Source of the DNA: a virus
Taxonomy: Duplodnaviria > Heunggongvirae > Uroviricota > Caudoviricetes
Length of the DNA stretch: 43,929 nt
IMG/VR virus record: IMGVR_UViG_2654588006_000005
Coordinates: 1 to 43,929 of that record
Direction: 5' to 3' (one strand)
In this document: positions 1 to 43,929 of the stretch, piece by piece
How positions within the stretch are numbered: position 1 is the stretch's first letter
Layout: the number at the start of each line of letters is the position of its first letter
Position numbers and translations under genes: made by a program
Notes under the pieces: generated by a model
Seen by the model: only the letters and a program-made list of their open reading frames with translations
Databases searched by the model: none
What the model was told of the DNA's origin: nothing

Positions 1-7
1 CATCCAA

Positions 8-40
8 CCGCAGCACGTTCTTGCTTAAGACGTGCTGCGG
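8..40 (-). terminator. candidate hairpin downstream of tfa
   Basis: Perfect 10-bp inverted repeat CCGCAGCACG (8-17) / CGTGCTGCGG (31-40) with a 13-nt loop, 15 nt past the tfa stop; no clean U-tract. Confidence 0.3.
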
Positions 41-54
41 CATAATCCCAATGA

Positions 55-639
55 TTACTCCCTGACAGGGTTCGTAGGCCACTCAATATCAGGTGCAGTT
101 GATGTATCAACACGGTTCAGCAACACCCGATACTTTTTCCAGGCTTCCAGCAACAAGGTTTCTTCCTCCGTTGCGATTTCCAGATCTACAGCATCCTGAA
201 GTGGCGCAATATGCTCATTCGCTGCCTGCATCAGGCTGTTTTTTGTTTCTTCCGCCTCCCGGATCCGGAATAGTTTTTCTGCTTCTGCATCTTTCACCCA
301 GGCTGTGCCGTTCCACTTCTGAAACTCCCCTTCCGGGGATAACCAAGTGGCATTTTCCGGTAACGGACCGAGTTCAGAAATAAATAACGCGTCGCCGGAA
401 GCCACGTCATAAACCGTTTTACCCCGATGATCTTCAACGAGATGCCACGATGCCTCATCACTGTTGAAAACAGCCACGAAGCCTGCCGGAATATCTGGCG
501 GTGCAATATCGGTACTGTTTGCTGGCAGACCTGTATGAGGCGGAATATATGCGTCACCTTCACCAATAAATTCATTAGTTCCGGCCAGCAGATTATAAAT
601 TTTTATGGTCCGTGGTTGTTCACTCATTCTGAATGCCAT
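55..639 (-). CDS. tfa: tail fiber assembly protein Tfa (194 aa)
   Basis: Translation [24 protein letters not shown]... is near-identical to lambda Tfa as I recall it; same 194-aa length; start overlaps the stf stop. Confidence 0.9.
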
Positions 640-3600
640 TATGCAAGCCTCACAATATAGTTAAATGCGATGTTTTTGACGGTGTTTTCCGCGTTACCAG
701 CAGCGTTAACGGTGATGGTATGTCCATGTGAACCAATCGCAACGGAGTGCGTATGAGCACCAATACCGACAGTATGTGCGTGTGCACCTGCGCTTGCAGC
801 AGTACCCGATACAGAGTGCGTATGAGCGCCTGCAGAAGAAGTGTTAACACTGTATTTAGAATAATCAGGTGATCCACTTCCCGGAGCACCACTGGAACCA
901 CCTGAAACAAATGTCATCGAATGGGTATGTGCACCGGCTGAAGCAGCCGTACCGCTAACACTATGGGTATGCGCACCAGTGTTATTCGTGGATTTAGTGC
1001 CGTAATCAAACGACGATGTGGTTTTCGTCCCCAAATCCGTACTGGATGCGCTGGCGCTGTGGGTGTGCGATTTAATGCCGTCCTGTTCCTGAGACAATAC
1101 GGCACGACCACTGGCGGGCTTGCCCTTAATCGTCCAGCCACGCATATCAGGGATCACGCCTGACGGATAAGCAACTGCAAGTTTCGGGTAAGCAGATTTG
1201 TCAAAAGTCTGCCCCTGCATCAGGGCATAACCAGACGGAACGGTATCTGATGGCCACGGGATTGGTGCGCCGACTGGGTAGCTTTCTGGTGGAAGATTTT
1301 TCGAGGTATAAACTTCTGCCCAGTCTTCCTCAAAACCATAGCCATCTCTTGAGGAACGGTAGAACAGACCTCCATTTCTGTAATGTGCCTTCATCTGCAA
1401 GGTCCGGCAACTTCCGACTCCGGTATAGAAGTTAACCAGAATATAGCTGTCGCCAGAGCGGGTGACATTGTAAGCGCCTGATTCGGCATTCCATGGAACG
1501 CCCCCATCCGCATCGGCATACGTATCCGTTGCCCTTCTGGCAAAAGCAGCCACATGCGCGGCGGTTAAAGTAATATCTCTGGAACCATCAAACTCAACAC
1601 CAGAAACCCGTCTTGGCGTTTGCAGCTTTGTTGCTGTCAATGCGTTACCGTTCAGACTTGCAGACAGCTTGGTTCCAATAACCAGTTCGCCGGTTGCGTT
1701 ATCAATAGCAAACGGTCTTAATGTATTCCATCCACCATAAACATCACCTTGATTGGTAAGCAGCAGGTAAGTTTTAGCGCCATCATTACGCCATAATGCC
1801 CCATACTCCCCACCTATCATTCGAATCTGATTACCACCACGCGCTACAATTTCGTCTGTGGCAAAAAGTTTTTTGCACGACAAGTTATCGTTAACGATTA
1901 ACGAATGAGACTCATAAAAACCACGCCCACTCTTAAAATCAAGGATAACGTCCGCCGCGATACATTCAGTCGCCGGATTTGTTGCCCCAAACTTATAGGT
2001 CGTATCATTAACAACGAGATCAGCACCAGGTGCGGATATTGACAGGCCATCTTCGATAAACGCAAAAACAGGGAAAGCAGCGCCATCAACATAGAACACA
2101 GAGCGCAAATCATCGCCCTTATTACTCATCATTATTGAGTGGATGGCTCGTTCATTGTTTTGATATTGCCAGAACATGCCATAAGCATAACGCCCCCTGT
2201 CAGTCCAGCCACCAGGCATAACAAATCCGTTAAACTCGCAGTTATTCATCGGATCGCCTGCGGTTCGCGTTGCCGTGGTGATAATGACCCTTGATGCCAG
2301 TTCGCTTACTGAGCCAGCAGAACGCATAACAACAACAGGGTAATATTTTCCAGATGTTGCACCTGCAGGAGCGTTAACCCGCACATAACGCATACCACGC
2401 TTATCAGCAAAGTCTGTTTTACTGACCGCGTTAATGTTGTTCAGGAAGCGTCCCTTATCGGGTATATCAGCGCCGTTCTGGTCTTTCTGCAGACGTTTCT
2501 CTGCATTGTCATAGGCTGATTTTACTGCCTTTGGCGTTGCCGCCAGCGTTTCAGACGTACTGTTGGTCGCACTGCTGAGCTGTACTATCCCCTTTTTCGT
2601 CGTACTTGCATCCTCAAGCGCCACGGCGGATGCAATATCCTCTGCCCGTTTTGCCGCTGTCTCGGCGCGCGTTGCCGCGGATTCCGCCGTACTTTTGCTC
2701 TGTGCTGCCGCCGTCGCACTGCCAGCTGCCTCTGTCGCCTTCGTGGATGCTGTCGTGGCGCTGCCCTTCGCTGCGGACGCTTGTCTGGTCGCCTCATCTT
2801 TTGAAGCAGACGCCGATGATGCCGATGACGCCGCCGAACTGGCGGACGATGCGGCAGCCGTTTTTGAGGATTCTGCGCTGGTTTCCGACGCTTTCGCGTT
2901 CGTCTCGGATGTCTTCGCTGCGGAAGCAGACCTCGCTGCTGCGCTGGCCTGTACAGCGGCTTCGCCAGCCTTCGTTGTGGCTGTTGAAGCGGACGATGCA
3001 GCACTTTCTGCCGATTTTCCGGCGGCGGTGGCACTGGCTGAGGCCTGCCCGGCATTTGTTGACGCGGCGCTGGCAGATGAGGCAGCCGCTGTTTTTGAGT
3101 CTGCTGCTGCGGAGGCACTCTGTGCTGCTGCCGTCTCAGAAGACTTAGCGTTCGTCTCGGACGTTTTTGCCGCCTTCGCGGAATTTCCTGCCGCTGTTGC
3201 CGAGGAGGCTGCACTACTGGCGCTCGAGGCTGCGCTCGTTTCTGATGATTTTGCCGCCTCTTTTGAGGCCGCCGCATCCCGGGCTGAGGTGGCAGCTTCT
3301 GACGCCTTCGTGGTCGCGGCGGATGCAGAAGTGGCTGCTGATTGTTGTGACGCTGCCGCATTCGTTTCTGACGTTTTCGCCGCAGCGGCACTGGTGGCCG
3401 CCGCGCTTTTTGAGGACTCTGCAGCAGCAGCACTTTTCGATGCTTCACTGGCCTTTGTTGATGCCGTTCCTGCGCTGGAAGATGCTGACTGAGCAGATGA
3501 TGCAGCCTGTCCGGCTGACGTGCTGGCGGCACGAGCTGAGCCTGCAGCATCGGTTGTATGAGTTGCCGCCTCACTGGCAGATGTGCTGGCATCACTGGCT

Positions 3601-3989
3601 GACTTCTTCGCGGCTGCCGTGTTCTGTGCCACTGCGGACGCGTTACGCGCCACCTCTTCCACCATCAGTTCAAAACGTCGCAGAGCCTCCGGACGGGCAT
3701 CATCCTCCGTCATGGCACCGAGAAAATCATTCAGCGTACCGGGTCGGGAATCTTCATACACGGTGATGGTCCCGGCATGTGACGGCGGGAATCCTTCCAC
3801 CAACAGAATAACGCTGTACTGACCGTACTCAACGTCCATGCTGTAACGCCCGGCTTCATCCGGATTTTCTGAGGCCAGCGTGTTCACCACCACCGCGGTG
3901 CTGTTACGTTTTGCTTTCAGCTGGATTGTGCAGTTCTGTACCGGTTTTCCTGTGCCGTCTTTCAGTACACCTGAAATCTTTACTGCCAT
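639..3989 (-). CDS. stf: side tail fiber protein Stf (about 1116 aa), mosaic
   Basis: N-terminus [26 protein letters not shown] and C-terminal GAHTHS/HxH repeat region match lambda Stf; long Ala/Ser/Thr-rich low-complexity stretch; central ~500 aa differ from lambda. Start placed at the third codon of the track ORF (MAVKISG). Confidence 0.85.
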
Positions 3990-4053
3990 ATTCACCCCAC
4001 AAAAAAGCCCGCCTGAACAGGCGGGCTGTCATAACACTGTGTTACCTGGCTAA

Positions 4054-4653
4054 TCAGAACTTATAACCGACACCCACGATGAAACCGTCAGTGCGCCAGT
4101 CGCCACTGCCGGAGCCTTCATAAGCAATATCAATGGCCACGGATTCGGTCGGGTTAAACTGCACGCCAGCTCCCCACGCCAGAGACGTGTTGCTGTGGCG
4201 ACCGTCATCACTTCCGGTCAGCACGTCGTGCGTTTTCCCCTTGTTGTCAGTTACGCGAAGATAATCCCCGGAGAAAGTCGACACACGGCTGTAAACTACA
4301 CCCGCCATCGCATACGCGCTGAACCATTCATTCACGCGCACAGACGGCCCCGCCATTACGCTGAACCAGCGGTTACGAACGGAATCTTCATGCCAGCGGG
4401 TATCGCTGTAACGGGTCAGCTGGCGATTCTTGTCTCCTGCATAGCTGAATGACGTCACCATTCCCAGAGTGTCCGTAAACTCATAACGGTATTTCACGTT
4501 AATCCCGTTCAGATCATCGCTGCCGGAAACGTTCGTCGAGGCATGAAGATAGCCCGCGCTCAGCGTGGACTGATGTTCAGACGCCCATGCAGGCGCACCG
4601 GATACGGCCAGACAGATGGCTGCGGACAAAATGGCGGCATAAAGTTTACGCAT
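4054..4653 (-). CDS. lom: outer-membrane protein Lom (Ail/Lom family, 199 aa)
   Basis: Signal peptide MRKLYAAILSAAICLAVSGAPAWA, beta-barrel-like sequence ending ...GVGYKF, syntenic between J and stf as in lambda. Confidence 0.85.
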   Translation of the reverse strand: MRKLYAAILSAAICLAVSGAPAWASEHQSTLSAGYLHASTNVSGSDDLNGINVKYRYEFTDTLGMVTSFSYAGDKNRQLTRYSDTRWHEDSVRNRWFSVMAGPSVRVNEWFSAYAMAGVVYSRVSTFSGDYLRVTDNKGKTHDVLTGSDDGRHSNTSLAWGAGVQFNPTESVAIDIAYEGSGSGDWRTDGFIVGVGYKF

Positions 4654-4719
4654 AATTACCTCTCGCTTTTCTGCAATAAAAAAGGCGTCATTTCTGACGC
4701 CCGTTATGGGTTATAAAAT

Positions 4720-7700
4720 TCAGCTGATACTGATACCTGCTGTGGATTTTTTCATCACCACAACCAGCAGATCGCTGATACTGGTTGTTGGTGTCCAGTT
4801 ATTCGCTCCTGATGAAGATACGGTGAATGTCAGTGTCAGCGTCCCCTGTCCGGCAGGCATATCTATAACTGAGGAAAATACGCCCTGAGCATCCGTCGTG
4901 GACTGATTAAAAATCTCCTGACCATTGCGGGTCACTCTTAACCGGCAGGTTGAATACCAGTATGACTGTTGGTTATTACTGTTGAAATTCTCATGCTTAC
5001 CACCGCGGAATAACACTGGCGGTATCATGACCTGCCGGTCAAATTTCTGATCATCACTGATTCTTACCGTGATGGTGCCACTGGCATAACTGTTCGTGCG
5101 GGGGAAAGACTTGCTGACCGTTTTGACAATATCGCCTTCAATCTGATTGGCTGACAGTTTCCCCTTAATCTGACAGTTTTCATTAATCGTGACATTGTTG
5201 AGCGTCCCTGAATTTGCATTCACATTACCGCTGATATCCGCATTTTTAGCGGTCAGCTTTCCGTCTGGTGTCAGGGAAAATGCCGGCGGATTTCCACCGC
5301 TGGTAATGGTGGGAGCCGTCAGGCGTTTCAGGAACACGTCGTTCATGAATATCTGATCGCCCTGACCAACAAACATCGGTTTTGTGTTGCCATTCGCAGG
5401 ATTAACCATCGCAATCCTGTCCGCCGCCAGCAGCACCTGACTCTGCATGCCGTCAGGGGTGTTCTCAATACCGGCACCAATACCCGCGATATAAAGGCGT
5501 CCGTCCTGCATCTGCTGCAGCTTCACAGCCCACATGCTGTTCAGGTTATTATTTGTATCAACCTGAACCTTCTGTATCTGCTGAATTGCAGCACTCTGGT
5601 CTTCCAGTTTCTTATTGACGGTCTGCGTGATTTCATTGCTGACATCCGTAATGGACGTCCTGATTTCAGCCAGGTCAGGCGCAAGCTGACCGTTATCAAT
5701 CTGCGTCCACAGATCCTGAGCCAGATGGGTTTTCCCTATCTCGCCTTTGAAAAAATCCAGATAACCGGATGCATCATCACTCGGCTGACCAACAGCCTCC
5801 ACGAATGCCGATTTGCCAACGGTGTTCACACTGCGAACGTAAAAATAATAATTATGGCCCGGCCTGATATTGATACTGGCGGCTATCCAGTACAGCGCCG
5901 TGCCAAGATAGCGTGCTGTGGTTTCAACCTGCCTGATATCCGCAATCCGCTTTTCCGAGAACCAGAACTCAAACTGTACCGTCGGATCATAAACCGCAAG
6001 ATGCGGCGTGGCGGTTATCTGAAAATAGCCCGGCGTCAGCTCAATCCGCGACGGCGCTGCCGGTGCGGCAATCCGGAACGATACCGACGCCGGATCGCCC
6101 TGCTGCCCCCACGCATTTACTGCCCGGACTGTCAGCCTGTAGTTCCCCAGCGCCAGTTGTGTGAAGCGGTAAGTGGTTTCCGTCGTCCGGGCCGTGCTGA
6201 CCAGCCACTCACTGCCGTCATCCGCTGTTACGGTCAGACGGAGCAGGAAGCTCACGCCCTTCACCACCTTCGGCGTGTCCCAGCGCGCCAGCACCTGATA
6301 TTCCCCGCTGTCTGCGGTGACTTCGGCGGTCAGGTGCTGCACCGCTGGCGGCGTGACACCATTCACCGTGCCGCTCTGGTCGCCGTCAAAGTGCGCCCCG
6401 TTATCCACGATGGCTTCTTTTTCCGGTACATGCTGCACGGCGGTGATGGCATACGTGCCGTCGTCGTTCTCACGGATACTCACGCAGCGGAACAGGCGCT
6501 GGCGCAGCGTCGGCAGCTTCAGCCCCCACACGCTGTATTCAGCAACGCCGTCAGGAACACGGCTCACTTTCACCTTCACGCCGTCGGTGACGGACTGAAC
6601 CTCCACGCTGACCGGATTGCCACTTCCGTCAACCAGGCTTATCAGCGTGGTACCGGAGGATGGCAGCGTGATTTCACGGTCGAGCGTCAGCGTCCGGGTC
6701 TGGCTGTTTACCGCCAGCACGCGCCCGCCGGTGCGGATACCGGCATAGTCATCATCACAGATTTCAATGACATCGCCCGGCACATGGCGAAGCCCTTCTG
6801 CGCCCACGCTGAAGTCCACGGTCTGCGTTTCCAGCAGTTCTGTTTTAATCAGCCACAGCCCGGCGCGATGTGCCTGCCCCCGGCTGGTACAGCCAAAGGC
6901 ATCCATCTTCGTGACATTACGACCGTAACGGGCAATGGCCTGCGTGTCCTCCACAAGCTCTGTCGCCGTCTCCCAGCCGTTATCCGGGTCAATCCAGTTC
7001 ACCTCAACGGCATTATGGCGGTCCTTCAGGGCGCTGAAGCTGTAGCGGAACGGCGCGCCATCATCCGGCATCACCACATTACTGCGGTTATAGGTCCACA
7101 CCTTATCTGATGGTCGGTCCTGCACGAACGTCAGCGTCTGCCCGTTCCATACCGGCATACAGCGCATCGCCGAGCAGAAATCACTGAGCACATCCCACGC
7201 CTTGCGCTGTGTGGTCAGGTACGCATTACAGGTGATGCGCGGCTCCGTGCCGCCAAAGCCGTCCGGCACTGACTGGTCGCAGTACTGGCCGATGACATAC
7301 AGCGCCCATTTATCCACATCCGCCGCACCAAGACGTTTCCCCATGCCGTAGCGCGGATGGGTCAGCATATCCCACAGACACCAGGCCATGTTGTTGCTGT
7401 ATGCCGGTTTAAACGTTCCGTCCCAGATACCGCTGTATTGCCGCGTCTGCGGGTTATAGTTCGACGGCACCTGCAGAATGCGCCCGCGCAGATGATAATT
7501 ACGGCTCACCTGCTGGCTGCCGAACTGCTCCGAATCCACCTGCACGCCGACCAGTGCCGTGTTCGGGTAGCACTGTTTCACATCGATGATTTCGGTGTAT
7601 GACGACCAGAGCGTTTTGTTCTGCAGCTGGTCTGTGGTGCTGTCCGGCGTCATCCTGCGCATCCGTATATTGAACGGGCGCGGCGGCAGGTTACCCACCA

Positions 7701-8202
7701 CCACCGAGGCCAGATACTGCGAGGTGGTTTTGCCCTTAATGGTGATGTCTTTTTCCGTCACCCAGCCACCGTTACGTTGTATCTGAACCAGCAGGCGGAC
7801 TTCCGATGGATTCCTGTCCCCCTTTGAGGTGGTTTCCACCAGTGCCTGCACGCCGAAAGTAAAACGCAGACGGTCAATGTTTGCCGACGTGATGGTCCGG
7901 GTGATCGGCGTGTCATATTTCACTTCCGTACCCAGCACCGTCTCGGAGCCGGAGGATTCAAATCCCTCCGGCGGAGTCTGCTCCTGCTCACCAGCCCGGA
8001 ACACCACCGTGACACCGGCGATGTTGGTATTCCCCTCACTGTCCAGCACCGGCGTACTGTTCAGCAGTACGCTTTTTAATCCATCCACCGGACCTTCAAC
8101 CGGCCCTTCACTGATGGCGTCTATCACGCTCAGCATCTGGGATGATTTCAGGTTGTCCTTCGCTTCGCGCGGGGTATGCCCCTTACTGCTGCCTTTACCC
8201 AT
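4720..8202 (-). CDS. J: central tail fiber / host specificity protein J (1160 aa)
   Basis: N-terminal ~800 aa near-identical to lambda J as recalled ([20 protein letters not shown]...); C-terminal third diverges; lambda J is 1132 aa. Confidence 0.9.
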
Positions 8203-8262
8203 TCCTCACGCTCCATAAACGACAAAACCGCCCGCAGGCGGTTTCACATAAAATGTTTTGCA

Positions 8263-8934
8263 TCAGCGACCAATCACCACAACCTGACCACCGTCCCCTT
8301 CGTCTGCCGTGCTGATTTCCTGAGATACCACCCGCGACCCCACGCGCATTTCACCGTACAGAACGGGCAGAACATTGCCCTGGGCAACCATGTTATCCAG
8401 TGAGGAGAAATACGTGTTTTGTTTGCCGTTATCCGTTGTCTGTGTACGGGGAGTTCTGGCTTTCGGTGCCAGCATCTGCGCCACACCACCAAGTACCATA
8501 CTGGCACCGAGAGAAAACAGGATGCCGGTCATACCACCGGCCCCAATGGCTGCCCCCCATGCTGCAAGGGTGGCTCCGGCGGTAAAGAATGATCCGGCAA
8601 TGGCGGCTGCTCCCAGGACAATCTGGAATACGCCCCCTGACTTGGCCCCGGCGACTCTGGGAACAATATGAATCACAGCGCCGTCAGGCAGAACCTCATG
8701 TAACTGCGCCGTCAATCCGGACGTGCTGACGTCCCGCCCGGAAATCCGTACCTGATACCAGCCGTCGCTCAGTTTCTGACGAAACGCCGGGATCTGCATG
8801 GCCAGCGCCCGAATGGCTTCAGCCCCCGTTTTCACACGAAGGTCGATGCGGCGGCCAAATCGTTGTAAATCCCCGTAAAGGCAGATGCGCGCCATGCCCG
8901 GTGACGCCAGAGGGAGTGTGTGCGTCGCTGCCAT
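8263..8934 (-). CDS. I: tail tip assembly protein I (223 aa)
   Basis: MAATHTLPLASPGMARICLYGDLQRF...; 223 aa as in lambda; overlaps the 3' end of K by 103 nt, the same overlap as in lambda. Confidence 0.85.
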   Translation of the reverse strand: MAATHTLPLASPGMARICLYGDLQRFGRRIDLRVKTGAEAIRALAMQIPAFRQKLSDGWYQVRISGRDVSTSGLTAQLHEVLPDGAVIHIVPRVAGAKSGGVFQIVLGAAAIAGSFFTAGATLAAWGAAIGAGGMTGILFSLGASMVLGGVAQMLAPKARTPRTQTTDNGKQNTYFSSLDNMVAQGNVLPVLYGEMRVGSRVVSQEISTADEGDGGQVVVIGR

Positions 8935-9575
8935 TTGTCGGTATACCTCTCTCGTTTGCTCAGTTGTTCAGGAATATGGTGCAGCAGCTCGCCATCACCA
9001 CAGTAAATGGCGGCATGATTCGGCACCGATGAACCAAAACAGCACAGCAGCACATCGCCCGGTTGTGCTGATGACAACGGCACCTGATACAGCCCTGTGG
9101 CCTCCAGATTATCCAGATAGAGATTCTGGCCGTGACGCCACCAGTCATCCTCACGATGAAAGTCCGGCATCTCAATCCCCGCCAGATGATAAGCATCCCG
9201 GAACAGCGTGTAACAGTCCGTCACCCCGTGCTCAAAGCGCCGCCCGGTGAGATGCGGCACACAGCGGAACTTATGAATCGTCCCCCGGCAGACCAGCCAC
9301 CACGGCAAATCACTCTGCACCTGCAGCCGCCGGTCGGCCTCACTCAGCCAGGGCAGACCACCGGGGTGGCTGTGGACCAGCGCCACAATCTCACCCTGCA
9401 TTTCTGCCTGCAGCCAGTCCTCCGGAGCCATCCGGAAATAATCCTCCGGCTCACCGGAAATATTCACGCAGGGAAAATATCTTTCCCCCTCCGGCGTTCT
9501 CACCACGAAGCCGCACGACTCCGCTGGCGCACATCGCCGGGCGTGCGCCAGAATCGCTGATTCTGTCTCTGTCAT
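8832..9575 (-). CDS. K: tail tip assembly protein K (MPN/JAMM + NlpC/P60-like), 247 aa from MTETE
   Basis: ALVHSHPGG (JAMM HxH) and C-terminal Cys/His segment; start chosen at the ATG overlapping the L stop; the lambda reference annotates a shorter 199-aa form from an internal Met (here about 9431). Confidence 0.8.
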   Translation of the reverse strand: MTETESAILAHARRCAPAESCGFVVRTPEGERYFPCVNISGEPEDYFRMAPEDWLQAEMQGEIVALVHSHPGGLPWLSEADRRLQVQSDLPWWLVCRGTIHKFRCVPHLTGRRFEHGVTDCYTLFRDAYHLAGIEMPDFHREDDWWRHGQNLYLDNLEATGLYQVPLSSAQPGDVLLCCFGSSVPNHAAIYCGDGELLHHIPEQLSKRERYTDKWQRRTHSLWRHRAWRASAFTGIYNDLAAASTFV

Positions 9576-9579
9576 GGGA

Positions 9580-10278
9580 TTACTGCGAAAGTTTGTTAAT
9601 GGAAAGGAAGCCGCCAAAGTTGCCGACGTTATTGCGAAACTTACAGCCACTCAGGCATTTGCTGCATTTATCCTTCGTGATATCGAACGTTGGCTGGTCA
9701 TATTCATCCGCGACCGCCGGACCGTGATAACCGCACTCATCGCCGCGATAGGTCCAGGTGCAGGTGTTGGCCAGCATGATACGTCCCGGAAAAACAGCGC
9801 CGTCCGTTTCCGTCGGCGTGGACAGTACAAAAGAGGCACTCACCGCGCTCAGTTCGCTGCACTGCTCAATGCGCCAGCGGCTGATCACCTCCTGCTCCGG
9901 ATCGGCGTCACTGTTTCCGTTGACGAAGTTCACCGCATCCAGAAAACGGGCGTAAACCTTACGCCGGACCACCGTTCCGCCGACCAGACTCTGCAGATCT
10001 TCCGCCATCCCGGTGACCATGCCGTGCAGGTTAGAAACCGTCAGTGTCGGACGGGCAGCACTGCCTTTGCCGTTCAGTTCAAATCCCGTCCCCTGAATGG
10101 GATACGCCTGATACTGTCGCCCCTGCCAGGTGACCGGCTCACCTTTATCGTTCTGCTCATTACAGAAAAAATAACGTTCTCCACCGACCTCTGTCAGGTC
10201 GATTTCCCAGAGCACCACGCTGGCCGACTGCTCCGCACGGGTGCATTCATTCAGTGTTTCCTGCCGGATATCCTGCAT
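9580..10278 (-). CDS. L: tail tip protein L (232 aa)
   Basis: 232 aa as lambda L; C-terminal Cys cluster (CSKCLSGCKF); synteny M-L-K-I. Confidence 0.9.
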   Translation of the reverse strand: MQDIRQETLNECTRAEQSASVVLWEIDLTEVGGERYFFCNEQNDKGEPVTWQGRQYQAYPIQGTGFELNGKGSAARPTLTVSNLHGMVTGMAEDLQSLVGGTVVRRKVYARFLDAVNFVNGNSDADPEQEVISRWRIEQCSELSAVSASFVLSTPTETDGAVFPGRIMLANTCTWTYRGDECGYHGPAVADEYDQPTFDITKDKCSKCLSGCKFRNNVGNFGGFLSINKLSQ

Positions 10279-10607
10279 CAGTTCACCACCTGTTCAAACT
10301 CTGCGCTGAACTCAACACGCAGCATACTGACCCGCGACGACCATTTTGCGCAGGTCACCTTTATCTGCCGCCACTCATAAGGCGGCGTCCACAGAAAGGA
10401 TTTCCAGCCACCGTGCTCTTCCAGAAACGACTCCAGTACCGTGGCCTCCTCACGGGGGACAGAAAGCGTCACGCTGTACGTTTTCAGGTTGGCATTCAGC
10501 CCGGCAGGCGCTCGCTGGGAATAGCCATCACCAAAGCGCACCTTTCTTACAGAAGGGGCCGAAGCCACATCCATACCGGGTTTCACTTTCCAGCGGAAGG
10601 TTTTCAT
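10278..10607 (-). CDS. M: tail tip protein M (109 aa)
   Basis: MKTFRWKVKPGMDVASAPSVRKVRFGDGYSQRAPAGLN...; 109 aa as lambda M; overlaps the H stop. Confidence 0.9.
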   Translation of the reverse strand: MKTFRWKVKPGMDVASAPSVRKVRFGDGYSQRAPAGLNANLKTYSVTLSVPREEATVLESFLEEHGGWKSFLWTPPYEWRQIKVTCAKWSSRVSMLRVEFSAEFEQVVN

Positions 10608-13183
10608 CGTCCACCTCCGGAGAACAGGCCACCATCACGCATCTGTGTCTGAATTTCATCACGGGCACCCTTGCGGGCCATGTCATACACCGCCTTCAGA
10701 GCAGCCGGACCTATCTGCCCGTTCGTGCCGTCGTTGTTAATCACCACATGGTTATTCTGCTCAAACGTCCCGGACGCCTGCGACCGGCTGTCAGCCAGAC
10801 TGCCCGGTGTACCGACATAACCACCGGTGGCATAGCCGCGCATCAGCCGGTAGAGATTCCCCACGCCAATCCGGCTGGTTGCCTCCTTCGTGAAGACAAA
10901 TTCACCACGGTGAACAATCCCCGCTGGCTCATATTTGCCGCCGGTTCCTGTGAATCCTCCGGTTGCAAAATGGAATTTCGCCGCAGCGGCCTGAATGGCT
11001 GTACCGCCTGACGCGAATGCGCCGCCACCAACAGCCCCGCCAATGGCGCTGCCGATACTCCCGACAATCCCCACCATTGCCTGCTTAAGCAGAATTTCTG
11101 TCATCATGGACAGCACGGAACGGGTGAAGCTGCGCCAGTTCTGCTCACTGCCGGTCAGCATCGCCGCCATATTCTGTGCAATACCATCAAAGGTCTGCGT
11201 GGCTGCACTTTTTACCTGCGACATACTGTCCGTGGCGCTCTCTTCCCACTCACTCCAGCCGGACTTCAGGCCTGCCATCCAGCTCCCGCGAAGCTGGTCT
11301 TCAGCCGCCCAGGTCTTTTTCTGCTCTGACATGACGTTATTCAGCGCCAGCGGATTATCGCCATACTGTTCCTTCAGGCGCTGTTCCGTGGCTTCCCGTT
11401 CTGCCTGCCGGTCAGTCAGCCCCCGGCTTTTCGCATCAATGGCGTCCCGTTTTGCCCGTAGCTGCTGTGCGAATTTATCCGCCTGCTGCGCCAGCGCGTT
11501 CAGGCGCTCCTGATACGTAACCTTGTAGCCAAGTGCAGCCAGCTGGCGTTTGTACTCCAGCGTCTCATCTTTATGCGCCAGCAGGGATTTCTCCTGTGCA
11601 GACAGCTGGCGACGTTGCGCCGCCTCCTCCAGTACCGCGAACTGACTCTCCGCCTTCCACAAATCCCGGCGCTGCTGGCTGATTTTCTCATTTGCTCCGG
11701 CATGCTTCTCCAGCGTCCGGAGTTCAGCCTGAAGCGTCAGCAGGGCAGCATGAGCACTGTCTTCCTGACGATCGCCCGCAGACACCTTCACGCCGGACTG
11801 TTTCGGCTTTTTCAGCGTCGCTTCATAGTCCTTTTTCGCCGCCGCCATCAGCGTGTTGTAATCTGCCTGCAGGATTTTCCCGTCTTTCAGTGCCTTATTC
11901 AGTTCTTCCTGACGGGCGGTATATTTCTCCAGCGGCGTCTGCAGGCGTTCGTAAGCCTTCTGCGCCTCTTCGGTATATTTCAGCCGTGATGCCTCAGACT
12001 CGACCCAGTCCTTTGCTGCCATCTCTCTGGCCTTTTCAAGATCGGCCTGCAACGTGGCGGCTGAAAGCCCAAGTTGCGCATTCGCTCTGTCCTCCCATGC
12101 TCCCCGGAGATTGGCAAGAAATGCTGAGGTTTTACCGCGCCGGTGGCTCCGGCTCTGATACCACTGCCATTTTTTGTCCGCCTCATCAAAAGCCTTTTCT
12201 GCTTTCTCCAGCATTCCCTGGGCAGTGTCCGGGCGACCAATATCCAGCACCGAATCCCACATGGATTTGAATGCCCGTGCTGTCCTGTCTGCCCAGGTCT
12301 CCAGCGTGCCCATGTTCTCTTTCAGGCGGCGGGTCTGGTCATCAAACCCTTTCGTTGCGGCCTCGTTCGCCGCCTGCAATGCCCCGGCTTCATCTCCGGA
12401 ACGCTGCAACTGAGCAACATACGCAATCTGCTCCGCCGTCACGTTATGGAACTGACGTGCCATCGCTGTCAGTCCCGACGTCGGGTCTGTGGTCAGCTTC
12501 CCGAAGGCTTCAGCGACCTTGTCCACCTCCACGCCGGATGCAGAGGAGAAACGCGCCACACTCTGGCTGATCGCCTCAAACTGCTCACCACCACGCACAC
12601 CGGCATTCACCAGCGCCGTCAGTGACTCGCTGGTCTGGTTAAACGTCAGCCCTGCCGCCTGCCCGGCTCTGGACAGGGCCAGAATACGATCTGCCGTCAG
12701 TCCCGCCTGATTGCCGGAAAGGACCAGCCTTTTGTTGAAATCGGACAGGGTTGAGTTGCCCTGATACCAGGCATACGCCAGCGCACCGGTCGCCACCGCC
12801 AGCGAGGTGGCCCCCACCATCGGCAGGGTGATCGCACCGGCAAGCCCCCTGAACATGGGGATCATCCCGCCGAAGGAGTCCTTAACCTGACCACCCTGTT
12901 GCAGCAGGATCAGCCACGGACTTTGCCCGCCTGCAAGCTGCGTGGCCACGTCGGTGAACTGTGCAGGCAGCATACGCATGGCGGCTTTATACTGCCCGAC
13001 GGAAATCCCCGCTTTCTGTGCAGCCAGCGCCTGTCGGCTCAGCGACTGTTCAACGACTGCCGCTGTTTTTTTCGCATCACTTTCCGTACCGGAAAAATGA
13101 CGCCTGACTCTGGCCATCTGCTCGTCAAATCTGGCCGCATCCAGACTTAAATCAACGACCAGATCGCCTACCGGTTCAGCCAT
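10604..13183 (-). CDS. H: tail tape measure protein H (859 aa)
   Basis: Long Ala/Gln-rich coiled-coil protein in the tape-measure position downstream of G/T; lambda H is 853 aa. Confidence 0.9.
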   Translation of the reverse strand: MAEPVGDLVVDLSLDAARFDEQMARVRRHFSGTESDAKKTAAVVEQSLSRQALAAQKAGISVGQYKAAMRMLPAQFTDVATQLAGGQSPWLILLQQGGQVKDSFGGMIPMFRGLAGAITLPMVGATSLAVATGALAYAWYQGNSTLSDFNKRLVLSGNQAGLTADRILALSRAGQAAGLTFNQTSESLTALVNAGVRGGEQFEAISQSVARFSSASGVEVDKVAEAFGKLTTDPTSGLTAMARQFHNVTAEQIAYVAQLQRSGDEAGALQAANEAATKGFDDQTRRLKENMGTLETWADRTARAFKSMWDSVLDIGRPDTAQGMLEKAEKAFDEADKKWQWYQSRSHRRGKTSAFLANLRGAWEDRANAQLGLSAATLQADLEKAREMAAKDWVESEASRLKYTEEAQKAYERLQTPLEKYTARQEELNKALKDGKILQADYNTLMAAAKKDYEATLKKPKQSGVKVSAGDRQEDSAHAALLTLQAELRTLEKHAGANEKISQQRRDLWKAESQFAVLEEAAQRRQLSAQEKSLLAHKDETLEYKRQLAALGYKVTYQERLNALAQQADKFAQQLRAKRDAIDAKSRGLTDRQAEREATEQRLKEQYGDNPLALNNVMSEQKKTWAAEDQLRGSWMAGLKSGWSEWEESATDSMSQVKSAATQTFDGIAQNMAAMLTGSEQNWRSFTRSVLSMMTEILLKQAMVGIVGSIGSAIGGAVGGGAFASGGTAIQAAAAKFHFATGGFTGTGGKYEPAGIVHRGEFVFTKEATSRIGVGNLYRLMRGYATGGYVGTPGSLADSRSQASGTFEQNNHVVINNDGTNGQIGPAALKAVYDMARKGARDEIQTQMRDGGLFSGGGR

Positions 13184-13610
13184 ACCGGACTCCTCCTGCG
13201 ATCCCTTCTGATACTGTCATCAGCATTACGTCATCCTCCGTCATGTCCGCCACATCCGGGGAAGCGGGGATAACTTCATTTCCGTCCGGGCCAAAGCGGA
13301 CACCTCCGGCAAGCCCTGCCGCTTTCTGCATCAGCACATCATCTTCAGGCTCTTCGTCAGCCTCACGCCGGTTCAGCAAACTGAAATCCAGCGGATGCAT
13401 ATCCGGATCGCTGAAAAACAGGCTGAGCACGGTGTACGTCAGCCCGGAAAAGTGCATATCCAGCAGAACATCATGAAAATAATGGGTACTGTAAAAGCGG
13501 TGCCAGTCGGCATACTCCGTGGATGACATCCCGGCAAGCATGGCACGCCAGTCGGGTCGCCCCATCTCACGCTCCAGTATCACGTCAAAACTCAGCTCAC
13601 CGTCGCACAC
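13176..13610 (-). CDS. T: T-frame segment of tail assembly chaperone gpGT (made in lambda only as a G-T fusion by -1 frameshift)
   Basis: 435-bp open frame identical in length and position to lambda T; the track start is a GTG; the frame stays open upstream through the slippery heptamer. Confidence 0.75.
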   Translation of the reverse strand: MCDGELSFDVILEREMGRPDWRAMLAGMSSTEYADWHRFYSTHYFHDVLLDMHFSGLTYTVLSLFFSDPDMHPLDFSLLNRREADEEPEDDVLMQKAAGLAGGVRFGPDGNEVIPASPDVADMTEDDVMLMTVSEGIAGGVRYG

Positions 13611-13616
13611 TTTCCC
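13610..13616 (-). promoter_or_regulatory. G-T programmed -1 frameshift slippery heptamer G GGA AAG
   Basis: Minus-strand GGGAAAG in the G reading frame, 19 nt geometry to the natural G stop exactly as in lambda. Confidence 0.7.
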
Positions 13617-13627
13617 GCAGAAACAGG

Positions 13628-14014
13628 CTAAGCAGCGGGGGAGTGCTCTGTATGTTCTGGGGTATTATTCACAACAAACTCATACATTCCGGACAGCCGG
13701 TACACCACGTTTTCAGCATGAGAAATTGCCTCTGTGGGCCAGGTGGTAAGCACTTCCTGTTCAATCTGTTTAACGGCTTCATTCATGGACGGCATCTGCG
13801 TCTTCTTCGGATGGTTATGCCACAGGGACATCGCCACCACACAAGCACCGGTTCTGATGACGTCTTCCACAGTAACCTGCCGGTTGCTGTCTGACTCCGC
13901 CTGTTCTGCCTGCCGTTTCATCAGGGCGAGATGCTCAATACGCTGCAGGGCTGACAGTTCAGAAAGCGTGACGGTCACGCCGTTATGTTCAAATGATTCG
14001 GTTTTCAGGAACAT
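13628..14014 (-). CDS. G: tail assembly chaperone G, truncated to 128 aa by an in-frame TAG
   Basis: MFLKTESFEHNGVTVTLSELSALQRIEHL... matches lambda G; the frame continues in register after the TAG (PVSAGKCATVS) to a TGA at 13592-13594, giving 423 bp, the lambda G length. Confidence 0.8.
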   Translation of the reverse strand: MFLKTESFEHNGVTVTLSELSALQRIEHLALMKRQAEQAESDSNRQVTVEDVIRTGACVVAMSLWHNHPKKTQMPSMNEAVKQIEQEVLTTWPTEAISHAENVVYRLSGMYEFVVNNTPEHTEHSPAA

Positions 14015-14029
14015 CTCTGACTCTCCGGA

Positions 14030-14770
14030 TTAACTGGCGGTGACGGTGATTTCTGCAACCGCAGCAAACTCACCATTACCGGATACGACCGGAATGTTGA
14101 CCTTACCTGCAGCAACGCCATTCACGGTGATGGTCATACCACTGACCGACACGGTGGCTTTTGTTTTATCCGCTGACACCGCACGGAAGCTCTTGTCGGT
14201 TGCGCCTTCCGGCTGGAATGCCACGGTCAGCGTGGTGCTCTTCCCTTTCACTACGGAAGCGCTGGCTGGCGTCACGGTCATACCGGTTGCCGCTGTTACC
14301 GTGCTGCGATCTTCTGCCATCGACGGACGTCCCACATTGGTGACTTTCACCGTGCGGGTGATCACTTCCTTCGCCGTCACCGCCTTACCGATACTGCTGA
14401 CCCAGCCACGGAACACATCGACCGTGCCGTTCGGGAAGCGGATTTTATAGGCACGGGTATCGCCTTCATTAAACCACGCCAGCAGCGCCTGCTGCCCCTG
14501 CTCTCCGGGCATCCACGCCAGCGTGAAGCTGGTATCTCCGGCAGATTTCTGCCCCTGCCCGGTCGCAGTCCAGTCTGCATCTTCATCATCGAGATAGCTG
14601 TCGTCATAGGACTCAGCGGTCAGTTCGCCGGGCGTCAGGTCTTTAACTTTTGCCAGACGCGACCAGTCAACGTCTGAAAGCGGATTCGCATAAGGGTCAC
14701 CGCTCCCCTTATAAACCCACAGGGTGGTCCCGGCACCTTTCACCGGCATTGTAGGATTTGGTACAGGCAT
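14030..14770 (-). CDS. V: major tail tube protein V (246 aa)
   Basis: [31 protein letters not shown]... near-identical to lambda V; start taken at the lambda-equivalent Met (track ORF has a 10-codon upstream extension). Confidence 0.9.
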
Positions 14771-14777
14771 AGCGTCC

Positions 14778-15173
14778 TCACATTTCATAGGTAATGACAT
14801 AAGTCAGATCGGCTGAACTCCACAGGCCCGCATCATCGTCGCGCCGGTAGTCATAGCCGCTGGCCACCATACTGGTGATCAAATCTGACAGTGCCGGGAT
14901 ATCGCTCATCACCGGATAAATCCGGGACTCCATCCACGCATCCAGCTCTGAATCCGGCACCTGAGCAGGCAGGAAAACTTCGATATGCAGCTCCGCCTGC
15001 CAGGTATCGCTGTCCAGCTCTTCGCCCGTGTATTCAGCGCCGGTGAGATAAACGGCAACTGCCGGAAAATCCGCCTCATCAAAAACAGCGGGGCGACCAT
15101 CAAAAAACGTCGCCCCGGTGTCATGCTTCTCCAGTGCATCCAGTACGGCTGCACGGAGTTCAGTATGTTTCAT
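14778..15173 (-). CDS. U: tail terminator protein U (131 aa)
   Basis: 131 aa, sequence and position as lambda U. Confidence 0.9.
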
Positions 15174-15748
15174 CGCTTTATTACCATTCTCAGTTGATGC
15201 TGCAGCGCATAGCCCAGCTCTTTCGGAAGACGCTCACGCCGTATCCGCTCAATATTCTGTTTAAACGCCGTGGTCAGCGGCACCGCCATCGGGATTTTCA
15301 CCACATCAATGGGGTAACGGTTTTTCCCGGCCACACGCTGCATAACATGCCACCGGCCGTTTTTCAGTTGCTGAATAAACGTGCCGGGAATACGACGGTT
15401 TCCCACCACAAGCACACTGCCGCCACCTTTCAGGGCTGAACGCTGCCCCTTTTTACGACGCCTGCGTCGGGACAGGACAACCCGCGCGTTACCCAGCTTT
15501 ATTACGGGCAAATCCCCCCGGTTAACTTTGATTCTGGCCTGCGGATTTTTGACCGTGGCCCTTTTCAGCCTGGCCCTTTCCTTTACCAGTTTCCGGCGTA
15601 CCTTTGTCTCACGGGCAACCTGTGACGCCGACTGCGATATCGCGGATGAAGCAACGCGGTTAATGGCCATTGCGGCGGCACCGGGCACCGCCGTTCTGCT
15701 GATACGGCTGAGGTTTTCAACGGCCTGCTCAAGACCTTTTATGGCCAT
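15170..15748 (-). CDS. Z: tail completion protein Z (192 aa)
   Basis: 192 aa, basic RRRRRKKGQRS segment, position as lambda Z. Confidence 0.9.
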   Translation of the reverse strand: MAIKGLEQAVENLSRISRTAVPGAAAMAINRVASSAISQSASQVARETKVRRKLVKERARLKRATVKNPQARIKVNRGDLPVIKLGNARVVLSRRRRRKKGQRSALKGGGSVLVVGNRRIPGTFIQQLKNGRWHVMQRVAGKNRYPIDVVKIPMAVPLTTAFKQNIERIRRERLPKELGYALQHQLRMVIKR

Positions 15749-15759
15749 ACATCCCCCTT

Positions 15760-16113
15760 TCAGCGGCGACGGTTAACGGCAGGCGGTACGCCCCGCCCAA
15801 GCCAGAGATGACAGCTTCCGCCATCATCCGGCGAAATCCGGTCTATCCAGAAGTTTTCCTCACCGATGGTCAGCGTGTCGCCGCGCCGCAGCTGCCGCAC
15901 ATCATCAGTCCGGACAAACAGGGACGGGCTGGAGCCTTCAACGCGCACGCCCTGTCCGGCATAGCTGATATTTTCAGGGTCATCAAAAACACCACGTATC
16001 ACCGCACCTGACTGCTCACCGGATGTCATGGTGGCTGACGTTCCCATGTACCCGCGTATCGTTTCATCGGCGCGGGCAATGGCAGCATCGAACAGGTTAT
16101 CGAAATCAGCCAC
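15760..16113 (-). CDS. FII: head-tail connector protein FII (117 aa)
   Basis: 117 aa; MADFDNLFDAAIARADETIRGYMG...; position as lambda FII. Confidence 0.9.
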   Translation of the reverse strand: MADFDNLFDAAIARADETIRGYMGTSATMTSGEQSGAVIRGVFDDPENISYAGQGVRVEGSSPSLFVRTDDVRQLRRGDTLTIGEENFWIDRISPDDGGSCHLWLGRGVPPAVNRRR

Positions 16114-16124
16114 AGCGCCTCCCG

Positions 16125-16520
16125 TTATTGCATTCTGGCCAGGCCGCGCTCTGTCATTTCAGCTGCCACACCGGCAGAGACACGGAACGCCGTTCCCGGC
16201 AGCACAAATGCCACAGCCTCATCCCGCGTGGCGTGAAGTGCATCAGTATGCAGCGTCACCAGTGCCACAACCGTGACCAGAGCAGCCGTATCAATCACGG
16301 TATCCGGCTGCGCTGATACAACCTCATTTTCATGTCCGGTCAGCGCATTTTCCGGGCTGACAGATGTGTCCTGACCGGCAGCGTCATCCGTGTCATCAAG
16401 CTCCTCTTCCAGCTCTGCCACACGGAGTGCCAGTTCTTCTTTCGTCCCCGTCAGGCTGACATCACGGTTCAGTTGCTCACCCAGCACCTGAAGACGGGCA
16501 ATCAGTTCATCTTTCGTCAT
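16125..16520 (-). CDS. FI: DNA packaging / head completion protein FI (131 aa)
   Basis: MTKDELIARLQVLGEQLNRDVSLTGTKEELALRVAELEEEL... matches lambda FI; start at MTKDE inside the longer track ORF. Confidence 0.85.
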   Translation of the reverse strand: MTKDELIARLQVLGEQLNRDVSLTGTKEELALRVAELEEELDDTDDAAGQDTSVSPENALTGHENEVVSAQPDTVIDTAALVTVVALVTLHTDALHATRDEAVAFVLPGTAFRVSAGVAAEMTERGLARMQ

Positions 16521-16561
16521 GGACTCCTCCTCAGAGAGACAATGGCCCCGAAGGGCCATGA

Positions 16562-17587
16562 TTACGCCAGTTGAACGGACACGAACTCATCAGGATCAGC
16601 CAGCAGCATCAGCGGTGCTGACTGAATCATGGTGAACTCTCGCGCCGGATCGCCGGATGTCTTCCAGTTTTTCGGATAACGGGGAGACGCATTAATACCC
16701 TCACTCAATGCATCCGCATCCTGAATACAGCCATAGGTGCGCAGACCGCGTGCATGAGTGTTCCCCAGCACCATCGTGTTGTCCGGCAGGAAGTTCTTTT
16801 TGACGCCGTTTTCCACGTACTGTCCGGAATACACGACGATGGCCACATCGCCATACATTCCCTTATAAGACACCGCTTTGCCCAGGTCTTTTACCGCTGT
16901 CTCCAGTTCGGAATGAGAGCCGCGACGGGTATCCAGCTTCTCCCTGACGGCTTTGAAGGAACGGAACAGCGCCCAGCCTTTCGGGTCAAACACGATGATA
17001 TTCACCACGCCGCTGGCGTTCAGCGCGTAGGCTTCGATATCGTCGGTCGGGTCATACGTGGACTTGTCACGCTTGCTCCACTCCGTGACGCCGGACTGTG
17101 TGATGTTGTTCGCCGCACTGCGGCCCATATCCACTTCAACCGGATCGAAGGCTTCACCGGTCATGGTGTATTTGCCCTTGAGCACGGCAGAAACGGCCTG
17201 CATCTCTTCGACCTGAGCAATGGCCAGCTCTTCGTCACGCATGTTCTGCATGATGATGCGACGGCGGCGGTAAGCCGGGTCCGCCAGATTCTGTGGATCT
17301 TCATCCGGCAGGCGACGCAGGGTCATCTGCGGATTCACCTCATGCTTGGGTTTGACATATCCCGGTGTAAATTCAGAGGTGGAGCCGCCACGGGATCGGA
17401 TAACCTCACCGGAAACAATCGGCGAAACGTACAGCGCCATGTTTACCAGTCCCGGAATTTGTGAGAGATAGACTTTCTCCGTGGTGAAGGGATAGCTCTC
17501 ACGGAAAAAGAGACGCAGAAACAGCGGATCAAACTTAAATTTCTTCTCATTTGCCGCCAGCAGCTGGGCGGTTGTGTACATCGACAT
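16562..17587 (-). CDS. E: major capsid protein E (341 aa)
   Basis: 341 aa, near-identical to lambda E as recalled (MSMYTTAQLLAANEKKFKFDPLFLRLFFRESYPF...). Confidence 0.95.
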   Translation of the reverse strand: MSMYTTAQLLAANEKKFKFDPLFLRLFFRESYPFTTEKVYLSQIPGLVNMALYVSPIVSGEVIRSRGGSTSEFTPGYVKPKHEVNPQMTLRRLPDEDPQNLADPAYRRRRIIMQNMRDEELAIAQVEEMQAVSAVLKGKYTMTGEAFDPVEVDMGRSAANNITQSGVTEWSKRDKSTYDPTDDIEAYALNASGVVNIIVFDPKGWALFRSFKAVREKLDTRRGSHSELETAVKDLGKAVSYKGMYGDVAIVVYSGQYVENGVKKNFLPDNTMVLGNTHARGLRTYGCIQDADALSEGINASPRYPKNWKTSGDPAREFTMIQSAPLMLLADPDEFVSVQLA

Positions 17588-17641
17588 AAAAAAATCCCGT
17601 AAAAAAGCCGCACAGGCGGCCTTTAGTGATGAAGGGTAAGG

Positions 17642-17974
17642 TTAAACGATGCTGATTGCCGTTCCGGCAAACGCGGTCCGTTTTTTCGTCTCGTCGCTGG
17701 CAGCCTCCGGCCAGAGCACATCCTCATAACGGAACGTGCCTGACTTGTAGAACGTCAGCGTGGTGCTGGTCTGGTCAGCATCAACCGCCAGAATGCCAAC
17801 GGCAGCACCGTCGGTAGTGCCATCCCACGCAACCAGCTTACGGGTGGAGGTGTCCAGCATCAGCGGGGTCATTGCAGGCGCTTTCGCACTCAATCCGCCG
17901 GGCGCGGTTGCCGTATGTGCCGGGTCACTGTTGCCCAGCGGCTGGTAATGGGTAAAGGTTTCTTTGCTCGTCAT
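17642..17974 (-). CDS. D: head decoration protein D (110 aa)
   Basis: [52 protein letters not shown]... as lambda D; start at the lambda-equivalent Met. Confidence 0.9.
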
Positions 17975-17983
17975 AAACATCCC

Positions 17984-18379
17984 TTACACTGGTGTGTTCA
18001 GCAAATCGTTAACGGCATCAGATGCCGGGTTACCTGCAGCCAGCGGAGCCGGTGCCCCCTGCATCAGACGATCCAGCGCAGTGTCACTGCGCGCCTGTGC
18101 ACTCTGTGGTGCTGCGGCCAGAATGCGGCGGGCCGTTTCCACGGTCATACCGGGGGTTTCTGCCAGCACGCGTGCCTGTTCTTCGCGTCCGTGAGCCTCC
18201 TCACAGTTGAGGATCCCCATAATGCGGCTGTTTTCTGCCGCAACCGCTGCGGTGATCTGCGCGTTCACGTCCGGCTGCGCCGCGCTGGCGTTTTCGCCCT
18301 CCGTCGCTGGCACCACGTCAGTAACGTCAGCCTGCGAAGCAGTGGCTGAAACAGTTGTTGATTGAGTCTCTTTGGTCAT
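17984..18379 (-). CDS. Nu3: scaffolding protein Nu3 (131 aa), in-frame internal start within C
   Basis: Internal Met MTKETQSTTVSATASQ... in the C frame, the same nested arrangement as lambda Nu3. Confidence 0.7.
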   Translation of the reverse strand: MTKETQSTTVSATASQADVTDVVPATEGENASAAQPDVNAQITAAVAAENSRIMGILNCEEAHGREEQARVLAETPGMTVETARRILAAAPQSAQARSDTALDRLMQGAPAPLAAGNPASDAVNDLLNTPV

Positions 18380-19283
18380 TCGCCCTCCTGAGAGACGGGA
18401 TTTACGTGCATCCAGTGCATCACGCATAACGGTGATCGCATCGGTGCTGTTGACAAGTTCATCAGCCAGTCCGGCATCAATGGCCTCCTGACCGCTGTAC
18501 ACTGCAGCCTCGGTATCCAGCACAGCCTGCACGGACAGGCCGGTATATGCCGACACCTTCTGCGCAAACATCTGGCGGGTTGCATCCATCCGGGACTGCA
18601 GTGTCTCCCGGACGTCATCCGGAAGATGGCTGTAGGGGTTGCCATCCACCTTATGGCTGCCGCTGTAAATCAGCGTGATTTCCACGCCCTGTTTCTCCAG
18701 CGCAGCACCGTAATTACTGTGAGCCATCATGACGCCGATGGAGCCTGTCCGGGCGGTCTGCGTGACCAGACGCCGGGAGGCGGCGCTGGCAAGCAGCTGA
18801 CCTGCACTGCAGTTCATGTCGTTGGCCAGCGCCCATACCGGCTTTATGTCACGCACACGGGCGATGATGTCAGCGCAGTCAAATGCCCCTGCCACCATTC
18901 CGCCTGGCGTGTCCATATCGAGCAGAATGCCGTCCACCATCGGGTCGCTGGCAGCCTGTTGCAGACGGGCGATAATGCCGTTGTAACCGGTCATTCCCGA
19001 ATACGGCTGCAGCGCCCGCGTCCGGCTGACCAGCGTGCCGGACACCGGCAGCACGGCGATGCCGTTCATGACCTGATAACTGCGGGCCTGTCGTGGTCCG
19101 TCATCATCACCGGATAACGCCAGCGTCGCGGGTGCCTCTCCGGCAGCCAGGCTGTCACCGGACACCGCATCCGTCAGGCGGCTGATCCCAAGCTGGCCTG
19201 CAAGCGCACAAAAGAAAACCCGCGCATAGGCGGGTTCAAGCATCAGCGGCTCATTAAAAGCCATGCTGGCAATATGCGGGAGA

Positions 19284-19303
<20 letters not shown>
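17984..19303 (-). CDS. C: capsid maturation protease C (439 aa, GTG start)
   Basis: VTAELRNLPHIASMAFNEPLMLEPAYARVFF... as lambda C with a GTG start; 1320 bp as in lambda; overlaps the B 3' end. Confidence 0.85.
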
Positions 19304-22984
<3,681 letters not shown>

Positions 22985-23010
<26 letters not shown>

Positions 23011-23530
23011 TCAGCAACCCCGGTATCAGTTCATCCAGCGCGGCTGCTTTGTTCATGGCTTTGATGATATCCCGTTTCAGGAAATCAACATGTCGGTTTT
23101 CCAGTTCCGGAAAACGCCGCTGCACCGACAGGGGGAGCCCGTCGAGAATACTGGCAATTTCACCTGCGATCCGCGACAACACGAAAGTACAGAATGCGGT
23201 TTCCACCACTTCAGCGGAGTCTCTGGCATTTTTCAGCTCCTGTGCGTCGGCCTGCGCACGCGTAAGTCGATGGCGTTCGTACTCAATAGTCCCTGGCTGG
23301 AGATCTGTCTCGCTGGCCTGCCGCAGTTCTTCAACTTCCCGGCGCAGCTTTTCGTTCTCAATTTCAGCATCCCTTTCGGCATACCATTTTATGACGGCGG
23401 CAGAGTCATAAAGCACCTCATTACCCTTGCCACCGCCTCGCAGAACGGGCATTCCCTGTTCCTGCCAGTTCTGAATGGTACGGATACTCGCACCGAAAAT
23501 GTCAGCCAGCTGCTTTTTGTTGACTTCCAT
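22985..23530 (-). CDS. Nu1: terminase small subunit Nu1 (181 aa)
   Basis: MEVNKKQLADIFGASIRTIQNWQEQGMPVLRGGGKGNEVLYDSAAVIKWY... as lambda Nu1; start 189 bp from cosN as in lambda. Confidence 0.9.
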
Positions 23531-23745
23531 TGTTCATTCCACGGACAAAAACAGAGAAAGGAAACGACAGAGGCCAAAAAGCTCGCTTTCAGCACCTGTC
23601 GTTTCCTTTCTTTTCAGAGGGTATTTTAAATAAAAACATTAAGTTATGACGAAGAAGAACGGAAACGCCTTAAACCGGAAAATTTTCATAAATAGCGAAA
23701 ACCCGCGAGGTCGCCGCCCCGTAGCCTGTTGGATCGCCGGAAAGG
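23531..23745. other. cos site: cosB region plus cosN 12-nt cohesive end (AGGTCGCCGCCC on plus strand, about 23708-23719) and cosQ-side sequence
   Basis: Plus strand carries the reverse complement of the lambda left end GGGCGGCGACCTCGCGGGTTTTCGCTATTTATGAAAATTTTCC..., continuing into the Nu1 leader. Confidence 0.75.
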
Positions 23746-23868
23746 ACCCGAAAAACGAGAATAATTATCACTTACAGCAAGAATCGAATCTGATCTATTA
23801 TGGTGCTTGCTATTATGTGCCGGCACAAGTGCGTCGTTTACCGTCATTTCACACAGAGGCATCATCAA

Positions 23869-24120
23869 ATGAAAATCAGAAATATTCTCGCTATCTCCCT
23901 TGCAACATCATCCTTCAGTTGCCTGGCATTTAAATCCTCGCCCAATGTGCTACCAGGACCAACGAATCAACTAACTGCGGTAGAAAGTAAAATTATCGGA
24001 CATTTTTATGCCCCACACAGTGCATTACCCGGAACAACCATCACAGGGACATGTGACGCCTCCCCCGTCCCGGGATGCACCTGTCCGTTTTGTACTATGC
24101 TGCGTAGCCAAAACCGATAA
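23869..24120 (+). CDS. hypothetical small Cys-rich protein with N-terminal signal-peptide-like segment (about 84 aa)
   Basis: MKIRNILAISLATSSFSCLA...; AGAGG RBS about 9 nt upstream of the ATG; no recognizable family. Confidence 0.3.
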   Translation: MKIRNILAISLATSSFSCLAFKSSPNVLPGPTNQLTAVESKIIGHFYAPHSALPGTTITGTCDASPVPGCTCPFCTMLRSQNR

Positions 24121-24181
24121 CATCCGCATTTACCTGGTATTCCATGATGAGTTCACGCAGCGACTGATAGAGGAAGGAAAG

Positions 24182-24361
24182 ATGGTTAGCAAAAGCAAGG
24201 CGCATTGCCGCCGCATGCTGCAGGCATTGCAACAGACGAGAGCAGGTATTTTTGACCAGTTGGAAAACTGCCAGCATACTTTGCCCGAGTATATCGCCAT
24301 CTCATCGGAAACCAGTGCAACTCTTATTCATCGGGTTCCACTAGAGAAAAAGAAGAAATGA
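24182..24361 (+). CDS. hypothetical small protein (59 aa)
   Basis: Strong RBS GAGGAAGGAAAG immediately upstream of ATG; MVSKSKAHCRRMLQALQQTRAGIFDQLENCQHTLPEYIAISSET... Confidence 0.35.
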   Translation: MVSKSKAHCRRMLQALQQTRAGIFDQLENCQHTLPEYIAISSETSATLIHRVPLEKKKK

Positions 24362-24483
24362 ACAGTGAGGCGTTGTGTGGCATACAACGCCTTCTTCCAT
24401 CATTCCTCGTCAGCCATGACAAAAATATAACCGCTGGCTCTTTCATTTTTCTCCTGCTTCCAGCCCCTCTCTACCTGGAAGCA

Positions 24484-24810
24484 TCAGGGACGTGACGGCG
24501 TAAAGATAAATTGTCTCTTCACTCCCTGACAGGGACGATTCTTTTCAAATCGCCATTTCGCCATGGCCTTCACCACTTCATCACGAAACAAATTATGAGG
24601 CTCTGAGCGGAGAAAAACGATCCGTGTCACAGTCCCATCAGCACCAATATCGAACTTAACCTCAACCAGCCCCTTGATATAATTTGCTGCAGCATATTCC
24701 GGATATCGTGGATACACCGTCACTAATTGCCGGGGCTCATCAGCTTTTTGCTGCGAGCATCCCACTGCTAGGACAGATAACAGAAAAAGTAGTAAAAGGC
24801 GTCTTTTCAT
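24484..24810 (-). CDS. lipoprotein with TonB C-terminal-like domain (108 aa)
   Basis: Signal peptide and lipobox MKRRLLLLFLLSVLAVGC; YPRYPEYAAANYIKGLVEVKFDIGADGTVTRIVFLRSEPHNLFRDEVVKAMAKWRFE resembles the E. coli TonB C-terminal domain; AGGAA RBS. Confidence 0.6.
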   Translation of the reverse strand: MKRRLLLLFLLSVLAVGCSQQKADEPRQLVTVYPRYPEYAAANYIKGLVEVKFDIGADGTVTRIVFLRSEPHNLFRDEVVKAMAKWRFEKNRPCQGVKRQFIFTPSRP

Positions 24811-25290
24811 TTTTATTCCTACGGGTCTTATTCTGACAATATATCCTGTGTTCCAGACTGCCACATCACCACATCCTGTGCCATTATCTGACTCACATTA
24901 CATACATCGCATCGGGATACAGTAGTAGCACTTTCTGTAATACAGCTTCCGGTTTCTTCCACCATCGCACCGGGATAAATCCGCGAATCATTAACGCGGT
25001 AAAAACCCGGTGTGCATCGTTTTTAATTATTCCCGCACACTCACGCAGAAGGAATTCCCCGTCGGGCTACGGTCATGGTTAATGCGGGAATACGGCGACG
25101 ATACAGCGCAGCTAAAAGGGTAATGGACGGATAGACCGGTTTATTTCATTCTACAGGATTCTGAGTGTCCCCAACTCCCTCCAATCGTCTGAGCTCACCT
25201 GTGTAGTTTTAATTTTCATCAATCCATTTAACTATCGTTTAATTGTTGTCACATAGGATTCTGCCGTTTTTAACAATGCAGGATAATAAG

Positions 25291-25584
25291 ATGAAAAAAA
25301 TGTTGTTTTCTGCCGCTCTGGCAATGCTTATTACAGGATGTGCTCAACAGACGTTTACTGTTGGAAACAAACCGACAGCAGTAACACCAAAGGAAACCAT
25401 CACCCATCATTTCTTCGTTTCGGGAATTGGGCAGAAGAAAACTGTCGATGCAGCAAAAATTTGTGGTGGTGCAGAAAATGTGGTTAAAACAGAAACCCAG
25501 CAAACATTCGTAAATGGATTGCTCGGTTTCATCACTTTTGGCATTTATACTCCGCTGGAAGCGCGGGTGTATTGCTCAAAATAA
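25291..25584 (+). CDS. bor: Bor/Iss-family lipoprotein (97 aa)
   Basis: MKKMLFSAALAMLITGCAQQTFTV...ITHHFFVSGIGQKKTVDAAKICGGAENVVKTETQQTFVNG... near-identical to lambda Bor as recalled; same position between Rz and cos on the opposite strand. Confidence 0.85.
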   Translation: MKKMLFSAALAMLITGCAQQTFTVGNKPTAVTPKETITHHFFVSGIGQKKTVDAAKICGGAENVVKTETQQTFVNGLLGFITFGIYTPLEARVYCSK

Positions 25585-25590
25585 TTGCAT

Positions 25591-25616
25591 GAGTTGCCCA
25601 TCGATATGAGCAACTC
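25591..25616. terminator. hairpin between convergent bor and Rz
   Basis: GAGTTGC / GCAACTC 7-bp stem with a 12-nt loop containing ATCGAT; T-rich only on the minus-strand side. Confidence 0.3.
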
Positions 25617-26077
25617 TATCTGCACTGCTCATTAATATACTTCTGGGTTCCTTCCAGTTGTTTTTGCATAGTGATCAGCCTCTCTCTGAGGGTGAAATAA
25701 TCCCGTTCAGCGGTGTCTGCCAGTCGGGGGGAGGCTGCATTATCCACGCCGGAGGCGGTGGTGGCTTCACGCACTGACTGACAGACTGCTTTGATGTGCA
25801 ACCGACGACGACCAGCGGCAACATCATCACGCAGAGCATCATTTTCAGCTTTCGCATCAGCTAACTCCTTCGTGTATTTTGCATCGAGCGCAGCAACATC
25901 ACGCTGACGCATCTGCATGTCAGTAATTGCCGCGTTCGCCAGCTTCAGTTCTCTGGCATTTTTGTCGCGCAGGGCTTTGTAGGCGATTGCGTTATCACGG
26001 TAATGATTAACAGCCCATGACAGGCAGACGATGATGCAGATAACCAGAGCATAAATAATCGCGGCGACTCTGCTCAC
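25616..26077 (-). CDS. Rz: i-spanin Rz (153 aa, GTG start overlapping R stop)
   Basis: [54 protein letters not shown]... matches lambda Rz; GTGA start/stop overlap with R. Confidence 0.8.
25675..25857 (-). CDS. Rz1: o-spanin Rz1 lipoprotein (60 aa), embedded in Rz in the +1 frame
   Basis: [60 protein letters not shown] matches lambda Rz1; lipobox VVGC, proline-rich. Confidence 0.85.
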
Positions 26078-26607
26078 TGATCTATCCCCCAACAGGCTAA
26101 TGCGCTTTCCTGGTCACGACGAATAACCTGTCCATAGCAGTTATTTGAACGTATGCGGCAATCGCGCCCACCATCTTTTATCCACCAGCGAATCGCCTCG
26201 CATGCACCTTTACGATCACCGGCATTCAGCCGCTTATAAAACGTCGACGGGAAACACTTACCGGGGCCAATGTTATAGGGACAAAATGACGCGATACCCG
26301 CTTTCTGTGGTTCGGTCAGTGGCACTTTAATATTGCGCTCCACCCATGCCAGCGCCTTATCCCGTTCAATGGCGTTAACCTGGTCGCATTTTTCCTTCGA
26401 CAGTTTCATACCGGGAACAACGGGTTTTCCATCCACCACCGTGGCACCCCGACAGATGGTCCAGATGCCGGAACCATCGCGGTATGCCGTTGTGTGGTTA
26501 CCTTCTTTTTCATCCAGAAACTGGTCGAGAATATCAGGCGCAGGCGCACCGACGGCAATCAGTGCCAGAACGGCAGCCGACAGGCCGTATCTGATTTTTG
26601 CGTTCAT
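26074..26607 (-). CDS. R: SAR endolysin, T4-lysozyme-like (177 aa)
   Basis: N-terminal signal-arrest-release-like segment [20 protein letters not shown] followed by E...D...T lysozyme core; not the lambda R transglycosylase. Confidence 0.85.
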
Positions 26608-26712
26608 GGATATTTATCAGGATTTATCGGTTTCTGAACCCTGGATATGTTTATCTGTCCCGGCCTGTTGAATCAGGCAAGGAATAGTTAAATACAATAG
26701 AGAGGATTGTTT

Positions 26713-26985
26713 ATGGACAATAGCACCATTTCTCTACAGGAGTTGCTCGACTGCATTTCCAGGCTTCGGGATGATGTAAATGCCCTTACTGTCGCATTTT
26801 CATATCTGGCATTCTCAATTCCCAAGGAACAAATGCAACCAACACTGGCATCGCTCCAGCTTGAATCAATCAATCCCAAATGGTCCCAGCAACAACAAAA
26901 TTCTTTCAAGTGGCTGGCGGTATTACTGGAGGAAAAATATGCTGGTGAAATTACCATTTCGGCGGAGTCTTCAGTGAACCAGTAA
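26713..26985 (+). CDS. hypothetical protein (90 aa), antisense to the lysis cassette
   Basis: AGAGGA RBS 6 nt upstream of ATG; protein-like composition; sits in the gap between the endolysin and the DUF1327-like ORF; function unknown. Confidence 0.3.
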   Translation: MDNSTISLQELLDCISRLRDDVNALTVAFSYLAFSIPKEQMQPTLASLQLESINPKWSQQQQNSFKWLAVLLEEKYAGEITISAESSVNQ

Positions 26986-27295
26986 TTCTTCCCGGCAGTT
27001 TTCCTTTGTAGGTTATCCACACACTCTGCGCCTCTAAAATTATGGGGCGCTTTTCCGGCGACTGCTCATCCCCTCCACATAACCCGGTAGCAACATCCAG
27101 GAAGACCTGTCTGATGCTCCTTCTGGCTGCTGCCTCATAAAACTCCAGCGCGGCACCTTCAACACGGTCCAGCGAGATGTCCAGGTCAAAAATTTCACCG
27201 TCAAAGCGTTCTTTGTCCTGTAATGCTAAAGTTACCGTAACTTTATTCTCAAAATTGCGGATCCCTTTCACAATCATTTCATAGTTTTGGACCAT
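26951..27295 (-). CDS. lysis-cassette-associated protein, DUF1327/YdfR-like (114 aa)
   Basis: Located between holin and endolysin as ydfR is in the K-12 Qin prophage; family assignment is from memory only. Confidence 0.55.
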   Translation of the reverse strand: MVQNYEMIVKGIRNFENKVTVTLALQDKERFDGEIFDLDISLDRVEGAALEFYEAAARRSIRQVFLDVATGLCGGDEQSPEKRPIILEAQSVWITYKGKLPGRITGSLKTPPKW

Positions 27296-27299
27296 TATA

Positions 27300-27515
27300 T
27301 TACTCTCCTCTCGCAGCCTTTCTTCTGTCTTCTCTGATTTTGAAGTACAGATTCGTCAGATAAGTCAGAAAGCCCAGAACCAGACTTCCCAGTACACCAA
27401 TCGCAGCCCACTGAGACGGACTAACCTGATCAAGCCATTGTAAAAACCAGTAGCCAGCACTGCCTGCGGAGGTGCCGTAGGCAATGCCTGTTGATATTTT
27501 TTCCATCTGATACAT
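27300..27515 (-). CDS. S: class II pinholin, phage-21 S-type, dual start (71-aa antiholin / 68-aa holin)
   Basis: [71 protein letters not shown] with Met1-x-x-Met4 dual-start motif and two TMDs; pairs with a SAR endolysin. Start is derived from the track frame (plus or minus 1 bp). Confidence 0.8.
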
Positions 27516-27624
27516 ATCCCGCCCCAACAGACCTGTGCTACCGGAAAGAAAAAAGGCCATCAGCAAAACTCTGATGGCCTGAATCACCTTTACCAGTCAT
27601 GTATGAAAAAATACGCACAACCAA

Positions 27625-27756
27625 TTGACAATAATTATCATTTTCATTAAAAATACCGCGTAACATTCTTATTTCATGAAGAACCATACCCGCCAGCAAC
27701 CTGAGTAGCAAAAGCTGTTCATCCCCCATATTTTTGCTGGCGGGTTCTTTTTTCTA
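27625..27756 (+). ncRNA. candidate small RNA: near-consensus sigma70 promoter plus hairpin/U-tract terminator
   Basis: TTGACA (27625-27630), 17-bp spacer, TAAAAA(T); about 30 nt later CCCGCCAGCAA ... TTGCTGGCGGG inverted repeat followed by TTCTTTTTTCT; antisense to the late-operon leader upstream of S. Confidence 0.25.
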
Positions 27757-27977
27757 CTGCCCTCCTCCCCAGGAAAAGCATTTCATTCTTTTCTCATTAA
27801 TCGTTACTGGAGAGAAGGCGGGAAAAAGCCAGCTCTTTGGCCCTAAATAACAGCATGGCTTCAGTCCATACAGAATCTGATTTTCCAGCTCACATAATAA
27901 CCAGATGATGCAGTTGCAAAATCTGGCAACATCGGATTATTATGCGCCTGTGAAAATTTCTTCACGTTTTATTCCTT

Positions 27978-28013
27978 GCCGCCCGTGCCTCCCAGCGCGG
28001 GCTTTTTTATCCA
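27978..28013 (+). terminator. candidate intrinsic terminator (plus strand)
   Basis: GCCCGUGC / GCGCGGGC stem (one G-U pair) with CUCCCA loop followed by TTTTTTAT; preceded by a possible TTGCAA-17-TTATTA promoter. Confidence 0.4.
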
Positions 28014-28327
28014 AAAAATACCCCTCCGGAGAGGGGTATCATACAAGGGGATGACCATGATGCATGGTGCCGGGTGCCTCCCGGTGAGTCCGGCATCAGC
28101 ATACGAACCCGCGATTATCCCAGAACTGACTGCTGATTCGCCCCGCCGCTTAGGGGGATTCACCATGCGTTTTTTTATTTACAAACTCTTCGCCAGACAA
28201 ACAACCATTAACTGGCTGAATTGTGAGGTATTTCAATTTTTAGAAAACTGACCAACCTCCGCTTATACGCCGGGCATGGAGCGGATACAAAAAAGCCCCG
28301 CAAAAGCAGATCAGAAGGATTCGTTGT

Positions 28328-28366
28328 AAAAAAAAAGCTGTCAGATTATCGCGCTAATCTGACAGC
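28328..28366 (-). terminator. intrinsic terminator downstream of the methyltransferase gene
   Basis: Perfect 12-bp stem GCTGTCAGATTA / TAATCTGACAGC with 6-nt loop, followed on the minus strand by a run of 9 U. Confidence 0.55.
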
Positions 28367-28608
28367 TACAGCAGGTATCCAAAAACATGGGTGGAAACAA
28401 TAAGTGAGTTAAGAAGACACGGTGTCGGATTTTTACCGATGAGCCGTTGGCGTGGTCAACCGTGACTCGCTTGTATCAACGATGAATTAATGAAGCCAAT
28501 CCTTTGCAGGCTATGTACAACCCACCACATCAGCCCTGCTGCATTGCAGGATACACTGTATCTGTAATCATTATACGGCACAGACATCCCACCAATAATT
28601 GAATTAAT

Positions 28609-29670
28609 TCACAAAATTGTATTTGCTGATAACATACTGATTTCCTGGATGGTCTGATTAAACCGCTCTGTCTCAAGCTCAACACCTAACGCCCGACGCC
28701 CCAGCGCCATTGCTGCTTTTATTGTGGAACCGGATCCCATAAAGAAATCAGCAACCAGATCGCCGGGTCGACTACTGGCATTGATTATTTGCCTGAGCAT
28801 ATCCGCCGGTTTCTCACACGGATGTTTACCCGGGTAGAACTGAACGGGTTTATGCATCCAGACATCGGTATAAGGCACGGAGACTGATACGGAGAAATAG
28901 CGCCGGAGAGATTTAAACTCATCCAGCAATTCAGAATATTTGCGATTCAGTGAATCATAAGATGCCACCAACTGGTGGTGTGGTTGTTCCAGTTGTTGTT
29001 CCTGAAACTTCTCTGCCGCTATACGGGAAAACAGTGCCTGTAACTTCCGGTAGTCAGCCTCATTCGGCAACTGCCACTGACTGGCACCAAACCAGTGGGA
29101 AACCATATTTTTCTTACCTGTGGCTTCGGCAATTTGTTTTGCCGTTATACCCAGTTCGGCACGAGCATCCCTGAAATACGATATCAGCGGTGCCATTATG
29201 TGCTGTTTGAGTTCCCTTTCTTTTGCCACATAGCCGTCACTTTTGCCGCGATATGGCCCCCGGTAATGTTCAGCAAACAGAACGCGCTCTGTGGCAGGAA
29301 AATATGCGCGCAGACTTTCTTTATTACACCCATTCCAACGTCCGGACGGCTTCGCCCAGATGATATGGTTAAGCACGTTGAAACGTTCACGCATCATGAT
29401 CTCAATATCAGATGCCAGGCGATGCCCACAGAACAGGTAAAGGCTTCCGGCAGGTTTCAACACCCGCCAGAACTGGGCCAGACAGTGGTCCAGCCACTTA
29501 AGGTAATCTTCGTCCCCTTTCCACTGATTGTCCCAACCGTTGGGTTTCACCTTGAAGTAAGGCGGATCGGTAACAATCAGGTCAATGGAATCATCAGGCA
29601 GGGACTGAATAAAATGCAGGCAATCAGCGTTGATTAAATCAATACTGTTTATTTTTACAGTGTTTTTCAT
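28609..29670 (-). CDS. orphan DNA amino-methyltransferase (N6-adenine or N4-cytosine, beta-class; 353 aa)
   Basis: DPPY motif near the N-terminus (LIVTDPPYF) and FMGSGST (FxGxG SAM-binding) near the C-terminus; no adjacent restriction endonuclease gene. Confidence 0.85.
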   Translation of the reverse strand: MKNTVKINSIDLINADCLHFIQSLPDDSIDLIVTDPPYFKVKPNGWDNQWKGDEDYLKWLDHCLAQFWRVLKPAGSLYLFCGHRLASDIEIMMRERFNVLNHIIWAKPSGRWNGCNKESLRAYFPATERVLFAEHYRGPYRGKSDGYVAKERELKQHIMAPLISYFRDARAELGITAKQIAEATGKKNMVSHWFGASQWQLPNEADYRKLQALFSRIAAEKFQEQQLEQPHHQLVASYDSLNRKYSELLDEFKSLRRYFSVSVSVPYTDVWMHKPVQFYPGKHPCEKPADMLRQIINASSRPGDLVADFFMGSGSTIKAAMALGRRALGVELETERFNQTIQEISMLSANTIL

Positions 29671-29819
29671 GGATCAGTAAGCGTAACTCTGGTAGGCTCA
29701 CTCTGCTTTTGCGCTAAAGCAGTGGGCCATGGTTCGCTTGTGACCAGTAAGCATGAGCGAATGGCTGGCAGGTGCTACCAACACCCACCAGCCGCCCATT
29801 TTCACAAATTAAAAGCCCT

Positions 29820-30014
29820 TCATTGCTGAAGGCGTCTGTAACAGCCGAACTGGTAATCTGCCAGCCCCGCCATAACCAGCTGGGTCAGTATTAACTGACA
29901 GCGTTCGCGTGAAAGGTATGTGTTTTGTGCTATCTCCCCGACTGTTGCCGGTTTGCCGTTTAATTCATTAAAAACAACTTTCGCCGTTTCTGTCATATCT
30001 TGCTGTTTTAGCAT
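29820..30014 (-). CDS. hypothetical small winged-helix-like DNA-binding protein (64 aa)
   Basis: KPATVGEIAQNTYLSRERCQLILTQLVMAGLA helix-turn-helix-like segment; lies between the AT-rich cargo gene and the methyltransferase. Confidence 0.4.
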   Translation of the reverse strand: MLKQQDMTETAKVVFNELNGKPATVGEIAQNTYLSRERCQLILTQLVMAGLADYQFGCYRRLQQ

Positions 30015-30137
30015 GTCTTTTTACCTTCATGGTTAACATGACATACCAATAACTCTTGTCTAAAAAGCCAGCAAGATAAAAAGTCAGTATTCACGACCAC
30101 CAGCGTGTTTACCGTACTGCACCAATGTTTAATTTAT

Positions 30138-30158
30138 AAAAAAACCGCGAGAACGCGG
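30138..30158 (-). terminator. intrinsic terminator downstream of the AT-rich cargo gene
   Basis: CCGCG-AGAA-CGCGG hairpin followed on the minus strand by a U-tract (plus-strand A7), about 38 nt past the ORF stop. Confidence 0.5.
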
Positions 30159-30195
30159 TAAGTATTGTTAAAAAAAAACAGTAATTTCACTCAAC

Positions 30196-30726
30196 TTATT
30201 TAATACATTCTTTTGCTTGCGCATAATAAATTTTATGAGTATTAGCAAGCTTAACGAAGTTATACTTAACTGCCCCTAACAGGGTTCCAACTCTTGTATG
30301 CCCTTCCATTAAATGAAGCCCTGTTGTATTACTTTTCAGCAAAGCTCGATCTATAAAAAATGGAGGTTCACACCATGTGCCAAAATTACACCAATGCGCT
30401 TTTATTTCATCATCCATAAATACATCGCCTTTACGGGTTGTGAAATCTTCAACGACCTCATGCAAAAAATCAGGGTAAGTAGCATTATCCCCGATAGTTA
30501 AAAAATTTTTAGTGGGAAGTTCAATCAATTTCCATTCGATTTGGTCAATATTAAGATCCCCATAAAGCTCCTGAAATCTGTCATAACCTGCCAATCCATA
30601 ATAAATCTCCTGAATTACAGGAGTGGGGGCGGCGATAGAATATTGCTCACGAAGTATTCTTTCAGCCTCAGGAGCTTTAAATATGGGTCTTTCTGAGAAA
30701 ATAGGCAAAAGATCTCGGTATAACAT
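30196..30726 (-). CDS. hypothetical protein (176 aa) encoded by an AT-rich cargo gene immediately downstream of pR'/tR'
   Basis: Markedly lower GC than flanks; GGGGA RBS; bounded by tR'-like and downstream terminators; no signal peptide; C-terminal EGHTR motif only faintly ParB/Srx-like. Confidence 0.6.
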   Translation of the reverse strand: MLYRDLLPIFSERPIFKAPEAERILREQYSIAAPTPVIQEIYYGLAGYDRFQELYGDLNIDQIEWKLIELPTKNFLTIGDNATYPDFLHEVVEDFTTRKGDVFMDDEIKAHWCNFGTWCEPPFFIDRALLKSNTTGLHLMEGHTRVGTLLGAVKYNFVKLANTHKIYYAQAKECIK

Positions 30727-30740
30727 CCATATCCCCGTGT

Positions 30741-30775
30741 AAGAAAAAATAATTTAACCCGCTCGGCGGCGGGTT
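30741..30775 (-). terminator. tR'-like terminator ending a short 6S-like late leader RNA
   Basis: AACCCGC / GCGGGTT stem followed by AAATTATTTTTTCTT on the minus strand, about 50 nt downstream of the predicted pR' start site. Confidence 0.5.
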
Positions 30776-30814
30776 CTTGGACTCATCAACGGTAGACATA
30801 CAAAGCCCATCGTT

Positions 30815-30850
30815 GGGAAAATCTTATCCATATTTTTTGAGAAATGCAAG
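30815..30850 (-). promoter_or_regulatory. late promoter pR' (and presumably the Q-utilisation site)
   Basis: Minus strand TTGCAT-17-TAAGAT followed by ...CCAACGATGGG..., closely paralleling lambda pR' (TTGACT-17-TAAATT...CAACGATGGG) as recalled; about 35 nt downstream of the Q stop. Confidence 0.6.
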
Positions 30851-30880
30851 CATCATGTCGCCATCTTCGGTGAAAATCAC

Positions 30881-31633
30881 TTATCTCGTCACCTTTCTCA
30901 ATTGTGCTTCAGCGAATGCTTCTTCCTGCCAGCACTTTGTTACCAGTTTATCAATGACGTCTGCATATCCTTTGTACCACTGATAATCAGTCAGGTCTGG
31001 TACCAGCTTCTGGACATGACGTCGTGCCAGTGTGGTCGGTAAACGACTAAACCGGTTTCCATTGCAACGCCCACAAATCTTATAAACAGGCGCGCCATGA
31101 AGCCGGGTTCTTTTTTCATCCAGGACAATGCCTTTACCCTTACACCCTCTGCAAGCCGTGCTGACTTCTCCCTTACCATGGCAATGCTGACATAATTCCT
31201 TCACCCACTCTTCCTTGATAACAGATTCCCCGCTTCTGGAGTGTTTCACCACTTCGCGCAATACACTATGAAATCCAGTACCAGCACAATGCTCACAGCG
31301 AGCCTTACTTGCCGCAGACCTGGAATAATCAGCAAAGGCAAAACTCACAAGGTAAGGGATGATCTGTAACCGGGTTTCTTCACTCAATTTGTTCAATGTC
31401 GGGTTATCCATTGCCATCGCGTAATTGAGCAGACCTTCAATCGCAAACTGAGGATCCTGAACACCAACTTTTGCCAGGAATAAGGCAAACCCAAGCGGTG
31501 CTTTCGACTGCACCATCCCCTGCGCAGCCATCACATCCGTAATCGTTAAACCACCTGAGCCTGTCGCCGGTGCGTCATCGCTCAATTTTGGAGATTTTGG
31601 GGAGTAATATTTTGGTAAGGCTTCAAGGTTCAT
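30881..31633 (-). CDS. Q: late gene antiterminator Q (250 aa)
   Basis: N-terminus MNLEALPKYYSPKSPKLSDDAPATGSGGLTITDVMAAQGMVQS parallels lambda Q; Cys-rich zinc-finger-like region CEHCAGTG...CQHCHGKG...CRGCKGKG. Confidence 0.85.
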   Translation of the reverse strand: MNLEALPKYYSPKSPKLSDDAPATGSGGLTITDVMAAQGMVQSKAPLGFALFLAKVGVQDPQFAIEGLLNYAMAMDNPTLNKLSEETRLQIIPYLVSFAFADYSRSAASKARCEHCAGTGFHSVLREVVKHSRSGESVIKEEWVKELCQHCHGKGEVSTACRGCKGKGIVLDEKRTRLHGAPVYKICGRCNGNRFSRLPTTLARRHVQKLVPDLTDYQWYKGYADVIDKLVTKCWQEEAFAEAQLRKVTR

Positions 31634-31646
31634 GCTCGTTCTCCAC

Positions 31647-32642
31647 TTACGCCAGTACGCCTATTGCCAGCGCATGATCGATAAAACGAAATATCAGCTC
31701 CAGCTGGGAGCCATACATCTCTTCAAATGCCACGGTATCCGCATGCAGCTCGTCGTGATGCTTTCTGCACAAAGGCAACACAAAGAGGTCATGCGCTTTT
31801 GTACCCATTCCACCCTGACCATGGCCTATCAGGTGGTGGGGATCATCAGCAGGCTTTCCACAACATGCACACGGCTGTGTCTTAACCCAGCGCGTGTACT
31901 TTTCATTAACCCAGCGGCGACGTTTTGGGCGTAACATAAAAGACTCCGGCGACTCTGGCTCCACTTTCAGCGCCAGCACCTTTTTCGCTTTATCCTGGAT
32001 AATGCTGGTGGCAGGAACCGAAGGAACAAGGTCACTCTCCCGGGTGACAGACGGCACAACCGGCTTCGGTAATCTCAGTGCCTTACGGGCTGCACTTTCC
32101 GGTAAGGCATCCGCCAGGTCATTACGAACCAGCCACCAGCACAGTTCCGGCATTGTCACTACGTGACTGTCATCAAAACCGAGATCCCGACGCACGACAG
32201 ATAACACCCAGTGGGCACAGTTATCCGTTGCCATTGATTCCAGCCGTTCCGTGAACTGATCACGCAACTGGTTATCGCAGTGCCAACACAGACGAATTGC
32301 GCCCGGCGCGTGTCGCATTGTGGTCATGTTCTCGCTGTGCCAGTCGGAATGAGGCCACTGACAGCCCTTTTCACGAAGTAACCAGCTTTCAAGACATTCC
32401 ACGCCACCAGCACGACGGATCACTGCCTCATTGCGGAACACGGCCCGAACGGCAGGATCATCCGCCAGCGGTTGTGATGCCGCCGGAACGGCACCACTGG
32501 CGAAAGATGAATAACGTTCCGGCTCAGGCTCCAGCAGGACACGCCCCTGCATAAACAGGGGCATCAGCTCTGAACCTGGCCTGAACAATACGATCCCCAT
32601 ACGCGGGGCAATTTCAGGGGTCAGTAGTGCTCTCACGGTCAC
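31647..32642 (-). CDS. Nin-region protein with C-terminal HNH-like Cys/His motif (331 aa; DUF968-like, tentative)
   Basis: CACCGKPADDPHHLIGHGQGGMGTKAHDLFVLPLCRKHHDELH motif; position between rusA and Q. Confidence 0.5.
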   Translation of the reverse strand: MTVRALLTPEIAPRMGIVLFRPGSELMPLFMQGRVLLEPEPERYSSFASGAVPAASQPLADDPAVRAVFRNEAVIRRAGGVECLESWLLREKGCQWPHSDWHSENMTTMRHAPGAIRLCWHCDNQLRDQFTERLESMATDNCAHWVLSVVRRDLGFDDSHVVTMPELCWWLVRNDLADALPESAARKALRLPKPVVPSVTRESDLVPSVPATSIIQDKAKKVLALKVEPESPESFMLRPKRRRWVNEKYTRWVKTQPCACCGKPADDPHHLIGHGQGGMGTKAHDLFVLPLCRKHHDELHADTVAFEEMYGSQLELIFRFIDHALAIGVLA

Positions 32643-32643
32643 C

Positions 32644-33486
32644 TCAATGAACGGTATCGAGCAGCTTTAACAGCTCAGGGAATCGGGATTCGAAGAAATG
32701 CGGCTGCGTCTCGCGCGGATTTGCAGGACTGGTGATGTTCTTGCCGAACATGCAGCCTTTCGCCGTCAGCGACCAGAATTTTTTGATGTTGTTAATCGCG
32801 GTACGGCTGTATCGTTCGCGTTGTTCAACGATCCCCAGCTTCACCATCTGGTGATATGCCTGATTAGCCGTCAGGCGGATACCATACTGTTTCAGCAGTG
32901 CACTCAGCGACAGCGTGGGGCGACTTGAGCCATCAGGCGCGTCAGCAGGAGCATCAATGGCATAGCGCGGTGCCAGATTCGGTAAGCCAACAGCCTCCTG
33001 AAGCTTCTGACAGGCTCCAAGCACTGATGACTTAGACAGGTTTAATTCCCGGCGCATAAAGTCCAGCAGGATCACGCCAGCCTGCATCTTGTCAGCAGCC
33101 TGCCCGGATAATTTTTCCGGTGTGCTGGTTACCATATCGAAAGTACGGATCACCTTCAGATGGAATGACGGGCTGATCCACATTGCATAGGCATACACCA
33201 GTTCCTTGCAGACATACGTTCCTCCATTCCGCCCTTCTATTTTACTTACTGGTTTACTACCCAAATTTTGGGTAGTTTCATTGAATGAACCGACACCCAA
33301 ATTTTGGGTATCGATCAATTCCTGAACCAGCTCAGTAATCTGTTGGCTGGAAAGAAACTTTCCCGGCTCCTTAGTTCTGGCATTTGCACCAGATACAACA
33401 GCAGCCCGATGCAGATCGTTCAGGCTGTAACGCCCATAAGCATCACGACGAACTTCAATACCATCAATGACCATCAGATTATTCAT
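32644..33486 (-). CDS. KilA-N domain protein (putative antirepressor-like, about 280 aa)
   Basis: N-terminus MNNLMVIDGIEVRRDAYGRYSLNDLHRAAVVSGANARTKEPGKFLSSQQITELVQEL typical of KilA-N domains; start at an internal Met of the track ORF. Confidence 0.6.
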   Translation of the reverse strand: MNNLMVIDGIEVRRDAYGRYSLNDLHRAAVVSGANARTKEPGKFLSSQQITELVQELIDTQNLGVGSFNETTQNLGSKPVSKIEGRNGGTYVCKELVYAYAMWISPSFHLKVIRTFDMVTSTPEKLSGQAADKMQAGVILLDFMRRELNLSKSSVLGACQKLQEAVGLPNLAPRYAIDAPADAPDGSSRPTLSLSALLKQYGIRLTANQAYHQMVKLGIVEQRERYSRTAINNIKKFWSLTAKGCMFGKNITSPANPRETQPHFFESRFPELLKLLDTVH

Positions 33487-33505
33487 ACTTCGTTTCTCCT
33501 CTTGA

Positions 33506-33895
33506 TCAGGCGGCTGCACCCGCCGTTTTCTCGTACTTACTGATAGTGATCTCGACCTTCCCTTCCGGGATAACCGGTCCCCACTCCACCAGCATTCTTT
33601 TCACCTGGCTGTCGTCTTCCCACACACCCGCGTGGGTCAGGGCGTCAAACAGCGCCTTGTTATAGTTGTCCAGATCGCGGATCCGGTTATCCGGAGGAAA
33701 CAACACGATCTCCACTGAAGCAGGTGCCGACGTTGGTTTCGGCAGACGACGTAACTGCTCAACTATTGCTGTGCACGCCGCACTCTGGAATTTTCGCCCC
33801 GCCGCGCTTATCAGGCTCTTACCAGCAAATGCCCCTTTGTTGGGGTGTCGCCAGTAGGTGTTCACGCTGGGTGGAAAAGGCAGAATCAGCTTCAT
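33506..33895 (-). CDS. rusA: Holliday junction resolvase RusA (129 aa)
   Basis: RDLDNYNKALFDALTHAGVWEDDSQV motif matches the RusA catalytic region (E. coli RusA: [26 protein letters not shown]). Confidence 0.85.
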   Translation of the reverse strand: MKLILPFPPSVNTYWRHPNKGAFAGKSLISAAGRKFQSAACTAIVEQLRRLPKPTSAPASVEIVLFPPDNRIRDLDNYNKALFDALTHAGVWEDDSQVKRMLVEWGPVIPEGKVEITISKYEKTAGAAA

Positions 33896-34218
33896 ACTTT
33901 CAGCCCCCTCTCATGTAACCAGTGGGCTGCACGCAGCCTGGCGTTTTCCTCACCAGCAAGCAGTGCGCGGATAATCCCGGCCACCTCGCTGTCGTCGTCC
34001 TTCACCGCGGTATGAAGCGTGATGCCCCGGGCCACGCCACGCTTTATCGTGATGACGCCTTTTTTCTCCAGTGCGCGAAGATGCTCCACCGCTGCATTCA
34101 CTGAACGGTATCCCAGCATGGTAGCCACCTCCTGATTGGTTGGCGGGAAGCCACGTTCTTTCTGGTAAGAAATCAGCATATCCAGCACCTGCTGCTGGCA
34201 TTGAGTTAACGTCGTCAT
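33892..34218 (-). CDS. LexA DNA-binding-domain homolog lacking the S24 peptidase domain (about 108 aa)
   Basis: LTQCQQQVLDMLISYQKERGFPPTNQEVATMLGYRSVNAAVEHLRALEKKGVI aligns with LexA [53 protein letters not shown]; no Ser/Lys autoprotease region follows. Confidence 0.65.
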   Translation of the reverse strand: MTTLTQCQQQVLDMLISYQKERGFPPTNQEVATMLGYRSVNAAVEHLRALEKKGVITIKRGVARGITLHTAVKDDDSEVAGIIRALLAGEENARLRAAHWLHERGLKV

Positions 34219-34706
34219 TAAGCCCCCACGTAATTCCCTGACAGATACCACTCTTCACCCGATACAGCGCGCTTGCTGCTTTTCCGTAAACACCGCTCAC
34301 GACGCGCAAGAAAATTGTTTCGCTCTTGCTGGGAGTGGCTTTCACGGAATGCCGCCATCCACACCGTTGCAGCACGACGGTATAAGCCCCTGGACTCCAG
34401 TTCTTCCGCCTGGCGGGTCAGGCACAAAATCACCCGGGGATCGTTAGTGCCGACATAGAAATTGCGCACAGGTCTGGATTCACGAACTGGTTGCGGTTCC
34501 GGCTCCTGCGGTATCTCAGTCAGCCGCGGGAAATGTCTGCGTGTATCCCCTTCACAACGGTGAGCCACACGCCCACTCTGACGTAACTTGCTTGCTGACT
34601 GCAGAACGCGCTGTCGTGAGTAACCTGCAAAAGCATCCGCAATGTCTCCGGAAGTACACCCCGGATGGGCTTCAATGAATTTCTGAACGTCATTCAAAAG
34701 ACTCAT
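34218..34706 (-). CDS. hypothetical protein (162 aa), translationally coupled to the replication initiator
   Basis: ATGA overlap with the upstream gene stop; N-terminal winged-helix-like segment; function unknown. Confidence 0.5.
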   Translation of the reverse strand: MSLLNDVQKFIEAHPGCTSGDIADAFAGYSRQRVLQSASKLRQSGRVAHRCEGDTRRHFPRLTEIPQEPEPQPVRESRPVRNFYVGTNDPRVILCLTRQAEELESRGLYRRAATVWMAAFRESHSQQERNNFLARRERCLRKSSKRAVSGEEWYLSGNYVGA

Positions 34707-35680
34707 GATCCCCCCCTGAATCCTGCCGGGATCTGGCTGTAGTCCACGTTGTCGTAACTGGCTTTGAAGTACGGGTCTTCGCGTTTTTCGGTGTACGTGC
34801 TGACGGACGGCGATAAGCGCAGGGAAAGCTCATCCCATTTTTCCCGCAGCTTCGACGGGCTGAGCACGTTACGGCACCAGAACGGATCGCGGCTGACGCG
34901 GCTGTACATCTCGCAGATTTGTTTGTGAGTACGACCATCCTGCACACACATCAGGCGAATTTCGTTTGCCCATGCTGTCCAGTTCGGTTCTTTGGGACGA
35001 ACCACCTCGCCGTCACATTCGGCGGCCTGCTCGTACAGGGCGATGATTTTTTTCCAGAGCCACTGTGCGCAGGTCAAATCATCCTGCGTTCCCCACTGGC
35101 GCTTTTTAGGGCTGAATACAACCGCATCAGGATGGCGAGTTAAAAACTCCTGTTCAGCCGTCTGCGTGTCCGGTTGCGAAGCGTCCGGACGAGAAGTTTT
35201 TTTATCTGACGGATCATGTTTTGATTTTACTGACGGATCCCCGCCAGATTCTGACGGGTGAAAACCCGCTTTTTTGCCAGATTTCGACGCATCAAATTTT
35301 GACTGGTCAGATTTTGATGCGTCAGATTTTGACTGGTCAGATTTTGATGCGTCAGATTTTGACGGGTCAGAATCTGACAGTTGAGAAAATGCCGCTGCCT
35401 GAAGCTTCGCAACGTTAAGCTGATAAACATTCGACGCATTGCGGTTACCCTGGCGACGCGCCTTACGCGTTAACCAGCCTTCTGCTTCCAGCCGTGCGAT
35501 AGCCGTTCTGACGGTGCTCATCCCCGCGCCAATCTGGCGGGCAATGGTTTCAATTGATGGCCAGCACACACCTTCGTCATTACTGAAATCAGCCAGGCGG
35601 GCCATAATTGCCACGCTGGATAACTTCATGCCTGACGCAGCGCAACCATCCCATACATAGCCGGTTAATTTAGTGCTCAT
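34703..35680 (-). CDS. replication initiation protein (O-like, iteron-binding; N-terminal wHTH, 325 aa)
   Basis: N-terminal HTH region (WPSIETIARQIGAGMSTVRTAIARLEAEGWL); internal (SKSDA/Q)n linker encoded by tandem iterons; position between the cro-like/cII-like genes and the Nin region. Confidence 0.7.
   Translation of the reverse strand: MSTKLTGYVWDGCAASGMKLSSVAIMARLADFSNDEGVCWPSIETIARQIGAGMSTVRTAIARLEAEGWLTRKARRQGNRNASNVYQLNVAKLQAAAFSQLSDSDPSKSDASKSDQSKSDASKSDQSKFDASKSGKKAGFHPSESGGDPSVKSKHDPSDKKTSRPDASQPDTQTAEQEFLTRHPDAVVFSPKKRQWGTQDDLTCAQWLWKKIIALYEQAAECDGEVVRPKEPNWTAWANEIRLMCVQDGRTHKQICEMYSRVSRDPFWCRNVLSPSKLREKWDELSLRLSPSVSTYTEKREDPYFKASYDNVDYSQIPAGFRGGS
35244..35372. repeat. tandem ~15-bp iterons (about 9 copies): putative replication origin inside the initiator gene
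   Basis: Repeats of YCAGATTTTGAYKSG alternating ...GATGCG / ...GACTGG; same arrangement as ori-lambda inside O; adjacent AT-rich stretch. Confidence 0.6.
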
Positions 35681-35689
35681 GACCGACCT

Positions 35690-36028
35690 CTATTTCCCTG
35701 AATTTACGACGAAACTGTTCGAGCGGGCTGAAGCATTCATGCTCATAGCCTTCGCGGAGGTAGATAACCCGTTGTGTTTCCGGTTCCCAACGAATGACTC
35801 TGACGGGCACTCCGTAGTGATCTTTGAACCAGCGGTTAACTTGTTGCAAAGGACTGTCTCCTTCTGCCGGTTGAAATCACCCACAGCCCACTCTGCAAAG
35901 CTGTGGGTTACAATTTCCCTGTCACCTGGTACATTCACCGCATAGCAATACTCCACCTTCGCTTTTCCACCCGGTACAGGAAGCGCAATCAGTTGCGAGC
36001 GACGGTAGTGTGTTGTTAAACTGTTCAT
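35690..36028 (-). CDS. hypothetical protein (112 aa)
   Basis: GGAGA RBS; ATGA start/stop overlap with the upstream YdaT-like gene; no family recognized. Confidence 0.45.
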
Positions 36029-36609
36029 GCGTTAGTTTCTCCACAACCAGAAGCAATCGACGCCACGACGCCCGGAGCTGCACACTCGCGGGCGTTACTC
36101 TTTTCCGGCGCACAAAAAACACGAAATAACAGTGTTAAATGCTCCTGCCACTTCGCCATTACTTGGTAGCTGTTCTCTTCGATTTGCTCACGCTCAGCCT
36201 GGTCAATAACTCCATCAGCAGTTGCCTTGCGTAAGTACTGGGAATGCTTGCCAATCCATTCTATTGACTCCATCAGCCGCTGATTAATGTCACCATTGTC
36301 AATGTCATCAATGTTCACCAGCGGCACAAACACCCCATTACTACGACGCGCTATCGCATCCGTTACATGCCTGGTACCACTGGCATCCTGTAAAACCATG
36401 GCCCACTCAAGTGGAAAAATTTGATCCCCACCGCTACGCAGTCTGTTATGCAATTGATCTTTCGCTGGGGTGATATCATCAGATTTATACAAACCAAGAA
36501 TTTCCGCTGCTTCCTCATAGCCATGAGGTAAATCAGCAATCGTTCTTCGTATTGCTGCCACCAGCCATGCTGGTTGCTTATCAACTTTCCATTCAGGTTC
36601 TTTACCCAC
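36025..36609 (-). CDS. YdaT-like protein (194 aa), cII-position regulator (tentative)
   Basis: Immediately downstream of the Cro/YdaS-like gene, as ydaS-ydaT are arranged in the K-12 Rac prophage; family call from memory. Confidence 0.5.
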
Positions 36610-36637
36610 GGTTCATTCCTCGTTTCTGTGGTTACGT

Positions 36638-36901
36638 TTACGCAGTTGAACCGCTAACTTTTGAATAGCACTCAGGTAATCCATCATTTGGATTGGGGTA
36701 AATATCAGGACGCAGTTCATGAGGGGTCACGGACCAGTTTCCCAACTCACAAAGTTGTAAAACCCGTTCTGACGGGACTTGATTGTTAATTACCCAATTG
36801 GCGACGGATTGAGTGGACTTAAAACCAAAGCGACGGGCTACTTCAGATAAAGACTTTCCCGCAGCCTTTACTGCTTTCTCTGTGTAGTTTTGAGATGACA
36901 T
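36638..36901 (-). CDS. Cro-like HTH regulator (YdaS family, 87 aa)
   Basis: Divergent from the repressor gene; GKSLSEVARRFGFKSTQSVANWVINNQVP helix-turn-helix; AGGAGA RBS. Confidence 0.7.
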   Translation of the reverse strand: MSSQNYTEKAVKAAGKSLSEVARRFGFKSTQSVANWVINNQVPSERVLQLCELGNWSVTPHELRPDIYPNPNDGLPECYSKVSGSTA

Positions 36902-37007
36902 ACCTTTCTCCTCTGAAATTCAGAGGGATGATGCTACTTAAAATAGCAAATTGCAACTACTTAAAATAGAAATGACTAGCGCGTGTGATGTGAGTAATCT
37001 TCTACCT
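36902..37007. promoter_or_regulatory. immunity control region (oR/pR/pRM equivalent)
   Basis: Divergent intergenic region with two direct copies of CTACTTAAAATAG, a 15-bp palindrome CTCTGAAATTCAGAG over the cro-like RBS, and a 19-bp palindrome CTTCTACCTATGGTAGAAG at the repressor start. Confidence 0.55.
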
Positions 37008-37712
37008 ATGGTAGAAGAACAGAAGTATCCAGATTTCGCCAAGAGACTAAACGAATTGATGACAATCAAAGGAATCTCTGTCACTCAACTCAAAAGTCTT
37101 GTGGGCGTTACATATGAAATGGCTCGTCGATACACAATCGGCGCAGCGAAGCCACGTGTCTCTGTCATGAGTAAACTTGCGTTGGCTCTTGGAGTATCAG
37201 CTTCATATCTAGAATATGGTGTTGGAGATAGAGAGGAATGTAAGGAAATGGCAAGCATCCCCAATCCAACAAAGCCCGATGTATACAGGATAGAAGTTTT
37301 GGATCTTAGCGTTAGCGCAGGACCTGGGACCTATATGCTTTCAGACTATGTTGATGTGCTCTACGCCATTGAGTTCACAACTGAACATGCCCGTTCTCTT
37401 TTCGGAAACCGTTCTCAGAATGATATAAAAGTTATGACGGTAAATGGAGATAGTATGTCCCCAACTCTTGTTTCCGGGGATCGATTGTTTGTCGACATTT
37501 CCGTTCGCCACTTCCAGACTGATGGAGTTTACTCTTTCGTTTACGGTAAGACTTTCCATGTTAAACGTCTACAAATGCAAGGCAACAAACTAGCTGTTCT
37601 TTCGGATAACCCCGCCTATGAGAAATGGTACATTGATGAGAAGTCGCAAGATCAGCTTTATGTTATGGGTAAGGCACTGATTCATGAGTCGATTAAATAT
37701 AATCGACTTTAA
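36972..37712 (+). CDS. CI-like prophage repressor, HTH (XRE) + S24 LexA-like peptidase (about 246 aa)
   Basis: HTH segment ISVTQLKSLVGVTYEMARRYTIG; C-terminal S24 motifs (VNGDSMSPT Ser, downstream KR Lys). Start ambiguous: 36972 (MTSACDV) or 37008 (MVEEQK); probably leaderless. Confidence 0.8.
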   Translation: MTSACDVSNLLPMVEEQKYPDFAKRLNELMTIKGISVTQLKSLVGVTYEMARRYTIGAAKPRVSVMSKLALALGVSASYLEYGVGDREECKEMASIPNPTKPDVYRIEVLDLSVSAGPGTYMLSDYVDVLYAIEFTTEHARSLFGNRSQNDIKVMTVNGDSMSPTLVSGDRLFVDISVRHFQTDGVYSFVYGKTFHVKRLQMQGNKLAVLSDNPAYEKWYIDEKSQDQLYVMGKALIHESIKYNRL

Positions 37713-37946
37713 TTAGGCATCTAGCAATCGTTAAAGCAAACGAGCACAGATGATAAAAGATAAGGATAGAAAATCTTTATACAAATTTTATTTGGCACAT
37801 TGGTCCATAAAAATGGATTAACACTGAGCTGTTACCCTAAGTAAGAAAAGATAAAGACCATATGTTATCTTTGGGTGCGTTACTAACACAAAAAAAACCA
37901 AAATAAAACATAAATAATAGACAATTCTATACAACAGGATACGATA

Positions 37947-39032
37947 ATGATTAATGAACGTACTGAAGCGACAGATGGGGTAGCAGATATGATTTCCACC
38001 AATACAAAATATTTAGTATGGAACAACAAAGGTGGTGTAGGAAAAACTTTTCTTACATATAATCTTGCCGTTGAGTTTGCTATATCTCATCCGGATCAAG
38101 ATGTTGTGGTTATTGACTCATGCCCTCAATCAAACGTTTCAGAAATTATTCTTGGTGGCAATGGTACCGGGGAAGAAAATCTAAATAAATTGCGAGACAG
38201 AAATGTTACAATCGCAGGTTATATCAAGGAGCGTTTTAGCAAATCTCCTTTGTCTCGTTTAGGAAATGAATCTTCTTACTTTGTACGAGCCCATGATGTT
38301 AATACAAAAATGCCAGAGAACTTATATATTCTTCCTGGTGATGTCGATCTTGATATCTGTTCACGCTTAATATCTCACATTGGCTCATCCCCAGTAAAAG
38401 AAGCATGGAAGAAAAGCCGATCTTTGCTGGTAGATCTAATAGCATCTTTTGAAGCCGATAAAAACATTTCTGACAGAGCAAAAACATTTTTTATTGATTG
38501 TAATCCAAGTTTTGCCAGCTACACAGAATTGGGAGTAGTCGCGGCAAATAGAATAATTATCCCTTGCACTGCCGATGCTGCATCAATTCGCGGAATAAAA
38601 AACCTTGTTAAACTTATTTATGGAGTGTCTATTGACAAGTCAGAACAAGATGAAATGTTCTTAGATTTCAACAAAGAAGCAAAGCAAAACCTTATCGAAC
38701 TACCTGAACTACACCTTTTCGTACAAAACCGCTCAAGAACTAATGAAAGTGATGCAGCAAAAGCATTCAAATCACATGCAGAAGAGATCAAAAGAATCAC
38801 GGATGACCTGTTAAATACACATCCTCATCTGTTCACAAATGTGGCTACTTTCGAGAGAGTTCAAAATGTCAAAGATGGTAATACTCTTGCAGCAATAATA
38901 AACCATGAGGGATGCCCTTTAAGTAGGCTGCAGCATAAGAGTTACACTATCTATGGTATGGCGACCCAAGCTAATAGAGCACAAATTGAAGCACTAGAAT
39001 CTGATGTTTCAACAGTAGTCAAGTGTCTGTAA
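37947..39032 (+). CDS. ParA/MinD-family P-loop ATPase (361 aa), AT-rich cargo gene at the rex-equivalent position
   Basis: Deviant Walker A WNNKGGVGKT, Walker A' VIDSCPQSN, Walker B FFIDCNPSF; low-GC gene and flanks; same strand and position (downstream of cI) as lambda rexAB. Confidence 0.75.
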   Translation: MINERTEATDGVADMISTNTKYLVWNNKGGVGKTFLTYNLAVEFAISHPDQDVVVIDSCPQSNVSEIILGGNGTGEENLNKLRDRNVTIAGYIKERFSKSPLSRLGNESSYFVRAHDVNTKMPENLYILPGDVDLDICSRLISHIGSSPVKEAWKKSRSLLVDLIASFEADKNISDRAKTFFIDCNPSFASYTELGVVAANRIIIPCTADAASIRGIKNLVKLIYGVSIDKSEQDEMFLDFNKEAKQNLIELPELHLFVQNRSRTNESDAAKAFKSHAEEIKRITDDLLNTHPHLFTNVATFERVQNVKDGNTLAAIINHEGCPLSRLQHKSYTIYGMATQANRAQIEALESDVSTVVKCL

Positions 39033-39068
39033 TACAATAACCATGATTTAGAACGAACATAATTCTCG

Positions 39069-39091
39069 CCCGACCAACCGGTCGGGTTTTA
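39069..39091 (+). terminator. intrinsic terminator after the ParA-like gene (t-imm equivalent)
   Basis: CCCGACC-AACC-GGTCGGG hairpin followed by TTTTAT, 37 nt past the stop codon. Confidence 0.5.
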
Positions 39092-39294
39092 TACTCGTAG
39101 CCTGCTTAATAACACTGTTCCTGACCCGTTGTATCCATAGTTCCCACTATTTTCCCCCAAATTATTACTATCTAATTAACCTAATAATTAAACCAAAACA
39201 AAAGACACTCGATATTTTCTATACGTAACTACGCCACATCACCCCATCTGTGAAAAACCTTTTAATTCATAACGTTATATAGAAAACTAAAAAT

Positions 39295-39376
39295 TAAATA
39301 CACGCTTCTACTTTTTGTTGTTGATTTTTGCTACTTTTAGTAGCATCATTATCTGAACAAACAACAGACTGTTGTT
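39295..39376 (+). promoter_or_regulatory. candidate oL/pL region with operator-like repeats and a 17-bp perfect palindrome
   Basis: CTACTTTTTG and CTACTTTTAGTAG resemble the CTACTTAAAATAG repeats at oR; AACAACAGACTGTTGTT palindrome at 39360-39376. Confidence 0.35.
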
Positions 39377-39781
39377 AACGAAAGGTTGGTTGTAACACGG
39401 CGTATGGCACATGCGTCGTTAGCGGTCTGGGGACGTTAAAGGGGACAATCCACTCCTTGCTCGGGCAAACAAACCAGGTAGCCGGAATGTGCAAGTCAAT
39501 GAGGATGCTGATAAGACGCCTAACCAGCGTGGCGATTCGGTTTGACGCCTGGGAAGAGACCAGGGTGCAACGATGAGGGCATTTATGGAACCGCGACAAA
39601 GTGTGGTGCCGTAACTGGCTAAGTGCTCTCAGCGTTGTGGTGAATGCGCAGGCTGATGCGCGAAAGACATTGCAGCTATTGCGGAAAAGAGCTGTTCGGC
39701 GGGGCAATTAAACGCCCGTGAGAGTCTGAAATAACCGCAAGCCGGAGATCAGCACCGGTCACCACAACAGCCACTGCTTTG
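39377..39781 (+). other. ORF-free, relatively GC-rich structured early-left leader (candidate ncRNA or RNA-based antitermination element)
   Basis: Stops in all three plus-strand frames (longest ATG-initiated ORF about 29 codons); the only track ORF is a non-protein-like minus-strand ORF; ends at a strong terminator. Confidence 0.35.
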
Positions 39782-39827
39782 GCGGTACCAGTTTGTACCC
39801 TTGCTTCCGGCTGGTACCGCTCTTTTT
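39782..39827 (+). terminator. intrinsic terminator within the early-left leader (tL1-like / attenuator)
   Basis: 10-bp perfect stem GCGGTACCAG / CTGGTACCGC with 19-nt loop followed by TCTTTTT. Confidence 0.55.
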
Positions 39828-39916
39828 ACAAAACAGAGAAGAGCATCACCGGACGACGGGCTCATAACCCAATCCATCCGGGCGGCTGCCACCGCAGGTG
39901 TTCTTCTCTGTTTTGT
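39828..39916 (+). promoter_or_regulatory. long-range inverted repeat (15-bp arms, 59-nt spacer) immediately upstream of the first early-left ORF
   Basis: ACAAAACAGAGAAGA ... TCTTCTCTGTTTTGT enclosing a GC-rich segment; 30-50 nt upstream of the GAGGAG RBS of the yfdP-like ORF. Confidence 0.35.
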
Positions 39917-39964
39917 GGAGAAACTAACCGACCTTACAGGGTCGATATGATGAGGAGCAGCAAA

Positions 39965-40327
39965 ATGGCTAGCGAACGCAGTACTGATGTGCAGGCATTT
40001 ATCGGGGAGCTGGACGGCGGCGTATTTGAAACCAAAATCGGCGCAGTTCTCAGTGAAGTCGCTTCCGGTGTGATGAACACGAAAACCAAAGGTAAGGTCT
40101 CACTCAACCTGGAAATCGAACCATTTGATGAGAACCGTGTGAAAATCAAACACAAACTCTCATATGTTCGCCCGACTAACCGCGGGAAAATTTCCGAAGA
40201 AGACACCACCGAAACGCCGATGTATGTCAATCGCGGTGGTCGCCTGACTATTCTGCAGGAAGACCAGGGACAATTACTGACTCTTGCCGGTGAACCTGAC
40301 GGAAAACTCCGCGCAGCAGGTCATTAA
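39965..40327 (+). CDS. hypothetical protein, YfdP-like (120 aa)
   Basis: GAGGAG RBS before MASERSTDVQAFIGELDGG...; 120 aa and position match my recollection of the K-12 CPS-53 yfdP-yfdT cluster; the track ORF starts further upstream but that part overlaps the leader structures. Confidence 0.5.
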   Translation: MASERSTDVQAFIGELDGGVFETKIGAVLSEVASGVMNTKTKGKVSLNLEIEPFDENRVKIKHKLSYVRPTNRGKISEEDTTETPMYVNRGGRLTILQEDQGQLLTLAGEPDGKLRAAGH

Positions 40328-40392
40328 TATCGTTCTTAATTAACTGATTATTTATCTCATCACTGAATATCTTTATATAGTGAGGACTTATT

Positions 40393-41217
40393 ATGTCTCA
40401 GAACTTAGACGCAACCGCAATTAATCAAATCCATGCCCTTATTTCTGCTCAGGGTGTTAATGAAATTATCAGTAAGATTGGTGCCGATGCTGTGGCATTG
40501 CCTGAGAATTTCCGCATTCATGATCTGGAAAAATTTAATTTAAATCGCTTCCGTTTCCGTGGTGCACTTTCCACTGCCAGCATCGATGATTTTACCCGTT
40601 ATTCTAAAGATCTTGCAGATGAAGGCACCCGCTGCTTTATCGATGCCGATAATATGCGTGCCGTCAGTGTGCTTAACCTGGGTACTATTGATGAGCCAGG
40701 TCACGCAGATAACACTGCCACTCTCAAACTGAAAAAGACAGCACCGTTCTCTGCTCTGTTGTCTGTTAACGGCGAGCGTAACTCCCAGAAGTCACTGGCA
40801 GAATGGATCGAAGACTGGGCCGACTACCTTGTGGGCTTTGATGCTAATGGTGACGCCATTCAAGCAACAAAAGCGGCTGCGGCAGTCCGTAAAATCACGA
40901 TTGAAGCAAACCAGACCGCTGATTTTGAAGATAATGACTTCAGCGGCAAACGCTCCCTGATGGAGTCTGTCGAAGCGAAGACCAAAGACATTATGCCAGT
41001 GGCATTTGAATTTAAATGCGTTCCGTTTGAAGGTCTGAAAGAACGTCCGTTTAAATTACGCCTCAGCATTATCACTGGCGATCGTCCTGTACTGGTTCTG
41101 CGCATTATTCAGCTGGAAGCGGTGCAGGAAGAAATGGCTAACGAATTTCGTGATCTGCTTGTTGAGAAATTCAAAGACAGCAAAGTAGAAACCTTTATTG
41201 GTACTTTCACCGCCTGA
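40393..41217 (+). CDS. yfdQ: YfdQ-like protein (DUF2303-type, 274 aa)
   Basis: 274 aa; gene order and lengths (120/274/178/120/101 aa) match the CPS-53 yfdPQRST cluster as recalled. Confidence 0.6.
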
Positions 41218-41344
41218 TTTCATTACTGCAAATGCCCCTGCGGGGGCATTTATGGAAACGTAATTAACTCAATAATCACCGGATGGTGAGGGCTTCCTTT
41301 TACCAGAATTCAGCGCGGTGCAGTGCATATACGTGGAGAACAAA

Positions 41345-41881
41345 ATGTCATTTATTAAAACTTTTTCCGGGAAGCATTTTTATTATGACAAGATAAATAA
41401 AGACGACATCGATATTAACGATATCGCGGTTTCCCTTTCAAATATCTGTCGCTTTGCCGGTCATCTTTCGCACTTCTACAGCGTCGCCCAACATGCGGTT
41501 CTTTGCAGCCAGCTGGTGCCGCAGGAATTTGCTTTTGAAGCGTTAATGCATGATGCAACAGAATCGTATTGCCAGGACATTCCCGCACCACTGAAACGCC
41601 TTCTTCCTGACTATAAACGGATGGAAGAAAAAATAGACGCCGTAATCCGTGAGAAATACGGGTTACCCCCAGTTATGAGTACACCCGTGAAATATGCCGA
41701 TCTCATCATGCTGGCAACCGAACGCCGCGATCTCGGGCTTGATGATGGCTCTTTCTGGCCTGTACTGGAAGGCATCCCGGCAACAGAGATGTTCAACGTG
41801 ATTCCACTGGCACCGGGTCATGCCTACGGGATGTTTATGGAACGTTTTAACGATTTATCGGAGTTACGCAAATGCGCATGA
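41345..41881 (+). CDS. yfdR: HD-domain phosphohydrolase, YfdR-like 5'-deoxynucleotidase (178 aa)
   Basis: HD motif region ...FEALMHDATESYCQDIPAPLK...; 178 aa from MSFIKTF. Confidence 0.65.
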   Translation: MSFIKTFSGKHFYYDKINKDDIDINDIAVSLSNICRFAGHLSHFYSVAQHAVLCSQLVPQEFAFEALMHDATESYCQDIPAPLKRLLPDYKRMEEKIDAVIREKYGLPPVMSTPVKYADLIMLATERRDLGLDDGSFWPVLEGIPATEMFNVIPLAPGHAYGMFMERFNDLSELRKCA

Positions 41882-42234
41882 ATGTTTTCGAAATGGAAGG
41901 GTTTCTTCGCGGGAAATGTGTACCGCGAGATCTGAAAGTGAACGAAACAAATGCTGAGTACCTGTTACGTAAATTCGACGCGCTTGAAGCTAAATGTGCG
42001 GCACTGGAAAACAAAATAATACCAGTGTCAGCTGAACTGCCACCAGCAAATGAAAGTGTTCTGTTATTTGATGCTAATGGAGAAGGCTGGCTGATTGGCT
42101 GGCGTTCTCTCTGGTACACCTGGGGACAAAAAGAAACCGGAGAATGGCAGTGGACATTTCAGGTCGGGGACCTTGAAAACGTCAATATCACTCACTGGGC
42201 AGTAATGCCAAAAGCACCGGAGGCTGGAGCATAA
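41872..42234 (+). CDS. hypothetical protein, YfdS-like (120 aa)
   Basis: Overlaps the yfdR-like stop; 120 aa; Trp-rich C-terminal half. Confidence 0.5.
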   Translation: MRMNVFEMEGFLRGKCVPRDLKVNETNAEYLLRKFDALEAKCAALENKIIPVSAELPPANESVLLFDANGEGWLIGWRSLWYTWGQKETGEWQWTFQVGDLENVNITHWAVMPKAPEAGA

Positions 42235-42539
42235 TGACCACATTTACCAATAAAGAACTGATTAAAGAAATCAAAGAACGAATCAGCAGCCTAGAGGTTC
42301 GAGACGATATTGAGCGCCGTGCTTATGAAATCGCACTCGTATCTCTGGAAGTAGAGCCAGATGAACGCGAAGCCTATGAATTATTCATGGAAAAGCGTTT
42401 CGGTGACTTAATAGATCGTCGGAGAGTAAAAAACGGCGATAACGAATACATGGCATGGGATATGACTCTCGGTTGGATCGTCTGGCAGCAACGAGCTGGT
42501 ATCCATTTTTCAACAATGACACAGCAAGAGGTGAAATAA
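42234..42539 (+). CDS. hypothetical protein, YfdT-like (101 aa)
   Basis: ATGA overlap with the preceding ORF; 101 aa. Confidence 0.5.
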   Translation: MTTFTNKELIKEIKERISSLEVRDDIERRAYEIALVSLEVEPDEREAYELFMEKRFGDLIDRRRVKNGDNEYMAWDMTLGWIVWQQRAGIHFSTMTQQEVK

Positions 42540-42910
42540 TGGAGCCATACAGCCTCACACTCGATGAGGCCTGTCAGTTTCTTAAGATATCCAGACCAAC
42601 CGCCACCAACTGGATACGAACAGGCCGCCTACAGGCAACACGTAAAGATCCAACCAAGCCAAAATCTCCTTACCTCACAACACGGCAAGCCTGCATTGCG
42701 GCGCTTCAGTCTCCGCTGCATACTGTCCAGGTGAGCGCGGGTGATGGCATAACAGAGGAAAGAAAATGTCACTCTTCCGCAGAAATGAAATATGGTATGC
42801 CTCGTATTCGCTCCCGGGCGGGAAACGAATTAAGGAATCTCTTGGCACAAAGGACAAGCGGCAAGCTCAGGAGTTGCACGACAAGCGAAAAGCAGAACTC
42901 TGGCGAGTAG
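42539..42910 (+). CDS. xis: excisionase-like protein, P22-type (about 123 aa), overlapping int
   Basis: [38 protein letters not shown]... HTH typical of excisionases; TAATG overlap with the upstream stop; 3' end overlaps the int start by about 145 nt. Confidence 0.55.
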
Positions 42911-43929
42911 AAAAGCTAGGGGATTTACCTGATGTCACTTTTGAAGAGGCCTGCCTAAGATGGCTTGAGGAAAAAGCTGATAAAAAATCTCTCGATTCAG
43001 ATAAAAGCCGGATTGAGTTCTGGCTTGAACATTTTGAGGGTATAAGGCTTAAAGATATCTCGGAGGCAAAGATTTACTCTGCTGTAAGCAGAATGCATAA
43101 CAGAAAGACGAAAGAAATATGGAAACAGAAAGTTCAGGCCGCCATCAGGAAAGGTAAAGAACCGCCTGTTTATGAACCAAAGCCAGTATCAACTCAGACA
43201 AAGGCAAAGCATCTTGCCATGATAAAGGCCATTCTCCGTGCTGCAGAACGCGACTGGAAGTGGCTGGAAAAAGCGCCTGTCATCAAGATACCAGCGGTCA
43301 GAAACAAGCGAGTCAGATGGCTGGAAAAGGAGGAAGCAAAACGCCTTATTGATGAGTGCCCCGAACCACTGAAATCTGTCGTCAAGTTTGCGCTGGCAAC
43401 TGGTCTGAGAAAGTCGAACATCATAAATCTGGAATGGCAACAAATCGACATGCAGCGACGAGTTGCCTGGGTGAATCCAGAAGAGAGCAAATCAAACCGC
43501 GCCATTGGTGTGGCGCTGAACGATACCGCCTGTAAAGTGTTGCGTGATCAAATAGGCAAGCATCACAAATGGGTGTTTGTACATACCAAGGCGGCTAAGC
43601 GAGCAGATGGAACATCAACGCCTGCGGTCAGGAAGATGCGCATCGACAGCAAGACATCATGGCTATCAGCTTGTCGTCGTGCAGGAATTGAAGATTTCCG
43701 TTTCCATGACCTCAGACACACCTGGGCAAGCTGGCTGATCCAGTCAGGCGTCCCATTATCTGTGCTTCAGGAAATGGGCGGATGGGAGTCCATAGAAATG
43801 GTTCGTAGGTATGCTCACCTTGCGCCTAATCATTTGACAGAGCATGCAAGGAAAATAGACGACATTTTTGGTGATAATGTCCCAAATATGTCCCACTGTG
43901 GAATTATGGAGGATATAAAGAAGGCGTAA
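42766..43929 (+). CDS. int: tyrosine integrase, P22-type (387 aa)
   Basis: C-terminal catalytic region ...[47 protein letters not shown]... (R...HxxR...Y); 387 aa as P22 Int; stop codon is the last 3 bases of the window. Confidence 0.9.

Follow-up and report, generated by a model that had tools for sequence, protein, structure and literature searches.

Does an amber codon just upstream of a programmed frameshift site mean that a prophage can no longer build tails, or should the codon itself be doubted? The question is raised by a 43,929-nt stretch of phage DNA, referred to here as the window. It is 100% identical to the chromosome of E. coli strain 789 (NZ_CP010315.1, ~567,373-611,301, reverse orientation), an APEC O78 turkey isolate from Israel (record CP010315), and represents a lambda-like argU prophage integrated at the tRNA-Arg gene adjoining fimZ. 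Since this prophage also carries the serum-survival gene iss (window 25291-25584, plus strand), the state of its tail genes bears on the mobilisation of iss. The tail genes lie on the minus strand in the order V-G-T-H, and two overlapping ORFs occupy the space between the genes for the major tail protein and the tape measure protein. Precomputed Pfam assignments place these ORFs in PF06894 (G) and PF06223 (T), which together with their position between V and H bears out the identification of a lambda-type G/T tail-chaperone pair in an earlier note on this DNA. Head and tail genes other than G and T are all annotated as intact. The features discussed below are:

10604..13183, minus strand: tape measure protein H, downstream neighbour of the G/T pair
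13176..13610, minus strand: T frame (PF06223), whose N-terminus holds five private changes
13573..13658, minus strand: anomalous patch of 15 private substitutions, from comparison with eight relatives
13592..13627, minus strand: G frame after the TAG, PVSAGKCATVS followed by TGA, restoring the 423-nt length of lambda G
13610..13616, minus strand: G GGA AAG, the intact slippery heptamer for the -1 shift from G into T, with the same sequence as in lambda
13628..13630, minus strand: in-frame amber TAG at the position of lambda G Glu129 (GAG), from comparison with lambda and homologues
13628..14014, minus strand: G ORF of the tail assembly chaperone, cut short by the TAG after 128 codons (PF06894, Phage_TAC_2)
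14030..14770, minus strand: major tail protein V, upstream neighbour of G, its protein (WP_044502411.1) identical to that of relatives
42766-43929: integrase

An amber codon ahead of the G-T slippery site

The minus-strand G ORF (14014..13628) ends after 128 codons at a TAG (13630-13628). Beyond it the same frame reads CCT GTT TCT GCG GGA AAG TGT GCG ACG GTG AGC TGA, with the TGA at 13594-13592, and the four codons CCT GTT TCT GCG separate the TAG from the GGA of the slippery site. From the G ATG to this TGA the frame measures 423 nt, equal to lambda G (9711-10133). In the -1 (T) frame, no stop occurs from a point 13 codons before the slippery Gly-Lys pair (...YPRTYRALPRCLACFCGKVCDGELSF...) onward into the T ORF, and this frame spans the TAG. 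These readings agree with the earlier note, which had described a G ORF stopping after 128 codons, its continuation in register through G GGA AAG to the length of lambda G, and a T frame open across the site. The heptamer in the G frame has the form X XXY YYZ and the T frame stays open past it, and the G frame is interrupted by TAG between its start and the slippery site. On sequence grounds, the locus is a homologous copy of the lambda-type G/GT cassette that is predicted to be disabled as written.

According to PMC3296357, which cites Levin et al. 1993, lambda makes gpGT through a -1 slip on GGGAAAG in ~4% of translations, and normal replication of lambda needs both gpG and gpGT. With a TAG four codons before the slippery site, the chain would be released early, leaving gpG 12 residues short at its C-terminus and gpGT virtually absent. 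The earlier argument that ribosomes stop before reaching G GGA AAG, and that no gpGT is possible, is thus logically sound for the sequence as written. The public annotation gives no sign of this. RefSeq/PGAP treats the 128-aa G (WP_044502133.1) as a normal CDS, not flagged as a pseudogene, and gives T an independent 144-aa CDS (WP_071925348.1) that starts with a GTG at 13610, inside the slippery site; a join for the gpGT frameshift product is absent. The 128-aa G is 91% identical to 140-aa G proteins.

Next, we compared codon 129 among relatives. The length of 140 aa that the earlier note gives for lambda G proved correct, and the alignment that it had proposed gives GAG (Glu129) as the wild-type codon at the TAG position. 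GAG is present in all eight comparison loci, namely lambda, phage Chlobot and six E. coli prophages. Among the best 120 G homologue clusters from a collection of 5.8 billion proteins, 112 reach codon 129 (the other eight end before it or diverge); 110 of these have Glu, in the context ...PAEPVSAGK..., and two have Val. A stop at this codon was found in none of the 112 clusters and none of the eight loci. The change in the window is therefore from GAG (Glu129) to TAG.

A transversion-only patch found in one assembly

The amber codon does not stand alone. Comparison of the 2-kb V-G-T-H segment with the two closest relatives of the window gave 17 differences, 15 of which fall within 86 bp (13573-13658), leaving two in the remaining 1.9 kb. 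Two isolated private differences lie outside the patch, 13080 C>G in H and 13281 G>A in T. Within the patch, where 17% of positions are substituted, all 15 changes are transversions, with no transitions and no indels, and every one is private with respect to the eight loci, lambda included. On the coding strand (ancestral>derived), an upstream group consists of T>A, G>T, G>C, G>T, GGG>CCC, C>G, A>T and G>T, the last of which creates the TAG; it is followed by a single T>G and then by a downstream group of C>A, C>G, A>T and C>A. The ancestral bases at the mutated sites are seven G, four C, two A and two T, and they are unevenly placed: G accounts for 7 of the 10 mutated bases upstream and C for 3 of the 5 downstream. 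The TAG is thus part of a multi-substitution patch and is no isolated point mutation.

The patch alters both overlapping frames. In G it causes Q>H, D>H, A>S, G>P, P>A and E>stop, with S>A past the slippery site. In T it converts FDGELSFALKLAREMG, found in 20 of 22 cluster representatives, to CDGELSFDVILEREMG in the window, and the five residues affected are identical in 20 of the 22 T homologues. Most of the changes are therefore non-synonymous, at residues otherwise conserved, in both frames. The 23 nt around the heptamer were left untouched and are identical to lambda. In relatives, the minimum-free-energy mRNA fold places the first bases of the heptamer in a 9-bp hairpin (CCTGCAGAG / TTCTGCGGG, window 13614-13636, minus strand). 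The changes in the window break three pairs of this predicted ancestral hairpin, and the predicted free energy is -40.1 kcal/mol, vs -44.7 kcal/mol for the ancestral sequence. We know of no described role for this hairpin, which adjoins the heptamer. Compensatory changes that keep an RNA structure were considered and rejected, as three hairpin pairs are broken and there is no consistent covariation.

We then asked how widely the derived sequence occurs. A 101-mer carrying it is present in 1 of 5426 complete E. coli genomes, while the ancestral 101-mer is found at no less than 90% identity in 3494 of the same 5426. The exact 128-aa G and 144-aa T proteins occur in one assembly only, CP010315, among 153 billion gene positions. 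Pattern scans for the derived patch gave no match in IMG/VR or in the JGI metagenomes, and among GTDB representatives only three chance matches, in high-GC actinobacteria. The altered C-terminus of G, PEHTEHSPAA, is in none of the best 120 protein clusters listed.

The patch also departs from the private substitutions that strain 789 carries elsewhere. Compared with two independent relatives, 47.4 kb of flanking core DNA contains four transitions and four transversions plus one 1-bp deletion. A second core region of ~48 kb outside repeats contains eight transitions and two transversions. Over 20 kb of the prophage there are 51 transitions and 31 transversions, the patch included. Private changes outside the patch are scattered and mostly transitions, and at a transition probability of ~0.67 the chance of seeing none among 15 is ~6e-8. 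A second patch of the same kind was found neither in the ~96 kb of core DNA nor in the rest of the prophage. Two further observations concern the same genes or genome. A private 1-bp deletion at NZ_CP010315.1 525542 makes fetA a frameshifted pseudogene in strain 789, while the gene is intact in two close relatives; this could be either a real loss or another single-base error of the record. In another E. coli genome, an in-frame deletion joins T straight to the N-terminal ~50 residues of G, giving a 182-aa product that is 100% identical to the T of the window from REMGRPDW onward, which is a different route to damage of the G/T cassette.

Altogether, with its 17% density, its lack of transitions and indels, its non-synonymous changes at conserved residues and no donor found (see below), the patch does not look like the outcome of evolution or like a designed recoding signal.

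Explanations for the patch and its amber codon

The strain 789 genome was sequenced from 1.5-4 kb plasmid shotgun clones with ~55,000 ABI 3730xl reads, assembled with PHRED/PHRAP, edited in Gap4 and closed by PCR and primer walking (PMC4313913). The record CP010315 also serves as the reference sequence in PMC9426608. By our own arithmetic from the read number, the coverage is ~7-8x, which leaves room for stretches that rest on a single clone or on poor reads. Given this Sanger shotgun method, together with the singleton status, spectrum and clustering of the changes, we suspect that the patch, including the TAG, is a local clone or sequence artefact, and consider this moderately likely. The error would have entered the shotgun consensus via a damaged or mutated single clone or via a poorly supported stretch. 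The real prophage would then have GAG and would produce gpG as well as gpGT in the usual way, with a -1 slip on G GGA AAG. A sequencing or assembly error, which the earlier note had mentioned only as something that would overturn its reading, has in this way become the leading explanation, on the strength of a private 86-bp patch of 15 transversions in a Sanger-era record.

The fit is imperfect, however. Neither the core flanks nor the rest of the prophage holds a second patch, and this suggests that the assembly is generally clean; we rejected a generally error-ridden assembly, as the private differences in the two ~48-kb core stretches are all scattered and rich in transitions. It would also be unusual for a low-quality Sanger stretch to contain 15 miscalls and no indel. 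The spectrum is equally awkward, since uniformly random miscalls would include no transition among 15 with p = 0.002, and with the dye order of BigDye chemistry, cross-talk between ABI dyes would yield G<->A and T<->C errors. We know of no technical process that avoids transitions.

Alternatively, the patch may be real, a reading that is less probable than an error in the record. A single local multi-base event would have introduced the 15 transversions and turned GAG into TAG, blocking gpGT and leaving the prophage tail-defective; error-prone repair synthesis across a heavily damaged stretch could be its source. The prophage would excise, replicate, make heads and lyse its host but would lack normal tails, as a recently inactivated cryptic prophage. 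The TAG is, after all, present in the deposited sequence, the surrounding assembly is clean, and the lack of indels and the G-rich then C-rich order of the mutated bases resemble chemistry more than base-caller noise. A block to tail formation would also be expected, since both gpG and gpGT are required in lambda according to PMC3296357, and no way around the stop was found: strain 789 has neither supE nor supF, the window has no tRNA gene, and no heptamer precedes the TAG in the region where the T frame is open. However, the other structural genes are all intact, so a real lesion would need to have arisen very recently and at a single spot, and the allele was seen in no other isolate or metagenome searched. 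Nor do we know of a process in living bacteria that would substitute 17% of the bases over 86 bp without transitions. That the patch records one localized hypermutation event, a natural case of an extremely dense transversion-only cluster in E. coli that disabled gpGT and left the slippery site untouched, seems to us somewhat unlikely. Of the tail-defective prophage proposed in the earlier note, the functional argument from the TAG stands; as an account of this strain, it is now the main rival and ranks behind an artefact.

It is far less probable that the TAG is real and is decoded, by a suppressor tRNA, by leaky termination at UAG-C or by a frameshift further upstream, so that full-length gpG and gpGT are made from a recoding variant. 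In favour of decoding, the open stretch of the T frame begins 13 codons before the slippery Gly-Lys pair and so takes in the TAG, whose next base in the window is C; UAG-C is among the weaker contexts for termination in E. coli. Strain 789 also has a private R247W change in PrmC (NZ_CP010315.1 1350866-1351699), the release-factor methyltransferase. However, the stop is conserved in no relative, and the gene prfA for RF1 is a common allele in this strain. ARAGORN found no tRNA gene in the window. In the host, where clusters were located by synteny, the glnV/glnX anticodons are CTG and the tyrT/tyrV anticodons are GTA, as in the wild type, which argues against both supE and supF; this check covered glnV/glnX and tyrT/tyrV. 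These results speak against the suppressor background that the earlier note had offered as an alternative. When the three frames were inspected, the part of the G frame that lies ahead of the TAG and overlaps the open T frame contained no X XXY YYZ heptamer. As a rough estimate, background readthrough multiplied by ~4% frameshifting would place gpGT ~100-fold or more below its normal level. With a stop that is not conserved and no cognate suppressor tRNA found in the window or at glnV/glnX and tyrT/tyrV, programmed readthrough or suppression is very unlikely, and neither of the two main readings implies a new recoding mechanism.

We attach an equally small probability to a naturally diverged allele that another lambdoid phage or locus donated to this site through gene conversion or recombination. 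Lambdoid prophages are mosaic, and blocks of private differences do occur elsewhere in the window. However, no donor was found: blastn (word size 11) with the derived 47-mer against the 5426 E. coli genomes, the chromosome and plasmids of strain 789 among them, returned only the sequence itself, and the window contains no second copy of the patch within three mismatches. IMG/VR and the JGI metagenomes yielded no donor either, the three actinobacterial matches in GTDB are attributable to chance, and the C-terminus PEHTEHSPAA is shared by no listed protein cluster. In addition, 0 transitions among 15 changes, with non-synonymous changes at conserved residues in both frames, is the opposite of what selection leaves behind. 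On the basis of this spectrum, the coding changes and the missing donor, we rejected natural divergence and recombination.

Local templates fared no better. A diversity-generating retroelement was rejected, since the mutated sites are seven G, four C, two A and two T and so are not adenine-specific; no template repeat was found, and no reverse transcriptase gene is annotated in the prophage. Template switching was not supported by a scan of all inverted axes and direct offsets within ~1.1 kb. Among inverted axes, the best accounted for 11 of the 15 derived bases; among direct offsets, the best (+379 nt, same strand, downstream) accounted for 12 of 15, with the unchanged positions at chance level only and a simulation p of 0.05, borderline for chance. 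This match is probably a coincidence, although superimposed templates in a primer-walk read could give such a pattern.

What follows depends on the reading. Should the patch be an artefact, the unique proteins WP_044502133.1 and WP_071925348.1 would be noise in the databases, and the prophage with iss may be fully functional. With a real TAG, a prophage that carries a virulence gene would be tail-defective, iss could not be transferred in infectious particles unless a helper were present, and the patch would represent an unusual mutational signature. Most probably, the TAG feature itself is not biological, and the sole unusual residue of the case is the unexplained transversion-only patch.

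Relation to known systems

The closest known system is the G/G-T cassette of lambda (Levin, Hendrix and Casjens 1993; Xu et al. 2004), which occupies the same place between V and H. Over its 839-bp G-T stretch, the window shares 95.8% identity with lambda 9711-10549 and 98.0% with phage Chlobot. Lambda and the window share a 423-nt G, the heptamer with its surrounding 23 nt, and the Pfam families of both proteins. They differ at codon 129, which is TAG in the window and GAG in lambda, and in 14 more private transversions that flank this site; as written, the G frame of the window stops before the slippery site.

Classical amber mutants in phage morphogenetic genes and cryptic prophages inactivated by point mutation are similar in that a single GAG>TAG change in an essential tail gene would lead to a suppressor-dependent phenotype. 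Unlike laboratory mutant stocks, the window comes from a natural isolate with neither supE nor supF, and its TAG lies inside a multi-substitution patch. Local consensus errors of the Sanger era provide the third comparison. The patch differs from them in its lack of indels and transitions and in the cleanness of the rest of the examined assembly, but resembles them in its singleton allele, its dense clustering, its unnatural spectrum, its non-synonymous changes at invariant residues and the documented method by which this genome was assembled.

Follow-up and report, generated by a model that had tools for sequence, protein, structure and literature searches.

A probable cluster of small RNA genes interleaved with terminators ahead of the lysis genes in a lambdoid prophage from extraintestinal Escherichia coli

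The gap of about 1 kb that precedes the lysis genes in the prophage described here is probably a cluster of three small RNA (sRNA) genes interleaved with terminators, and two of the predicted sRNAs are relatives of RNAs that have been studied experimentally, namely STnc100 and PapR. Such a layout is already known from prophages of EHEC, EPEC and UPEC, and the finding is real and mostly ordinary.

Layout of the gap

The window (i.e. the whole stretch of DNA that was analysed, 43,929 nt) is a lambdoid prophage of extraintestinal E. coli, and the 1.4 kb around the gap (27300-28700) are 100% identical to IHE3034, APEC O78 and PMV-1. The late genes are found on the minus strand in the order Q, methyltransferase, gap and S21-type holin; Pfam matches on this strand identify the Q antiterminator (PF03589), an N6/N4 methyltransferase, a P21-type holin and DUF1327. 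The iss gene is located on the plus strand and is transcribed towards the gap. No tRNA was found in the whole window; ileZ-argN-argO occupy the same site in related prophages. The PasB probe sequence was not found in the window either, and the IS009 element, which Zhu et al. linked to PasB, is present despite this. The features of the gap, and one element away from it, are the following:

27554..27580, minus strand: pre-holin intrinsic terminator (10-bp stem, 7-nt loop, T6, z = -2.95)
27625..27653, plus strand: promoter-like element of candidate sRNA 1 (TTGACA at 27625-27630, 17-nt spacer, TAAAAA(T) at 27648-27653)
27660..27756, plus strand: candidate sRNA 1, antisense to the late transcript (about 95 nt predicted, from an inferred start)
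27914..27943, plus strand: promoter-like element of candidate sRNA 2 (TTGCAA at 27914, 18 nt, TATTAT)
27950..28010, plus strand: candidate sRNA 2, homologue of the PapR 3' domain (about 60 nt predicted)
28009..28197, minus (late-sense) strand: STnc100-family sRNA (Rfam RF02076)
28040-28017, minus strand: terminator of STnc100
28297..28310, minus strand: weak second hairpin and T-run behind the methyltransferase terminator (5 pairs, 3 GC; low confidence)
28336..28367, minus strand: intrinsic terminator after the methyltransferase (13-bp perfect stem, T9, fold z = -4.4)
30775-30756: candidate tR', away from the gap terminators

The promoter boxes, hairpins and T-runs that an earlier note on this DNA had reported, including the TTGACA, 17-nt spacer and TAAAAA combination, were all recovered in place by scanning and folding. 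Its minus-strand terminator after the methyltransferase is there with the T9 tract, the stem being of 13 bp and not 12. STnc100 (28197-28009) with its terminator, the third sense terminator (27580-27554) and the convergent pairing of candidate 2 with STnc100 had escaped it.

The explanation that is favoured, with good though incomplete confidence, is that the gap is a ‘moron-site’ sRNA cluster of a lambdoid prophage, made of three independent sRNA genes, each provided with a predicted sigma-70-type promoter and an intrinsic terminator. STnc100 would be encoded on the late-sense strand and the PapR-family RNA opposite to it, with abutting terminators, as a convergent pair; an antisense RNA with the layout of PasA/PasC would be the nearest of the three to the lysis genes. 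Transcription of the three genes in the lysogen would be carried out by host RNA polymerase without Q, and their products would pair in trans, in an Hfq-dependent manner, with host or virulence transcripts, the PapR-like copy keeping a stretch that could pair with papI mRNA. The three sense terminators (one behind the methyltransferase, one behind STnc100 and one ahead of the holin) would keep transcription of the moron and sRNA genes from running into the lysis genes, and Q-modified polymerase would read through all three after induction.

That the gap instead codes for small proteins, from ORFs of 38-91 aa, is highly improbable. Some RefSeq annotations do put one or two ‘hypothetical proteins’ in it, and ORFs of 91, 65 and 63 aa exist; however, none of the gap ORFs has a Pfam match, those of 91 and 65 aa run through the STnc100 structure, relatives at 87% identity carry indels of 1-3 nt that disrupt the 63-aa and 38-aa frames, and the IHE3034 RefSeq record has no annotated gene in the gap. 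The earlier description of the region as one with ‘no convincing ORF’ thus holds. As for RNA families, STnc100 is the only one found by Rfam over the gap at a permissive threshold; matches to SgrS, PrrF, istR and anti-hemB were set aside as sub-cutoff terminator look-alikes.

The convergent pair of STnc100 and a PapR relative

The RF02076 match is full length (model positions 1-206), and its score of 114.5 bits is well above the gathering cutoff of 47 (E = 1.9e-24). The predicted RNA has the orientation of the late genes, is located between the moron and the lysis genes, and ends with an intrinsic terminator; it is also the largest RNA predicted in the gap. The same layout is found in Sakai Sp5, where the sense STnc100 abuts the antisense AsxR just 3′ of stx2B, and the window copy could be aligned with that of Sp5 and with PasD1/PasD2. 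Known relatives are EcOnc27 of Sp5, whose Northern probe falls inside the Sp5 STnc100 copy and which gives bands of 235/247 nt (Tree et al. 2014, PMC4104026), and PasD1/PasD2 (EcOnc13) of EPEC, which are 172-173 nt long. The window STnc100 is linked to a PF03589-type Q, a linkage that Zhu et al. 2026 described for PasD. It differs from known STnc100 in having one arm shorter and a weaker promoter match, with a poor -10 box, and its 114.5 bits compare with 207.7 for the Sp5 copy. A put-like or other cis-acting role for STnc100 was considered, and nothing supporting it was found.

On the opposite strand, candidate sRNA 2 consists of the U-rich linker UUUUAUUCCUUGCC, a terminator at 27981-28002 and a U6 tail. 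The GC-rich hairpin of this terminator (plus strand; fold z = -5.6), which is followed by TTTTTTAT, is the only strong plus-strand terminator that a stricter scan finds in the whole window. Candidate 2 converges on STnc100, their terminators abutting at about 28003-28017, and, as read from the sequence, the two form the known ‘convergent sRNA pair’ arrangement; Tree et al. 2014 (PMC4104026) described such ‘convergent sRNAs’ in eight Sakai prophages, where they occupy the moron site downstream of PR′.

Candidate 2 has PapR-family matches in 977 records, with 80-83% identity over the 71-77 query bases matched (E about 1e-11). The EPEC E2348C_1409/1408 sRNA, Sakai Sp4 EcOnc08/21 and four further prophage copies align with it, each of them antisense to late genes, and the stem changes in one of the copies (L024) are compensatory. 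The primers for PapR cloning and knockout in UTI89 (JMJ836, JMJ645, JMJ755) match the family of candidate 2 at both ends, and also place PapR against an STnc100-type terminator. Among these relatives, PapR of the UPEC strain UTI89 depends on Hfq and is a repressor of papI (Khandige et al. 2015, PMC4546395), EcOnc08/21/42 of EHEC Sakai Sp4 gives a Northern band of ~271 nt (Tree et al. 2014, PMC4104026) and the sRNA of the E2348C_1409/1408 IGR of EPEC PP6 was detected by RIL-seq (Pearl Mizrahi et al. 2021); according to the source papers, detection of the three relied on Northern blot, Hfq-CRAC or RIL-seq. Each of them is antisense to the late operon of its own prophage. The proposal of plus-strand sRNA genes antisense to late transcription, as made in the earlier note, finds support in this homology.

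The 22-nt stretch complementary to papI is kept in candidate 2. RNAduplex on whole sequences returned meaningless full-length duplexes, and an ungapped 22-nt scan, counting G-U pairs as half, was used instead over the papI stretch (nt 74-96 of the ORF); with it, the window copy scores 18.5/22 at papI nt 75-96, equal to the PapR-type copy of MS8345. Candidate 2 shares with PapR, EcOnc08/21/42 and E2348C_1409/1408 the TTGC...TATTAT box, the CUUCACGUUUU...UUAUUCCUUGCC linker, the GCCCG...CGGGC terminator and the U-tail, besides the orientation antisense to the late genes, the convergence on an STnc100-type terminator and the complementarity to papI nt 75-96. The box, which is conserved in 10 members of the family, is homologous to the conserved TTGCGC...TATTAT inside PapR-family genes.

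Unlike PapR, candidate 2 is devoid of the 5′ ~95 nt (CGGGCUGAAGUCCGG...) and, because of this, of the mapped PapR start and of the reported LRP site. Indeed, the homology starts only at about 27910, and the start of the PapR 5′ domain, CGGGCUGAAGUCCGGAAGUU, has no match in the window at <=3 mismatches. A 7-nt deletion in the AU-rich linker also distinguishes it from the family. The predicted length is about 60 nt, whereas PapR measures about 180 nt and EcOnc08/21/42 about 271 nt; since the mapped RNAs of the family (~180-270 nt) start upstream of the box, the 60-nt transcript is a prediction only. The TTGCAA/TATTAT box, which the earlier note took as promoter-like, is present, and the mapped starts of the family lie upstream of it. 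With the 5′ domain missing, the window copy might be silent, or might depend on read-through from candidate 1. In four window-type genomes the short PapR paralogue is the only PapR-family match among the matches listed.

Candidate sRNA 1 and its orphan copies

The promoter-like element of candidate sRNA 1 is read by the scan tool with an 18-nt spacer and AAAAAT, matching 10/12 consensus positions. Downstream of it, ACCCGCCAGCA(A) at 27688-27699 pairs with (T)TGCTGGCGGGT at 27735-27746, followed by TCTTTTTTCT, in a fold whose outer stem of 12 bp encloses an inner hairpin of 8 bp (-31.2 kcal/mol, z = -6.3); in the predicted fold of the RNA, 18 nt at the 5′ end are single-stranded ahead of the compound terminator hairpin (27688-27746) and the U-run. 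Promoter, hairpin and T-run are conserved, while identity in the flanks has dropped to 57-64%. Four variants with an overall identity of 86-91% all have TTGACA and TCATTAAAA unchanged, and the hairpin is the best-conserved segment (92-95%).

The nearest relative is an antisense element of Sakai Sp5 (L002:8078-8212), which shares 24/29 positions of the promoter block (z = 7.3) and for which the supplementary table of Tree et al. lists no sRNA. When an HMM was built from PasA, PasC, EcOnc52 and the Sp5 element, leaving out the window sequence, its top match in the window was candidate 1, over the full length (E = 0.011); in pairwise comparisons with PasA, PasC and EcOnc52, candidate 1 scores no higher than shuffles do (z about 1), the Sp5 element alone being clearly similar. 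Over related holin loci, an HMM of the PasA, PasC, Sp5 and Sp4 elements found one further member only (L009). In the set of 80 related holins, the TTGACA...GCCAGC hairpin...T-run motif is found upstream of only 8, all with the exact candidate 1 block, and at least 16 unrelated arrangements occur upstream of the window-type holin; candidate 1 is, therefore, not a universal feature of holin leaders. A full-text literature search with its sequence strings returned irrelevant papers only, with no description of it.

Of 5426 complete E. coli genomes, 1426 have the candidate 1 block. Most of the copies are orphans, carried by ColV plasmids and located next to papI, and in about 1280 genomes the block has no adjacent holin; the reach of the orphan copies is about a quarter of complete E. 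coli genomes. As the orphan copies have one left junction in common, their spread may be the result of hitch-hiking rather than of selection. It is conceivable, but on balance doubtful, that candidate 1 is an undescribed, expressed Hfq-type sRNA, which was exported from the prophage and kept on ColV plasmids (by iss) as well as, some 2.2 kb away from papI, within the pap pathogenicity island that ST131, Nissle and relatives carry, and which, with the adjoining 5′-truncated PapR paralogue, would form a prophage-derived RNA layer on ExPEC virulence/fimbrial regulators.

The two plus-strand candidates necessarily show full complementarity to any late transcript that crosses the gap, candidate 1 is about 145 nt upstream of the holin start, and the antisense orientation is kept in every relative examined, all of which would suit control in cis, whereby the plus-strand RNAs pair with the late leader leading to RNase III cleavage, or transcription interference damps expression of holin and lysis genes. 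This reading is unlikely, however, in the light of the persistence of candidate 1 in so many genomes without a neighbouring holin to regulate and of the differing morons that PapR-type genes adjoin (stx2B, tRNAs, a tolA-like gene), which leave no conserved cis target. Furthermore, those relatives that have been characterised act in trans, with papI mRNA as the target of PapR, FnrS as that of AsxR and GcvB as that of AgvB (PMC4546395; PMC4104026). Most likely, the gap RNAs would be separately transcribed, trans-acting Hfq-type sRNAs.

Sense-strand terminators and comparison with known systems

Terminator-like sites are enriched in the gap (13 versus 3.6 +/- 1.5 in shuffles), and 3 of the 8 sites that the stricter scan finds in all 44 kb of the window fall inside the 0.86-kb gap. 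The sense strand does carry stacked terminators, as envisaged earlier. Promoter-like sites, instead, are no commoner than in shuffles (4 versus 4.4 +/- 2.6). The latter figure agrees with a reading of the gap as made of terminators only, the hairpins being insulators or bidirectional terminators against read-through (e.g. from iss on the plus strand or from the morons on the minus strand) and the promoters chance A/T-rich matches, with no stable functional plus-strand sRNA; the transcription of iss towards the gap and the lack of the mapped PapR 5′ domain and promoter in the window copy also speak for it. Such a reading is nevertheless improbable: TTGACA and the -10 of candidate 1 have stayed invariant next to the diverged flanks, the TTGC...TATTAT box recurs in 10 family members and aligns with the one upstream of AsxR, for which a short primary transcript has been mapped, and the single-stranded papI-pairing stretch is conserved upstream of a terminator that, if bare, would have no need of it.

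With regard to the sense strand, within the favoured sRNA cluster, the terminator at 28336-28367 closes the methyltransferase moron transcript, and that at 27580-27554, 38 nt upstream of the holin ATG, is the last ‘guard’ before the lysis cassette. The latter is conserved at 85-100% in relatives and orphan copies, and the same hairpin is found ahead of the holin in Sakai Sp5 and in the related locus L009; inspection by eye revealed no convincing minus-strand promoter feeding it. It is standard lambdoid biology that sense-strand terminators between Q and the lysis genes are overridden by Q-modified RNA polymerase. With the sense-strand terminators stacked as they are here, lysis expression from a promoter near Q would need a terminator-resistant (Q-modified) RNA polymerase, and, by analogy, these terminators probably shield the lysis genes until Q acts.

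Three sRNA genes are thus predicted in a gap that RefSeq prophage records leave unannotated or fill only with a ‘hypothetical protein’, and a regulatory module studied mainly in EHEC and EPEC, plus PapR in UPEC, is extended to prophages of neonatal-meningitis and avian ExPEC. Two leads follow, namely the short PapR paralogue with its papI-pairing site kept, and candidate 1 as an uncharacterised sRNA candidate travelling with iss on ColV plasmids and found also beside the pap operon; neither overturns current understanding.

Among the known systems, the Stx2 phage Sp5 has AsxR in the position of candidate 2, i.e. antisense, abutting the STnc100 terminator and downstream of the moron. The two have an aligned -35 context, CAGTTGCNNAG, and the box of candidate 2 aligns with that upstream of AsxR (TTGCGC, 17 nt, TTAAAAT). 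If it started from the TATTAT box, candidate 2 would measure ~60 nt, compared with 51-60 nt for the AsxR/AgvB/EcOnc03 class, of which AsxR was mapped as a primary transcript of 51-60 nt (Tree et al. 2014, PMC4104026), and it shares with this class the order of a variable 5′ part, then the terminator, then the U-tail. It departs from AsxR and AgvB in its body and terminator loop. The Rfam models of these two (RF02703 and RF02702, respectively) have no match at E <= 5 in 27300-28700, the same search detecting AsxR in Sp5 at 88.1 bits, and no FnrS- or GcvB-mimicking sequence was identified in candidate 2.

Candidate 1 resembles PasA/PasC of EPEC (EcOnc51/52 in EHEC) in being antisense to the late genes with the promoter on the holin side (PasA is at L003:5035-4916 on the minus strand, with the holin at 5214 on the plus strand, as compared with 27625-27756 on the plus strand for candidate 1), in the TTGACA(A) -35 and A-rich -10, in a transcript of about 80-95 nt (predicted for candidate 1) and in a terminator stem built on GCCAGC/GCTGGC and followed by a U-run. 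It differs in its compound hairpin with a 36-nt interior and in the body sequence, the similarity at the sequence level being marginal by both HMM and pairwise scores.

Finally, the arrangement as a whole is reminiscent of the lambda PR′-tR′ 6S RNA and of StxS, in that sense-strand terminators are placed between Q and the lysis genes, to be overridden by the Q-modified polymerase; it departs from them in that, in the window, a moron and an sRNA gene precede the terminators, which are 2.5-3.3 kb downstream of Q.

Terminators and reading frames around the gap

The small-RNA finding in the roughly 1-kb gap upstream of the holin (27588-28380) is real, and it is better supported than the earlier note, made from sequence alone, could know. 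The DNA represents a lambdoid prophage that belongs to extraintestinal pathogenic E. coli. Around the gap, 1.4 kb show 100% identity to IHE3034, APEC O78, PMV-1 and some 110 further complete genomes; the RefSeq entry of IHE3034 holds no annotation between holin and methyltransferase. The late order on the minus strand is Q, two small unknown ORFs, methyltransferase, gap, holin, DUF1327, lysozyme and Rz, with these features:

30881-31633, minus, Q antiterminator (PF03589)
30756-30775, minus, candidate tR' sense terminator, roughly 100 nt past the stop codon of Q
30144-30159, both strands, perfectly palindromic hairpin in the space separating the unknown ORFs; its T-runs are on the minus strand
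28609-29670, minus, DNA methyltransferase moron
28040-28017, minus, own terminator of the small RNA STnc100
27580-27554, minus, third sense terminator, 38 nt upstream of the first holin ATG
27300-27515, minus, P21-type class II holin (PF04971)
25243-25584, plus, iss/bor lipoprotein gene (serum-resistance moron)

The holin carries an M1...M4 (MYQM) dual-start motif, like the S21 holin/antiholin pair, and Pfam gives no match for the 176-aa ORF at 30196-30726 (minus), which lies between Q and methyltransferase. Transcription of iss/bor is directed towards the lysis genes and is hence antisense to them.

The promoter-like boxes and hairpins of the earlier note are all present, with small corrections. 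Taken as a class, promoter-like hexamers show no enrichment (4 versus 4.4 +/- 2.6 in shuffles); terminator-like sites do (13 versus 3.6 +/- 1.5 in 3 kb), and a stricter scan of the whole 44-kb window places three of its eight sites inside 0.86 kb of the gap, the hairpin at 27981 being the only strong plus-strand terminator in the window. The sense terminator at 27580-27554, previously missed, is conserved ahead of the holins of Sakai Sp5 and of a related prophage locus (L009). The gap might be read as terminators only, which we consider quite improbable. Predicted folds are much more stable than those of shuffles, with z = -6.3 and -5.6 for the two plus-strand sRNA candidates described below, and -4.4 for the methyltransferase terminator. 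The absence of a convincing ORF was borne out: the gap ORFs have no Pfam match, two frames, of 63 and 38 aa, are disrupted by indels in close relatives, and the ORFs of 91 and 65 aa overlie STnc100, so small proteins are a most improbable content.

The best reading is that the gap holds three predicted sRNA genes of the Hfq type, which would be independently transcribed, trans-acting and active in the lysogen. Until overridden by Q-modified polymerase, the three sense terminators would shield the holin from the moron and sRNA promoters; the override is expected from established lambdoid biology.

STnc100 and the convergent arrangement

The first of the three, overlooked in the earlier note, is a full-length STnc100 (RF02076; Rfam 114.5 bits, cutoff 47) at 28197-28009 on the minus, that is late-sense, strand. 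A second, weak STnc100-like match (28376-28583, minus; 17.6 bits, E = 0.38) sits untranslated between the methyltransferase stop codon and terminator, and may be a degenerate copy or due to chance.

In Sakai Sp5, according to Rfam, STnc100 (sense) abuts AsxR (antisense) immediately 3' of stx2B. Downstream of PR', Tree et al. 2014 reported 'convergent sRNAs' that lie between a moron and the phage ORF following it, in Sp3, Sp4, Sp5, Sp9, Sp10, Sp11, Sp15 and Sp17 (PMC4104026); the EcOnc27 Northern probe of that study maps within the Sp5 STnc100 copy, so EcOnc27, seen at ~235/247 nt, is STnc100. A 2026 preprint by Zhu, Shabalina and Storz relates STnc100 to PasD1/PasD2; according to it, pasA, pasC and pasD1 typically adjoin the holin/lysozyme operon and have a Q of the PF03589 type in their vicinity. 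A full-length IS009 RNA element, which Zhu et al. (2026 preprint) find typical of PasB neighbourhoods, lies at 98-296 (minus; Rfam 213.9 bits, cutoff 117); the PasB probe sequence was not found in the window.

Candidate 2 and the PapR family

Candidate 2, a predicted plus-strand sRNA at about 27950-28010, sits in the place of AsxR, converging on STnc100, and is not matched by the Rfam AsxR and AgvB models. It aligns with the EPEC RIL-seq sRNA E2348C_1409.E2348C_1408.IGR, with Sakai Sp4 EcOnc08/21/42 and with copies in other strains adjoining stx2a, tRNAs or a tolA-like moron. The primers that Khandige et al. 2015 used for cloning, mutants and knockout place UTI89 PapR in the same family, giving its 5' end (CGGGCTGAAGTCCGGAAGTT), its 3' end (CTTCACGTTTTATTGTTTATTCCTTGCCGCCCGCGTCTCCCAGCGCGGGCTTTTTTT) and the downstream terminator (CCCCTCCGGAGAGGGG). 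Every aligned relative is antisense to the late genes, an orientation compatible with cis-antisense control of the late leader, which the earlier note had raised beside action in trans and which we regard as unlikely. The published PapR-papI complementarity was reproduced at papI nt 75-96, and candidate 2 keeps it with the same score (18.5/22, each G-U pair scoring one half). The stem varies in a compensatory manner (CCCGTGC/GCGCGGG in the window, CCCGCGT/GCGCGGG in EPEC, CCCGTAT/ATGCGGG in the related locus L024).

Compared with PapR, candidate 2 lacks the 5' ~95 nt, has a 7-nt deletion within its AU-rich linker, and shows TTGCAA-18-TATTAT as its sole visible promoter. A predicted 60-nt transcript is plausible, since the TTGC...TATTAT box is conserved inside all members of the PapR family and aligns with TTGCGC-17-TTAAAAT upstream of AsxR, an experimentally mapped 51-60-nt primary transcript (Tree et al. 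2014, PMC4104026); the mapped RNAs of PapR and EcOnc08/21/42 measure ~180 nt and ~271 nt, respectively. Among the matches listed, candidate 2 is the only PapR-family member found in the four genomes that have the window-type copy.

Candidate 1, its spread and its relatives

Candidate 1 is a predicted plus-strand sRNA at about 27660-27755. Four variants (86-91% identical overall) differ little or not at all in the TTGACA box, the TCATTAAAA(A) box, the T-run and the two arms of the hairpin; identity is 92-95% in the hairpin and only 57-64% in the downstream flank. Of 5426 complete E. coli genomes, 1426 carry the block, with 641 copies plasmid-borne; at 80% coverage or more it is found in 1421 genomes, and adjoins a holin in only 141. 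The other copies are orphans and fall into two kinds. ColV plasmids (e.g. pS88, L092 3501-3635) show the order iss, Rz remnants, candidate 1, IS, iroB; in the pap islands of Nissle, ST131 and C25 (L093, L094, L095) it is papB|papI, IS3 remnant, Rz remnant, candidate 1, ISL3 remnant, as follows:

~3001-3139 or 4001-4139 of L093, L094 and L095, pap-island candidate 1 orphans, ~2.2 kb from papI

Both kinds share an identical left junction, so the spread could stem from a single ancestral deletion with later hitch-hiking.

The literature search found no published description of a candidate 1 RNA. An HMM built from PasA, PasC, EcOnc52 and an antisense element of Sp5, and so independent of the window sequence, gave candidate 1 as its top match (full length, correct strand, E = 0.011). 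Pairwise similarity to PasA and PasC does not exceed shuffles; the only clear similarity is to the Sp5 element (L002:8078-8212, minus), with 24/29 promoter-block positions (z = 7.3) and a common CCGCCAGC/GCTGGCGG stem. That element, an antisense promoter and terminator located ahead of ECs1210/ECs1211 and the holin, is absent from the EcOnc entries found in the tables of Tree et al., and has a homologue at L009:2279-2400 (minus). In E2348/69 PP2 (L003) a second antisense sRNA-like gene stands in tandem just 3' of PasA (4762-4874, minus), overlapping the end of the gene for a SASA esterase; EcOnc52 of Sakai Sp4 has almost the same sequence, and PasC is similar.

Candidate 1 may belong with PasA/PasC (EcOnc51/52), whose layout it shares: it is antisense to the late genes, has its promoter on the holin side and has a terminator stem based on GCCAGC/GCTGGC. 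The gap, in which a known family (STnc100) is joined by a truncated variant of the characterised sRNA PapR and by one candidate that is undescribed yet widespread, exemplifies an architecture known from descriptions since 2014-2015.

Follow-up and report, generated by a model that had tools for sequence, protein, structure and literature searches.

A conserved folded leader and an optional winged-helix gene accompany an M.EcoGII-family methylase in the late region of a tailed phage

Organisation of the locus

The window analysed here is the whole 43,929-nucleotide stretch of IMG/VR record IMGVR_UViG_2654588006_000005, a virus of the class Caudoviricetes. Downstream of the gene for antiterminator Q it carries a 64-aa winged-helix (wH) open reading frame (ORF) and a 353-aa methylase gene, both on the minus strand, and between them a leader that was overlooked in the first-pass annotation and that, judging from the sequence comparisons given below, is an invariant partner of the methylase. 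In the direction of transcription, the features are as follows.

30881..31633, minus strand: antiterminator Q, 250 aa (Pfam PF03589, E=1.7e-53)
30821-30849 (30806..30849 with the downstream CAACGATGGG), minus strand: late promoter pR', TTGCAT-17-TAAGAT (comparison with lambda)
30756..30775, minus strand: stem of the original tR' (SfV alignment and terminator scan)
30138..30159, minus strand: intrinsic terminator closing the 176-aa cassette, now the effective tR' (terminator scan)
30039..30120, minus strand: 5' portion of the module, ahead of the small ORF, with the box CTTGCTGG-N-ACAAGAGTTATTGGTATGTCA (conservation)
29820..30014, minus strand: 64-aa winged-helix gene with ATG start, phrog_331 (ORF list; PHROG E=5.8e-35)
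29803..29833, minus strand: hairpin T0 with U-rich tract; overlaps the small-ORF stop codon (terminator-like site)
29668..29809, minus strand: conserved structured leader of ~140 nt, ending at the methylase ATG (alignments, covariation and covariance model)
29763-29793, 29733-29761 and 29704-29721, minus strand: leader helices P2, P3 and P4, respectively (covariation counts)
28609..29670, minus strand: methylase gene, 353 aa, ATG start (ORF list, Pfam PF01555 and M.EcoGII alignment)
28328..28367, minus strand: strong intrinsic terminator, 13-bp stem and T9 (terminator scan)

The neighbouring genes follow the order Bor/Iss, Rz, lysozyme, DUF1327, holin, methylase, wH ORF, a 176-aa ORF of unknown function and Q, beyond which lie DUF968, KilA-N, RusA, a LexA-like gene and PerC. 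The methylase had been placed between pR' and the lysis genes in the first-pass annotation, and this position holds, with holin, lysozyme and Rz located at 27300-25616; it is the slot for cargo in the late operon of a lambdoid prophage. The strong terminator with which the methylase was said to end is not found there, as the terminator at 28328-28367 follows the methylase stop codon only after 240 nt. Neither the Pfam neighbours nor PADLOC revealed a restriction-enzyme-like gene next to the methylase, and the defence-system context reported by PADLOC consists of methyltransferase models only, neither small protein being matched. SfV and strain 20Ec-P-124 led us to expect another methylase, a Dam-like one, in the nin region, but the window contains no such gene.

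The late promoter shares with lambda pR' the layout of -35, spacer and -10, and the CAACGATGGG that follows the -10 is identical to the lambda element and lies at the same distance from it. The lambda moron slot has the same arrangement of a short terminated transcript followed by cargo ahead of S (PMC4104026). Unlike in lambda, Q of the window belongs to another family (PF03589), and the U-tract of tR' has been displaced by the inserted 176-aa ORF cassette, which carries its own terminator. The stem of T0 displays compensatory changes at pairs 35-59, 36-58 and 37-57. In phages without the small ORF the hairpin equivalent to T0 is tR' itself, which abuts the leader in L131, L147 and L119.

The module is not confined to this window. 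The orf47-orf48 region of SfV shares Q, terminator, 64-aa ORF, methylase and lysis genes with it at 97% nucleotide identity; SfV, however, has no 176-aa cassette in its tR' and has a terminator directly 3' of the methylase. The same gene order is found in mEp460, the cdtI phage, Stx2c phages and phage 1720a-02, while the Stx phages differ by the addition of tRNA and stx genes after the methylase.

Family and predicted specificity of the methylase

The first-pass annotation described the 353-aa protein as an orphan beta-class amino-methyltransferase with DPPY preceding FxGxG, and each part of this description was confirmed. DPPY is found at residue 35 and FMGSG at residue 310; since motif IV precedes the target recognition domain (TRD), which is followed by motif I, the protein falls into the beta class. 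It matches Pfam N6_N4_Mtase (PF01555) over residues 29-340 (E=4.6e-42) and the PADLOC model MTase_II (E=8e-151), and its orphan status agrees with the neighbourhood described above.

Alignment with M.EcoGII extends over the full length of the protein, with 280 of 348 positions identical (80%) and two gaps, both outside the TRD, while identity to the reconstructed ancestor Anc291 amounts to 88%; both comparison sequences were machine-read from a supplementary table and contain visible errors, such as NHHIW for the natural NHIIW. The TRD itself (residues ~160-237) aligns gap-free with both. The two natural enzymes share DPPY, a central four-helix TRD, FxGxG, a length of ~350 aa and a prophage location; they differ in that the 353-aa allele has divergent last 6-14 codons and other downstream DNA. 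One in five residues (20%) differs between them. By sequence, the gene falls within the known M.EcoGII family of any-adenine methylases from prophages as an ordinary member, and the kind of enzyme is in this respect not new.

M.EcoGII and M.EcoGI were described from prophages of E. coli O104:H4 C227-11 (Murray et al. 2018, PMC5778455). M.EcoGII methylates adenine in any context, harms cells when its expression is unregulated, and is silent in the lysogen (PMC5778455; PMC7544214). Anc291 was shown experimentally to be active and non-site-specific (PMC11551740), and homologues from the family are entered as 'nonspecific' in methylome tables (PMC6602927). Because of its homology to M.EcoGII and Anc291, the 353-aa enzyme is expected to have no sequence specificity, and we conclude that it probably has none. 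This prediction fits the promiscuous adenine methylase proposed in the first-pass annotation and supersedes the entry of its specificity as unknown.

A conserved leader ahead of the methylase

The ~140 nt ahead of the methylase do not contain a Shine-Dalgarno sequence; instead, an invariant GAUC is found 2 nt ahead of the AUG. Nucleotide identity in this leader reaches 82%, against 50% at synonymous sites of the flanking coding DNA, and a covariance model of the leader matches the locus with 145 bits. In a scan with the leader pattern, the next gene was the methylase in 117 of 118 matches. The leader immediately precedes the ATG in methylases as distant as 61% identity, and stops exactly at the AUG in every clade. 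Leader and small ORF are also carried by M.EcoGII relatives at 93-95% identity. In one phage group (L121-L148) the leader is shorter and escaped the covariance model. A methylase-seeded scan of viral contigs returned only relatives at 97-100%, and the diversity used here derives from a scan seeded with an alignment headed by the SUPREM sequence. Within the methylase, codon entropy is 0.40 in codons 1-10 and ~1.3 elsewhere, indicating strong synonymous constraint at the 5' end of the gene.

Several known or simpler identities for the leader were considered and discarded. A cmscan of 27000-31200 against Rfam 15 (E<=1) gave no match over 29668-29833, including to SAM/SAH riboswitches, AgvB, AsxR, Esr41 and STnc100, and the leader is accordingly not assigned to the prophage sRNAs AgvB/AsxR, to a riboswitch or to any other Rfam family; the sole matches in that interval were STnc100 at 28009-28197 and a sub-threshold SgrS elsewhere. 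A 33-aa ORF that begins within the leader at AAATGGGCGG was rejected, as loop indels come in lengths not divisible by three, and in L005 a stop after seven codons counts against coding. An ORF that spans the leader and ends in ATGA is found in L131 and L147 only. None of 8 million full texts contained the leader sequence in a literal search, and in the literature on M.EcoGII we found no mention of the leader or of the upstream small ORF.

The leader is predicted to fold, and compensatory base changes are found in at least three of its helices. Of the alignment cells, 88.5% are paired, compared with no more than 47% in slid controls, and compensatory changes occur in 14 of 28 pairs (one pair in P3 occurs as CG in 28 cases, AU in 14 and UA in 10); since the leader sequences form few clades, shuffle controls overstate the significance. 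The segment GGUCACAAGCG (29735-29745) is complementary to CGCUUACUGAUC in the start region (29672-29683). The corresponding predicted helix P6, in which GGUCAC-AAGCG pairs with the start region, is 82.6% paired with four compensatory pairs, although its register is not the same in all clades. In most leader sequences, the fold of lowest energy is the one in which the start is sequestered. As an anti-start helix P6 is better supported than P5 (AGUGAGC with GCUUACU), which was rejected as a universal start-occluding helix, being 73% paired; P5 and the distal half of P6 both adopt clade-dependent registers. Covariation fails to choose between the two leader folds A and B, because P1 and P1' are both nearly invariant.

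The small winged-helix gene

The 64-aa gene has its own Shine-Dalgarno sequence, AAGG, at 30024-30027, and its product is named 'TrmB family / DprA-like wH' in the sources. The winged-helix likeness noted in the first-pass annotation is borne out by the AlphaFold (AF2) model, which consists of three helices followed by a beta-hairpin wing (pLDDT 90.7). Its structural neighbours are generic wH domains only (IclR, MarR, OMT and SelB), and Pfam matches to TrmB, MarR and DprA_WH are all sub-threshold. The protein alignment contains one invariant cysteine (C39), a second being present in the main allele only. A relationship to lambda orf-64, which occupies the same slot and has the same length, was rejected for want of homology.

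A search with the small ORF retrieved 23 species-level loci, and in 22 of them the methylase lies ~150 nt downstream. Conversely, several phages and lineages keep leader and methylase but lack the small gene, in some cases through a precise deletion. The region upstream of it (30039..30120) is conserved behind three different types of Q and terminator, and may function as weak promoter, operator or RNA element; the alignment contains no conserved palindrome in its box. An accessory regulatory role of the 64-aa protein is possible because of its tight dedication to the methylase.

Parallels with com-mom

Hia5 and its relatives are Dam-like enzymes, not members of the beta class. In Mu-like prophages, non-specific adenine methylases replace mom behind homologues of com and are silent until induction (PMC3299994). 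By analogy, Mu com-mom and com-hin1523/hia5/nma1821 (Drozdz et al. 2012, PMC3299994) may share their logic with the module of the window, in that a small regulator ORF is followed by a late, host-harmful adenine-modification enzyme that blocks restriction; in our proposal, they would also share control at the translation start of the modification gene. The components themselves are different. Com is a four-cysteine zinc finger without homology to the protein of the window, which is a winged helix with one invariant cysteine, and the Mu mom operon is controlled by C and Dam, whereas the operon of the window is Q-antiterminated.

Proposed mechanism and alternatives

What the analysis establishes is the family membership of the enzyme, the gene order, the promoter and terminator sites, the conservation and covariation of the leader, and its obligate position. 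The joint reading we favour, and hold to be probable, is that of an M.EcoGII-type late cargo gene which depends on Q, is gated by its leader, serves in anti-restriction and has an optional wH accessory. Dependence on Q is expected because the gene sits behind tR'-type terminators, and the same position in the sequence suggests silence in the lysogen, where constitutive pR' transcripts would halt upstream at 30138-30159 and then at the weaker T0. Upon induction, Q would render RNA polymerase resistant to terminators, and the modified complex would cross the wH ORF, T0, the 140-nt leader and the methylase and continue into the lysis genes. We infer from this arrangement that the methylase is expressed only late.

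The leader would act as a second gate. Its start region may pair with an upstream segment (GGUCAC-AAGCG with CGCUU-AC-UGAUC), and because the start codon lacks a Shine-Dalgarno sequence and its upstream bases are able to pair with the leader, translation of the methylase is likely to be low or conditional. The alternative helices P1/P3 and P1'/P6 would be mutually exclusive in the style of an RNA switch. The wH protein would be an optional accessory of the module, most likely modulating this gate as Com activates translation of mom in Mu. Once made, the enzyme would methylate most adenines in replicating phage DNA ahead of packaging, and since their DNA would be adenine-methylated, the progeny would resist adenine-sensitive restriction in the next host, hence the anti-restriction role that we propose. 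A more far-reaching form of the proposal, which we put forward tentatively and consider rather doubtful, is that the leader represents a new class of cis-regulatory RNA switch for non-specific adenine methylases, with two exclusive folds that would determine access to the start codon and its missing Shine-Dalgarno sequence. A trans factor would set the fold; candidates are the wH protein in a Com-like role, a metabolite (SAM, for example) and modification of the leader by the methylase itself.

Two alternatives concern the substrate. That the enzyme is a site-specific orphan methylase like Dam or CcrM, recognising a set motif and acting epigenetically in the lysogen, would suit the NCBI name of the protein ('site-specific DNA-methyltransferase'), its 20% difference from M.EcoGII and the fact that its beta-class relatives of solved structure (RsrI, MboIIA and CcrM) are mostly site-specific. 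We nevertheless regard it as very improbable, given that the relatedness to those enzymes is limited to the catalytic and SAM motifs, whereas the entire TRD is gap-free against two non-specific enzymes, that lysogen methylomes gain no motif from homologues, and that the gene sits behind terminators. Hardly more credible is RNA as the in vivo substrate in place of phage DNA, be it transcripts of host or phage or, in an m6A feedback loop, the leader of the enzyme itself. M.EcoGII does act on single-stranded RNA and RNA:DNA hybrids in vitro (PMC7544214), and the methylase gene is fused to a structured leader that contains adenines, but the initial rate of M.EcoGII is ~90-fold lower on RNA than on DNA (0.12 against 11.12; Table S3, PMC11551740), and the analogous Mu-type enzymes and Mom block restriction by acting on DNA (PMC3299994).

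The remaining alternatives concern regulation. The conserved structure might belong to a plus-strand cis-antisense sRNA or to an element acting as DNA, either of which would repress the methylase as in a type I toxin-antitoxin system. Counts of G.U against A.C do not assign the strand, since P2 (56 G.U, 12 A.C) favours the mRNA whereas in P3 128 of 137 non-Watson-Crick cells are C.A or A.C, which on the opposite strand would be G.U, and only four are G.U. The antisense strand also folds equally well or better in three of four representatives; it gives a clean three-way junction, with stronger z-scores in L108 (-4.45 against -3.37) and L118 (-5.72 against -3.43), and the cargo slot behind pR' is known to harbour convergent sRNAs (PMC4104026). 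On the other hand, P2, P1', P5 and P6 use many G.U pairs in the sense orientation, the AUG marks the exact end of the element in all clades, T0 has its U-tract on the sense strand, and the plus-strand hairpin is not followed by a T-tract. An antisense promoter in the 5' end of the methylase gene was rejected, as a scan gave no promoter-like site on the plus strand near 29560-29700, and because synonymous constraint ends at codon 10 there is no conserved -35 within the gene. We consider an antisense or DNA element unlikely, and extend the same judgement to a second proposal, in which the 64-aa protein is a transcriptional repressor or activator that binds the upstream box and times the methylase like the C-proteins of restriction-modification systems. 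These, too, are small DNA-binding-type proteins encoded just upstream of a methylase, and the wH fold is of a DNA-binding type, the linkage to the methylase is strict, and the ~35-bp box, which contains TTGCTG-17-TATCTG, is kept whatever the type of Q. C-proteins, however, are XRE-type HTH dimers that act on C-boxes to time a restriction enzyme, whereas the window has a winged helix with neither XRE-type HTH nor above-threshold Pfam match, no C-box and no restriction gene to be timed. The box lacks a conserved palindrome, its putative -10 is poor and the site was not reported by the promoter scan. Since the gene is, moreover, dispensable in several phages that retain leader and methylase, the controller envisaged in the first-pass annotation is not supported in the form in which it was put.

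Distribution and significance

M.EcoGII is a common reagent for chromatin footprinting and RNA methylation. In the literature on its family we found no explanation of how a harmful enzyme is silenced and then released. The present analysis offers a testable answer in three parts: tR'-type terminators together with Q, a start without Shine-Dalgarno sequence within a covarying RNA structure, and an optional wH partner. The conserved folded leader and the optional wH gene, of which we found no previous description, are what is new here, and they may help to keep a toxic enzyme silent until late in the cycle. If the leader is a true switch, it would constitute a new family of regulatory RNA with hundreds of natural variants, and com-mom logic would be known from a second, independent case of anti-restriction DNA modification; otherwise the locus would be one more copy of a well-known prophage methylase. 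The switch would also explain how ~40% of E. coli genomes tolerate a gene that is harmful when unregulated. DNA of the locus is present in 2252 of 5426 complete E. coli genomes, and the methylase family occurs in prophages, including Stx phages, in a large fraction of the genomes of E. coli, Shigella, Salmonella, Klebsiella and their relatives.

The methylase and its neighbourhood

Both minus-strand ORFs of the first-pass annotation, a methylase and a small winged-helix ORF, are present, and lie among the following features.

Features of the methylase locus
28609-29670, minus strand: methylase, 353 aa; Pfam N6_N4_Mtase (E=4.6e-42, residues 29-340)
29668-29809, minus strand: leader, a structured stretch ending at the methylase ATG
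29803-29833, minus strand: T0, a hairpin with U-rich tract overlapping the small-ORF stop codon
29820-30014, minus strand: small ORF, 64 aa; phrog_331, named 'TrmB family' or 'DprA-like winged helix' in the sources
30138-30159: terminator ending an AT-rich cassette that encodes a 176-aa ORF
30756-30775: tR' stem, intact in the window; T-run replaced by the AT-rich cassette
One side of the methylase: Bor/Iss, Rz, lysozyme, DUF1327, holin
Other side: 64-aa ORF, 176-aa unknown ORF, Q (PF03589), DUF968, KilA-N, RusA, LexA-like gene, PerC

A lambdoid prophage, located at the tRNA-Arg/DLP12 site, makes up the window; E. coli 20Ec-P-124 is 100% identical across the region discussed here, and 2252 of 5426 complete E. 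coli genomes contain the DNA. The order Q, terminator, small ORF, methylase, lysis genes is annotated in Shigella phage SfV (orf47-orf48), and the same layout is found in mEp460, the cdtI phage, Stx2c phages and phage 1720a-02. As had been proposed, the methylase has no partner restriction enzyme: its neighbours include no restriction-type gene, and PADLOC returned methyltransferase models only. A Dam-like 'phage N-6-adenine-methyltransferase' is present between the LexA-like and PerC genes of SfV and 20Ec-P-124, and is absent from that interval in the window (33892-34706, minus strand).

The beta-class motif order is confirmed (DPPY at residue 35, FMGSG at residue 310), and the solved structural relatives include the beta-class enzymes RsrI, MboIIA and CcrM, with matching confined to the catalytic and SAM motifs. 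The methylase shares 80% identity with M.EcoGII over the full length, TRD included, and 88% with Anc291, both references being machine-read, with small errors, from Supplementary Table S1 of PMC11551740. Anc291 is a reconstructed ancestor, active and non-site-specific (PMC11551740), while M.EcoGII methylates adenine in any DNA context and, more weakly, RNA; its gene lies in a prophage, is silent in the lysogen and could not be expressed from an unregulated promoter (PMC5778455; PMC7544214). Homologues are listed as 'nonspecific', and lysogen methylomes gain no motif from them (PMC6602927). Because of this similarity and tabulation, the methylase is expected to be non-specific and, judged by homology, is a member of the known M.EcoGII-type family at a well-known position. 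The earlier idea of a promiscuous adenine methylase thus appears right, and its 'unknown' specificity gives way to an expectation of none.

Late promoter and terminators

Directly after Q lies a late promoter, TTGCAT-17-TAAGAT followed by CAACGATGGG; lambda pR' has the same layout, with an identical CAACGATGGG equally far from the -10 element. In SfV, a tR' hairpin with a T-run follows the promoter. In the window this T-run is replaced by the cassette, which has its own terminator and downstream of which the sequence rejoins SfV; therefore, the conserved methylase module begins just past a terminator, as it does regardless of Q type. By analogy with the established lambda model, we infer that the module should be transcribed solely by Q-modified polymerase.

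A conserved structured leader before the methylase

The 149-nt spacer between the small ORF and the methylase is better conserved than the small ORF itself, the leader being 82% identical in 15 diverged loci as against 50% at methylase third-codon positions. It is non-coding, since loop indels disrupt every frame. In an alignment enlarged with more diverse phage loci, helix P2 shows changes on both sides in 9 of 10-12 pairs (UA, AU and GC all occur at one of them), one P3 pair is found as CG (28), AU (14) and UA (10), another as UA (41) and CG (14), and P4 and the T0 hairpin covary too. Pairing extends to 88.5% of leader cells overall, and to 47% at most with partners slid by 1-3 columns; the sequences represent few clades, so that shuffle statistics are generous.

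Of 88 sources searched with a covariance model, 76 have the element directly before the ATG, including some whose methylases are just 61-65% identical to that of the window. A leader-only pattern scan of IMG/VR retrieved 120 contigs, with a methylase start 40-100 nt downstream in 117 of 118 evaluable cases. Loci L121, L124-L129, L133, L139 and L148, which carry the small ORF and methylases ~64% identical to the window's, have a shorter leader (~130 nt before the ATG) that retains the P1'/P2 hairpin alone; it gave no covariance-model match and may represent a pared-down form of the element.

The small ORF is preceded by the Shine-Dalgarno sequence AAGG, whereas no such sequence precedes the methylase ATG; an invariant GAUC is found 2 nt before this ATG, and codons 1-10 are under strong synonymous constraint (codon entropy 0.40 versus ~1.3 elsewhere). 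The 3' arm of P3 (GGUCAC-AAGCG) can pair with the start region (CGCUU-AC-UGAUC); the predicted helix, P6, reaches 82.6% pairing, shows four compensatory pairs (slid controls <=48%) and belongs to the minimum-energy fold in most sequences. P6 and P1' (AUGGG with CYCRU) are incompatible with P3 and P1 (UGGGC with GCCCA), so that two overall folds are predicted, and in one of them the start region is buried. As P1 and P1' are invariant, covariation has no power to pick between them; the registers of P5 and distal P6 vary by clade. Such a leader would work in the manner of an RNA switch or attenuator, with the start region hidden in one fold.

The evidence on the strand of the structure is divided, an antisense RNA being the less likely reading. 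In three of four representatives the antisense strand folds at least as well, and 128 of 137 non-Watson-Crick cells in P3 are C.A or A.C, with only 4 G.U. However, the counts in P2 (56 G.U, 12 A.C) favour the mRNA strand, the plus strand offers no promoter-like site or T-tract, and no conserved element lies within the methylase gene past codon 10.

The small winged-helix ORF

For the small ORF, Pfam returned sub-threshold matches only. Its AlphaFold model is confident (pLDDT 90.7), with three helices and then a beta-hairpin wing, and Foldseek returned only generic winged-helix domains (IclR, MarR, an O-methyltransferase dimerisation domain and the SelB RNA-binding domain). The small ORF does not encode a C-protein: the fold differs, and there is neither a restriction gene nor a palindromic operator. 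The unexplained lambda orf-64 (L188, lambda 44621-44815) occupies the same post-pR' slot and is likewise 64 aa long, but it has no sequence similarity and was rejected as a homologue.

The small ORF is dedicated to the methylase: among 23 loci from different enterobacterial species fetched via this ORF alone, 22 have a methylase start ~150 nt downstream. The exception, L020 (4980-5302), keeps the leader (85.9 bits) and an N-terminally altered small ORF, with unrelated ORFs replacing the methylase. The methylase and leader are not tied to the small ORF, which several phage lineages lack. Indeed, in L119, L131, L132 and L147 they lie directly behind pR'-tR' without it, and L136 and L150 have the appearance of precise small-ORF deletions. 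The 10-nt ACCAGAGTTA near the methylase start (29684-29693, minus strand) recurs in a conserved box ahead of the small ORF; most related loci have an exact copy there, and the window has ACAAGAGTTA (30039-30075). In L136 (2795-2860) the apparent deletion lies between ACCAGAGTTA-like sequences, and such repeats hint at how the small ORF is gained or lost.

Comparison with Mu com-mom

In Mu com-mom, the gene for a toxic adenine modification that blocks restriction has its start covered by a hairpin, which a small protein encoded upstream opens, and in Mu-like prophages non-specific adenine methylases fill the mom slot behind com homologues (PMC3299994). The arrangement of small ORF and leader resembles this system by analogy; the likeness is functional only, the winged-helix protein not being a Com homologue. 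A search of Rfam 15 with the leader gave no match at E<=1, a full-text literature search found its sequence in no paper, and the leader and its companion are apparently undescribed in Rfam and the consulted literature. It is somewhat in these, the companion being optional, rather than in the methylase itself that the interest lies, as they offer a testable mechanism that would hold a harmful methylase back until late lytic growth.

The region downstream of the methylase

The strong terminator said to end the methylase (28328-28367) sits 240 nt beyond its stop codon. Nothing in the phage collection matches the stretch from stop codon to terminator (28237-28608, minus strand), the window and most E. 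coli relatives diverge at 28652, within the last 14 methylase codons, and a 43-aa ORF (28456-28587) has no family match. Between methylase and holin, the prophage sRNA STnc100 (RF02076) is matched over its full length at 28009-28197, minus strand (114.5 bits; gathering score, 47), and the match has a terminator of its own (28017-28040); ~300 nt around it are common to many Stx phages. A sub-threshold SgrS-like Rfam match (27549-27645, minus strand; 24.8 bits, gathering score 37) shares positions with a terminator-like hairpin immediately upstream of the holin start and is probably due to chance. On the opposite strand, adjoining Rz, a homologue of the serum-resistance lipoprotein Bor/Iss (25243-25584, plus strand) represents a typical lysogenic-conversion gene.

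Follow-up and report, generated by a model that had tools for sequence, protein, structure and literature searches.

A promoterless cargo cassette with a predicted ParB/Srx-type core behind the late promoter of an E. coli lambdoid prophage

In phage lambda, the late promoter pR' is constitutive, and its transcripts end at the terminator tR' unless Q has modified the polymerase. A classical phage moron, in the definition attributed to the Hendrix laboratory, is reportedly a unit of promoter, gene, and terminator. The ParB/Srx core fold is common to ParB N-domains, sulfiredoxin, SerK/SbnI, and DUF262, and the small or stand-alone members closest to the protein described here are PadC (6ryk), the pNOB8 ParB N-domain (5k5d), sulfiredoxin (6ky4 and 1yzs), and the plasmid protein Osa (4ovb). 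[quoted passage not shown] ParB/Srx domains bind nucleoside triphosphates via the arginine of a GxxR motif. The roles of these domains include CTP/ATP/GTP switches, phosphotransferases (Srx, SerK, and SbnI), and, in some reports, nucleases (Osa). Orphan members show enrichment among plasmids and prophages (PMC12704722).

Here, we describe the anatomy, insertion, conservation, selection, and fold class of a cargo gene in an E. coli lambdoid prophage, carried on a stretch of viral DNA of 43,929 nt that was analyzed as a whole (the window). Like stx2AB of the Stx phages, the cargo lies 3' of Q, pR', and tR' and 5' of the holin and endolysin genes, and like other cargo genes between Q and S, it is AT-rich and variably present among collinear phages, with a boost by Q to be expected. 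Unlike stx2AB in the Stx2k phage, it sits at the tR' hairpin itself, replaces the U-tract of the terminator, and has no promoter of its own. It resembles a classical moron in being one additional gene set among those of the backbone, in its atypical GC content, in having its own terminator, and in its presence/absence polymorphism. In contrast to a classical moron, no promoter of its own was detectable in the mere 29 nt between the tR' stem and the ATG, so that it borrows pR', and its Vibrio homologue is a promoterless integron cassette.

Anatomy of the cassette and its insertion point

The late antiterminator Q of the window (30881-31633, minus strand) is a YdfT/Qin-type protein of 250 amino acids, which is labelled as an antitermination protein in RefSeq and matches PF03589 (Antiterm, E 1.7e-53) and phrog_127 (E 5.7e-108). 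The late promoter pR' (30809-30849, minus strand) is composed of a -35 box TTGCAT (30849-30844), a 17-nt spacer, a -10 box TAAGAT (30826-30821), and the sequence AACGAT (30814-30809). When the two promoters were aligned directly, the window read TTGCAT-17 nt-TAAGAT-TTTCCC-AACGATGGG and lambda pR' read TTGACT-17-TAAATT-TGACTC-AACGATGGG. The spacing and the AACGATGGG element were identical, which bears out the close likeness to lambda pR' proposed in the initial annotation of this DNA. We take the AACGAT/AACGATGGG element to be the -10-like sequence of lambda that induces a sigma-dependent pause, where Q loads. By analogy with lambda, we assign promoter activity and a putative start site to this pR', which was invariant in SfV, Ayreon, the Stx2k phage, and the second E. 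coli allele; the stretch from promoter to hairpin was almost so. A simple promoter scan of the minus strand between 29600 and 31000 gave no sigma-70-like site besides pR', and the scan missed pR' itself, the -35 box of which fits three of the six consensus positions.

The tR' hairpin with its interrupted U-tract, UUAAAUUAUUUUUU, occupies positions 30744-30775 (minus strand). The hairpin (AACCCGC-CGCCGA-GCGGGTT, 30775-30756) has a 7-bp GC-rich stem and a folding energy of -11.7 kcal/mol, and the left junction of the cargo follows directly after GCGGGTT. The seven-U tract found in phages with an empty slot was replaced by UUAAAUUAUUUUUU in the window, and the T-score (d'Aubenton-Carafa type) was 2.37, compared to 5.05 in SfV and about 5 in the empty-slot phages. 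Thus, of the hairpin and U-tract terminator that had been described behind pR', the hairpin stands, while the U-tract is interrupted and the T-score reaches only 2.4. In the second E. coli allele, the hairpin had three substitutions, one of them disrupting the stem, and its energy of -6.8 kcal/mol was no better than that of shuffled sequence. The hairpin of the Salmonella copy was also degenerate (-6.9 kcal/mol), and the Klebsiella and Enterobacter hairpins were intact (about -12.5 kcal/mol). Separately, we observed that the hairpin (A)ACCCGC-N6-GCGGGT(T) recurs nearly identically as tR' in phages whose Q proteins belong to unrelated families, PF03589 and PF06323 (window 30756-30775; L011 4951-4972; L024 4962-4980; L003 7425-7445), and this shared hairpin could serve as a short homology that lets late-leader cassettes move among phages.

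The cargo coding sequence (30196-30726, minus strand; 176 amino acids) begins 29 nt past the tR' stem and 17 nt past the T-run. Its start codon is fixed by the homologues, every one of which opens with M-[LF]-Y-x-[DE]-L, and by reading the sequence, a Shine-Dalgarno-like GGGGA was located 5 nt 5' of the ATG (30732-30736, minus strand). The GC content of the ORF was 36.9%, compared to 0.45-0.52 over Q and the methylase in 300-nt windows, so that the AT-rich ORF behind Q and pR' was confirmed as annotated. Its own intrinsic terminator, ACCGCGTTCTCGCGG followed by T7 (30138-30159, minus strand; z -2.6, T-score 5.05), was likewise verified, with the same sequence in both E. coli alleles and the right junction of the cargo next to it. 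A candidate attC-like site at the 3' end of the cargo, judged by eye, was only a 29-nt imperfect palindrome with misordered core sites and was rejected.

The insertion point is defined by related phages. SfV matches the window base for base from Q through the hairpin and then continues with GGCAGTACGG to orf47, with everything between absent. This point is occupied differently in Ayreon, mEp460, the Stx2k phage, and several Stx2c phages, where two tR' hairpin copies enclose a small ORF together with a gene for a 141-aa lipoprotein (lipobox LVGC, phrog_4748); for the Stx2c phages, the presence of the lipoprotein gene rests on a DNA match. Across a spread sample of 5426 complete E. coli genomes, all three slot states were seen. 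The earlier proposal of horizontal acquisition is supported by this comparison, as SfV is collinear on both sides without the segment and Ayreon has a different gene there. The cargo is a promoterless gene-plus-terminator cassette recombined into the late-operon leader of an E. coli lambdoid prophage, right after the tR' hairpin. The predicted slot lipoprotein (MKKVLIAAIGFCLVGC..., phrog_4748) was located in Ayreon (L002, 3049-3474, minus strand) and in L015 (6490-6915, minus strand). The window orf47 (29820-30014) was considered as a homologue of lambda orf-64, and this was rejected.

The initial annotation had placed the cargo in the slot that carries stxAB. In phiSTEC1575-Stx2k, a Q of the same type is followed by small ORFs, the 141-aa lipoprotein gene, an orf47/TrmB-like gene, an HTH gene, three tRNAs, stx2A, and stx2B, then further genes and the holin. 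Therefore, the cargo shares the Q-to-S interval and the late transcript with stx, but not its insertion point: stx2AB is about 2.3 kb downstream of Q, and the position equivalent to the cargo is held by the lipoprotein gene.

Several other features of the window were recorded. An Rfam STnc100 sRNA match (28009-28197, minus strand; 114.5 bits, gathering score 47) falls within about 900 nt of non-coding sequence that separates the methyltransferase from the holin, the part of the late operon used by Stx phages for tRNAs and stx; no tRNA genes were found within the window. The prophage also carries another cargo gene, an iss/bor-type lipoprotein gene (25243-25584, plus strand) of the serum-survival moron kind, located just past Rz/Rz1 and not on the strand of the lysis genes but on the opposite one. 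An Rfam IS009 match (98-296, minus strand; 213.9 bits) was present at the far end. The methyltransferase (28609-29670, minus strand) matched the 743-position phrog_67 profile over positions 115-350 alone, which implies extra N- and C-terminal regions in many of its relatives. As ParB-methylase fusions are common in phages, the N-terminal part that it lacks could be a ParB domain.

Distribution of homologues and purifying selection

A word-indexed search returned 22 clusters, which were enterobacterial except for a few metagenome or run-assembly sequences and were all labelled hypothetical. An exhaustive HMMER search returned 162 representatives at E<=1e-3, 36 of them at E<=1e-10; most had 165-185 amino acids, and some had a helical C-terminal extension of about 90 amino acids. 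Every copy of the cargo was AT-rich (37-42% GC).

In several further prophage backbones, homologues with 47-59% identity directly follow Q and precede the lysis genes. In Klebsiella oxytoca prophages, a lambda-type Q (PF06323) is followed by the homologue and a holin, and in Enterobacter prophages, Q is followed by the homologue, a 195-aa ORF, and then a different holin and endolysin. In both genera, the order is pR', a hairpin with U5-6, the gene 20-25 nt further on, and a second terminator. Defective Salmonella prophages contain Q and the homologue and then remnants, and a metagenomic prophage remnant has the homologue without Q. Hafnia prophages carry Q, the homologue, a 197-aa reverse gene, orf47, a methylase, and a holin; here, Q precedes the homologue, and further along comes a duplicated Q 3' end that includes pR' and tR'. 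Since the Hafnia gene precedes this second copy, the placement directly behind pR' and tR', which holds in the window as annotated, is usual but not universal. Probably, the Hafnia cargo was acquired through recombination within the Q 3' end and not at the terminator. In the Hafnia locus (L003), the second Q 3' end with pR' and tR' was recorded at 7330-7460 and 5910-6003, 3' of the cargo and the 197-aa gene, the latter on the reverse strand.

Outside these prophages, a homologue with 42% identity is common in Vibrio parahaemolyticus, V. alginolyticus, V. vulnificus, V. harveyi, and Photobacterium. Two copies of it lie within a 3.4-kb array in a V. parahaemolyticus contig (L028, 1-3431), in which 133-nt repeats with attC-like ends stand between the single genes, indicating that the Vibrio homologue is a superintegron cassette. 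A 264-aa relative was found among ParA, a replication protein, ParDE, and an integrase in a plasmid-like locus, and a Nocardia relative is a chromosomal orphan. No parA adjoined the homologue in the Hafnia, Klebsiella, Salmonella, and Enterobacter contexts examined. As no neighboring gene is kept across contexts, and as the gene occurs as a single-gene unit in five prophage backbones, Vibrio integron cassettes, and plasmid-like elements, the protein must act alone.

The cargo was present in 90 of 5426 complete E. coli genomes, each with a single full-length copy. There were two alleles, one in 82 genomes at >=99% identity and the other in eight at 95.9%, and the carriers were ecologically mixed (wastewater, cattle, poultry, dog, fox, and human). 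Between genera, synonymous sites were saturated and dN was 0.27-0.57. The dN/dS ratios were 0.19-0.33, with an omega of 0.19 for Klebsiella versus Salmonella and 0.33 between the two E. coli alleles. All 12.5 nonsynonymous changes between these alleles fell in the first 100 codons, together with 5.5 synonymous changes, and the ParB/Srx core had no nonsynonymous and four synonymous changes. Hence, the cargo is a real, translated, and constrained gene, and at the level of sequence, it has a conserved, putatively catalytic or binding core and a more plastic, faster-evolving N-terminal part.

Protein family and predicted fold

The cargo protein matches PHROG 8867 over its full length (E 1e-96), a family without functional annotation or fold assignment. 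Searches of Pfam, NCBIfam, PADLOC, and PDB sequences (phmmer/hmmsearch) were empty for both the single protein and a profile of 66 homologues, and no signal peptide was found, in agreement with the initial annotation on both points. The Pfam ParB-related families gave no match for the query or any of the 66 homologues even at E<=10, and the PADLOC-DB v2 defense-protein models gave no family at E<=1. DUF1281 (3 of 66 homologues, best E 0.0012) and CUE (3 of 66 members, E<=10) were taken as chance matches, neither being backed by a structural match. Literature searches yielded nothing on the RefSeq protein accession or the PHROG number and no characterized relative among ParB/Srx-fold phage defense proteins.

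In the 66 distant homologues, which were 20-38% identical to the query, W65, W112, W118, P122, G142, and R145 were invariant, and P34, Y55, T117, E141, L149, and H164 were conserved in >=90%; the family consensus motif was LHLVEGHTRxG. In the predicted structure, helical residues 1-60 are followed by a divergent ParB/Srx-fold core (residues ~60-176), consisting of a PPFFID strand (123-126), a GLHLME strand (137-141), a G-H-T-R-VGTLLGA helix (143-154), and a final strand (163-171). The codons of E141-G142-H143-T144-R145 (30292-30306, minus strand) encode a GxxR signature resembling the P-motif or Box II, at the junction of strand 137-141 and helix 143-154. This layout of the C-terminal part follows the ParB/Srx core pattern: the predicted model contains the characteristic alpha/beta core of the superfamily, strand-strand-GxxR helix-strand with an invariant arginine, and the GxxR is at the start of the helix after the second core strand. 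The cargo sequence PPxFID...hhEGHxRvG likewise parallels xPIxV...hhAGERR or DGHHR. The faint ParB/Srx hint that had been noted in LMEGHTRVG is therefore backed by the predicted fold and the invariant GxxR.

By sequence profile, neither PF02195 nor any other clan family was significantly similar to the protein. We ran hhalign against human Srx, a four-sequence alignment of ParB N-domains, and a PF02195 prophage protein (locus L024) with its 23-sequence profile; two of the reference sequences were checked against PDB. The best result, with the 23-sequence PF02195 profile, was below significance (P 0.0089, probability 4.5%). The three ParB comparisons aligned the core only and in one register, with EGHTR on AGERR or AGHGR, and human Srx gave no relevant alignment. 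From the predicted structure, we infer that the cargo protein is a very divergent member of the ParB/Srx superfamily outside Pfam ParB_N.

Like Osa and many orphan ParB folds, the cargo protein is small, stand-alone, and located on mobile elements (PMC12704722). Neither PF02195 nor any other Pfam, NCBIfam, or PDB sequence profile detects it, which sets it apart from its ParB/Srx relatives, as do a unique helical domain of 60 residues at the N-terminus and the tryptophans W65, W112, and W118, all three invariant. Unlike the canonical ParB of ParABS partition and its CTPase clamp, it lacks an HTH, an ENLQR-like Box III, a ParA-binding motif, and an adjoining parA, and the chain ends five residues past the last core strand, indicating that it is not a partition ParB. 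It is a cytoplasmic, stand-alone protein of 20 kDa and is acidic (pI 5.4; family median 5.8).

Expression, function, and meaning of the cassette

As the cargo has no promoter of its own, it depends on pR'. By analogy with lambda, Q antitermination would give a burst of cargo transcription from pR', with the cargo as the first gene boosted. As the insertion removed the U-tract of tR', the cargo is probably also expressed at a basal level in lysogens, as part of the constitutive leader transcript. The strong terminator of the cargo would now halt unmodified polymerase ahead of the lysis genes, replacing tR' in the E. coli lineage. We infer that it took over the role of tR', which would leave the gene on the constitutive leader transcript of the lysogen.

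As for function, the fold is the one biochemical lead. The stand-alone use, the three mobile platforms, the conserved core, and the fast-evolving N-terminal domain point to an NTP-dependent conflict protein. The most likely class, which we favor tentatively, is an NTP-dependent accessory conflict protein serving lysogen exclusion or defense, or counter-defense. Such a protein may bind NTPs as a switch or an enzyme in conflicts between mobile elements and their hosts, in which the conserved core would provide the chemistry and target specificity would come from the variable N-terminal domain.

The alternatives differ mainly in when and for whom the gene would act. The gene might be a strictly late lytic factor, if tR' were still efficient and the protein were made only after Q as the first and most abundant late product, either as a nuclease or NTPase acting on host or competitor DNA or nucleotide pools, or in counter-defense or as an anti-satellite factor in packaging and lysis. 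We regard this main rival as rather unlikely, although it deserves serious weight. The absence of an own promoter, the loss of the U-tract in the window, the perfectly conserved cargo terminator, and the decay of the hairpin in the second E. coli allele and in Salmonella all make expression solely after Q, as assumed in the initial annotation, doubtful. Moreover, intact copies are kept in defective remnants without lysis or structural genes (Salmonella L018 and metagenome L022), and they are also found on Nocardia chromosomes and as integron cassettes of Vibrio, settings that lack a lytic cycle; their retention in defective prophages and integrons agrees with a benefit outside the lytic cycle. 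An acidic family with a median pI of 5.8 would also be unusual for a DNA-binding nuclease. Still further from our favored reading, a functionless selfish or neutral passenger persisting by hitch-hiking would fit the rarity of the gene among complete E. coli genomes and the truncated or frameshifted variants in the protein database (P0003, P0007, P0020, P0021, and P0022), yet it is highly improbable given the purifying selection with saturated synonymous divergence between genera, the motif residues invariant across the 66 distant sequences, the full length of all 90 E. coli copies, and the repeated, independent occupation of the slot.

Two further proposals draw on the neighborhood of the gene. 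The cargo could act as a ParB-like regulatory subunit that is detached from its enzyme, the N6/N4 DNA methyltransferase encoded two genes downstream, which covers only positions 115-350 of phrog_67 and lacks the first 114. ParB-fold to N6_N4_Mtase fusions are enriched in phages (PMC12704722), and phage DNA-modifying enzymes, thymidine dioxygenases, can be activated by ParB-like proteins (PMC13229309), which provides analogues for such a partnership; in E. coli and Hafnia, the cargo is indeed upstream of an orf47-like gene and a PF01555 methylase. However, a terminator lies between the cargo and the methylase genes, and each of the two is found without the other: SfV, Ayreon, and many E. coli prophages have the methylase module but an empty slot or different cargo, and no methylase is encoded within 5 kb of the cargo in Klebsiella, in Salmonella, in Nocardia, in the Vibrio integron, or at the plasmid-like locus. 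With no co-occurrence outside E. coli and Hafnia, we rejected this partnership as very unlikely. The Q-to-holin interval is the same as that of stx, the late promoter would give Stx-like, induction-coupled expression, and the carrier strains include clinical and avian pathogenic isolates, all of which would suit a Shiga-toxin-like toxin or virulence effector released by lysis and acting outside the bacterium, as had been entertained for this gene. Against this, the protein has no signal peptide or likeness to any toxin fold, the family is cytoplasmic and acidic and extends to environmental Vibrio integrons, plasmid-like elements, Nocardia chromosomes, and metagenomes, its carriers are ecologically mixed, and the cargo is not at the stx insertion point. 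It is not a toxin of any known kind, and an extracellular effector is extremely improbable.

Returning to the accessory conflict protein, its boldest form would be a new kind of single-gene conflict module, in which a divergent ParB/Srx-fold NTPase or switch with a quickly evolving N-terminal specificity domain travels as a promoterless cassette and, in E. coli, turns the pR'-tR' leader, ordinarily a non-coding RNA, into an mRNA, so that pR' drives a lysogenic-conversion gene in the uninduced state. In this complete form, we consider it rather improbable. Such a module would spread between prophage late-leader slots, Vibrio integrons, and plasmids, and pR' would drive a phage exclusion or defense gene in the uninduced lysogen, with the terminator function taken over.

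Neither the late-leader slot nor the ParB/Srx fold is of a new kind, and a PHROG number already exists for the family. The novelty lies in assigning a fold to proteins that Pfam does not detect, in how a promoterless cassette has spread among the late leaders of prophages and the integrons of Vibrio, and in a possible take-over of terminator function. As the family is invisible to PF02195, it extends the superfamily into uncatalogued sequence space. If the protein is a defense or counter-defense factor, it would be a single-gene system present in about 1.7% of complete E. coli genomes and many Vibrio integrons. A cassette landing at the tR' hairpin may make the constitutive late leader a lysogen-expressed mRNA while the cargo is still the first gene boosted by Q. 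If true, such leader conversion would be a simple route to lysogenic-conversion genes without importing a promoter, and it would bear on the tightness of Stx-type late-region silencing.

What the first reader, a model, noticed from the sequence alone, without database searches (positions are those of the whole stretch)
37713..39091. ParA/MinD-like ATPase cargo gene occupying the rexAB (immunity-operon exclusion) slot
Directly downstream of the CI-like repressor, on the same strand and followed by a t-imm-like terminator, sits a 361-aa deviant-Walker-A ATPase in a low-GC segment. In lambda this position holds rexA/rexB, and it is a recurrent site for lysogen-expressed exclusion genes. No ParB, centromere repeat or plasmid backbone is present, so a partition role is unlikely; a single-gene ParA-like protein here is a candidate superinfection-exclusion or abortive-infection determinant that I cannot match to a named defense family.
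Basis: partly seen in the sequence, partly recalled or inferred. Interest (0 to 1): 0.7.

Follow-up and report, generated by a model that had tools for sequence, protein, structure and literature searches.

The report
Prophage ParA-like anti-phage gene (GiPD474 ortholog)

Summary
A 361-aa ParA/MinD-superfamily ATPase (37947-39032, +) lies between the CI-like repressor and the OL operators, which is the lambda rexAB position. The segment is low in GC and ends in a hairpin terminator. No ParB, centromere or plasmid genes are present.

The window is 100% identical to a lambdoid prophage at argU in E. coli strain 789. Sibling prophages lose homology exactly at the cI stop codon and regain it at OL, so the gene sits in a 1.6-kb swappable cargo cassette.

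The protein is 93% identical to the allele matched exactly by the published gipd474 knock-out and check primers (Bosma et al., AEM 2025). That single gene lowers plating of FO1, and of Alf5 and T4 by about 5 logs, and is highly expressed in lysogens. The defence reading is therefore supported, but the family is already known. Its mechanism is not.

I did not find these points in the sections of that paper I read:
- An invariant Cys replaces the catalytic switch-I Asp of Soj/ParA.
- The Soj DNA-binding Arg is retained.
- The clade reaches nearly all bacterial phyla and some archaea, always as a solitary gene.
- A second ParA-like clade, only 23% identical, occupies the same slot in 109 E. coli genomes and in P22-like phages.

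The parts
36928..36971 (.). OR-type operator block, between the divergent cro-like (36638-36901, -) and cI genes. It holds two copies of the 17-nt motif TGCTACTTAAAATAGCA and overlaps a pRM-like promoter match at 36938-36967.
   Evidence: Repeat family D1 and inverted repeat I1; promoter scan.
37008..37712 (+). CI-like repressor (HTH_3 + Peptidase_S24). The longest ORF starts at 36951; RefSeq aa starting at 37008.
37713..39305 (+). Cargo cassette. Homology to sibling prophages with near-identical cI stops at 37705-37715 and resumes at 39297-39307. The siblings carry unrelated cargo here.
   Evidence: blastn junctions; alternative cargo.
37713..37946 (+). AT-rich 234-nt spacer between cI and the ATPase gene. 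No terminator-like site was found in it. A conserved AGGAT Shine-Dalgarno lies 7 nt before the ATG. A weak promoter-like match lies at 37918-37945.
37947..39032 (+). gipd474 ortholog: a 361-aa ParA/Soj-fold ATPase. Walker A is K28GGVGK33T, switch I is D57-S-C59-P-Q, Walker B is D184, and the NRSR264TN loop is conserved.
39068..39097 (+). Intrinsic-terminator-like hairpin (GCCCGACC-AACC-GGTCGGGT) with a T-rich tail, 36 nt after the stop codon.
39306..39349 (.). OL-type operator block, the inverted copy of the OR block. It marks the start of the leftward early (pL) operon that runs through yfdP-yfdT to int.

Best explanation
The gene is the Escherichia (clade I) ortholog of GiPD474, a single-gene anti-phage defence protein that the prophage expresses in the lysogen from its immunity region.

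Shown, for the 93%-identical Salmonella allele:
- The gene alone, cloned with about 25 nt of upstream sequence, restricts FO1, and reduces plating of Alf5 and T4 by about 5 logs, in Salmonella and in E. coli K-12.
- T7, SP6, LPST153, Jbel, VpaE1 and S16 are not affected.
- It is transcribed at more than 500 TPM during exponential growth.

Shown here for this locus:
- It is a stand-alone ParA/Soj-fold ATPase with no effector domain and no partner gene.
- It sits in a swappable cassette between cI and OL.

Inferred mechanism:
- The protein forms the ATP-sandwich dimer typical of deviant-Walker-A ATPases, since the signature Lys K28 is invariant.
- The switch-I Asp that activates the hydrolytic water in Soj is an invariant Cys here. 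That position is the one mutated in the hydrolysis-deficient Soj D40A/D44A proteins. The dimer is therefore predicted to be long-lived or to hydrolyse only when triggered.
- The arginine aligned with Soj R189, needed there for non-specific DNA binding, is invariant.
- I therefore propose an ATP-locked, DNA-bound (or target-bound) dimer that acts after adsorption. It would occupy or sequester phage DNA, or a phage replication or packaging factor that differs between closely related myoviruses. It would not act through an enzymatic toxin.
- Co-transcription with cI from pRM is likely, because no terminator lies in the spacer and the cassette brings only about 40 nt of its own upstream sequence. 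This was not shown.
For: Identity with the published protein:
- The paper's 40-nt knock-out homology arm and 23-nt check primer match IMG/VR loci L022-L026 exactly, at +4 and +432 of the ORF.
- That allele is 93% identical to the window protein.
- Gene length (1086 bp), GGVGKT at residues 29-34, the AAA_31/ParA fold and the position next to CII/Cro/repressor all agree with the paper.

Phenotype and expression: PMC12724215.

Defence hotspot:
- The paper reports that remAIN occupies the same slot in Gifsy-1 of strain 14028s.
- Sibling E. coli prophages swap cargo between the cI stop codon and OL.
- In IMG/VR, 50 of 68 loci have a CI-like gene directly upstream on the same strand. These involve 14 CI clusters (<60% identity), 5 ParA clusters and 17 combinations.

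Single-gene module: no conserved neighbour in 78 genomes.

Fold: AF2 pLDDT 86, pTM 0.88. Best PDB matches are pSM19035 delta, McdA, Soj and ParA, and no extra domain is present.

Asp to Cys:
- The profile aligns 'idaCPQsN' to the D44A mutant Soj (2bek, 'VDLAPQGNA') and to 8ray ('vDmAPQGNa').
- DxCPQ occurs in 201 of 223 Walker-A-containing homologs.
- C59 aligns with BsSoj D40 and R264 with BsSoj R189.
Against: - The E. coli allele itself has not been tested. It differs at 7% of residues, clustered at the N-terminus and at 296-302, so its phage range may differ.
- No mechanism has been demonstrated in the library I searched. The paper infers a post-adsorption step only indirectly, and reports no Walker A mutant, Abi or DNA-binding data in what I read.
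- A protein with no effector domain is unusual for a defence gene.
- Identity of 45-69% across phyla is unusually conservative for a defence gene.
- In non-phage genomes the neighbours are mostly housekeeping genes, with only a few defence hits. The wider clade may not be defensive everywhere.
Only the K16/D40/R189 numbering check and the independent PDB alignment support them.
- Cys at the catalytic position might still allow hydrolysis.
Confidence: 0.8

Rival explanations
1. It is a conventional partition (ParA) ATPase that segregates the phage genome as a plasmid or after excision, perhaps with CI and its operators serving as adaptor and centromere.
For: It has the ParA/Soj fold and a deviant Walker A. 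PHROG and RefSeq label it ParA. It is tightly linked to a DNA-binding repressor in many phages.
Against: - The prophage is integrated at argU and has an integrase. No ParB or parS is present, and no repeats beyond the operators.
- The NCBIfam ParA_partition score is 48.9 against a cut-off of 180.
- The catalytic Asp needed for the hydrolysis cycle is Cys.
- The gene also occurs without CI: in tail and nin-region slots, on islands, and alone between housekeeping genes.
- P1-type IncY phage-plasmids carry a homolog after kilA-repL.
- The published phenotype is phage restriction from the cloned single gene.
Confidence: 0.03
2. Its primary role is in the prophage's own lysogeny control, for example modulating repressor function, induction or host replication as Soj does with DnaA. 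Phage restriction would then be a side effect of expression.
For: Synteny with repressors is conserved down to 35-38% identity, including Pseudomonas phi297. Old annotations call relatives 'putative regulatory protein'. A second ParA-like clade shares the slot. The high sequence conservation suggests a conserved cellular target.
Against: - The gene functions outside any prophage, from a plasmid in E. coli K-12.
- Many homologs have no repressor nearby.
- The slot is interchangeable with unrelated cargo in otherwise near-identical prophages, so the gene is dispensable for lysogeny.
Confidence: 0.1
3. It is an abortive-infection switch. A phage trigger drives the ATP-bound dimer to coat the host nucleoid or block host replication or division, killing or arresting the infected cell rather than acting on the phage directly.
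For: Hydrolysis-deficient ParA/Soj mutants are known to lock onto DNA (established knowledge on Soj D40A/D44A). The Cys substitution and the retained DNA-binding Arg fit this. The narrow specificity, in which T4 is hit but Jbel and S16 are not, fits trigger recognition.
Against: No growth-arrest or MOI-dependence data appear in what I read of the paper. The protein is expressed constitutively at high level without reported toxicity.
Confidence: 0.25

Closest known systems
GiPD474 (Gifsy-1 of S. Typhimurium 4/74; Bosma, Noireaux & Bowden, Appl Environ Microbiol 2025, PMC12724215)
   Same: It is 93% identical over the full 361 aa, with the same Walker A position and the same ParA/Soj fold. It occupies the same place, after the repressor in a lambdoid immunity region with the integrase downstream. 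The paper's clade I explicitly includes Escherichia.
   Different: This is the E. coli allele, in a different prophage backbone (argU/intD, CPS-53-like early-left genes) with a different repressor. About 25 substitutions cluster at the N-terminus and at residues 296-302. The phenotype of this allele is untested.
Lambda RexA/RexB (and other immunity-region cargo such as remAIN of Gifsy-1 14028s)
   Same: Same genomic logic: lysogen-expressed cargo between cI and OL that excludes other phages, and the cargo is swappable.
   Different: No sequence or fold relationship was detected: Pfam reports only ParA-type families. It is a single soluble ATPase, not a two-component membrane or sensor system.
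Soj/ParA, McdA and pSM19035 delta (type Ib ParA ATPases)
   Same: Best structural matches. It shares the deviant Walker A with signature lysine, the Walker B 'DCxPS' motif, and an Arg aligned to Soj R189.
   Different: There is no ParB-like partner or centromere. The catalytic switch-I Asp is replaced by an invariant Cys. It is about 100 residues longer through insertions (about 70-125 and 225-250, plus a longer helix at 268-291). Family-specific invariant motifs are LGGNGxG and KDGNTL.
Second ParA-like clade in the same slot (E. coli ECOR29 WP_023149747.1; Salmonella phage SE1 gp23 / ST160; Pf1-prophage orf317)
   Same: About 358 aa with an AAA_31 ParA-like domain. It lies directly after CI-like repressors in 30 of 38 IMG/VR loci, and in sibling prophages of this very lineage.
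   Different: Only 23% identical to the window protein. It keeps the catalytic Asp (DLDSQ/DLDPQ). No experimental data were found. It gives a weak P-loop-only hit to PADLOC candidate PDC-M28B.

Membership tests
GiPD474 family (as defined in PMC12724215) | Sequence homology to GiPD474 at >=70% identity and >=70% coverage (the paper's own filter) | tested here: met
   The window protein is 93% identical over 354-361 aa to the S. Typhimurium member P0282 and to loci L022-L026. Those loci contain the paper's gipd474 knock-out arm and check primer as exact matches.
GiPD474 family (as defined in PMC12724215) | Walker A GGVGKT at residues 29-34 within an AAA_31 / ParA-MinD-Soj-like domain | tested here: met
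   G29-G-V-G-K-T34. AAA_31 at 2.5e-16. Foldseek top hits are delta, McdA, Soj and ParA.
GiPD474 family (as defined in PMC12724215) | A single gene in a prophage immunity region beside CII-, Cro- and repressor-type genes, with an integrase downstream | tested here: met
   CII-like 36025-36609, Cro-like 36638-36901, CI 37008-37712, integrase 42766-43929.
GiPD474 family (as defined in PMC12724215) | Confers resistance to FO1, Alf5 and T4 when expressed alone | not testable with these tools
   Published only for the Salmonella allele. The E. coli allele needs a plating assay.
Partition ParA (type I par system) | An adjacent cognate ParB / centromere-binding protein and parS repeats | tested here: not met
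   None in the annotation of the identical record. Repeats are limited to the operators plus a weak A-rich 11-mer. No conserved neighbour in 78 genomes.
Partition ParA (type I par system) | Catalytic switch-I aspartate (DxDPQ; Soj D40/D44) that supports ParB-stimulated ATP hydrolysis | tested here: not met
   Invariant D57-x-C59-P-Q. It aligns to the mutated position of Soj D44A (2bek). DxCPQ occurs in 201 of 223 homologs.
Partition ParA (type I par system) | Score above the curated NCBIfam equivalog cut-off (NF041546 ParA_partition) | tested here: not met
   48.9 bits against a cut-off of 180.
Partition ParA (type I par system) | Deviant Walker A with signature lysine (KGGxGK[ST]) | tested here: met
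   N-N-K28-G-G-V-G-K33-T, invariant across the family.
Defence families in PADLOC-DB v2.0.0 | A significant match to any model | tested here: not met
   Only Drt5 at E=0.0071, 13.6 bits, over a non-ATPase stretch.
STAND/Avs-type defence NTPases (the analogy drawn in the paper's discussion) | A STAND NTPase core with a C-terminal sensor and an N-terminal effector domain | tested here: not met
   All sequence and fold matches are to ParA/MinD/Get3/NifH-type ATPases. The model is a single domain with no added module.

The most novel reading that the evidence does not exclude
GiPD474-type proteins would be the enterobacterial tip of a pan-prokaryotic clade of solitary ParA-like ATPases. The clade gave at least 567 species-level hits, from Proteobacteria to Planctomycetes, Firmicutes, Cyanobacteria and some archaea. 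Its hallmark is a Cys in place of the catalytic switch-I Asp. These proteins would act as naturally hydrolysis-impaired, DNA-bound ATP switches that block phages without any enzymatic effector. A second, Asp-retaining ParA-like clade shares the same cI-proximal slot (109 E. coli genomes, P22-like SE1/ST160, Pf1-type prophage). Together the two would make 'ParA-type positioning ATPases turned into immunity-region defence genes' a general and so far unrecognised class.
Probability: 0.3. Interest if true: 0.6.

Novelty: already known. Interest (0 to 1): 0.35.

Why it matters
For this locus the main result is an annotation. 'ParA family protein' in 71 complete E. coli genomes, and in many Klebsiella, Yersinia and Pantoea prophages, should read 'GiPD474-type anti-phage protein'. 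This matters for predicting phage-therapy failure with T4-like and Felix-O1-like phages.

The mechanism is still open, and the sequence features found here give direct handles on it. These are the Cys at the catalytic Asp position, the retained Soj-type DNA-binding Arg, the absence of an effector or partner, the very wide phyletic spread, and a second ParA-like clade in the same slot. If they hold, the protein would be a defence that works by ATP-dependent occupancy rather than by a toxin. The ParA superfamily would then join the recognised defence folds.

Tried and rejected
- Rfam scan of 36000-41000 found nothing.
- PADLOC gave no usable hit on the window protein.
- Sequence search of the PDB found only generic ParA/Get3 P-loop matches and the uncharacterised 3pg5.
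- Literature searches on ParA-like, prophage, exclusion, accession numbers, phi297 and orf317 found nothing relevant. TerI and HepS were read and are unrelated. The GiPD474 paper surfaced only with the terms 'anti-phage' + 'prophage-encoded'.
- Defence-island test on 111 neighbours of distant homologs was inconclusive. They are mostly housekeeping genes and IS1595 transposases, with a few RM, PD-Lambda-1, PDC-S01 and Ppl hits.
- The alternative cargo in sibling prophages (three different ORF pairs) gave no significant Pfam or PADLOC match, so I could not show that the slot holds other known systems in E. coli.
- An alternative start at M15 was considered, because most distant homologs begin there. 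I rejected it because the M1 ATG and its Shine-Dalgarno are conserved.
- An own promoter at 37918-37945 is unconvincing. It is a 9-of-12 match that would start transcription inside the ORF.
- The 431-nt conserved leader after OL does not fold better than shuffles, z = -1.13.

Full report
**The observation.** The ORF at 37947..39032 (+) encodes 361 aa.
- Pfam assigns AAA_31 (2.5e-16) and CbiA.
- PHROGs assigns phrog_164 'ParA-like partition protein' (6.9e-47).
- All NCBIfam matches are far below their cut-offs. ParA_partition scores 48.9 bits against 180.
- PADLOC-DB v2 has no usable match.

The upstream gene, which ends at 37712 on the same strand, is an HTH_3 + Peptidase_S24 repressor. It faces cro-like and CII-like genes. 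A hairpin terminator lies at 39068-39087. GC falls to 0.34-0.39 over the segment.

A 44-nt inverted repeat (36928-36971 / 39306-39349) carries the repeated 17-nt operator-like motif. I read its two arms as OR and OL. The ATPase gene therefore lies between cI and OL, which is exactly where lambda has rexA-rexB.

The window is 100% identical to E. coli 789 NZ_CP010315.1 567373-611301. That stretch is a complete lambdoid prophage at argU. Its annotation contains no ParB or plasmid function. No centromere-like repeats are present.

**The cassette.** Prophages with the same or a 77-95% identical cro-cI region lose homology at the cI stop codon (37705-37715). They regain it at OL (39297-39307) and again from 39523 or 39780 onward. 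Between these points they carry unrelated cargo:
- three different pairs of small ORFs with no family match;
- or a different ParA-like gene.

The cassette brings only about 40 nt of conserved sequence ahead of its ATG, including the AGGAT Shine-Dalgarno. No terminator-like site lies in the 234-nt spacer. Read-through from pRM is therefore plausible but not shown.

**Relatives and context.** The exact cassette is in 71 of 5426 complete E. coli genomes.
- Klebsiella phage ST11-VIM1phi8.2 (83.5% identical) and Pseudomonas phage phi297 (38%) carry the gene directly after their cI.
- Among 68 informative IMG/VR loci, 50 have a CI-like gene immediately upstream on the same strand. These involve 14 repressor clusters (<60% identity), 5 ATPase clusters and 17 combinations.
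- The remaining loci sit in other moron slots: a tail region, the nin region next to HicAB in Acinetobacter, and after kilA-repL in IncY P1-type phage-plasmids.
- Beyond phages, the gene lies on a Campylobacter island and alone between housekeeping genes in Aggregatibacter.

The clade is large. HMMER over 1.8 billion representatives gives 66 clusters at E<=1e-30 and 334 at E<=1e-10. A pattern scan of one genome per species returned at least 567 confirmed hits, from Proteobacteria to Planctomycetota, Verrucomicrobiota, Spirochaetota, Firmicutes, Cyanobacteria, Chloroflexota and some archaea.

No neighbouring gene is conserved in 78 of these loci. The commonest neighbour is an IS1595 transposase, in 7 loci. 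The neighbours are mostly housekeeping genes with a few defence hits. The gene is thus a solitary, mobile module. A defence-island signal for the distant members is inconclusive.

**The protein.** The AF2 model is confident (pLDDT 86, pTM 0.88) and forms one domain. Foldseek against the PDB returns pSM19035 delta, McdA, Soj, ParA and then other SIMIBI ATPases, with no additional module. Invariant residues include K28 and K33 (the deviant Walker A with its signature lysine), D57, C59, D184, R264 and several family-specific motifs (LGGNGxG, PCTADAASxRG, KDGNTL).

Two features stand out.
- First, the switch-I motif is DxCPQ where Soj, MinD and McdA have DxDPQ. The family profile aligns its Cys onto the Ala of the hydrolysis-deficient T. 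thermophilus Soj D44A (2bek) and onto the equivalent Ala in 8ray. That D44A and D40A trap the ATP dimer is established knowledge (Leonard et al. 2005, recalled from memory). DxCPQ occurs in 201 of 223 homologs that contain a Walker A, down to about 30% identity.
- Second, I added B. subtilis and T. thermophilus Soj to the family alignment. In that alignment C59 pairs with D40/D44, and R264 (NRSRTN) pairs with Soj R189 (DARTN), the arginine needed for non-specific DNA binding (Hester & Lutkenhaus 2007, from memory).

**What it is.** A literature search surfaced Bosma, Noireaux & Bowden, Appl Environ Microbiol 2025 (PMC12724215). The paper reports the following.
- Gifsy-1 of S. Typhimurium 4/74 carries a single 1086-bp gene in its immunity region, named gipd474, with GGVGKT at residues 29-34 and an AAA_31/ParA-MinD-Soj-like fold.
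- Deleting it restores Felix O1 plating.
- A low-copy clone restricts FO1, and reduces plating of Alf5 by about 5.5 logs and of T4 by about 5 logs, in S. LT2 and E. coli K-12.
- T7, SP6, LPST153, Jbel, VpaE1 and S16 are unaffected.
- Transcription exceeds 500 TPM in exponential growth.
- Homologs at >=70% identity form three enterobacterial clades. Clade I contains Salmonella and Escherichia. All lie next to CII, Cro and repressor genes.
- The mechanism is stated to be unknown, 'possibly post-adsorption'.
- The three-gene remAIN system (Sargen & Helaine 2024) occupies the same slot in Gifsy-1 of strain 14028s.

I tied the window gene to this protein in two ways. The paper's 40-nt knock-out arm and 23-nt check primer (Table S2) match IMG/VR loci L022-L026 exactly, at the start of and inside the ORF. 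The protein of those loci, and an S. Typhimurium member of the same 90% cluster, are 93% identical to the window protein with every motif intact.

**Verdict on the interpretation.** The only correction is that the family now has a name. The partition reading fails on three defining features: the ParB/parS partner, the catalytic Asp and the equivalog score.

**Mechanism (inference).** The protein has no effector domain and no partner. It keeps the dimerisation lysine and a Soj-type DNA-binding arginine. It lacks the catalytic Asp. The most economical model is a long-lived ATP-bound dimer that occupies DNA or a phage factor and blocks a post-adsorption step in particular myoviruses. An abortive variant, in which the locked dimer arrests the host, is a live alternative. 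Neither has been tested.

**What is new beyond the sections of the paper I read.**
- The Asp-to-Cys hallmark.
- The retained Soj R189-equivalent arginine.
- The cassette borders.
- The spread across phyla, always as a solitary gene.
- The P1-type phage-plasmid homolog.
- A second ParA-like clade in the very same slot. It is 358 aa and only 23% identical, and it keeps the Asp as DLDSQ. It occurs in 109 E. coli genomes. It is 60% identical to P22-like SE1 gp23/ST160, where it lies after CI and a DUF3024 gene and before gene 24. It is 31% identical to Pf1-prophage orf317. It follows a CI-like gene in 30 of 38 IMG/VR loci.

**Scores.** The locus is an ordinary member of a family already shown to be a defence gene, so novelty is 'already known'. 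Interest is moderate to low (0.35). What remains interesting is the open mechanism and the leads listed above.

Noticed in passing
L163:5782-6858 (E. coli ECOR29), the slot equivalent to window 37713-39305; also L167:3501-4574 (Salmonella phage SE1 gp23) and L168:3579-4532 (Pf1 prophage orf317): A second ParA-like ATPase clade occupies the same post-cI slot in sibling prophages. It is 358 aa, 23% identical to the window protein, and keeps the catalytic Asp as DLDSQ. It is found in 109 E. coli genomes, in P22-like phages and in a Pf1-type prophage. In IMG/VR, 30 of 38 loci have a CI-like gene directly upstream. I found no experimental data. It gives a weak P-loop-only hit to PADLOC candidate PDC-M28B (5.8e-9).
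   Followed up: partly
L164:5628-6327, L165:5627-6301, L166:5658-6649 (slot equivalent to window 37713-39305): Three other sibling prophages carry different pairs of small ORFs (90-210 aa) in the cI-OL slot. None has a significant Pfam or PADLOC match. Their position makes them untested candidates for further immunity-region cargo.
   Followed up: partly
window 39350-39780: A roughly 430-nt GC-rich (0.55) stretch lies after OL and before the first pL-operon ORF. It has no + strand ORF and is 97-100% identical in many lambdoid phages (mEp460, cdtI, Stx2 phages, Ayreon). Some records annotate a minus-strand hypothetical ORF there. It has no Rfam match and folds no better than shuffles (z = -1.13). 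No N-like antiterminator gene is evident in this operon.
   Followed up: partly
L169:6001-7056 (E. coli IncY plasmid p1493-4, NZ_CP019075.1): P1-type (IncY) phage-plasmids of E. coli and E. fergusonii carry a 35%-identical DxCPQ homolog. It lies just after icd/ant, kilA and a repL-like gene, and no par genes are listed in the stretch shown. In IMG/VR the same architecture is seen in L058-L065.
   Followed up: partly
window 37885-37917: A weak A-rich 11-nt x3 tandem repeat (AACAAAAATAA, TRF score 38) lies just upstream of the ATPase gene. It is probably low-complexity sequence rather than a binding array.
   Followed up: no
window about 25291-25584 (+) and about 4054-4653 (-), mapped from the annotation of the identical record: The same prophage carries other lysogenic-conversion morons. 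One is iss (a bor-like serum-survival lipoprotein) after the lysis genes. The other is an Ail/Lom-family outer-membrane protein between the J-like tail-tip gene and the tail-fibre gene.
   Followed up: no
window protein residues 1-18, 226-252 and 296-306 (DNA about 37947-38000, 38622-38702, 38832-38864): These stretches are the least conserved parts of an otherwise very conserved protein, and they hold most of the differences from GiPD474. They may set phage specificity.
   Followed up: no

Follow-up and report, generated by a model that had tools for sequence, protein, structure and literature searches.

Gene content of the early-left leader

The locus studied here raises the question of what takes the place of the antiterminator gene N in the early-left operon of a lambdoid phage in which N is missing, yet a good terminator precedes the first gene of the operon. 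In the stretch of viral DNA that was analysed as a whole (43,929 nt of the IMG/VR record IMGVR_UViG_2654588006_000005, hereafter referred to as the window), the region between the t-imm terminator and the first early-left gene, yfdP (ATG at 39965), had been predicted to contain no plus-strand ORF of 60 aa or more, dense stop codons in all frames, and an empty N or Nun slot. Our results agree with this prediction. No plus-strand ORF of at least 60 aa starts in 39092-39964, where the longest ORFs, of 39 and 36 aa, lack conservation, and where each frame contains 10-20 stops; a TTG ORF of 182 aa is merely an upstream extension of yfdP. Neither in this region nor among the neighbouring genes that were checked, which encode cI, a ParA-like ATPase, and YfdP, was an N or Nun ORF found directly downstream of pL. 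A Q-like antiterminator is encoded elsewhere in the window, and PADLOC gave no credible match for the ParA-like gene. The announced GC-richer segment is present as well, with a GC content of 0.45-0.57 over ~39380-39900, as compared to 0.32-0.38 in the upstream flank and 0.38-0.50 downstream, and the GC skew is positive across ~39300-39800.

What the region contains is an untranslated leader of ~600 nt, located entirely within 39092-39964 of the window downstream of the pL promoter and its operators, in which RNA modules follow one another on the plus strand in the order A, X1, B, C, and X2. All features listed in the original prediction could be found, at most a few bases off.

Promoter, operators, and borders of the leader

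The transcript of cI and the ParA-like gene is ended by the t-imm intrinsic terminator (39068-39095, plus strand), the presence of which was confirmed: a hairpin at 39068-39087 (GCCCGACC-AACC-GGTCGGGT, -15.4 kcal/mol) is followed by TTTTAT. The oL operators and the putative pL promoter (39305-39357, plus strand) were assigned based on their similarity to the oR/pR region of the same genome, with 80% identity over 44 nt between 39306-39349 and 36928-36971. The predicted pL comprises a -35 box TTGATT (39321-39326), a 17-nt spacer, and a -10 box CATCAT (39344-39349), and a 15-bp operator palindrome, GCTACTTTTAGTAGC (39330-39344), is located inside the spacer. The oR/pR region has the same design (TTGCAA, 17 nt carrying GCTAnTTTnAGTAGC, and CATCAT), and the operator-like CTACTT repeats that had been said to be shared with oR are at 39308 and 39331. 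A simple consensus promoter scan gave no call for pL. Transcription from pL would start at ~39356, and the perfect 17-bp palindrome at 39360-39376 (plus strand, AACAACAG-A-CTGTTGTT), also present as predicted, would form the 5'-proximal hairpin of the transcript. The block that is conserved with other phages starts at 39376, straight after this palindrome.

At the other end of the leader, a small hairpin, CGACC-TTACAG-GGTCG (39929-39944, plus strand), and the Shine-Dalgarno sequence GAGGAG (39952-39957) precede the yfdP ATG, the whole spanning 39929-39967 on the plus strand. Prophage CPS-53 of E. coli K-12, considered as a source of curated annotation, was set aside: all RNA modules are missing there, and only the last ~30 nt before the yfdP ATG are common to both.

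Module A, the X units, and conservation of the leader as RNA

Module A (39391-39566, plus strand) is a structured RNA of ~175 nt with five helices and two candidate pseudoknots. The helices include H1 (39398-39418, loop GGCAC), P2 (39423-39430 with 39474-39484), P4 (39516-39530), and P5 (39548-39564, loop GAAGAGA), while the candidate pseudoknots are PK1 (39407-39410 with 39489-39492) and PK2 (39522-39525 with 39539-39542). Covariation supports the structure: across 28 diverse homologues, the proportion of paired cells is 97.6%, as compared to 89% in shuffled and ~30% in slid controls, and 11 pairs are changed on both sides, in 72 cells, a cell count that none of the 500 shuffles reached.

Unit X1 (39567-39639, plus strand) is a long irregular hairpin that forms between a 5' arm, GCAACGATGAGGGCATT, and a 3' arm, AAGTGCTCTCAGCGTTGTG, and varies at its apex. 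The consensus of the X family is CACAACAGGTAAGAGCATT, 40-150 variable nt, and CAGTGCTCTTTCCGTTGTGG. Its arms covary, as seen in the combinations AGAGCA/TGCTCT, AGCGCA/TGCGCT, AGGGCA/TGCCCT, and AGAACA/TGTTCT, and through G-U pairs they are paired at 9/9 positions on the plus strand versus 8/9 on the opposite one. This asymmetry, together with the orientation of flanking tRNAs (50 or more, all on the strand of the modules), favours the plus strand as the sense strand. An apparent third X unit at ~26787 of the window, on the minus strand, was rejected as a chance match within a coding sequence.

For the whole leader, covariation supports four structures, namely A, B with its loop-loop helix, X, and X2, and in three modules the compensatory changes are well above those of shuffled and slid controls. 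The original prediction had named covariation analysis across homologues as a check, and a decayed pseudogene as an outcome that would contradict it. The result of this check is that the leader is a conserved structured RNA and not a decayed pseudogene.

The same data bear on the possibility that the modules are non-functional, decayed tRNA remnants or a mis-annotated coding sequence, such as the minus-strand ORF 39375-39707. Module B, as described below, is tRNA-derived yet no working tRNA, the minus strand over the leader is open for 80-120 aa in most homologues, and minus-strand ORFs are annotated here in mEp460 (as hypothetical proteins) and in other records. However, compensatory changes maintain four separate structures, sequences are nearly identical across distant phages and bacterial classes, and homologues of module A, which are 156-188 nt long, differ in length by non-multiples of 3. 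The ORF 39375-39707 (110 aa) itself was rejected as a gene: it has no Pfam family, its frame is not conserved, and another sequence takes the place of its N-terminal part in the 43 loci with an alternative B scaffold. We find the remnant or coding explanation scarcely credible, and the "hypothetical protein" ORFs drawn over the modules, e.g., mEp460_036/037 and P1 upl, are probably mis-annotations.

Distribution and modularity

Module A together with X1 is present in 1376 of the 5426 complete E. coli genomes, and the 25-nt 5' end of module B occurs without a change in 50 species genomes, including those of Beta-, Alpha-, and Deltaproteobacteria. Exactly the leader seen here is also carried by E. 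coli 789 (NZ_CP010315), JJ1886, and phage mEp460. Lytic T1-like, Ackermannviridae, and Uetakevirus phages have the modules beside their tRNA genes. Of 123 loci with module A, 54 have tRNAs of the same strand at its flank, and such neighbours of module B were seen in several phages and genomes. In Uetakevirus-type phages module A is located upstream of tRNA-Arg. Phage P1 carries copies of both A and B, with A directly after trnI, and in its ban operon the modules lie inside the operon with no terminator nearby, while certain other module copies form stand-alone promoter-to-terminator units. The exact cores of A and B were found together in only 26 of 229 loci, and the two modules occur independently of each other. 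None of the modules is annotated in RefSeq, and our search of database families, genome annotations, and a library of papers yielded no description of them.

Module B, a tRNA-like three-way junction

Module B (39637-39766, plus strand) is a tRNA-like three-way junction supported by covariation. Its closing stem (GTGGTG 39637-39642 with CACCAC 39760-39765) encloses a first hairpin (39646-39661, loop GGCTGA), a hypervariable insert (39662-39740), and a last hairpin (39741-39759, loop AGATCAGCA), and the loops of the two hairpins are complementary to each other (GCUGA with UCAGC). Among 52 distinct scaffolds, 12 of the 21 pairs change on both sides, as compared to 2.3 upon shuffling (0/500). The closing stem and the 5-bp hairpin that abuts it covary, and the loop-loop helix shows a double compensatory change, GUCGA with UCGAC.

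Several features of module B are those of tRNA genes. U occupies position -1 in 165 of 175 B units, and A follows the stem, at the discriminator position, in 166 of 175, while CCA is encoded by only eight. The consensus closing stem has 6 bp and an A-C mismatch, which makes the cleavage of B by RNase P no more than plausible. The unit that comes after the 3' arm of X starts with GTGG every time, and this slot is filled by B in 45 loci, by an alternative B scaffold in 42, by tRNA-Arg in 33, or by another tRNA-derived unit; likewise, in other phages the slot of B is taken by tRNA-Arg(TCT) or by plainly tRNA-derived units. Some relatives still have both the D and the T arm in canonical form. Although B clearly derives from tRNA, it is not a working tRNA: ARAGORN found no tRNA or tmRNA anywhere in the window, and the Rfam tRNA model found nothing in 38900-40100 at E up to 10. 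A tmRNA-like function of the insert, which contains a GCA-started frame ending with UAA, was rejected, as the tag is not conserved, the other inserts are unrelated, and ARAGORN was negative.

Module B often resides in a pL leader or in a late leader between Q and the lysis genes. Some copies are preceded by a promoter of their own, which ends ~7 nt upstream of GTGGTG, and in 78 of the 175 B units (45%) a terminator-like hairpin with a T-run is present at most 170 nt downstream. No conserved gene for a protein partner was found beside B, its contexts being cI, yfdP-R, Q, or lysis genes. While the scaffold 25-mer is exact across proteobacterial classes, the inserts are unrelated. In the comparison of inserts with the E. 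coli rrn operon only 3 of the 87 insert sequences matched; they belong to one family (L062/L071/L081), which copies nt 254-282 of 16S rRNA with compensatory changes. Some other B inserts contain a nested tRNA.

The terminator, unit X2, and the question of antitermination

Module C (39767-39827, plus strand) consists of the single-stranded linker AACAGCCACUGCUU and an intrinsic terminator with a stem formed by 39781-39791 and 39811-39821 and a TCTTTTT U-tract reaching 39827 (-21.2 kcal/mol). Thus, both the strong terminator and the location of the early-left genes behind it (39781-39827, before yfdP) were predicted correctly. PasA and PasC were considered as counterparts of module C and rejected, as the PasA sequence and locus in E2348/69 bear no resemblance to it.

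The inverted repeat that had been noticed right before the first ORF is unit X2 (39828-39916, plus strand), an 89-nt hairpin supported by covariation; its closing stem has 18 pairs, and it includes a three-way junction. The fold of the surrounding 195-nt stretch has a z-score of -7.1, and in X2 itself 9 of the 31 consensus pairs show compensatory changes among 21 distinct homologues. One branch of X2, CGGGCTCATAACCC at 39857-39870, reproduces the anticodon stem-loop of the initiator tRNA-fMet, the 14-nt string being identical to the corresponding part of an E. coli tRNA-Met gene. In X2 copies CAT is invariant, the GGG/CCC stem is retained in 89 of 92, and the unit is nearly always directly upstream of a yfdP-family gene. 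In line with the suspicion that the boxA-like sequence CGCTCTTTTTACAAAAC may simply be the U-tract, it is composed of the terminator 3' strand and the U-tract, continuing into the 5' arm of the hairpin that follows. Two strings that resemble boxA, CGCTCTTTTT (39818-39827) and GTGCTCTC (39623-39630), are both part of helices for which covariation was seen among homologues, and no boxB-type hairpin was identified in the leader.

The combination of a missing N and a good terminator before the first gene may suggest that the leader is a cis-acting RNA antiterminator, in which A or A-X1-B would bind RNA polymerase, as do HK022 put and Bacillus EAR, and would replace N by carrying transcription past the 39781-39827 terminator and those downstream. 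The position of A just downstream of the promoter, here and in Uetakevirus-type loci, is consistent with this possibility, as is the frequent presence of B in pL leaders or in late leaders after Q and before the lysis genes; additionally, a put-like mechanism has been guessed by others for the N-less lambdoid phages LLS and 2H10 (PMC12315714). Like the leader, put of HK022 is a structured RNA just after pL of an N-less lambdoid phage with terminators downstream; put acts in cis, rendering RNA polymerase resistant to terminators through the beta' zinc-binding domain. However, put is an RNA of ~70 nt with two stem-loops and follows pL as well as pR, in the form of a putL/putR pair (PMC9378689), whereas no further copy of the leader was found in the window, and in its pR operon only the oL/oR promoter-operator similarity was seen. 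Comparison of the leader with the HK022 immunity region (27600-32600) by blastn at word size 7 revealed no similarity. Moreover, the modules also occur outside operon leaders, namely beside tRNAs in lytic phages, in the P1 ban operon, and in self-contained units, and the independence of A and B likewise argues against one antitermination device. The put-like mechanism offered by the original prediction did not find support in these data, and we consider an RNA antiterminator at this locus improbable, although module A may affect elongation in cis. The best explanation of our results is that the leader is neither an N/nut nor a put antitermination device; if the efficiency of the terminator were near 100%, some antitermination would be required.

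Comparison with known RNA families

In the search of Rfam 15 (4227 families) in permissive mode, the region gave nothing better than E=1.2, and the modules remained unmatched both in the whole window at gathering thresholds and in the region and 10 related loci in permissive mode. The only Rfam matches in the window and these loci were IS009, STnc100, tRNAs, C4, and isrK. The Rfam scan named in the original prediction was thus negative for every module, and a riboswitch-like leader is not indicated, as no described aptamer family matches.

The layout of module B with module C resembles that of certain prophage sRNAs. The minus strand of the window encodes a genuine STnc100 (RF02076, 114.5 bits) at 28009-28197, and in unconstrained MFE folds it shares with PasD2 and with B-C a closing helix beginning with (A/G)UGGUGAAU, a 3-nt spacer, a first hairpin, variable hairpins in the interior, a 5-bp hairpin directly next to the 3' strand of the closing helix, a linker of ~15-40 nt, and a Rho-independent terminator. 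The STnc100/PasD RNAs, too, are encoded by prophages, in E. coli and Salmonella, where they are found in leaders close to Q, lysis, or stx genes. Their loop sequences differ from those of B, which is distinguished by a covarying loop-loop helix of 5 bp and a much broader host range, and is usually located after an X unit or a tRNA and not at its own promoter. Since the Rfam STnc100 model does not match the module B region or the alternative B scaffolds at E up to 10, and the tRNA model does not match either, the analogy of B to sRNAs is one of architecture. PasD RNAs are Hfq-dependent, with the seed in the linker (PMC8550237; bioRxiv 10.64898/2026.05.13.724894), and PasD2, also Hfq-dependent with its seed in the linker before the terminator, was validated by Northern blotting (PMC8550237). 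In B-C the hypervariable part is the insert and not the linker, contrary to a simple seed model.

Phage tRNAs and tRNA arrays occupy the same genomic slot and strand as B, often in tandem. Module B resembles them in its acceptor-like stem, on which a T-arm-like hairpin is stacked, and in having U at -1 and A at the discriminator position. It differs in the lack of an anticodon arm, in place of which it has a variable insert of 40-190 nt, in a Watson-Crick kissing helix instead of the D-loop/T-loop elbow, and in the rarity of CCA. Relationship to YrlA and other Y-RNAs was rejected, as in those RNAs the T arm comes before the D arm and a Ro-binding motif is present, and neither rsr nor rtcB is nearby (PMC4201824).

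A tRNA-like RNA in a phage regulatory leader also recalls an RNase P-processed cis-antisense regulator, the loops of which would bind complementary sites of their own operon. Small phage RNAs with tRNA-like ends that are processed out of a leader transcript by RNase P are C4 of P1 and P7 and CI of P4. P1 itself has copies of A and B, and C4 and isrK are present in some of the same contigs as the modules. However, the Rfam C4 model has no match in the region, and complementarity to cis targets is at chance level: the B insert has four antisense sites of 10-11 nt in the 43.9-kb window, as compared to 5.05 expected from shuffles. We regard a C4-like or CI-like role of the leader as very unlikely.

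Phage- or prophage-encoded RNAs that often occur near tRNA islands also include ROOL and GOLLD, which have pseudoknots, a non-conserved linker, and covarying kissing loops that proved to be intermolecular (PMC12286853). The modules are similarly phage-encoded and located beside tRNA islands, with candidate pseudoknots and a variable part, and the complementary loops of B could in principle pair between molecules. The leader modules may represent decoys, i.e., scaffolds with a cargo mimicking host RNA that would sequester host or defence factors, or RNA-only assemblies, in which pairing of loops between molecules would give rise to multimers of the kind known from ROOL and GOLLD. The unchanged 25-mer of B next to unrelated inserts is an arms-race-like pattern; the copy of 16S rRNA in one insert family, the nested tRNAs in others, and the copy of the tRNA-fMet anticodon arm in X2 point in the same direction. 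However, the covariance models of ROOL and GOLLD do not match, and the modules are found in Proteobacteria hosts while those RNAs occur mainly in Firmicutes and environmental lineages. One fixed large fold is unlikely, since the modules are much smaller (90-190 nt versus a single fold of 580-800 nt) and recombine freely and independently. Additionally, the scarcity of inserts matching the rRNA operon and the inconsistency of neighbouring genes, none of which is a regular defence-related partner, speak against it. Decoys or RNA-only assemblies are, in our opinion, a rather unlikely explanation.

Proposed function of the leader

Of the three RNA-based options that the original prediction had offered, a put-like element, an attenuator or riboswitch-like leader, and a processed stable RNA, the last one fits the evidence best; its put-like and riboswitch parts did not find support, while a processed stable RNA with an attenuating terminator can be retained, the processing itself being presumed. 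With a moderate degree of confidence, we propose that pL drives the synthesis of a ~600-nt leader resembling a tRNA operon and composed of mobile structured ncRNA modules, which is processed, and that the terminator also attenuates the yfdP-int genes, as most transcripts would stop there. Upon the loss of repressor, pL would fire at ~39356, and the nascent RNA would fold one module after another. RNase P would probably cut it at the 5' end of B (39636/39637) in the fashion of a pre-tRNA, giving a ~280-nt A-X1 RNA and a ~190-nt B-C RNA that ends at the terminator (39827). The latter may act in trans as an sRNA of STnc100/PasD type, with a compact 5' domain, a single-stranded linker pairing with targets, and a terminator hairpin. 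The yfdP-yfdT, xis, and int genes would be expressed from a presumed read-through fraction, and X2 would serve as a gene-proximal element of the yfdP family.

Wider meaning

The modules described here are common yet unannotated; the pair of A and X1 occurs in one in four complete E. coli genomes, and in phage P1 as well. They fill the "missing N" slot in many lambdoid phages, including Stx-converting and cdt phages, and connect phage-borne tRNA genes, prophage sRNAs of STnc100/PasD type, and the ROOL and GOLLD RNAs found beside tRNA islands. A bolder and doubtful interpretation is that A, X, and B constitute a "tRNA-island" RNA toolkit of phages across Proteobacteria, in which B is a programmable scaffold and the products are decoys, sponges, or RNA-only assemblies. 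If so, B would be a near-invariant tRNA-like frame with a kissing-loop elbow and a rapidly swapped cargo, the cargoes would include an rRNA-helix mimic and nested tRNAs, X2 would display the anticodon arm of the initiator tRNA, and the targets would be host RNA-binding enzymes or anti-phage nucleases. Such a scaffold with exchangeable cargo would be nature's equivalent of the engineered tRNA scaffold, and possibly a new layer of the conflict between phages and their hosts.

Predicted promoter and N-less leader of the early-left operon

The window is an E. coli lambdoid prophage in which the Q-like antiterminator (30881-31633), CII-like (36025-36609) and Cro/YdaS-like (36638-36901) genes lie on the minus strand, and the S24 repressor gene (36951-37712) lies on the plus strand. 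Several E. coli chromosomes match a 931-nt query around the leader with 100% identity, and the sole gene that PGAP places there is yfdP. The low-GC ParA-like ATPase gene (37947-39032, plus strand; 361 aa, PHROG 164, Pfam AAA_31, GC 0.33-0.40) occupies the rexAB position as an insertion between cI and t-imm, is missing in mEp460 and looks like an immunity-region moron; PADLOC gave no credible match for it. Near the window start, Rfam detects IS009 (98-296, minus strand, 213.9 bits).

No plus-strand ORF of at least 60 aa starts within 39092-39964, as originally noted, and a 182-aa frame with a TTG start is merely an upstream extension of yfdP (39965-40327), the first early-left gene; the remaining ones are yfdQ (DUF2303), yfdR, yfdS, yfdT, xis/torI and an IntS-type integrase gene. 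This lack of an ORF argues against an N/nut system. Every other feature claimed for the leader was also located: the t-imm terminator (39068-39087, then a T-run), operator-like CTACTT repeats (39308 and 39331) with a 15-bp palindrome (39330-39344), a 17-bp palindrome (39360-39376), high GC with an excess of G over C across about 39380-39900, a strong intrinsic terminator (39781-39827, -21 kcal/mol), and an 89-nt inverted repeat (39828-39916) before the first ORF, in a stretch with a folding z of -7.1. The sequences 39306-39349 and 36928-36971 are 80% identical and are built alike, with TTGATT or TTGCAA as the -35 box, then a spacer of 17 nt with GCTAnTTTnAGTAGC, then CATCAT; on these grounds 39321-39349 is read as pL with oL, from which transcription would start near 39356.

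Two functions proposed for the leader did not find support. It matches no known riboswitch family of Rfam, and it shows neither similarity to put RNA (PMC9378689) nor a copy in the pR operon. Use of a put-like mechanism by related N-less lambdoids (LLS, 2H10-like) has been put forward by the Casjens laboratory as something that "may" occur, a conjecture made without data (PMC12315714); that the leader is an RNA antiterminator seems to us improbable.

Mosaic conservation of the leader

Comparison with phage records by BLAST indicates that conservation starts at 39376 and continues to the yfdP start, with separate segments matching separate phages. The region 39386-39640 matches P1, P7 and SJ46 within the unannotated trnI-ban gap, and TL-2011b and O157 typing phage 9 directly upstream of tRNA-Arg. 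A piece of about 45 nt (39620-39665) recurs with >90% identity in Ackermannviridae, T1-like, Erwinia, Edwardsiella and Cronobacter phages, where it falls in gaps without annotation and tRNA genes follow some 200 nt further on. In SfV and SfIV, the match to 39780-39964 precedes the yfdP homologue. K-12 CPS-53 has no leader sequence except about 30 nt before yfdP.

Exact-pattern scans of IMG/VR with three module cores gave >120 contigs each. The cores of modules A and B occur together in only 26 of 229 loci (spaced by 163 nt in 21 of those 26), so these modules travel separately. Module A with hairpin X1 is present in 1376, and the B variant of the window in 845, of 5426 complete E. coli genomes, and B is also carried by about 240 P1-like plasmids; for all matches listed, the annotation under A+X1 or B is "None". 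In P1 (AF234172), three pieces lie at 69820-69915, 70080-70199 and 71012-71194 (309-404, 569-688 and 1501-1683 of the extracted locus L003). In this order, they are a 96-nt B copy, across which the ORF upl (perhaps a mis-annotation) is drawn on the other strand, a sub-threshold STnc100-like element (33 bits) that precedes tciA, and the 5' two-thirds of A, inside the unannotated trnI-ban gap. In mEp460 (locus L001), the "hypothetical proteins" mEp460_037 and mEp460_036 (3963-4331 and 4373-4516), on the strand opposite A, X1, B and C, probably do not exist as genes.

Structured modules A, X1 and X2

When 28 diverse copies with lengths of 156-188 nt are aligned, five helices are supported in A (39391-39566), among them H1 with an invariant GGCAC loop, P2 enclosing a variable region, and the hairpins P4 and P5, the latter with an invariant GAAGAGA loop. 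Two candidate pseudoknots would join the H1-loop GCAC with GUGC (PK1, invariant among the 28 copies) and the P4-loop AACC with GGUU (PK2, CACC/GGUG in 23 sequences). Pairing holds in 97.6% of cells, vs. 89% in shuffles and about 30% with partners slid, and 11 pairs are altered on both sides in 72 cells, a cell count reached by 0 of 500 shuffles. Length differences in A are not multiples of three, which speaks against a conserved reading frame, and the leader is not read as a conserved protein gene; that the leader is junk or coding sequence is hardly credible. A is directly flanked by a same-strand tRNA in 54 of 123 loci, of which 26 have tRNA-Ile2/Met just upstream and 28 have tRNA-Arg about 160 nt downstream. 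In T1-like and other phages (L005 at 1330-1560; L010, L019, L027, L047, L244, L275), another conserved non-coding module (GATAGTTTTCG..GCGACTTTGCGG..AAAGATAAATGCAAACGA..GGCGCACTGGCCCGGTGTGATTAATAATGGGCAC) takes A's place upstream of an X unit, which suggests a larger kit of such RNAs.

X1 (39567-39639) is a long irregular hairpin from a family with the consensus CACAACAGGTAAGAGCATT, 40-150 variable nt, CAGTGCTCTTTCCGTTGTGG; in some members a T-arm-like hairpin, GGTTCGAnTCC, is found within the variable tip. The arms covary (AGAGCA/TGCTCT, AGCGCA/TGCGCT, AGGGCA/TGCCCT, AGAACA/TGTTCT), and the strand is plus, because G-U pairs leave it fully paired and the opposite strand with a mismatch.

X2 (39828-39916) forms an 18-pair closing stem and a three-way junction, with compensatory changes in nine pairs among 21 distinct copies, and nearly always lies directly upstream of a yfdP-family gene. 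Its branch CGGGCUCAUAACCC (39857-39870, 14 nt; GGG-CUCAUAA-CCC), at the hairpin tip, is identical to the anticodon stem-loop of E. coli initiator tRNA-fMet; CAU does not vary across 92 copies, 89 of which retain the GGG/CCC stem. With the full sequence of this initiator tRNA gene as query, each of the 5426 genomes gives a 100% match to annotated tRNA-Met genes. The 16-nt string TTGTGGAGAAACTAAC occurs at the X2 3' end (39913-39928, plus strand) and in the pR operon (36031-36046, minus-strand sense; E=0.035), at the junction of the CII-like gene with the next ORF, and may be a shared translation-initiation region.

Module B as a tRNA-like scaffold with variable inserts

B (39637-39766) comprises the closing-stem 5' strand GUGGUG, AAU, the hairpin GCGCA-GGCUGA-UGCGC, an insert, the hairpin GCCGG-AGAUCAGCA-CCGG(U/C), the 3' strand CACCAC, and A. 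Among 175 distinct units, the frame is near-invariant and the inserts (40-190 nt) are unrelated among phages. In 52 distinct frames, a set collected by near-match to the frame and hence restricted in the variation it can show, 12 of 21 pairs are altered on both sides vs. 2.3 expected (0/500 shuffles). The predicted loop-loop helix is among the altered parts, since one locus has GUCGA with UCGAC in place of GCUGA with UCAGC; in an alternative scaffold AAAUGG pairs with CCAU.

The unit following the X 3' arm starts with GTGG in every case, be it the B frame (45 loci), the alternative frame (42), a genuine tRNA-Arg(TCT) (33), or a fourth, evidently tRNA-derived type whose D and T arms are canonical and whose insert is oversized. 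U stands just before B in 165 of 175 units and A after the stem in 166, with CCA next in only 8. B is called tRNA-like because of this slot common with tRNA-Arg, the preceding U and the following A, and is not a tRNA, since ARAGORN and Rfam were negative; it is plausibly an RNase P substrate. A -10-like box lies about 7 nt before the start of some copies, and a terminator follows within 170 nt in 45%, so some are regarded as stand-alone genes.

The exact 25-mer of the 5' frame occurs in 50 species genomes, often between tRNAs, including those of Janthinobacterium, Massilia, Undibacterium, Xenophilus, Aeromonas, Marinobacterium, Martelella and a Geobacteraceae MAG. Beyond Enterobacterales the hosts are Beta-, Alpha- and Deltaproteobacteria, in whose genomes the 25-mer adjoins or separates tRNA genes and is followed by unrelated inserts (Massilia L285; Janthinobacterium L306-L310, L315, L326; Martelella L295; Geobacteraceae MAG L296). 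One insert family (L081, L062 and L071, to which an insert in L084 looks related by eye) copies nt 254-282 of E. coli 16S rRNA at 86-90% identity, with a compensatory stem change from UAGGUG/CACCUA to AUGGUG/CACCAU, and the inserts of L109 and L296 contain a nested tRNA-like sequence; such cargo domains may mimic host RNAs. By analogy, scaffold-plus-cargo RNAs could serve as decoys or in assembly, ROOL and GOLLD being likewise phage RNAs near tRNA islands (PMC12286853), and we consider this role unlikely. As the identity of the leader itself, ROOL, GOLLD, ribozyme, tmRNA and C4 do not fit; a C4/CI-like regulator is very improbable. Against a cis-antisense RNA, the B insert has no complementary target within the window beyond chance.

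Resemblance to STnc100/PasD and possible function

In C (39767-39827), a 14-nt linker after B leads to the intrinsic terminator. In unconstrained folds, B+C, the STnc100 of the window and EPEC PasD2 are arranged alike. Each has a closing helix that begins (A/G)UGGUGAAU, followed by a first hairpin, then variable ones, then a last hairpin of 5 bp directly against the closing helix, and ends in a linker and a terminator. That STnc100, full-length according to Rfam (28009-28197, minus strand, 114.5 bits), lies downstream of the Q-like gene. PasD, an abundant sRNA validated by Northern blot, depends on Hfq and has its predicted seed, UGUGAG, in the linker (PMC8550237 and supplement), and it is related to STnc100 according to a Storz laboratory preprint. 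As B gets no score with the Rfam STnc100 model, B+C is described as built like STnc100/PasD and not as a member. PasA is unrelated to C.

We give roughly even chances to the following mechanism. The cassette transcribed from pL would be non-coding and resemble a tRNA operon. Soon after induction, its transcript would be processed at the tRNA-like unit and end at 39827, leaving A-X1 and B-C as stable RNAs, of which B-C would act in trans like sRNAs of the STnc100/PasD type; the 39827 terminator would simultaneously hold yfdP-int expression low via partial read-through. Of this picture, the analysis establishes the folds, their modularity and strand, the slot equivalence with tRNAs and the lack of N, and infers the start site, the processing, the action in trans and the read-through. 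Neither an Rfam family for the leader modules nor, in our literature search, a paper describing them was found, and the most fitting label for them is new RNA families of a known kind, namely structured, tRNA-like non-coding RNAs associated with phage tRNA islands.

Follow-up and report, generated by a model that had tools for sequence, protein, structure and literature searches.

The yfdP-yfdQ-yfdR-yfdS-yfdT-xis-int operon of an SfV/mEp460-type lambdoid prophage of Escherichia coli

The genes yfdP, yfdQ, yfdR, yfdS and yfdT (b2359-b2363) of the cryptic prophage CPS-53 (KpLE1) have been annotated since the genomes of E. coli K-12 and phage SfV, and there is one functional paper on them (Noguchi & Katayama 2016, PMC4776307). 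In K-12, multicopy yfdQ and yfdR together with either yfdS or yfdT block initiation at oriC. This is also the minimal set that suppresses over-initiation, yfdP being dispensable. Extracts containing YfdQRST inhibit oriC replication in vitro. Purified YfdR binds domain I of DnaA in a manner that depends on Phe46, and competes with DiaA and DnaB; YfdQ, YfdS and YfdT show no tight binding to YfdR or to DnaA. The phenotype is seen on multicopy overexpression only, deletion of yfdQRST from K-12 is without effect, and the authors allow that it may be an artefact. Citing the homologues in SfV, they suggest a role in the growth of the ancestral phage (PMC4776307).

Two other described systems are relevant. 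The recombination and host-takeover blocks of lambda (Red/Gam/Kil) and P22 (Erf/Arf/Abc/Kil) lie between the immunity region and xis-int, and are transcribed from pL. Lambdoid phages that have no Rec module but are rich in Chi sites were described as a class in 2025, and make use of host RecBCD by means of their abundant Chi (Zheng et al. 2025, PMC12315714). The class is defined by at least 8 Chi sites in active orientation and at most 6 in inactive orientation, towards the right end of the virion map. Phages of this class (the LLS functional type) carry a cluster of yfbR/yfdQ/yfdP type in the early-left operon (Zheng, Casjens, Davidson, Amundsen & Smith 2025, PMC12315714), as does the DNA analysed here.

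That DNA is a stretch of 43,929 nucleotides (IMG/VR record IMGVR_UViG_2654588006_000005), referred to below as the window. Its organisation is lambdoid, with genes in the order tail, head, terminase, lysis, Q, nin (including RusA), O-like, cII, cro, cI, pL operon, xis and int. The window contains the complete delayed-early (pL) operon of a lambdoid E. coli prophage of SfV/mEp460 type, consisting of yfdP-Q-R-S-T, xis and int and nothing further. All seven genes are on the plus strand. yfdP (39965-40327, 120 aa) has an AGGAG Shine-Dalgarno sequence 7 nt 5′ of its start. It is followed by yfdQ (40393-41217, 274 aa, DUF2303), yfdR (41345-41881, 178 aa, an HD-domain 5′-deoxynucleotidase whose K-12 counterpart binds DnaA), yfdS (41872-42234, 120 aa, with a C-terminal DUF551) and yfdT (42234-42539, 101 aa, with no known domain). 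The excisionase gene (42539-42910) matches PHROG 2907 (excisionase) at 1e-45 and Pfam HTH_17. The gene for a tyrosine integrase of SfV type (42766-43929, ORF of 387 aa) ends at the end of the window, and in an identical chromosomal copy it is labelled ‘integrase’ or intD beside a tRNA-Arg gene. From yfdR through int, the stops and starts in the ORF list overlap or abut: by 10 nt for yfdR/yfdS, 1 nt for yfdS/yfdT, and 1 nt between the yfdT stop and the xis start.

A preliminary description of this DNA had placed five ORFs at 39965-42539, noted that their sizes and order resemble those of yfdPQRST in CPS-53, and called for a comparison with the K-12 proteins. The positions prove exact, the ORFs are co-oriented, and the comparison gives near-identical orthologues. 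In global alignments with MG1655, identical residues number 119/120 for YfdP (99.2 %), 272/274 for YfdQ (99.3 %), 176/178 for YfdR (98.9 %), 119/120 for YfdS (99.2 %) and 97/101 for YfdT (96.0 %), so that each protein differs by 1-4 residues from the one used in the DnaA work. Positions 39946-42592 are collinear with K-12 2473585-2476231 (9586-12232 of locus L001) at 98.1 % DNA identity, with the same gene lengths, order and spacing. On sequence grounds the five genes are orthologous to K-12 yfdP-T, and chance is ruled out.

The K-12 locus differs from the window in what surrounds these genes. K-12 lacks the equivalent of window 35447-39946, which comprises part of the O-like gene, cII, cro, cI, a ParA-like gene, the pL/OL region and the whole of the operon leader, with the deletion joint 19 nt 5′ of yfdP; it also has torI/intS in place of the xis/int of SfV type. 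Of the two, the window therefore has the intact version, still under regulation, and the yfd genes that survive in cryptic CPS-53 have their intact originals here, controlled by the repressor. All experiments have been done in K-12, which has lost the operators, promoter and leader, and thus its expression data and phenotypes say little about natural regulation.

The closest intact relatives are the early-left operons of SfV (orf32-orf28), SfIV, mEp460, 2H10, PhiR29/PhiR49 and Kati, which show 97-99 % DNA identity over the module and, like the window, are without Rec genes. SfV has cI, yfdPQRST and xis-int as in the window (97 % DNA identity for xis-int), and 2H10 and mEp460 are similar. The interval between cI and yfdP differs, being occupied by the ParA-like gene in the window, by orf33 in SfV, and by nothing in 2H10. 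Both the gene cluster and the phage type had thus been described already, and the finding of the preliminary description, as it stood, is correct, largely ordinary and adds little. What the window does add is yfdPQRST still accompanied by the operators, by the promoter region and by a leader that is invariant and strongly structured.

The assignment of the cluster to the early-left (pL) operon, also made in the preliminary description, is borne out by the operators. Two operator-like 17-mers at 39306-39349 (plus strand) are inverted copies of a pair at 36932-36971, between cro and cI, the inverted repeat being 44 nt long and 80 % complementary. The pattern CTACTTWWWRTAG, allowing at most one mismatch, occurs only at the four operator sites (7 strand matches, against 0.21 expected). 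On the strength of these copies, 39306-39349 is a putative pL. It is presumably controlled by the CI-type repressor encoded at 36951-37712 on the plus strand, which has a helix-turn-helix and an S24 peptidase domain (Pfam Peptidase_S24, 2e-16; HTH_3).

Between the operators and yfdP is an untranslated leader of about 600 nt (39350-39964, plus strand), which is a mosaic with joints, judged from related loci, at about 39376, 39628 and 39780. A scan for small ORFs found none that is credible in it. A 110-aa ORF on the minus strand at 39375-39707 was considered as a gene and rejected: it has a TTG start, its product would be of low complexity and rich in Arg, Ser, Thr and Leu, and PGAP gives no such gene in the identical chromosomal copy. 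Folding of 39350-39790 is not unusual (z -0.96). The 3′-most 185 nt (39780-39964), however, accompany yfdP in nearly all related loci, and the folding energy of 39770-39970 is -92.2 kcal/mol, where shuffled sequences average -59.1 (z -6.8). This region has two adjacent RNA hairpins (39781-39920, plus strand). Hairpin A (39781-39821) is followed by TCTTTTT and is terminator-like. Hairpin B (39823-39920) has a stem of about 25 bp and is identical in all 49 sequence variants, leaving no covariation to score, and including three loci in which hairpin A has been swapped out. An Rfam scan of 36500-43929 at E up to 1 gave no match, placing the hairpins outside the curated RNA families.

The preliminary description also held that no exo, bet, gam, erf or recET homologue is present, and that the cluster replaces the Red/Gam/Kil block. 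The first of these agrees with our searches. No match in the whole window was found by tblastn with 13 reference proteins (lambda Exo/Bet/Gam/Kil, P22 Erf/Arf/Abc1/Abc2/Kil, ArgO145 RecT/Exo and CP2 Erf/Exo/SSB, with Rac RecE excluded). When the ORFs of the early-left, immunity, early-right and lysis regions were scanned with Pfam and PHROG models, the sole recombination gene was that of a RusA Holliday-junction resolvase (33506-33895, minus strand; Pfam RusA 7e-15, PHROG 34 1e-57). The structural region (1-23000) was covered by tblastn alone, and very divergent families could escape these searches. Within these searches there is no single-strand annealing protein (SSAP), recombination exonuclease, SSB or anti-RecBCD gene. 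Regarding replacement, the position stands, since the cluster occupies the place of the lambda and P22 blocks, but the idea of a functional alternative does not. The yfdP-yfdQ pair directly adjoins RecT-Exo in ArgO145 and lies near Erf-Exo-SSB in Xanthomonas phage CP2, and therefore cannot be regarded as a stand-in for a Rec module. The cluster has no sequence relationship to the lambda or P22 blocks, nor do YfdP and YfdQ have any fold relationship to them. Unlike lambda, the operon contains no gene for an N-type antiterminator.

The window carries 9 Chi sites against 2.03 expected on both strands, of which 8 are in the putatively active orientation, on the minus strand, which is the conventional top strand. 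One (GCTGGTGG, 42040-42047) is within yfdS, and the others are at 26182, 29785, 30097, 32133, 32404, 33586 and 36558; the single site of opposite orientation (plus strand) is at 32004. Seven of the eight are within 2.6-13 kb of the presumed cos end. With 8 against 1, towards the right end, the window falls within the class of Zheng et al., 8 being its lower bound. For comparison, the viable relative mEp460 has 16 against 4, and LLS has 20 in active orientation. The density in this resident prophage (1 per 4.9 kb) is that of the E. coli chromosome, and because of this the Chi argument taken alone is weak.

Turning to the proteins, YfdR has an intact metal-binding H...HD...D motif (H50, H69-D70, D119), whose residues lie within conserved blocks when YfdR is aligned with the HD protein Atu1052 (2gz4, E 3.7e-14), and it matches PHROG 318, ‘deoxyribonucleoside 5′ monophosphate phosphatase’, at 4e-109. 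The HD-domain phosphohydrolase recognised earlier among the five is thus confirmed. YfdR shares the motif and the PHROG annotation with the YfbR-type HD 5′-deoxynucleotidases, and PGAP names the gene product ‘5′-deoxynucleotidase’. It differs from the YfbR family in scoring below the curated cut-offs (Pfam YfbR-like 23.1 against 25.9 bits; NCBIfam PRK03826 19.1 against 122) and in its additional protein-binding role. By sequence it is a separate HD subfamily, represented by PHROG 318. K-12 YfdR has been described as a structural homologue of YfbR with dNMP phosphatase activity (PMC4776307, citing Zimmerman et al. 2008), but its affinity for nucleotides is reported to be much below that of YfbR, and its function has been termed elusive (PMC4776307).

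The preliminary description regarded four of the five functions as unknown. This overlooks the K-12 work, which ties yfdQ, yfdR, yfdS and yfdT to inhibition of oriC (PMC4776307). Given that inhibition and the binding of YfdR to DnaA, the cluster is therefore itself a candidate for a host-takeover function. Our preferred reading, which we consider evenly balanced between right and wrong, is that yfdP-T serve to stop the host from initiating replication of its chromosome, in a phage that is Rec-less and reliant on RecBCD and Chi. On inactivation of the repressor, transcription from pL would cross the structured leader and yield the five proteins, and the best-supported joint activity of these would be to shut down host initiation. 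YfdR would act at Phe46 of DnaA domain I in competition with DiaA and DnaB, with YfdQ and either YfdS or YfdT needed in vivo. Replication resources might then be freed for the phage, whose replication module has an O-like initiator only and nothing that can be recognised as a helicase loader. The activity of YfdR as a dNMP phosphatase is weak and would probably be secondary. Recombination would not be supplied by the yfd cluster; the phage would rely on host RecBCD at oriented Chi sites and on its own RusA.

There are precedents for parts of this scheme. DiaA, SirA of B. subtilis and Dps all bind domain I of DnaA, as K-12 YfdR does. The YfdR site is that of DiaA and DnaB, and overexpression lowers initiation. 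Lambda P provides a precedent for a phage-encoded inhibitor of DnaA (PMC4776307). YfdR is an HD phosphohydrolase unrelated to any of these, and differs in requiring partners in vivo. That initiation inhibition is the role during phage growth is what we infer from the K-12 data. Against it, the phenotype can do without YfdP, the protein found most constantly with YfdQ.

YfdQ matches Pfam DUF2303 at 2e-92, and the assignment of YfdP to PF27127 (‘YfdP’) comes from precomputed annotation of 99 % identical proteins, the local copy of Pfam being without this family. NCBIfam gave no match for YfdP, YfdQ, YfdS or YfdT. The PDB entry 9o7m, ‘YfdQ Protein’, which has 36 chains, matches the YfdQ family profile at E 2e-57; a literature search on 9o7m, DUF2303 and the YfdQ structure found no paper. 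An AlphaFold2 model of YfdQ (pLDDT 75) had no full-length fold match in the solved-structure library searched. Neither YfdQ nor YfdP shows sequence or fold similarity to the known SSAP superfamilies (Redβ/RecT, Erf, Rad52-like, Sak4). Arg, His and Asp are invariant at many positions of the YfdQ family. The genes yfdP and yfdQ form an old and widespread pair. They occur across several bacterial orders, always side by side and mostly in the company of genes for recombination and replication, and their adjacency is kept in seven phage lineages (hhalign 99.2-100 %; BLASTP for ST64B). In Vibrio phage 24E30.2 they lie between a DnaQ-like exonuclease and SSB, 3′ of a YqaJ-domain protein, and DEDD exonucleases recur near them in ST64B, VvAW1 and pAN.

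In phages of Vibrio, Xanthomonas and Pseudomonas the pair is surrounded by exonuclease, SSAP and SSB genes, which points to a role in DNA transactions that is more general than inhibition of E. coli DnaA. A tentative reading, of low probability, is that the two genes are an ancient phage cassette for a DNA-transaction machine, distributed over lambdoid phages and those of Vibrio, Xanthomonas and Pseudomonas. In this machine YfdQ would be a large homo-oligomer, and exonucleases, SSB and annealing proteins would be its working partners. Where a phage is Rec-less and rich in Chi, the pair could be the missing factor of phage origin that couples host RecBCD/RecA recombination or DnaB supply to phage replication, and the K-12 initiation phenotype would be a side view of this activity. 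If the pair acts on DNA itself, or on proteins of replication or recombination, this would help to explain how temperate phages of a large class replicate with no recombinase of their own.

A related but doubtful proposal is that YfdP-YfdQ, with or without YfdR, form a cryptic recombination or repair accessory machine, the YfdQ oligomer acting on DNA ends, ssDNA or host recombination proteins, and in Rec-less phages constituting the phage's own input to recombination-dependent replication. The conserved adjacency, the neighbouring RecT-Exo, Erf-exonuclease-SSB and DEDD or DnaQ-like exonuclease genes, the 36 copies in the YfdQ homologue entry and the invariant residues all favour it, as does the reported sensitivity of K-12 yfdQ mutants to MMS and H2O2 (PMC4776307). 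However, the neighbourhood is circumstantial, phage early operons being rich in DNA metabolism anyway. The pair is also not mutually exclusive with SSAPs (RecT in ArgO145, an Erf-like protein in CP2) and occurs with complete Rec modules, hence it is no substitute SSAP, which is also the conclusion of Zheng et al. (PMC12315714). An anti-RecBCD, Gam-like role for YfdQ was considered and rejected: it conflicts with the Chi enrichment, and ArgO145, which carries the pair, reportedly possesses all four functions of a Rec module as well (PMC12315714).

Dmp of phage T5 is an HD-domain 5′-deoxynucleotidase, a phosphatase of the dNMP type that disposes of the breakdown products of host DNA. The preliminary description suggested a module for manipulating nucleotide pools or for anti-host or anti-defence action, in which YfdR would dephosphorylate dNMPs, rather as Dmp does, while its partners target or regulate it or block defence. 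The intact HD motif, the dNMP phosphatase names of PHROG 318 and related families, the PGAP name and the reported YfbR-like nucleotidase activity of the K-12 protein are in its favour, and YfdR-type HD proteins are linked to YfdP-YfdQ as far as a Pseudomonas phage (40 % identity, against 63-67 % in Klebsiella and ST64B). We nevertheless find the suggestion unlikely and do not follow it. The reported nucleotide affinity of YfdR is low (PMC4776307) and its YfbR-family scores are below the cut-offs, unrelated genes take its place in some YfdP-YfdQ loci, and the phage is without host-DNA degradation functions that would yield a flood of dNMPs. PADLOC defence models, run on the five proteins, the ParA-like protein and Xis, matched none of the five and gave only noise-level hits for the neighbours.

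The weakest proposal, that the genes mainly serve the lysogen by conferring tolerance to oxidative, acid or DNA-damage stress and are kept for the benefit of the host, would account for their survival in cryptic prophages, their retention in K-12 despite deletion of the adjoining immunity region, the fact that two thirds of E. coli genomes carry them (3,721 of 5,426 complete genomes, often in degraded prophages, besides phages SfV, SfIV, mEp460 and 2H10), and the reported H2O2 sensitivity of CPS-53, yfdQ and yfdS deletions and MMS sensitivity of the yfdQ deletion (PMC4776307), but it is very improbable, because the intact genes lie 3′ of repressor operators and a terminator-like hairpin and should therefore be silent in the lysogen, apparently lytic phages of Vibrio and Xanthomonas have them as well, and high prevalence is expected whenever a common prophage family conserves a gene.

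Finally, the five-gene module of the preliminary description is not a fixed unit. Among 66 related E. coli loci, yfdP, yfdQ and yfdR are present in all, yfdS in 47 and yfdT in 34. The module thus has a conserved core, P-Q(-R), whereas S and T are variable. YfdS matches DUF551 at 22.1 bits (cut-off 22) and YfdT matches PHROG 660 at 5e-30. That the two might be paralogues, which would account for their interchangeability in K-12, was considered and found no support, there being no significant similarity between them (BLASTP E 0.32). In mEp460, the place of yfdT is taken by Ea22-like, DUF551 and exonuclease genes.

The yfd operon comprises five ORFs on the + strand: yfdP (39965–40327, 120 aa, with AGGAG seven bases 5' of its ATG), yfdQ (40393–41217, 274 aa), yfdR (41345–41881, 178 aa from ATG, or 187 aa if translation began at the GTG at 41318), yfdS (41872–42234, 120 aa) and yfdT (42234–42539, 101 aa). 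Overlaps of 10 nt (yfdR/yfdS), 1 nt (yfdS/yfdT) and 1 nt (yfdT/excisionase ATG), and a further overlap of xis with int, make the reading frames contiguous from yfdR to int. The preliminary description had matched the sizes and order of the ORFs to yfdPQRST of CPS-53 (KpLE1), a cryptic prophage of E. coli K-12, and the match is exact. Protein alignment with K-12 MG1655 (2464000–2480000) gives 119/120, 272/274, 176/178, 119/120 and 97/101 identical residues for YfdP, Q, R, S and T, over the same lengths and in the same order, and window 39946–42592 has 98.1% DNA identity to K-12. On this alignment the five genes are certainly orthologues of YfdP–T, and more than "like" them.

In K-12 CPS-53, window 34215–35447 (the yfdN/yfdO side) is fused to 39946, 19 nt 5' of yfdP. 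This joint of 35447 to 39946 maps to about 2473586 of NC_000913.3 (about 9587 within the MG1655 stretch). CPS-53 derives by a precise deletion from a phage resembling the window prophage, with loss of cII, cro, cI, the ParA-like gene, pL, the leader and the 5' part of the O-like gene. This leaves yfdO of K-12 as a truncated replication gene and yfdP–T of K-12 without their natural control region, since pL and the leader fall within the deletion.

The 3.1-kb module stretch is matched in 3,721 of 5,426 complete E. coli genomes, with at least 80% covered in 1,686 of these; the PGAP names are yfdP, yfdQ, yfdR (5'-deoxynucleotidase), "phage protein" or YfdS, and yfdT. Identity is 97–99% to phages PhiR29/PhiR49, Kati, SfV and SfIV, while Stx2c phages and 2H10 match yfdP–yfdS and most of yfdT at 97–98%. 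YfdQ of mEp460 is 99.3% identical, and the early region of that phage is 96% identical to the window. An identical chromosomal copy adjoins tRNA-Arg, where the integrase is named intD; this identifies the window as a prophage whose sequence runs from the tail-fibre end to int. The literature already describes the yfd genes, reports them from SfV-type phages, includes a study of their function and defines the class of Chi-rich phages without recombination genes. Interest remains in the YfdP–YfdQ (P-Q) pair, which is unexplained, and in the invariance of the leader structure.

The earlier claim that no exo, bet, gam, erf or recET homologue is visible was borne out for the reference proteins used as queries. 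In tblastn over the whole window, no match was obtained with lambda Exo, Bet, Gam and Kil, with P22 Erf, Arf, Abc1, Abc2 and Kil, with RecT and Exo of ArgO145, or with Erf, Exo and SSB of CP2, and HMM scans of every early ORF gave RusA as the sole recombination gene. Among the 314 enterobacterial lambdoid phages studied by Zheng, Casjens, Davidson, Amundsen and Smith (2025, PMC12315714), 68 are without a phage recombination (Rec) module; 62 of these 68 carry eight or more Chi sites, which are recognised by RecBCD, in the active orientation, with no more than six in the other, and use of host RecBCD was proposed for the Rec-less phages.

The window has nine Chi sites against 2.03 expected from dinucleotide shuffles, an approximately fourfold enrichment, a count which alone is weak evidence in a resident prophage because the density (one per 4.9 kb) is the same as that given for the E. 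coli chromosome in PMC12315714. Eight sites are on the − strand (26182, 29785, 30097, 32133, 32404, 33586, 36558 and 42040) and one is on the + strand (32004). The − strand is the conventional top strand, since the structural genes lie on it, and seven of its eight sites are between the lysis genes and cro. It is this strand bias, together with a free-phage relative, that carries the argument for the Chi class: mEp460, a viable phage with yfdPQRS and no annealing protein, has 16 versus 4 Chi sites.

The assignments for 24484–39032 rest on Pfam and PHROG scans. The − strand encodes lysis genes (24484–27587), a DNA methyltransferase (28609–29670), a Q antiterminator (30881–31633), a DUF968/HNH protein (31647–32642), a KilA-N protein (32644–33519), the RusA resolvase (33506–33895), a LexA-DNA-binding-domain protein (33892–34251), a PerC-like protein (34218–34706), an O-like replication initiator (34703–35680; HTH_36, PHROG 391), a CII-like activator (36025–36609) and a Cro-like repressor (36638–36901). 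The + strand follows with an S24-peptidase CI repressor (36951–37712) and a low-G+C gene for a ParA-like ATPase (37947–39032). No helicase loader of lambda-P, DnaC or DnaB type was recognised in the replication module of the window, where the O-like initiator stands alone; this may connect with competition between YfdR and DnaB for DnaA.

Between cro and cI, at 36932–36971, are two 17-mers, one being TGCTACTTAAAATAGCA and the other closely similar to it, and both are found again in inverted order at 39306–39349. With one mismatch allowed, the core operator motif has no other site in the 43.9 kb (7 strand matches versus 0.21 expected). We read 39306–39349 as the putative left operator and promoter (OL/pL), so that the yfd genes would make up the entire pL operon. 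There is no N-like gene between pL and yfdP, and the leader is about 600 nt long. Much of it, 39375–39780, is a non-coding stretch of about 400 nt with G+C above that of the AT-rich DNA to its left, with no convincing ORF and with ordinary RNA folding (z −0.96), common to about 32 related loci irrespective of immunity type.

The distal 200 nt of the leader (39770–39970) give a folding energy of −92.2 kcal/mol versus −59.1 for shuffles (z −6.8). Hairpin A (39781–39821, + strand) is terminator-like and followed by TCTTTTT; hairpin B (39823–39920, + strand), with a stem of about 25 bp, is directly 3' of it, and a small third hairpin lies just before the yfdP ribosome-binding site. Hairpin B is unchanged across 49 distinct sequence variants of related loci, three of which have unrelated sequence in place of hairpin A. 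The point at which related loci enter the shared sequence is near 39376, 39628 or 39780, and these mosaic joints imply that at least the last 185 nt of the leader belong to the module. The hairpins matched no Rfam family; termination control and an RNase III site are possible roles.

The preliminary description recognised a known cluster correctly, with an interpretation that is partly outdated: it took four of the five functions to be unknown, and a K-12 study of replication inhibition by yfdQ/R/S/T exists (Noguchi & Katayama 2016, PMC4776307). [quoted passage not shown] The same plasmids lowered initiation in wild-type, dnaAcos, seqA, DARS and diaA backgrounds, DnaA pulled YfdR from extracts, and extracts inhibited oriC replication in vitro. 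Deletion gave no phenotype, and the overexpression effect is, according to the authors, perhaps an artefact. Drawing a parallel with lambda P, an inhibitor of DnaA, they suggest that the proteins once aided the ancestral phage; homologues in SfV are also noted. YfdR is credited in that paper, by citation, with weak 5'-deoxynucleotidase activity, and yfdQ and yfdS mutants with sensitivity to H2O2 or MMS.

The HD-domain phosphohydrolase described earlier is indeed present, as YfdR has the full HD motif and aligns with the HD protein 2gz4; it scores under the YfbR family thresholds. YfdS carries at its C-terminus DUF551, a portable domain also found in Ea22 variants (PMC10834534), and has no detectable relationship to YfdT. 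The YfdP model (pLDDT 71) has a helix packed against a three-stranded meander, with no informative structural match. In PDB entry 9o7m, 'YfdQ Protein', a homologue of 274 aa is present in 36 copies (E 2e-57 against the family profile; chain C is an example, so A and B may represent a different molecule). The entry was absent from the Foldseek matches, and no paper on it was found.

On the basis of these observations, we give an even chance to the hypothesis that the yfd operon is the pL operon of accessory genes in a lambdoid phage without a Rec module, and dampens oriC initiation upon induction. The identity and layout parts of this explanation are certain; the physiological role rests on overexpression data from K-12, a strain without the natural promoter and leader. 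Upon induction, initiation at the host oriC would be dampened via YfdR–DnaA, with YfdQ and YfdS/T as helpers, and recombination-dependent replication would be handled by RecBCD–Chi, RecA and RusA.

The conservation of P-Q bears on the main rival. In 66 IMG/VR E. coli viral contigs with identical YfdQ and sufficient flanking DNA, YfdP and YfdR are always present, YfdS is present in 47 and YfdT in 34; no locus has a reference Rec protein within 10 kb, and some carry Ea22-, EaA-, EaD- or EaE-like genes. A Klebsiella locus, in which no Rec genes are present, has cI, YfdP, YfdQ (58%), YfdR (63%), several variable genes, xis and int, and ST64B is arranged similarly (YfdQ 57%, YfdR 67%). In a second E. 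coli allele (YfdQ 66%), the gene after P-Q encodes an unrelated protein of 207 aa. A tblastn search with YfdQ matched 184 phage records, among them Stx2a, Vibrio, Xanthomonas and Pseudomonas phages, and every record examined has a YfdP homologue of 115–135 aa directly 5' of yfdQ (hhalign 100% for ArgO145, 99.9% for VvAW1, 99.4% for Pseudomonas pAN and Vibrio 24E30.2, and 99.2% for Xanthomonas CP2). The gene orders are Kil, RecT, exonuclease, a 195-aa gene and P-Q in ArgO145; P-Q, a 511-aa gene, an Erf-like protein, exonuclease, endonuclease and SSB in CP2; a YqaJ-domain protein, a DnaQ-like exonuclease, P-Q and SSB in 24E30.2; a DEDD exonuclease, two small genes, P-Q, one gene and SSB in VvAW1; and P-Q, two genes, a 3'-5' exonuclease and a YfdR homologue (40% identity) in pAN. 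From the conserved adjacency and these neighbourhoods, P-Q is an old, mobile two-gene unit beside DNA-end-processing and single-strand-binding functions.

It was proposed earlier that the module replaces the recombination block. This holds for its position and, on the evidence, fails for its function, since P-Q coexists with annealing proteins elsewhere and does not replace them. Zheng et al. (PMC12315714) likewise report that the yfbR/yfdQ/yfdP cluster is frequent in early-left operons and neither exclusive to nor universal in Rec-less phages, and deem a hidden recombinase unlikely because ArgO145 carries the cluster and a full Rec module. That coexistence excludes only the strong form of the rival, a substitute recombinase; P-Q, perhaps with YfdR, as a recombination or repair accessory machine is favoured by the neighbourhoods in distant phages and by the MMS phenotype in K-12, and we regard it as unlikely but the foremost alternative. 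The nucleotide-pool or anti-defence role first suggested finds little support and is distinctly improbable, and a benefit to the lysogen, also with little in its favour, is more improbable still.

The ParA-like gene encodes a 361-aa ParA/MinD-like P-loop ATPase, has a G+C content of 37–40% and is sited between cI and the inferred OL/pL; a strong terminator at 39068–39087 closes it. The gene would thus lie within the immunity region, at the place of rexAB in lambda. It is probably expressed in the lysogen, which makes it a candidate for a role in exclusion or defence; the PADLOC match to the protein was at noise level only. The gene is found in just 5 of the 66 related loci, and distant ParA relatives close to cI are mentioned by Zheng et al. 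(PMC12315714).

It is worth adding that in 24E30.2, a podophage (L090), no canonical annealing protein was seen within the stretch examined. The protein upstream of P-Q (3064–4923) is 620 aa long, with the YqaJ-type exonuclease domain at its N-terminus and 470 residues beyond, and a Tad2-like domain (Thoeris anti-defence) occurs in the protein encoded three genes past yfdQ (7712–8218).
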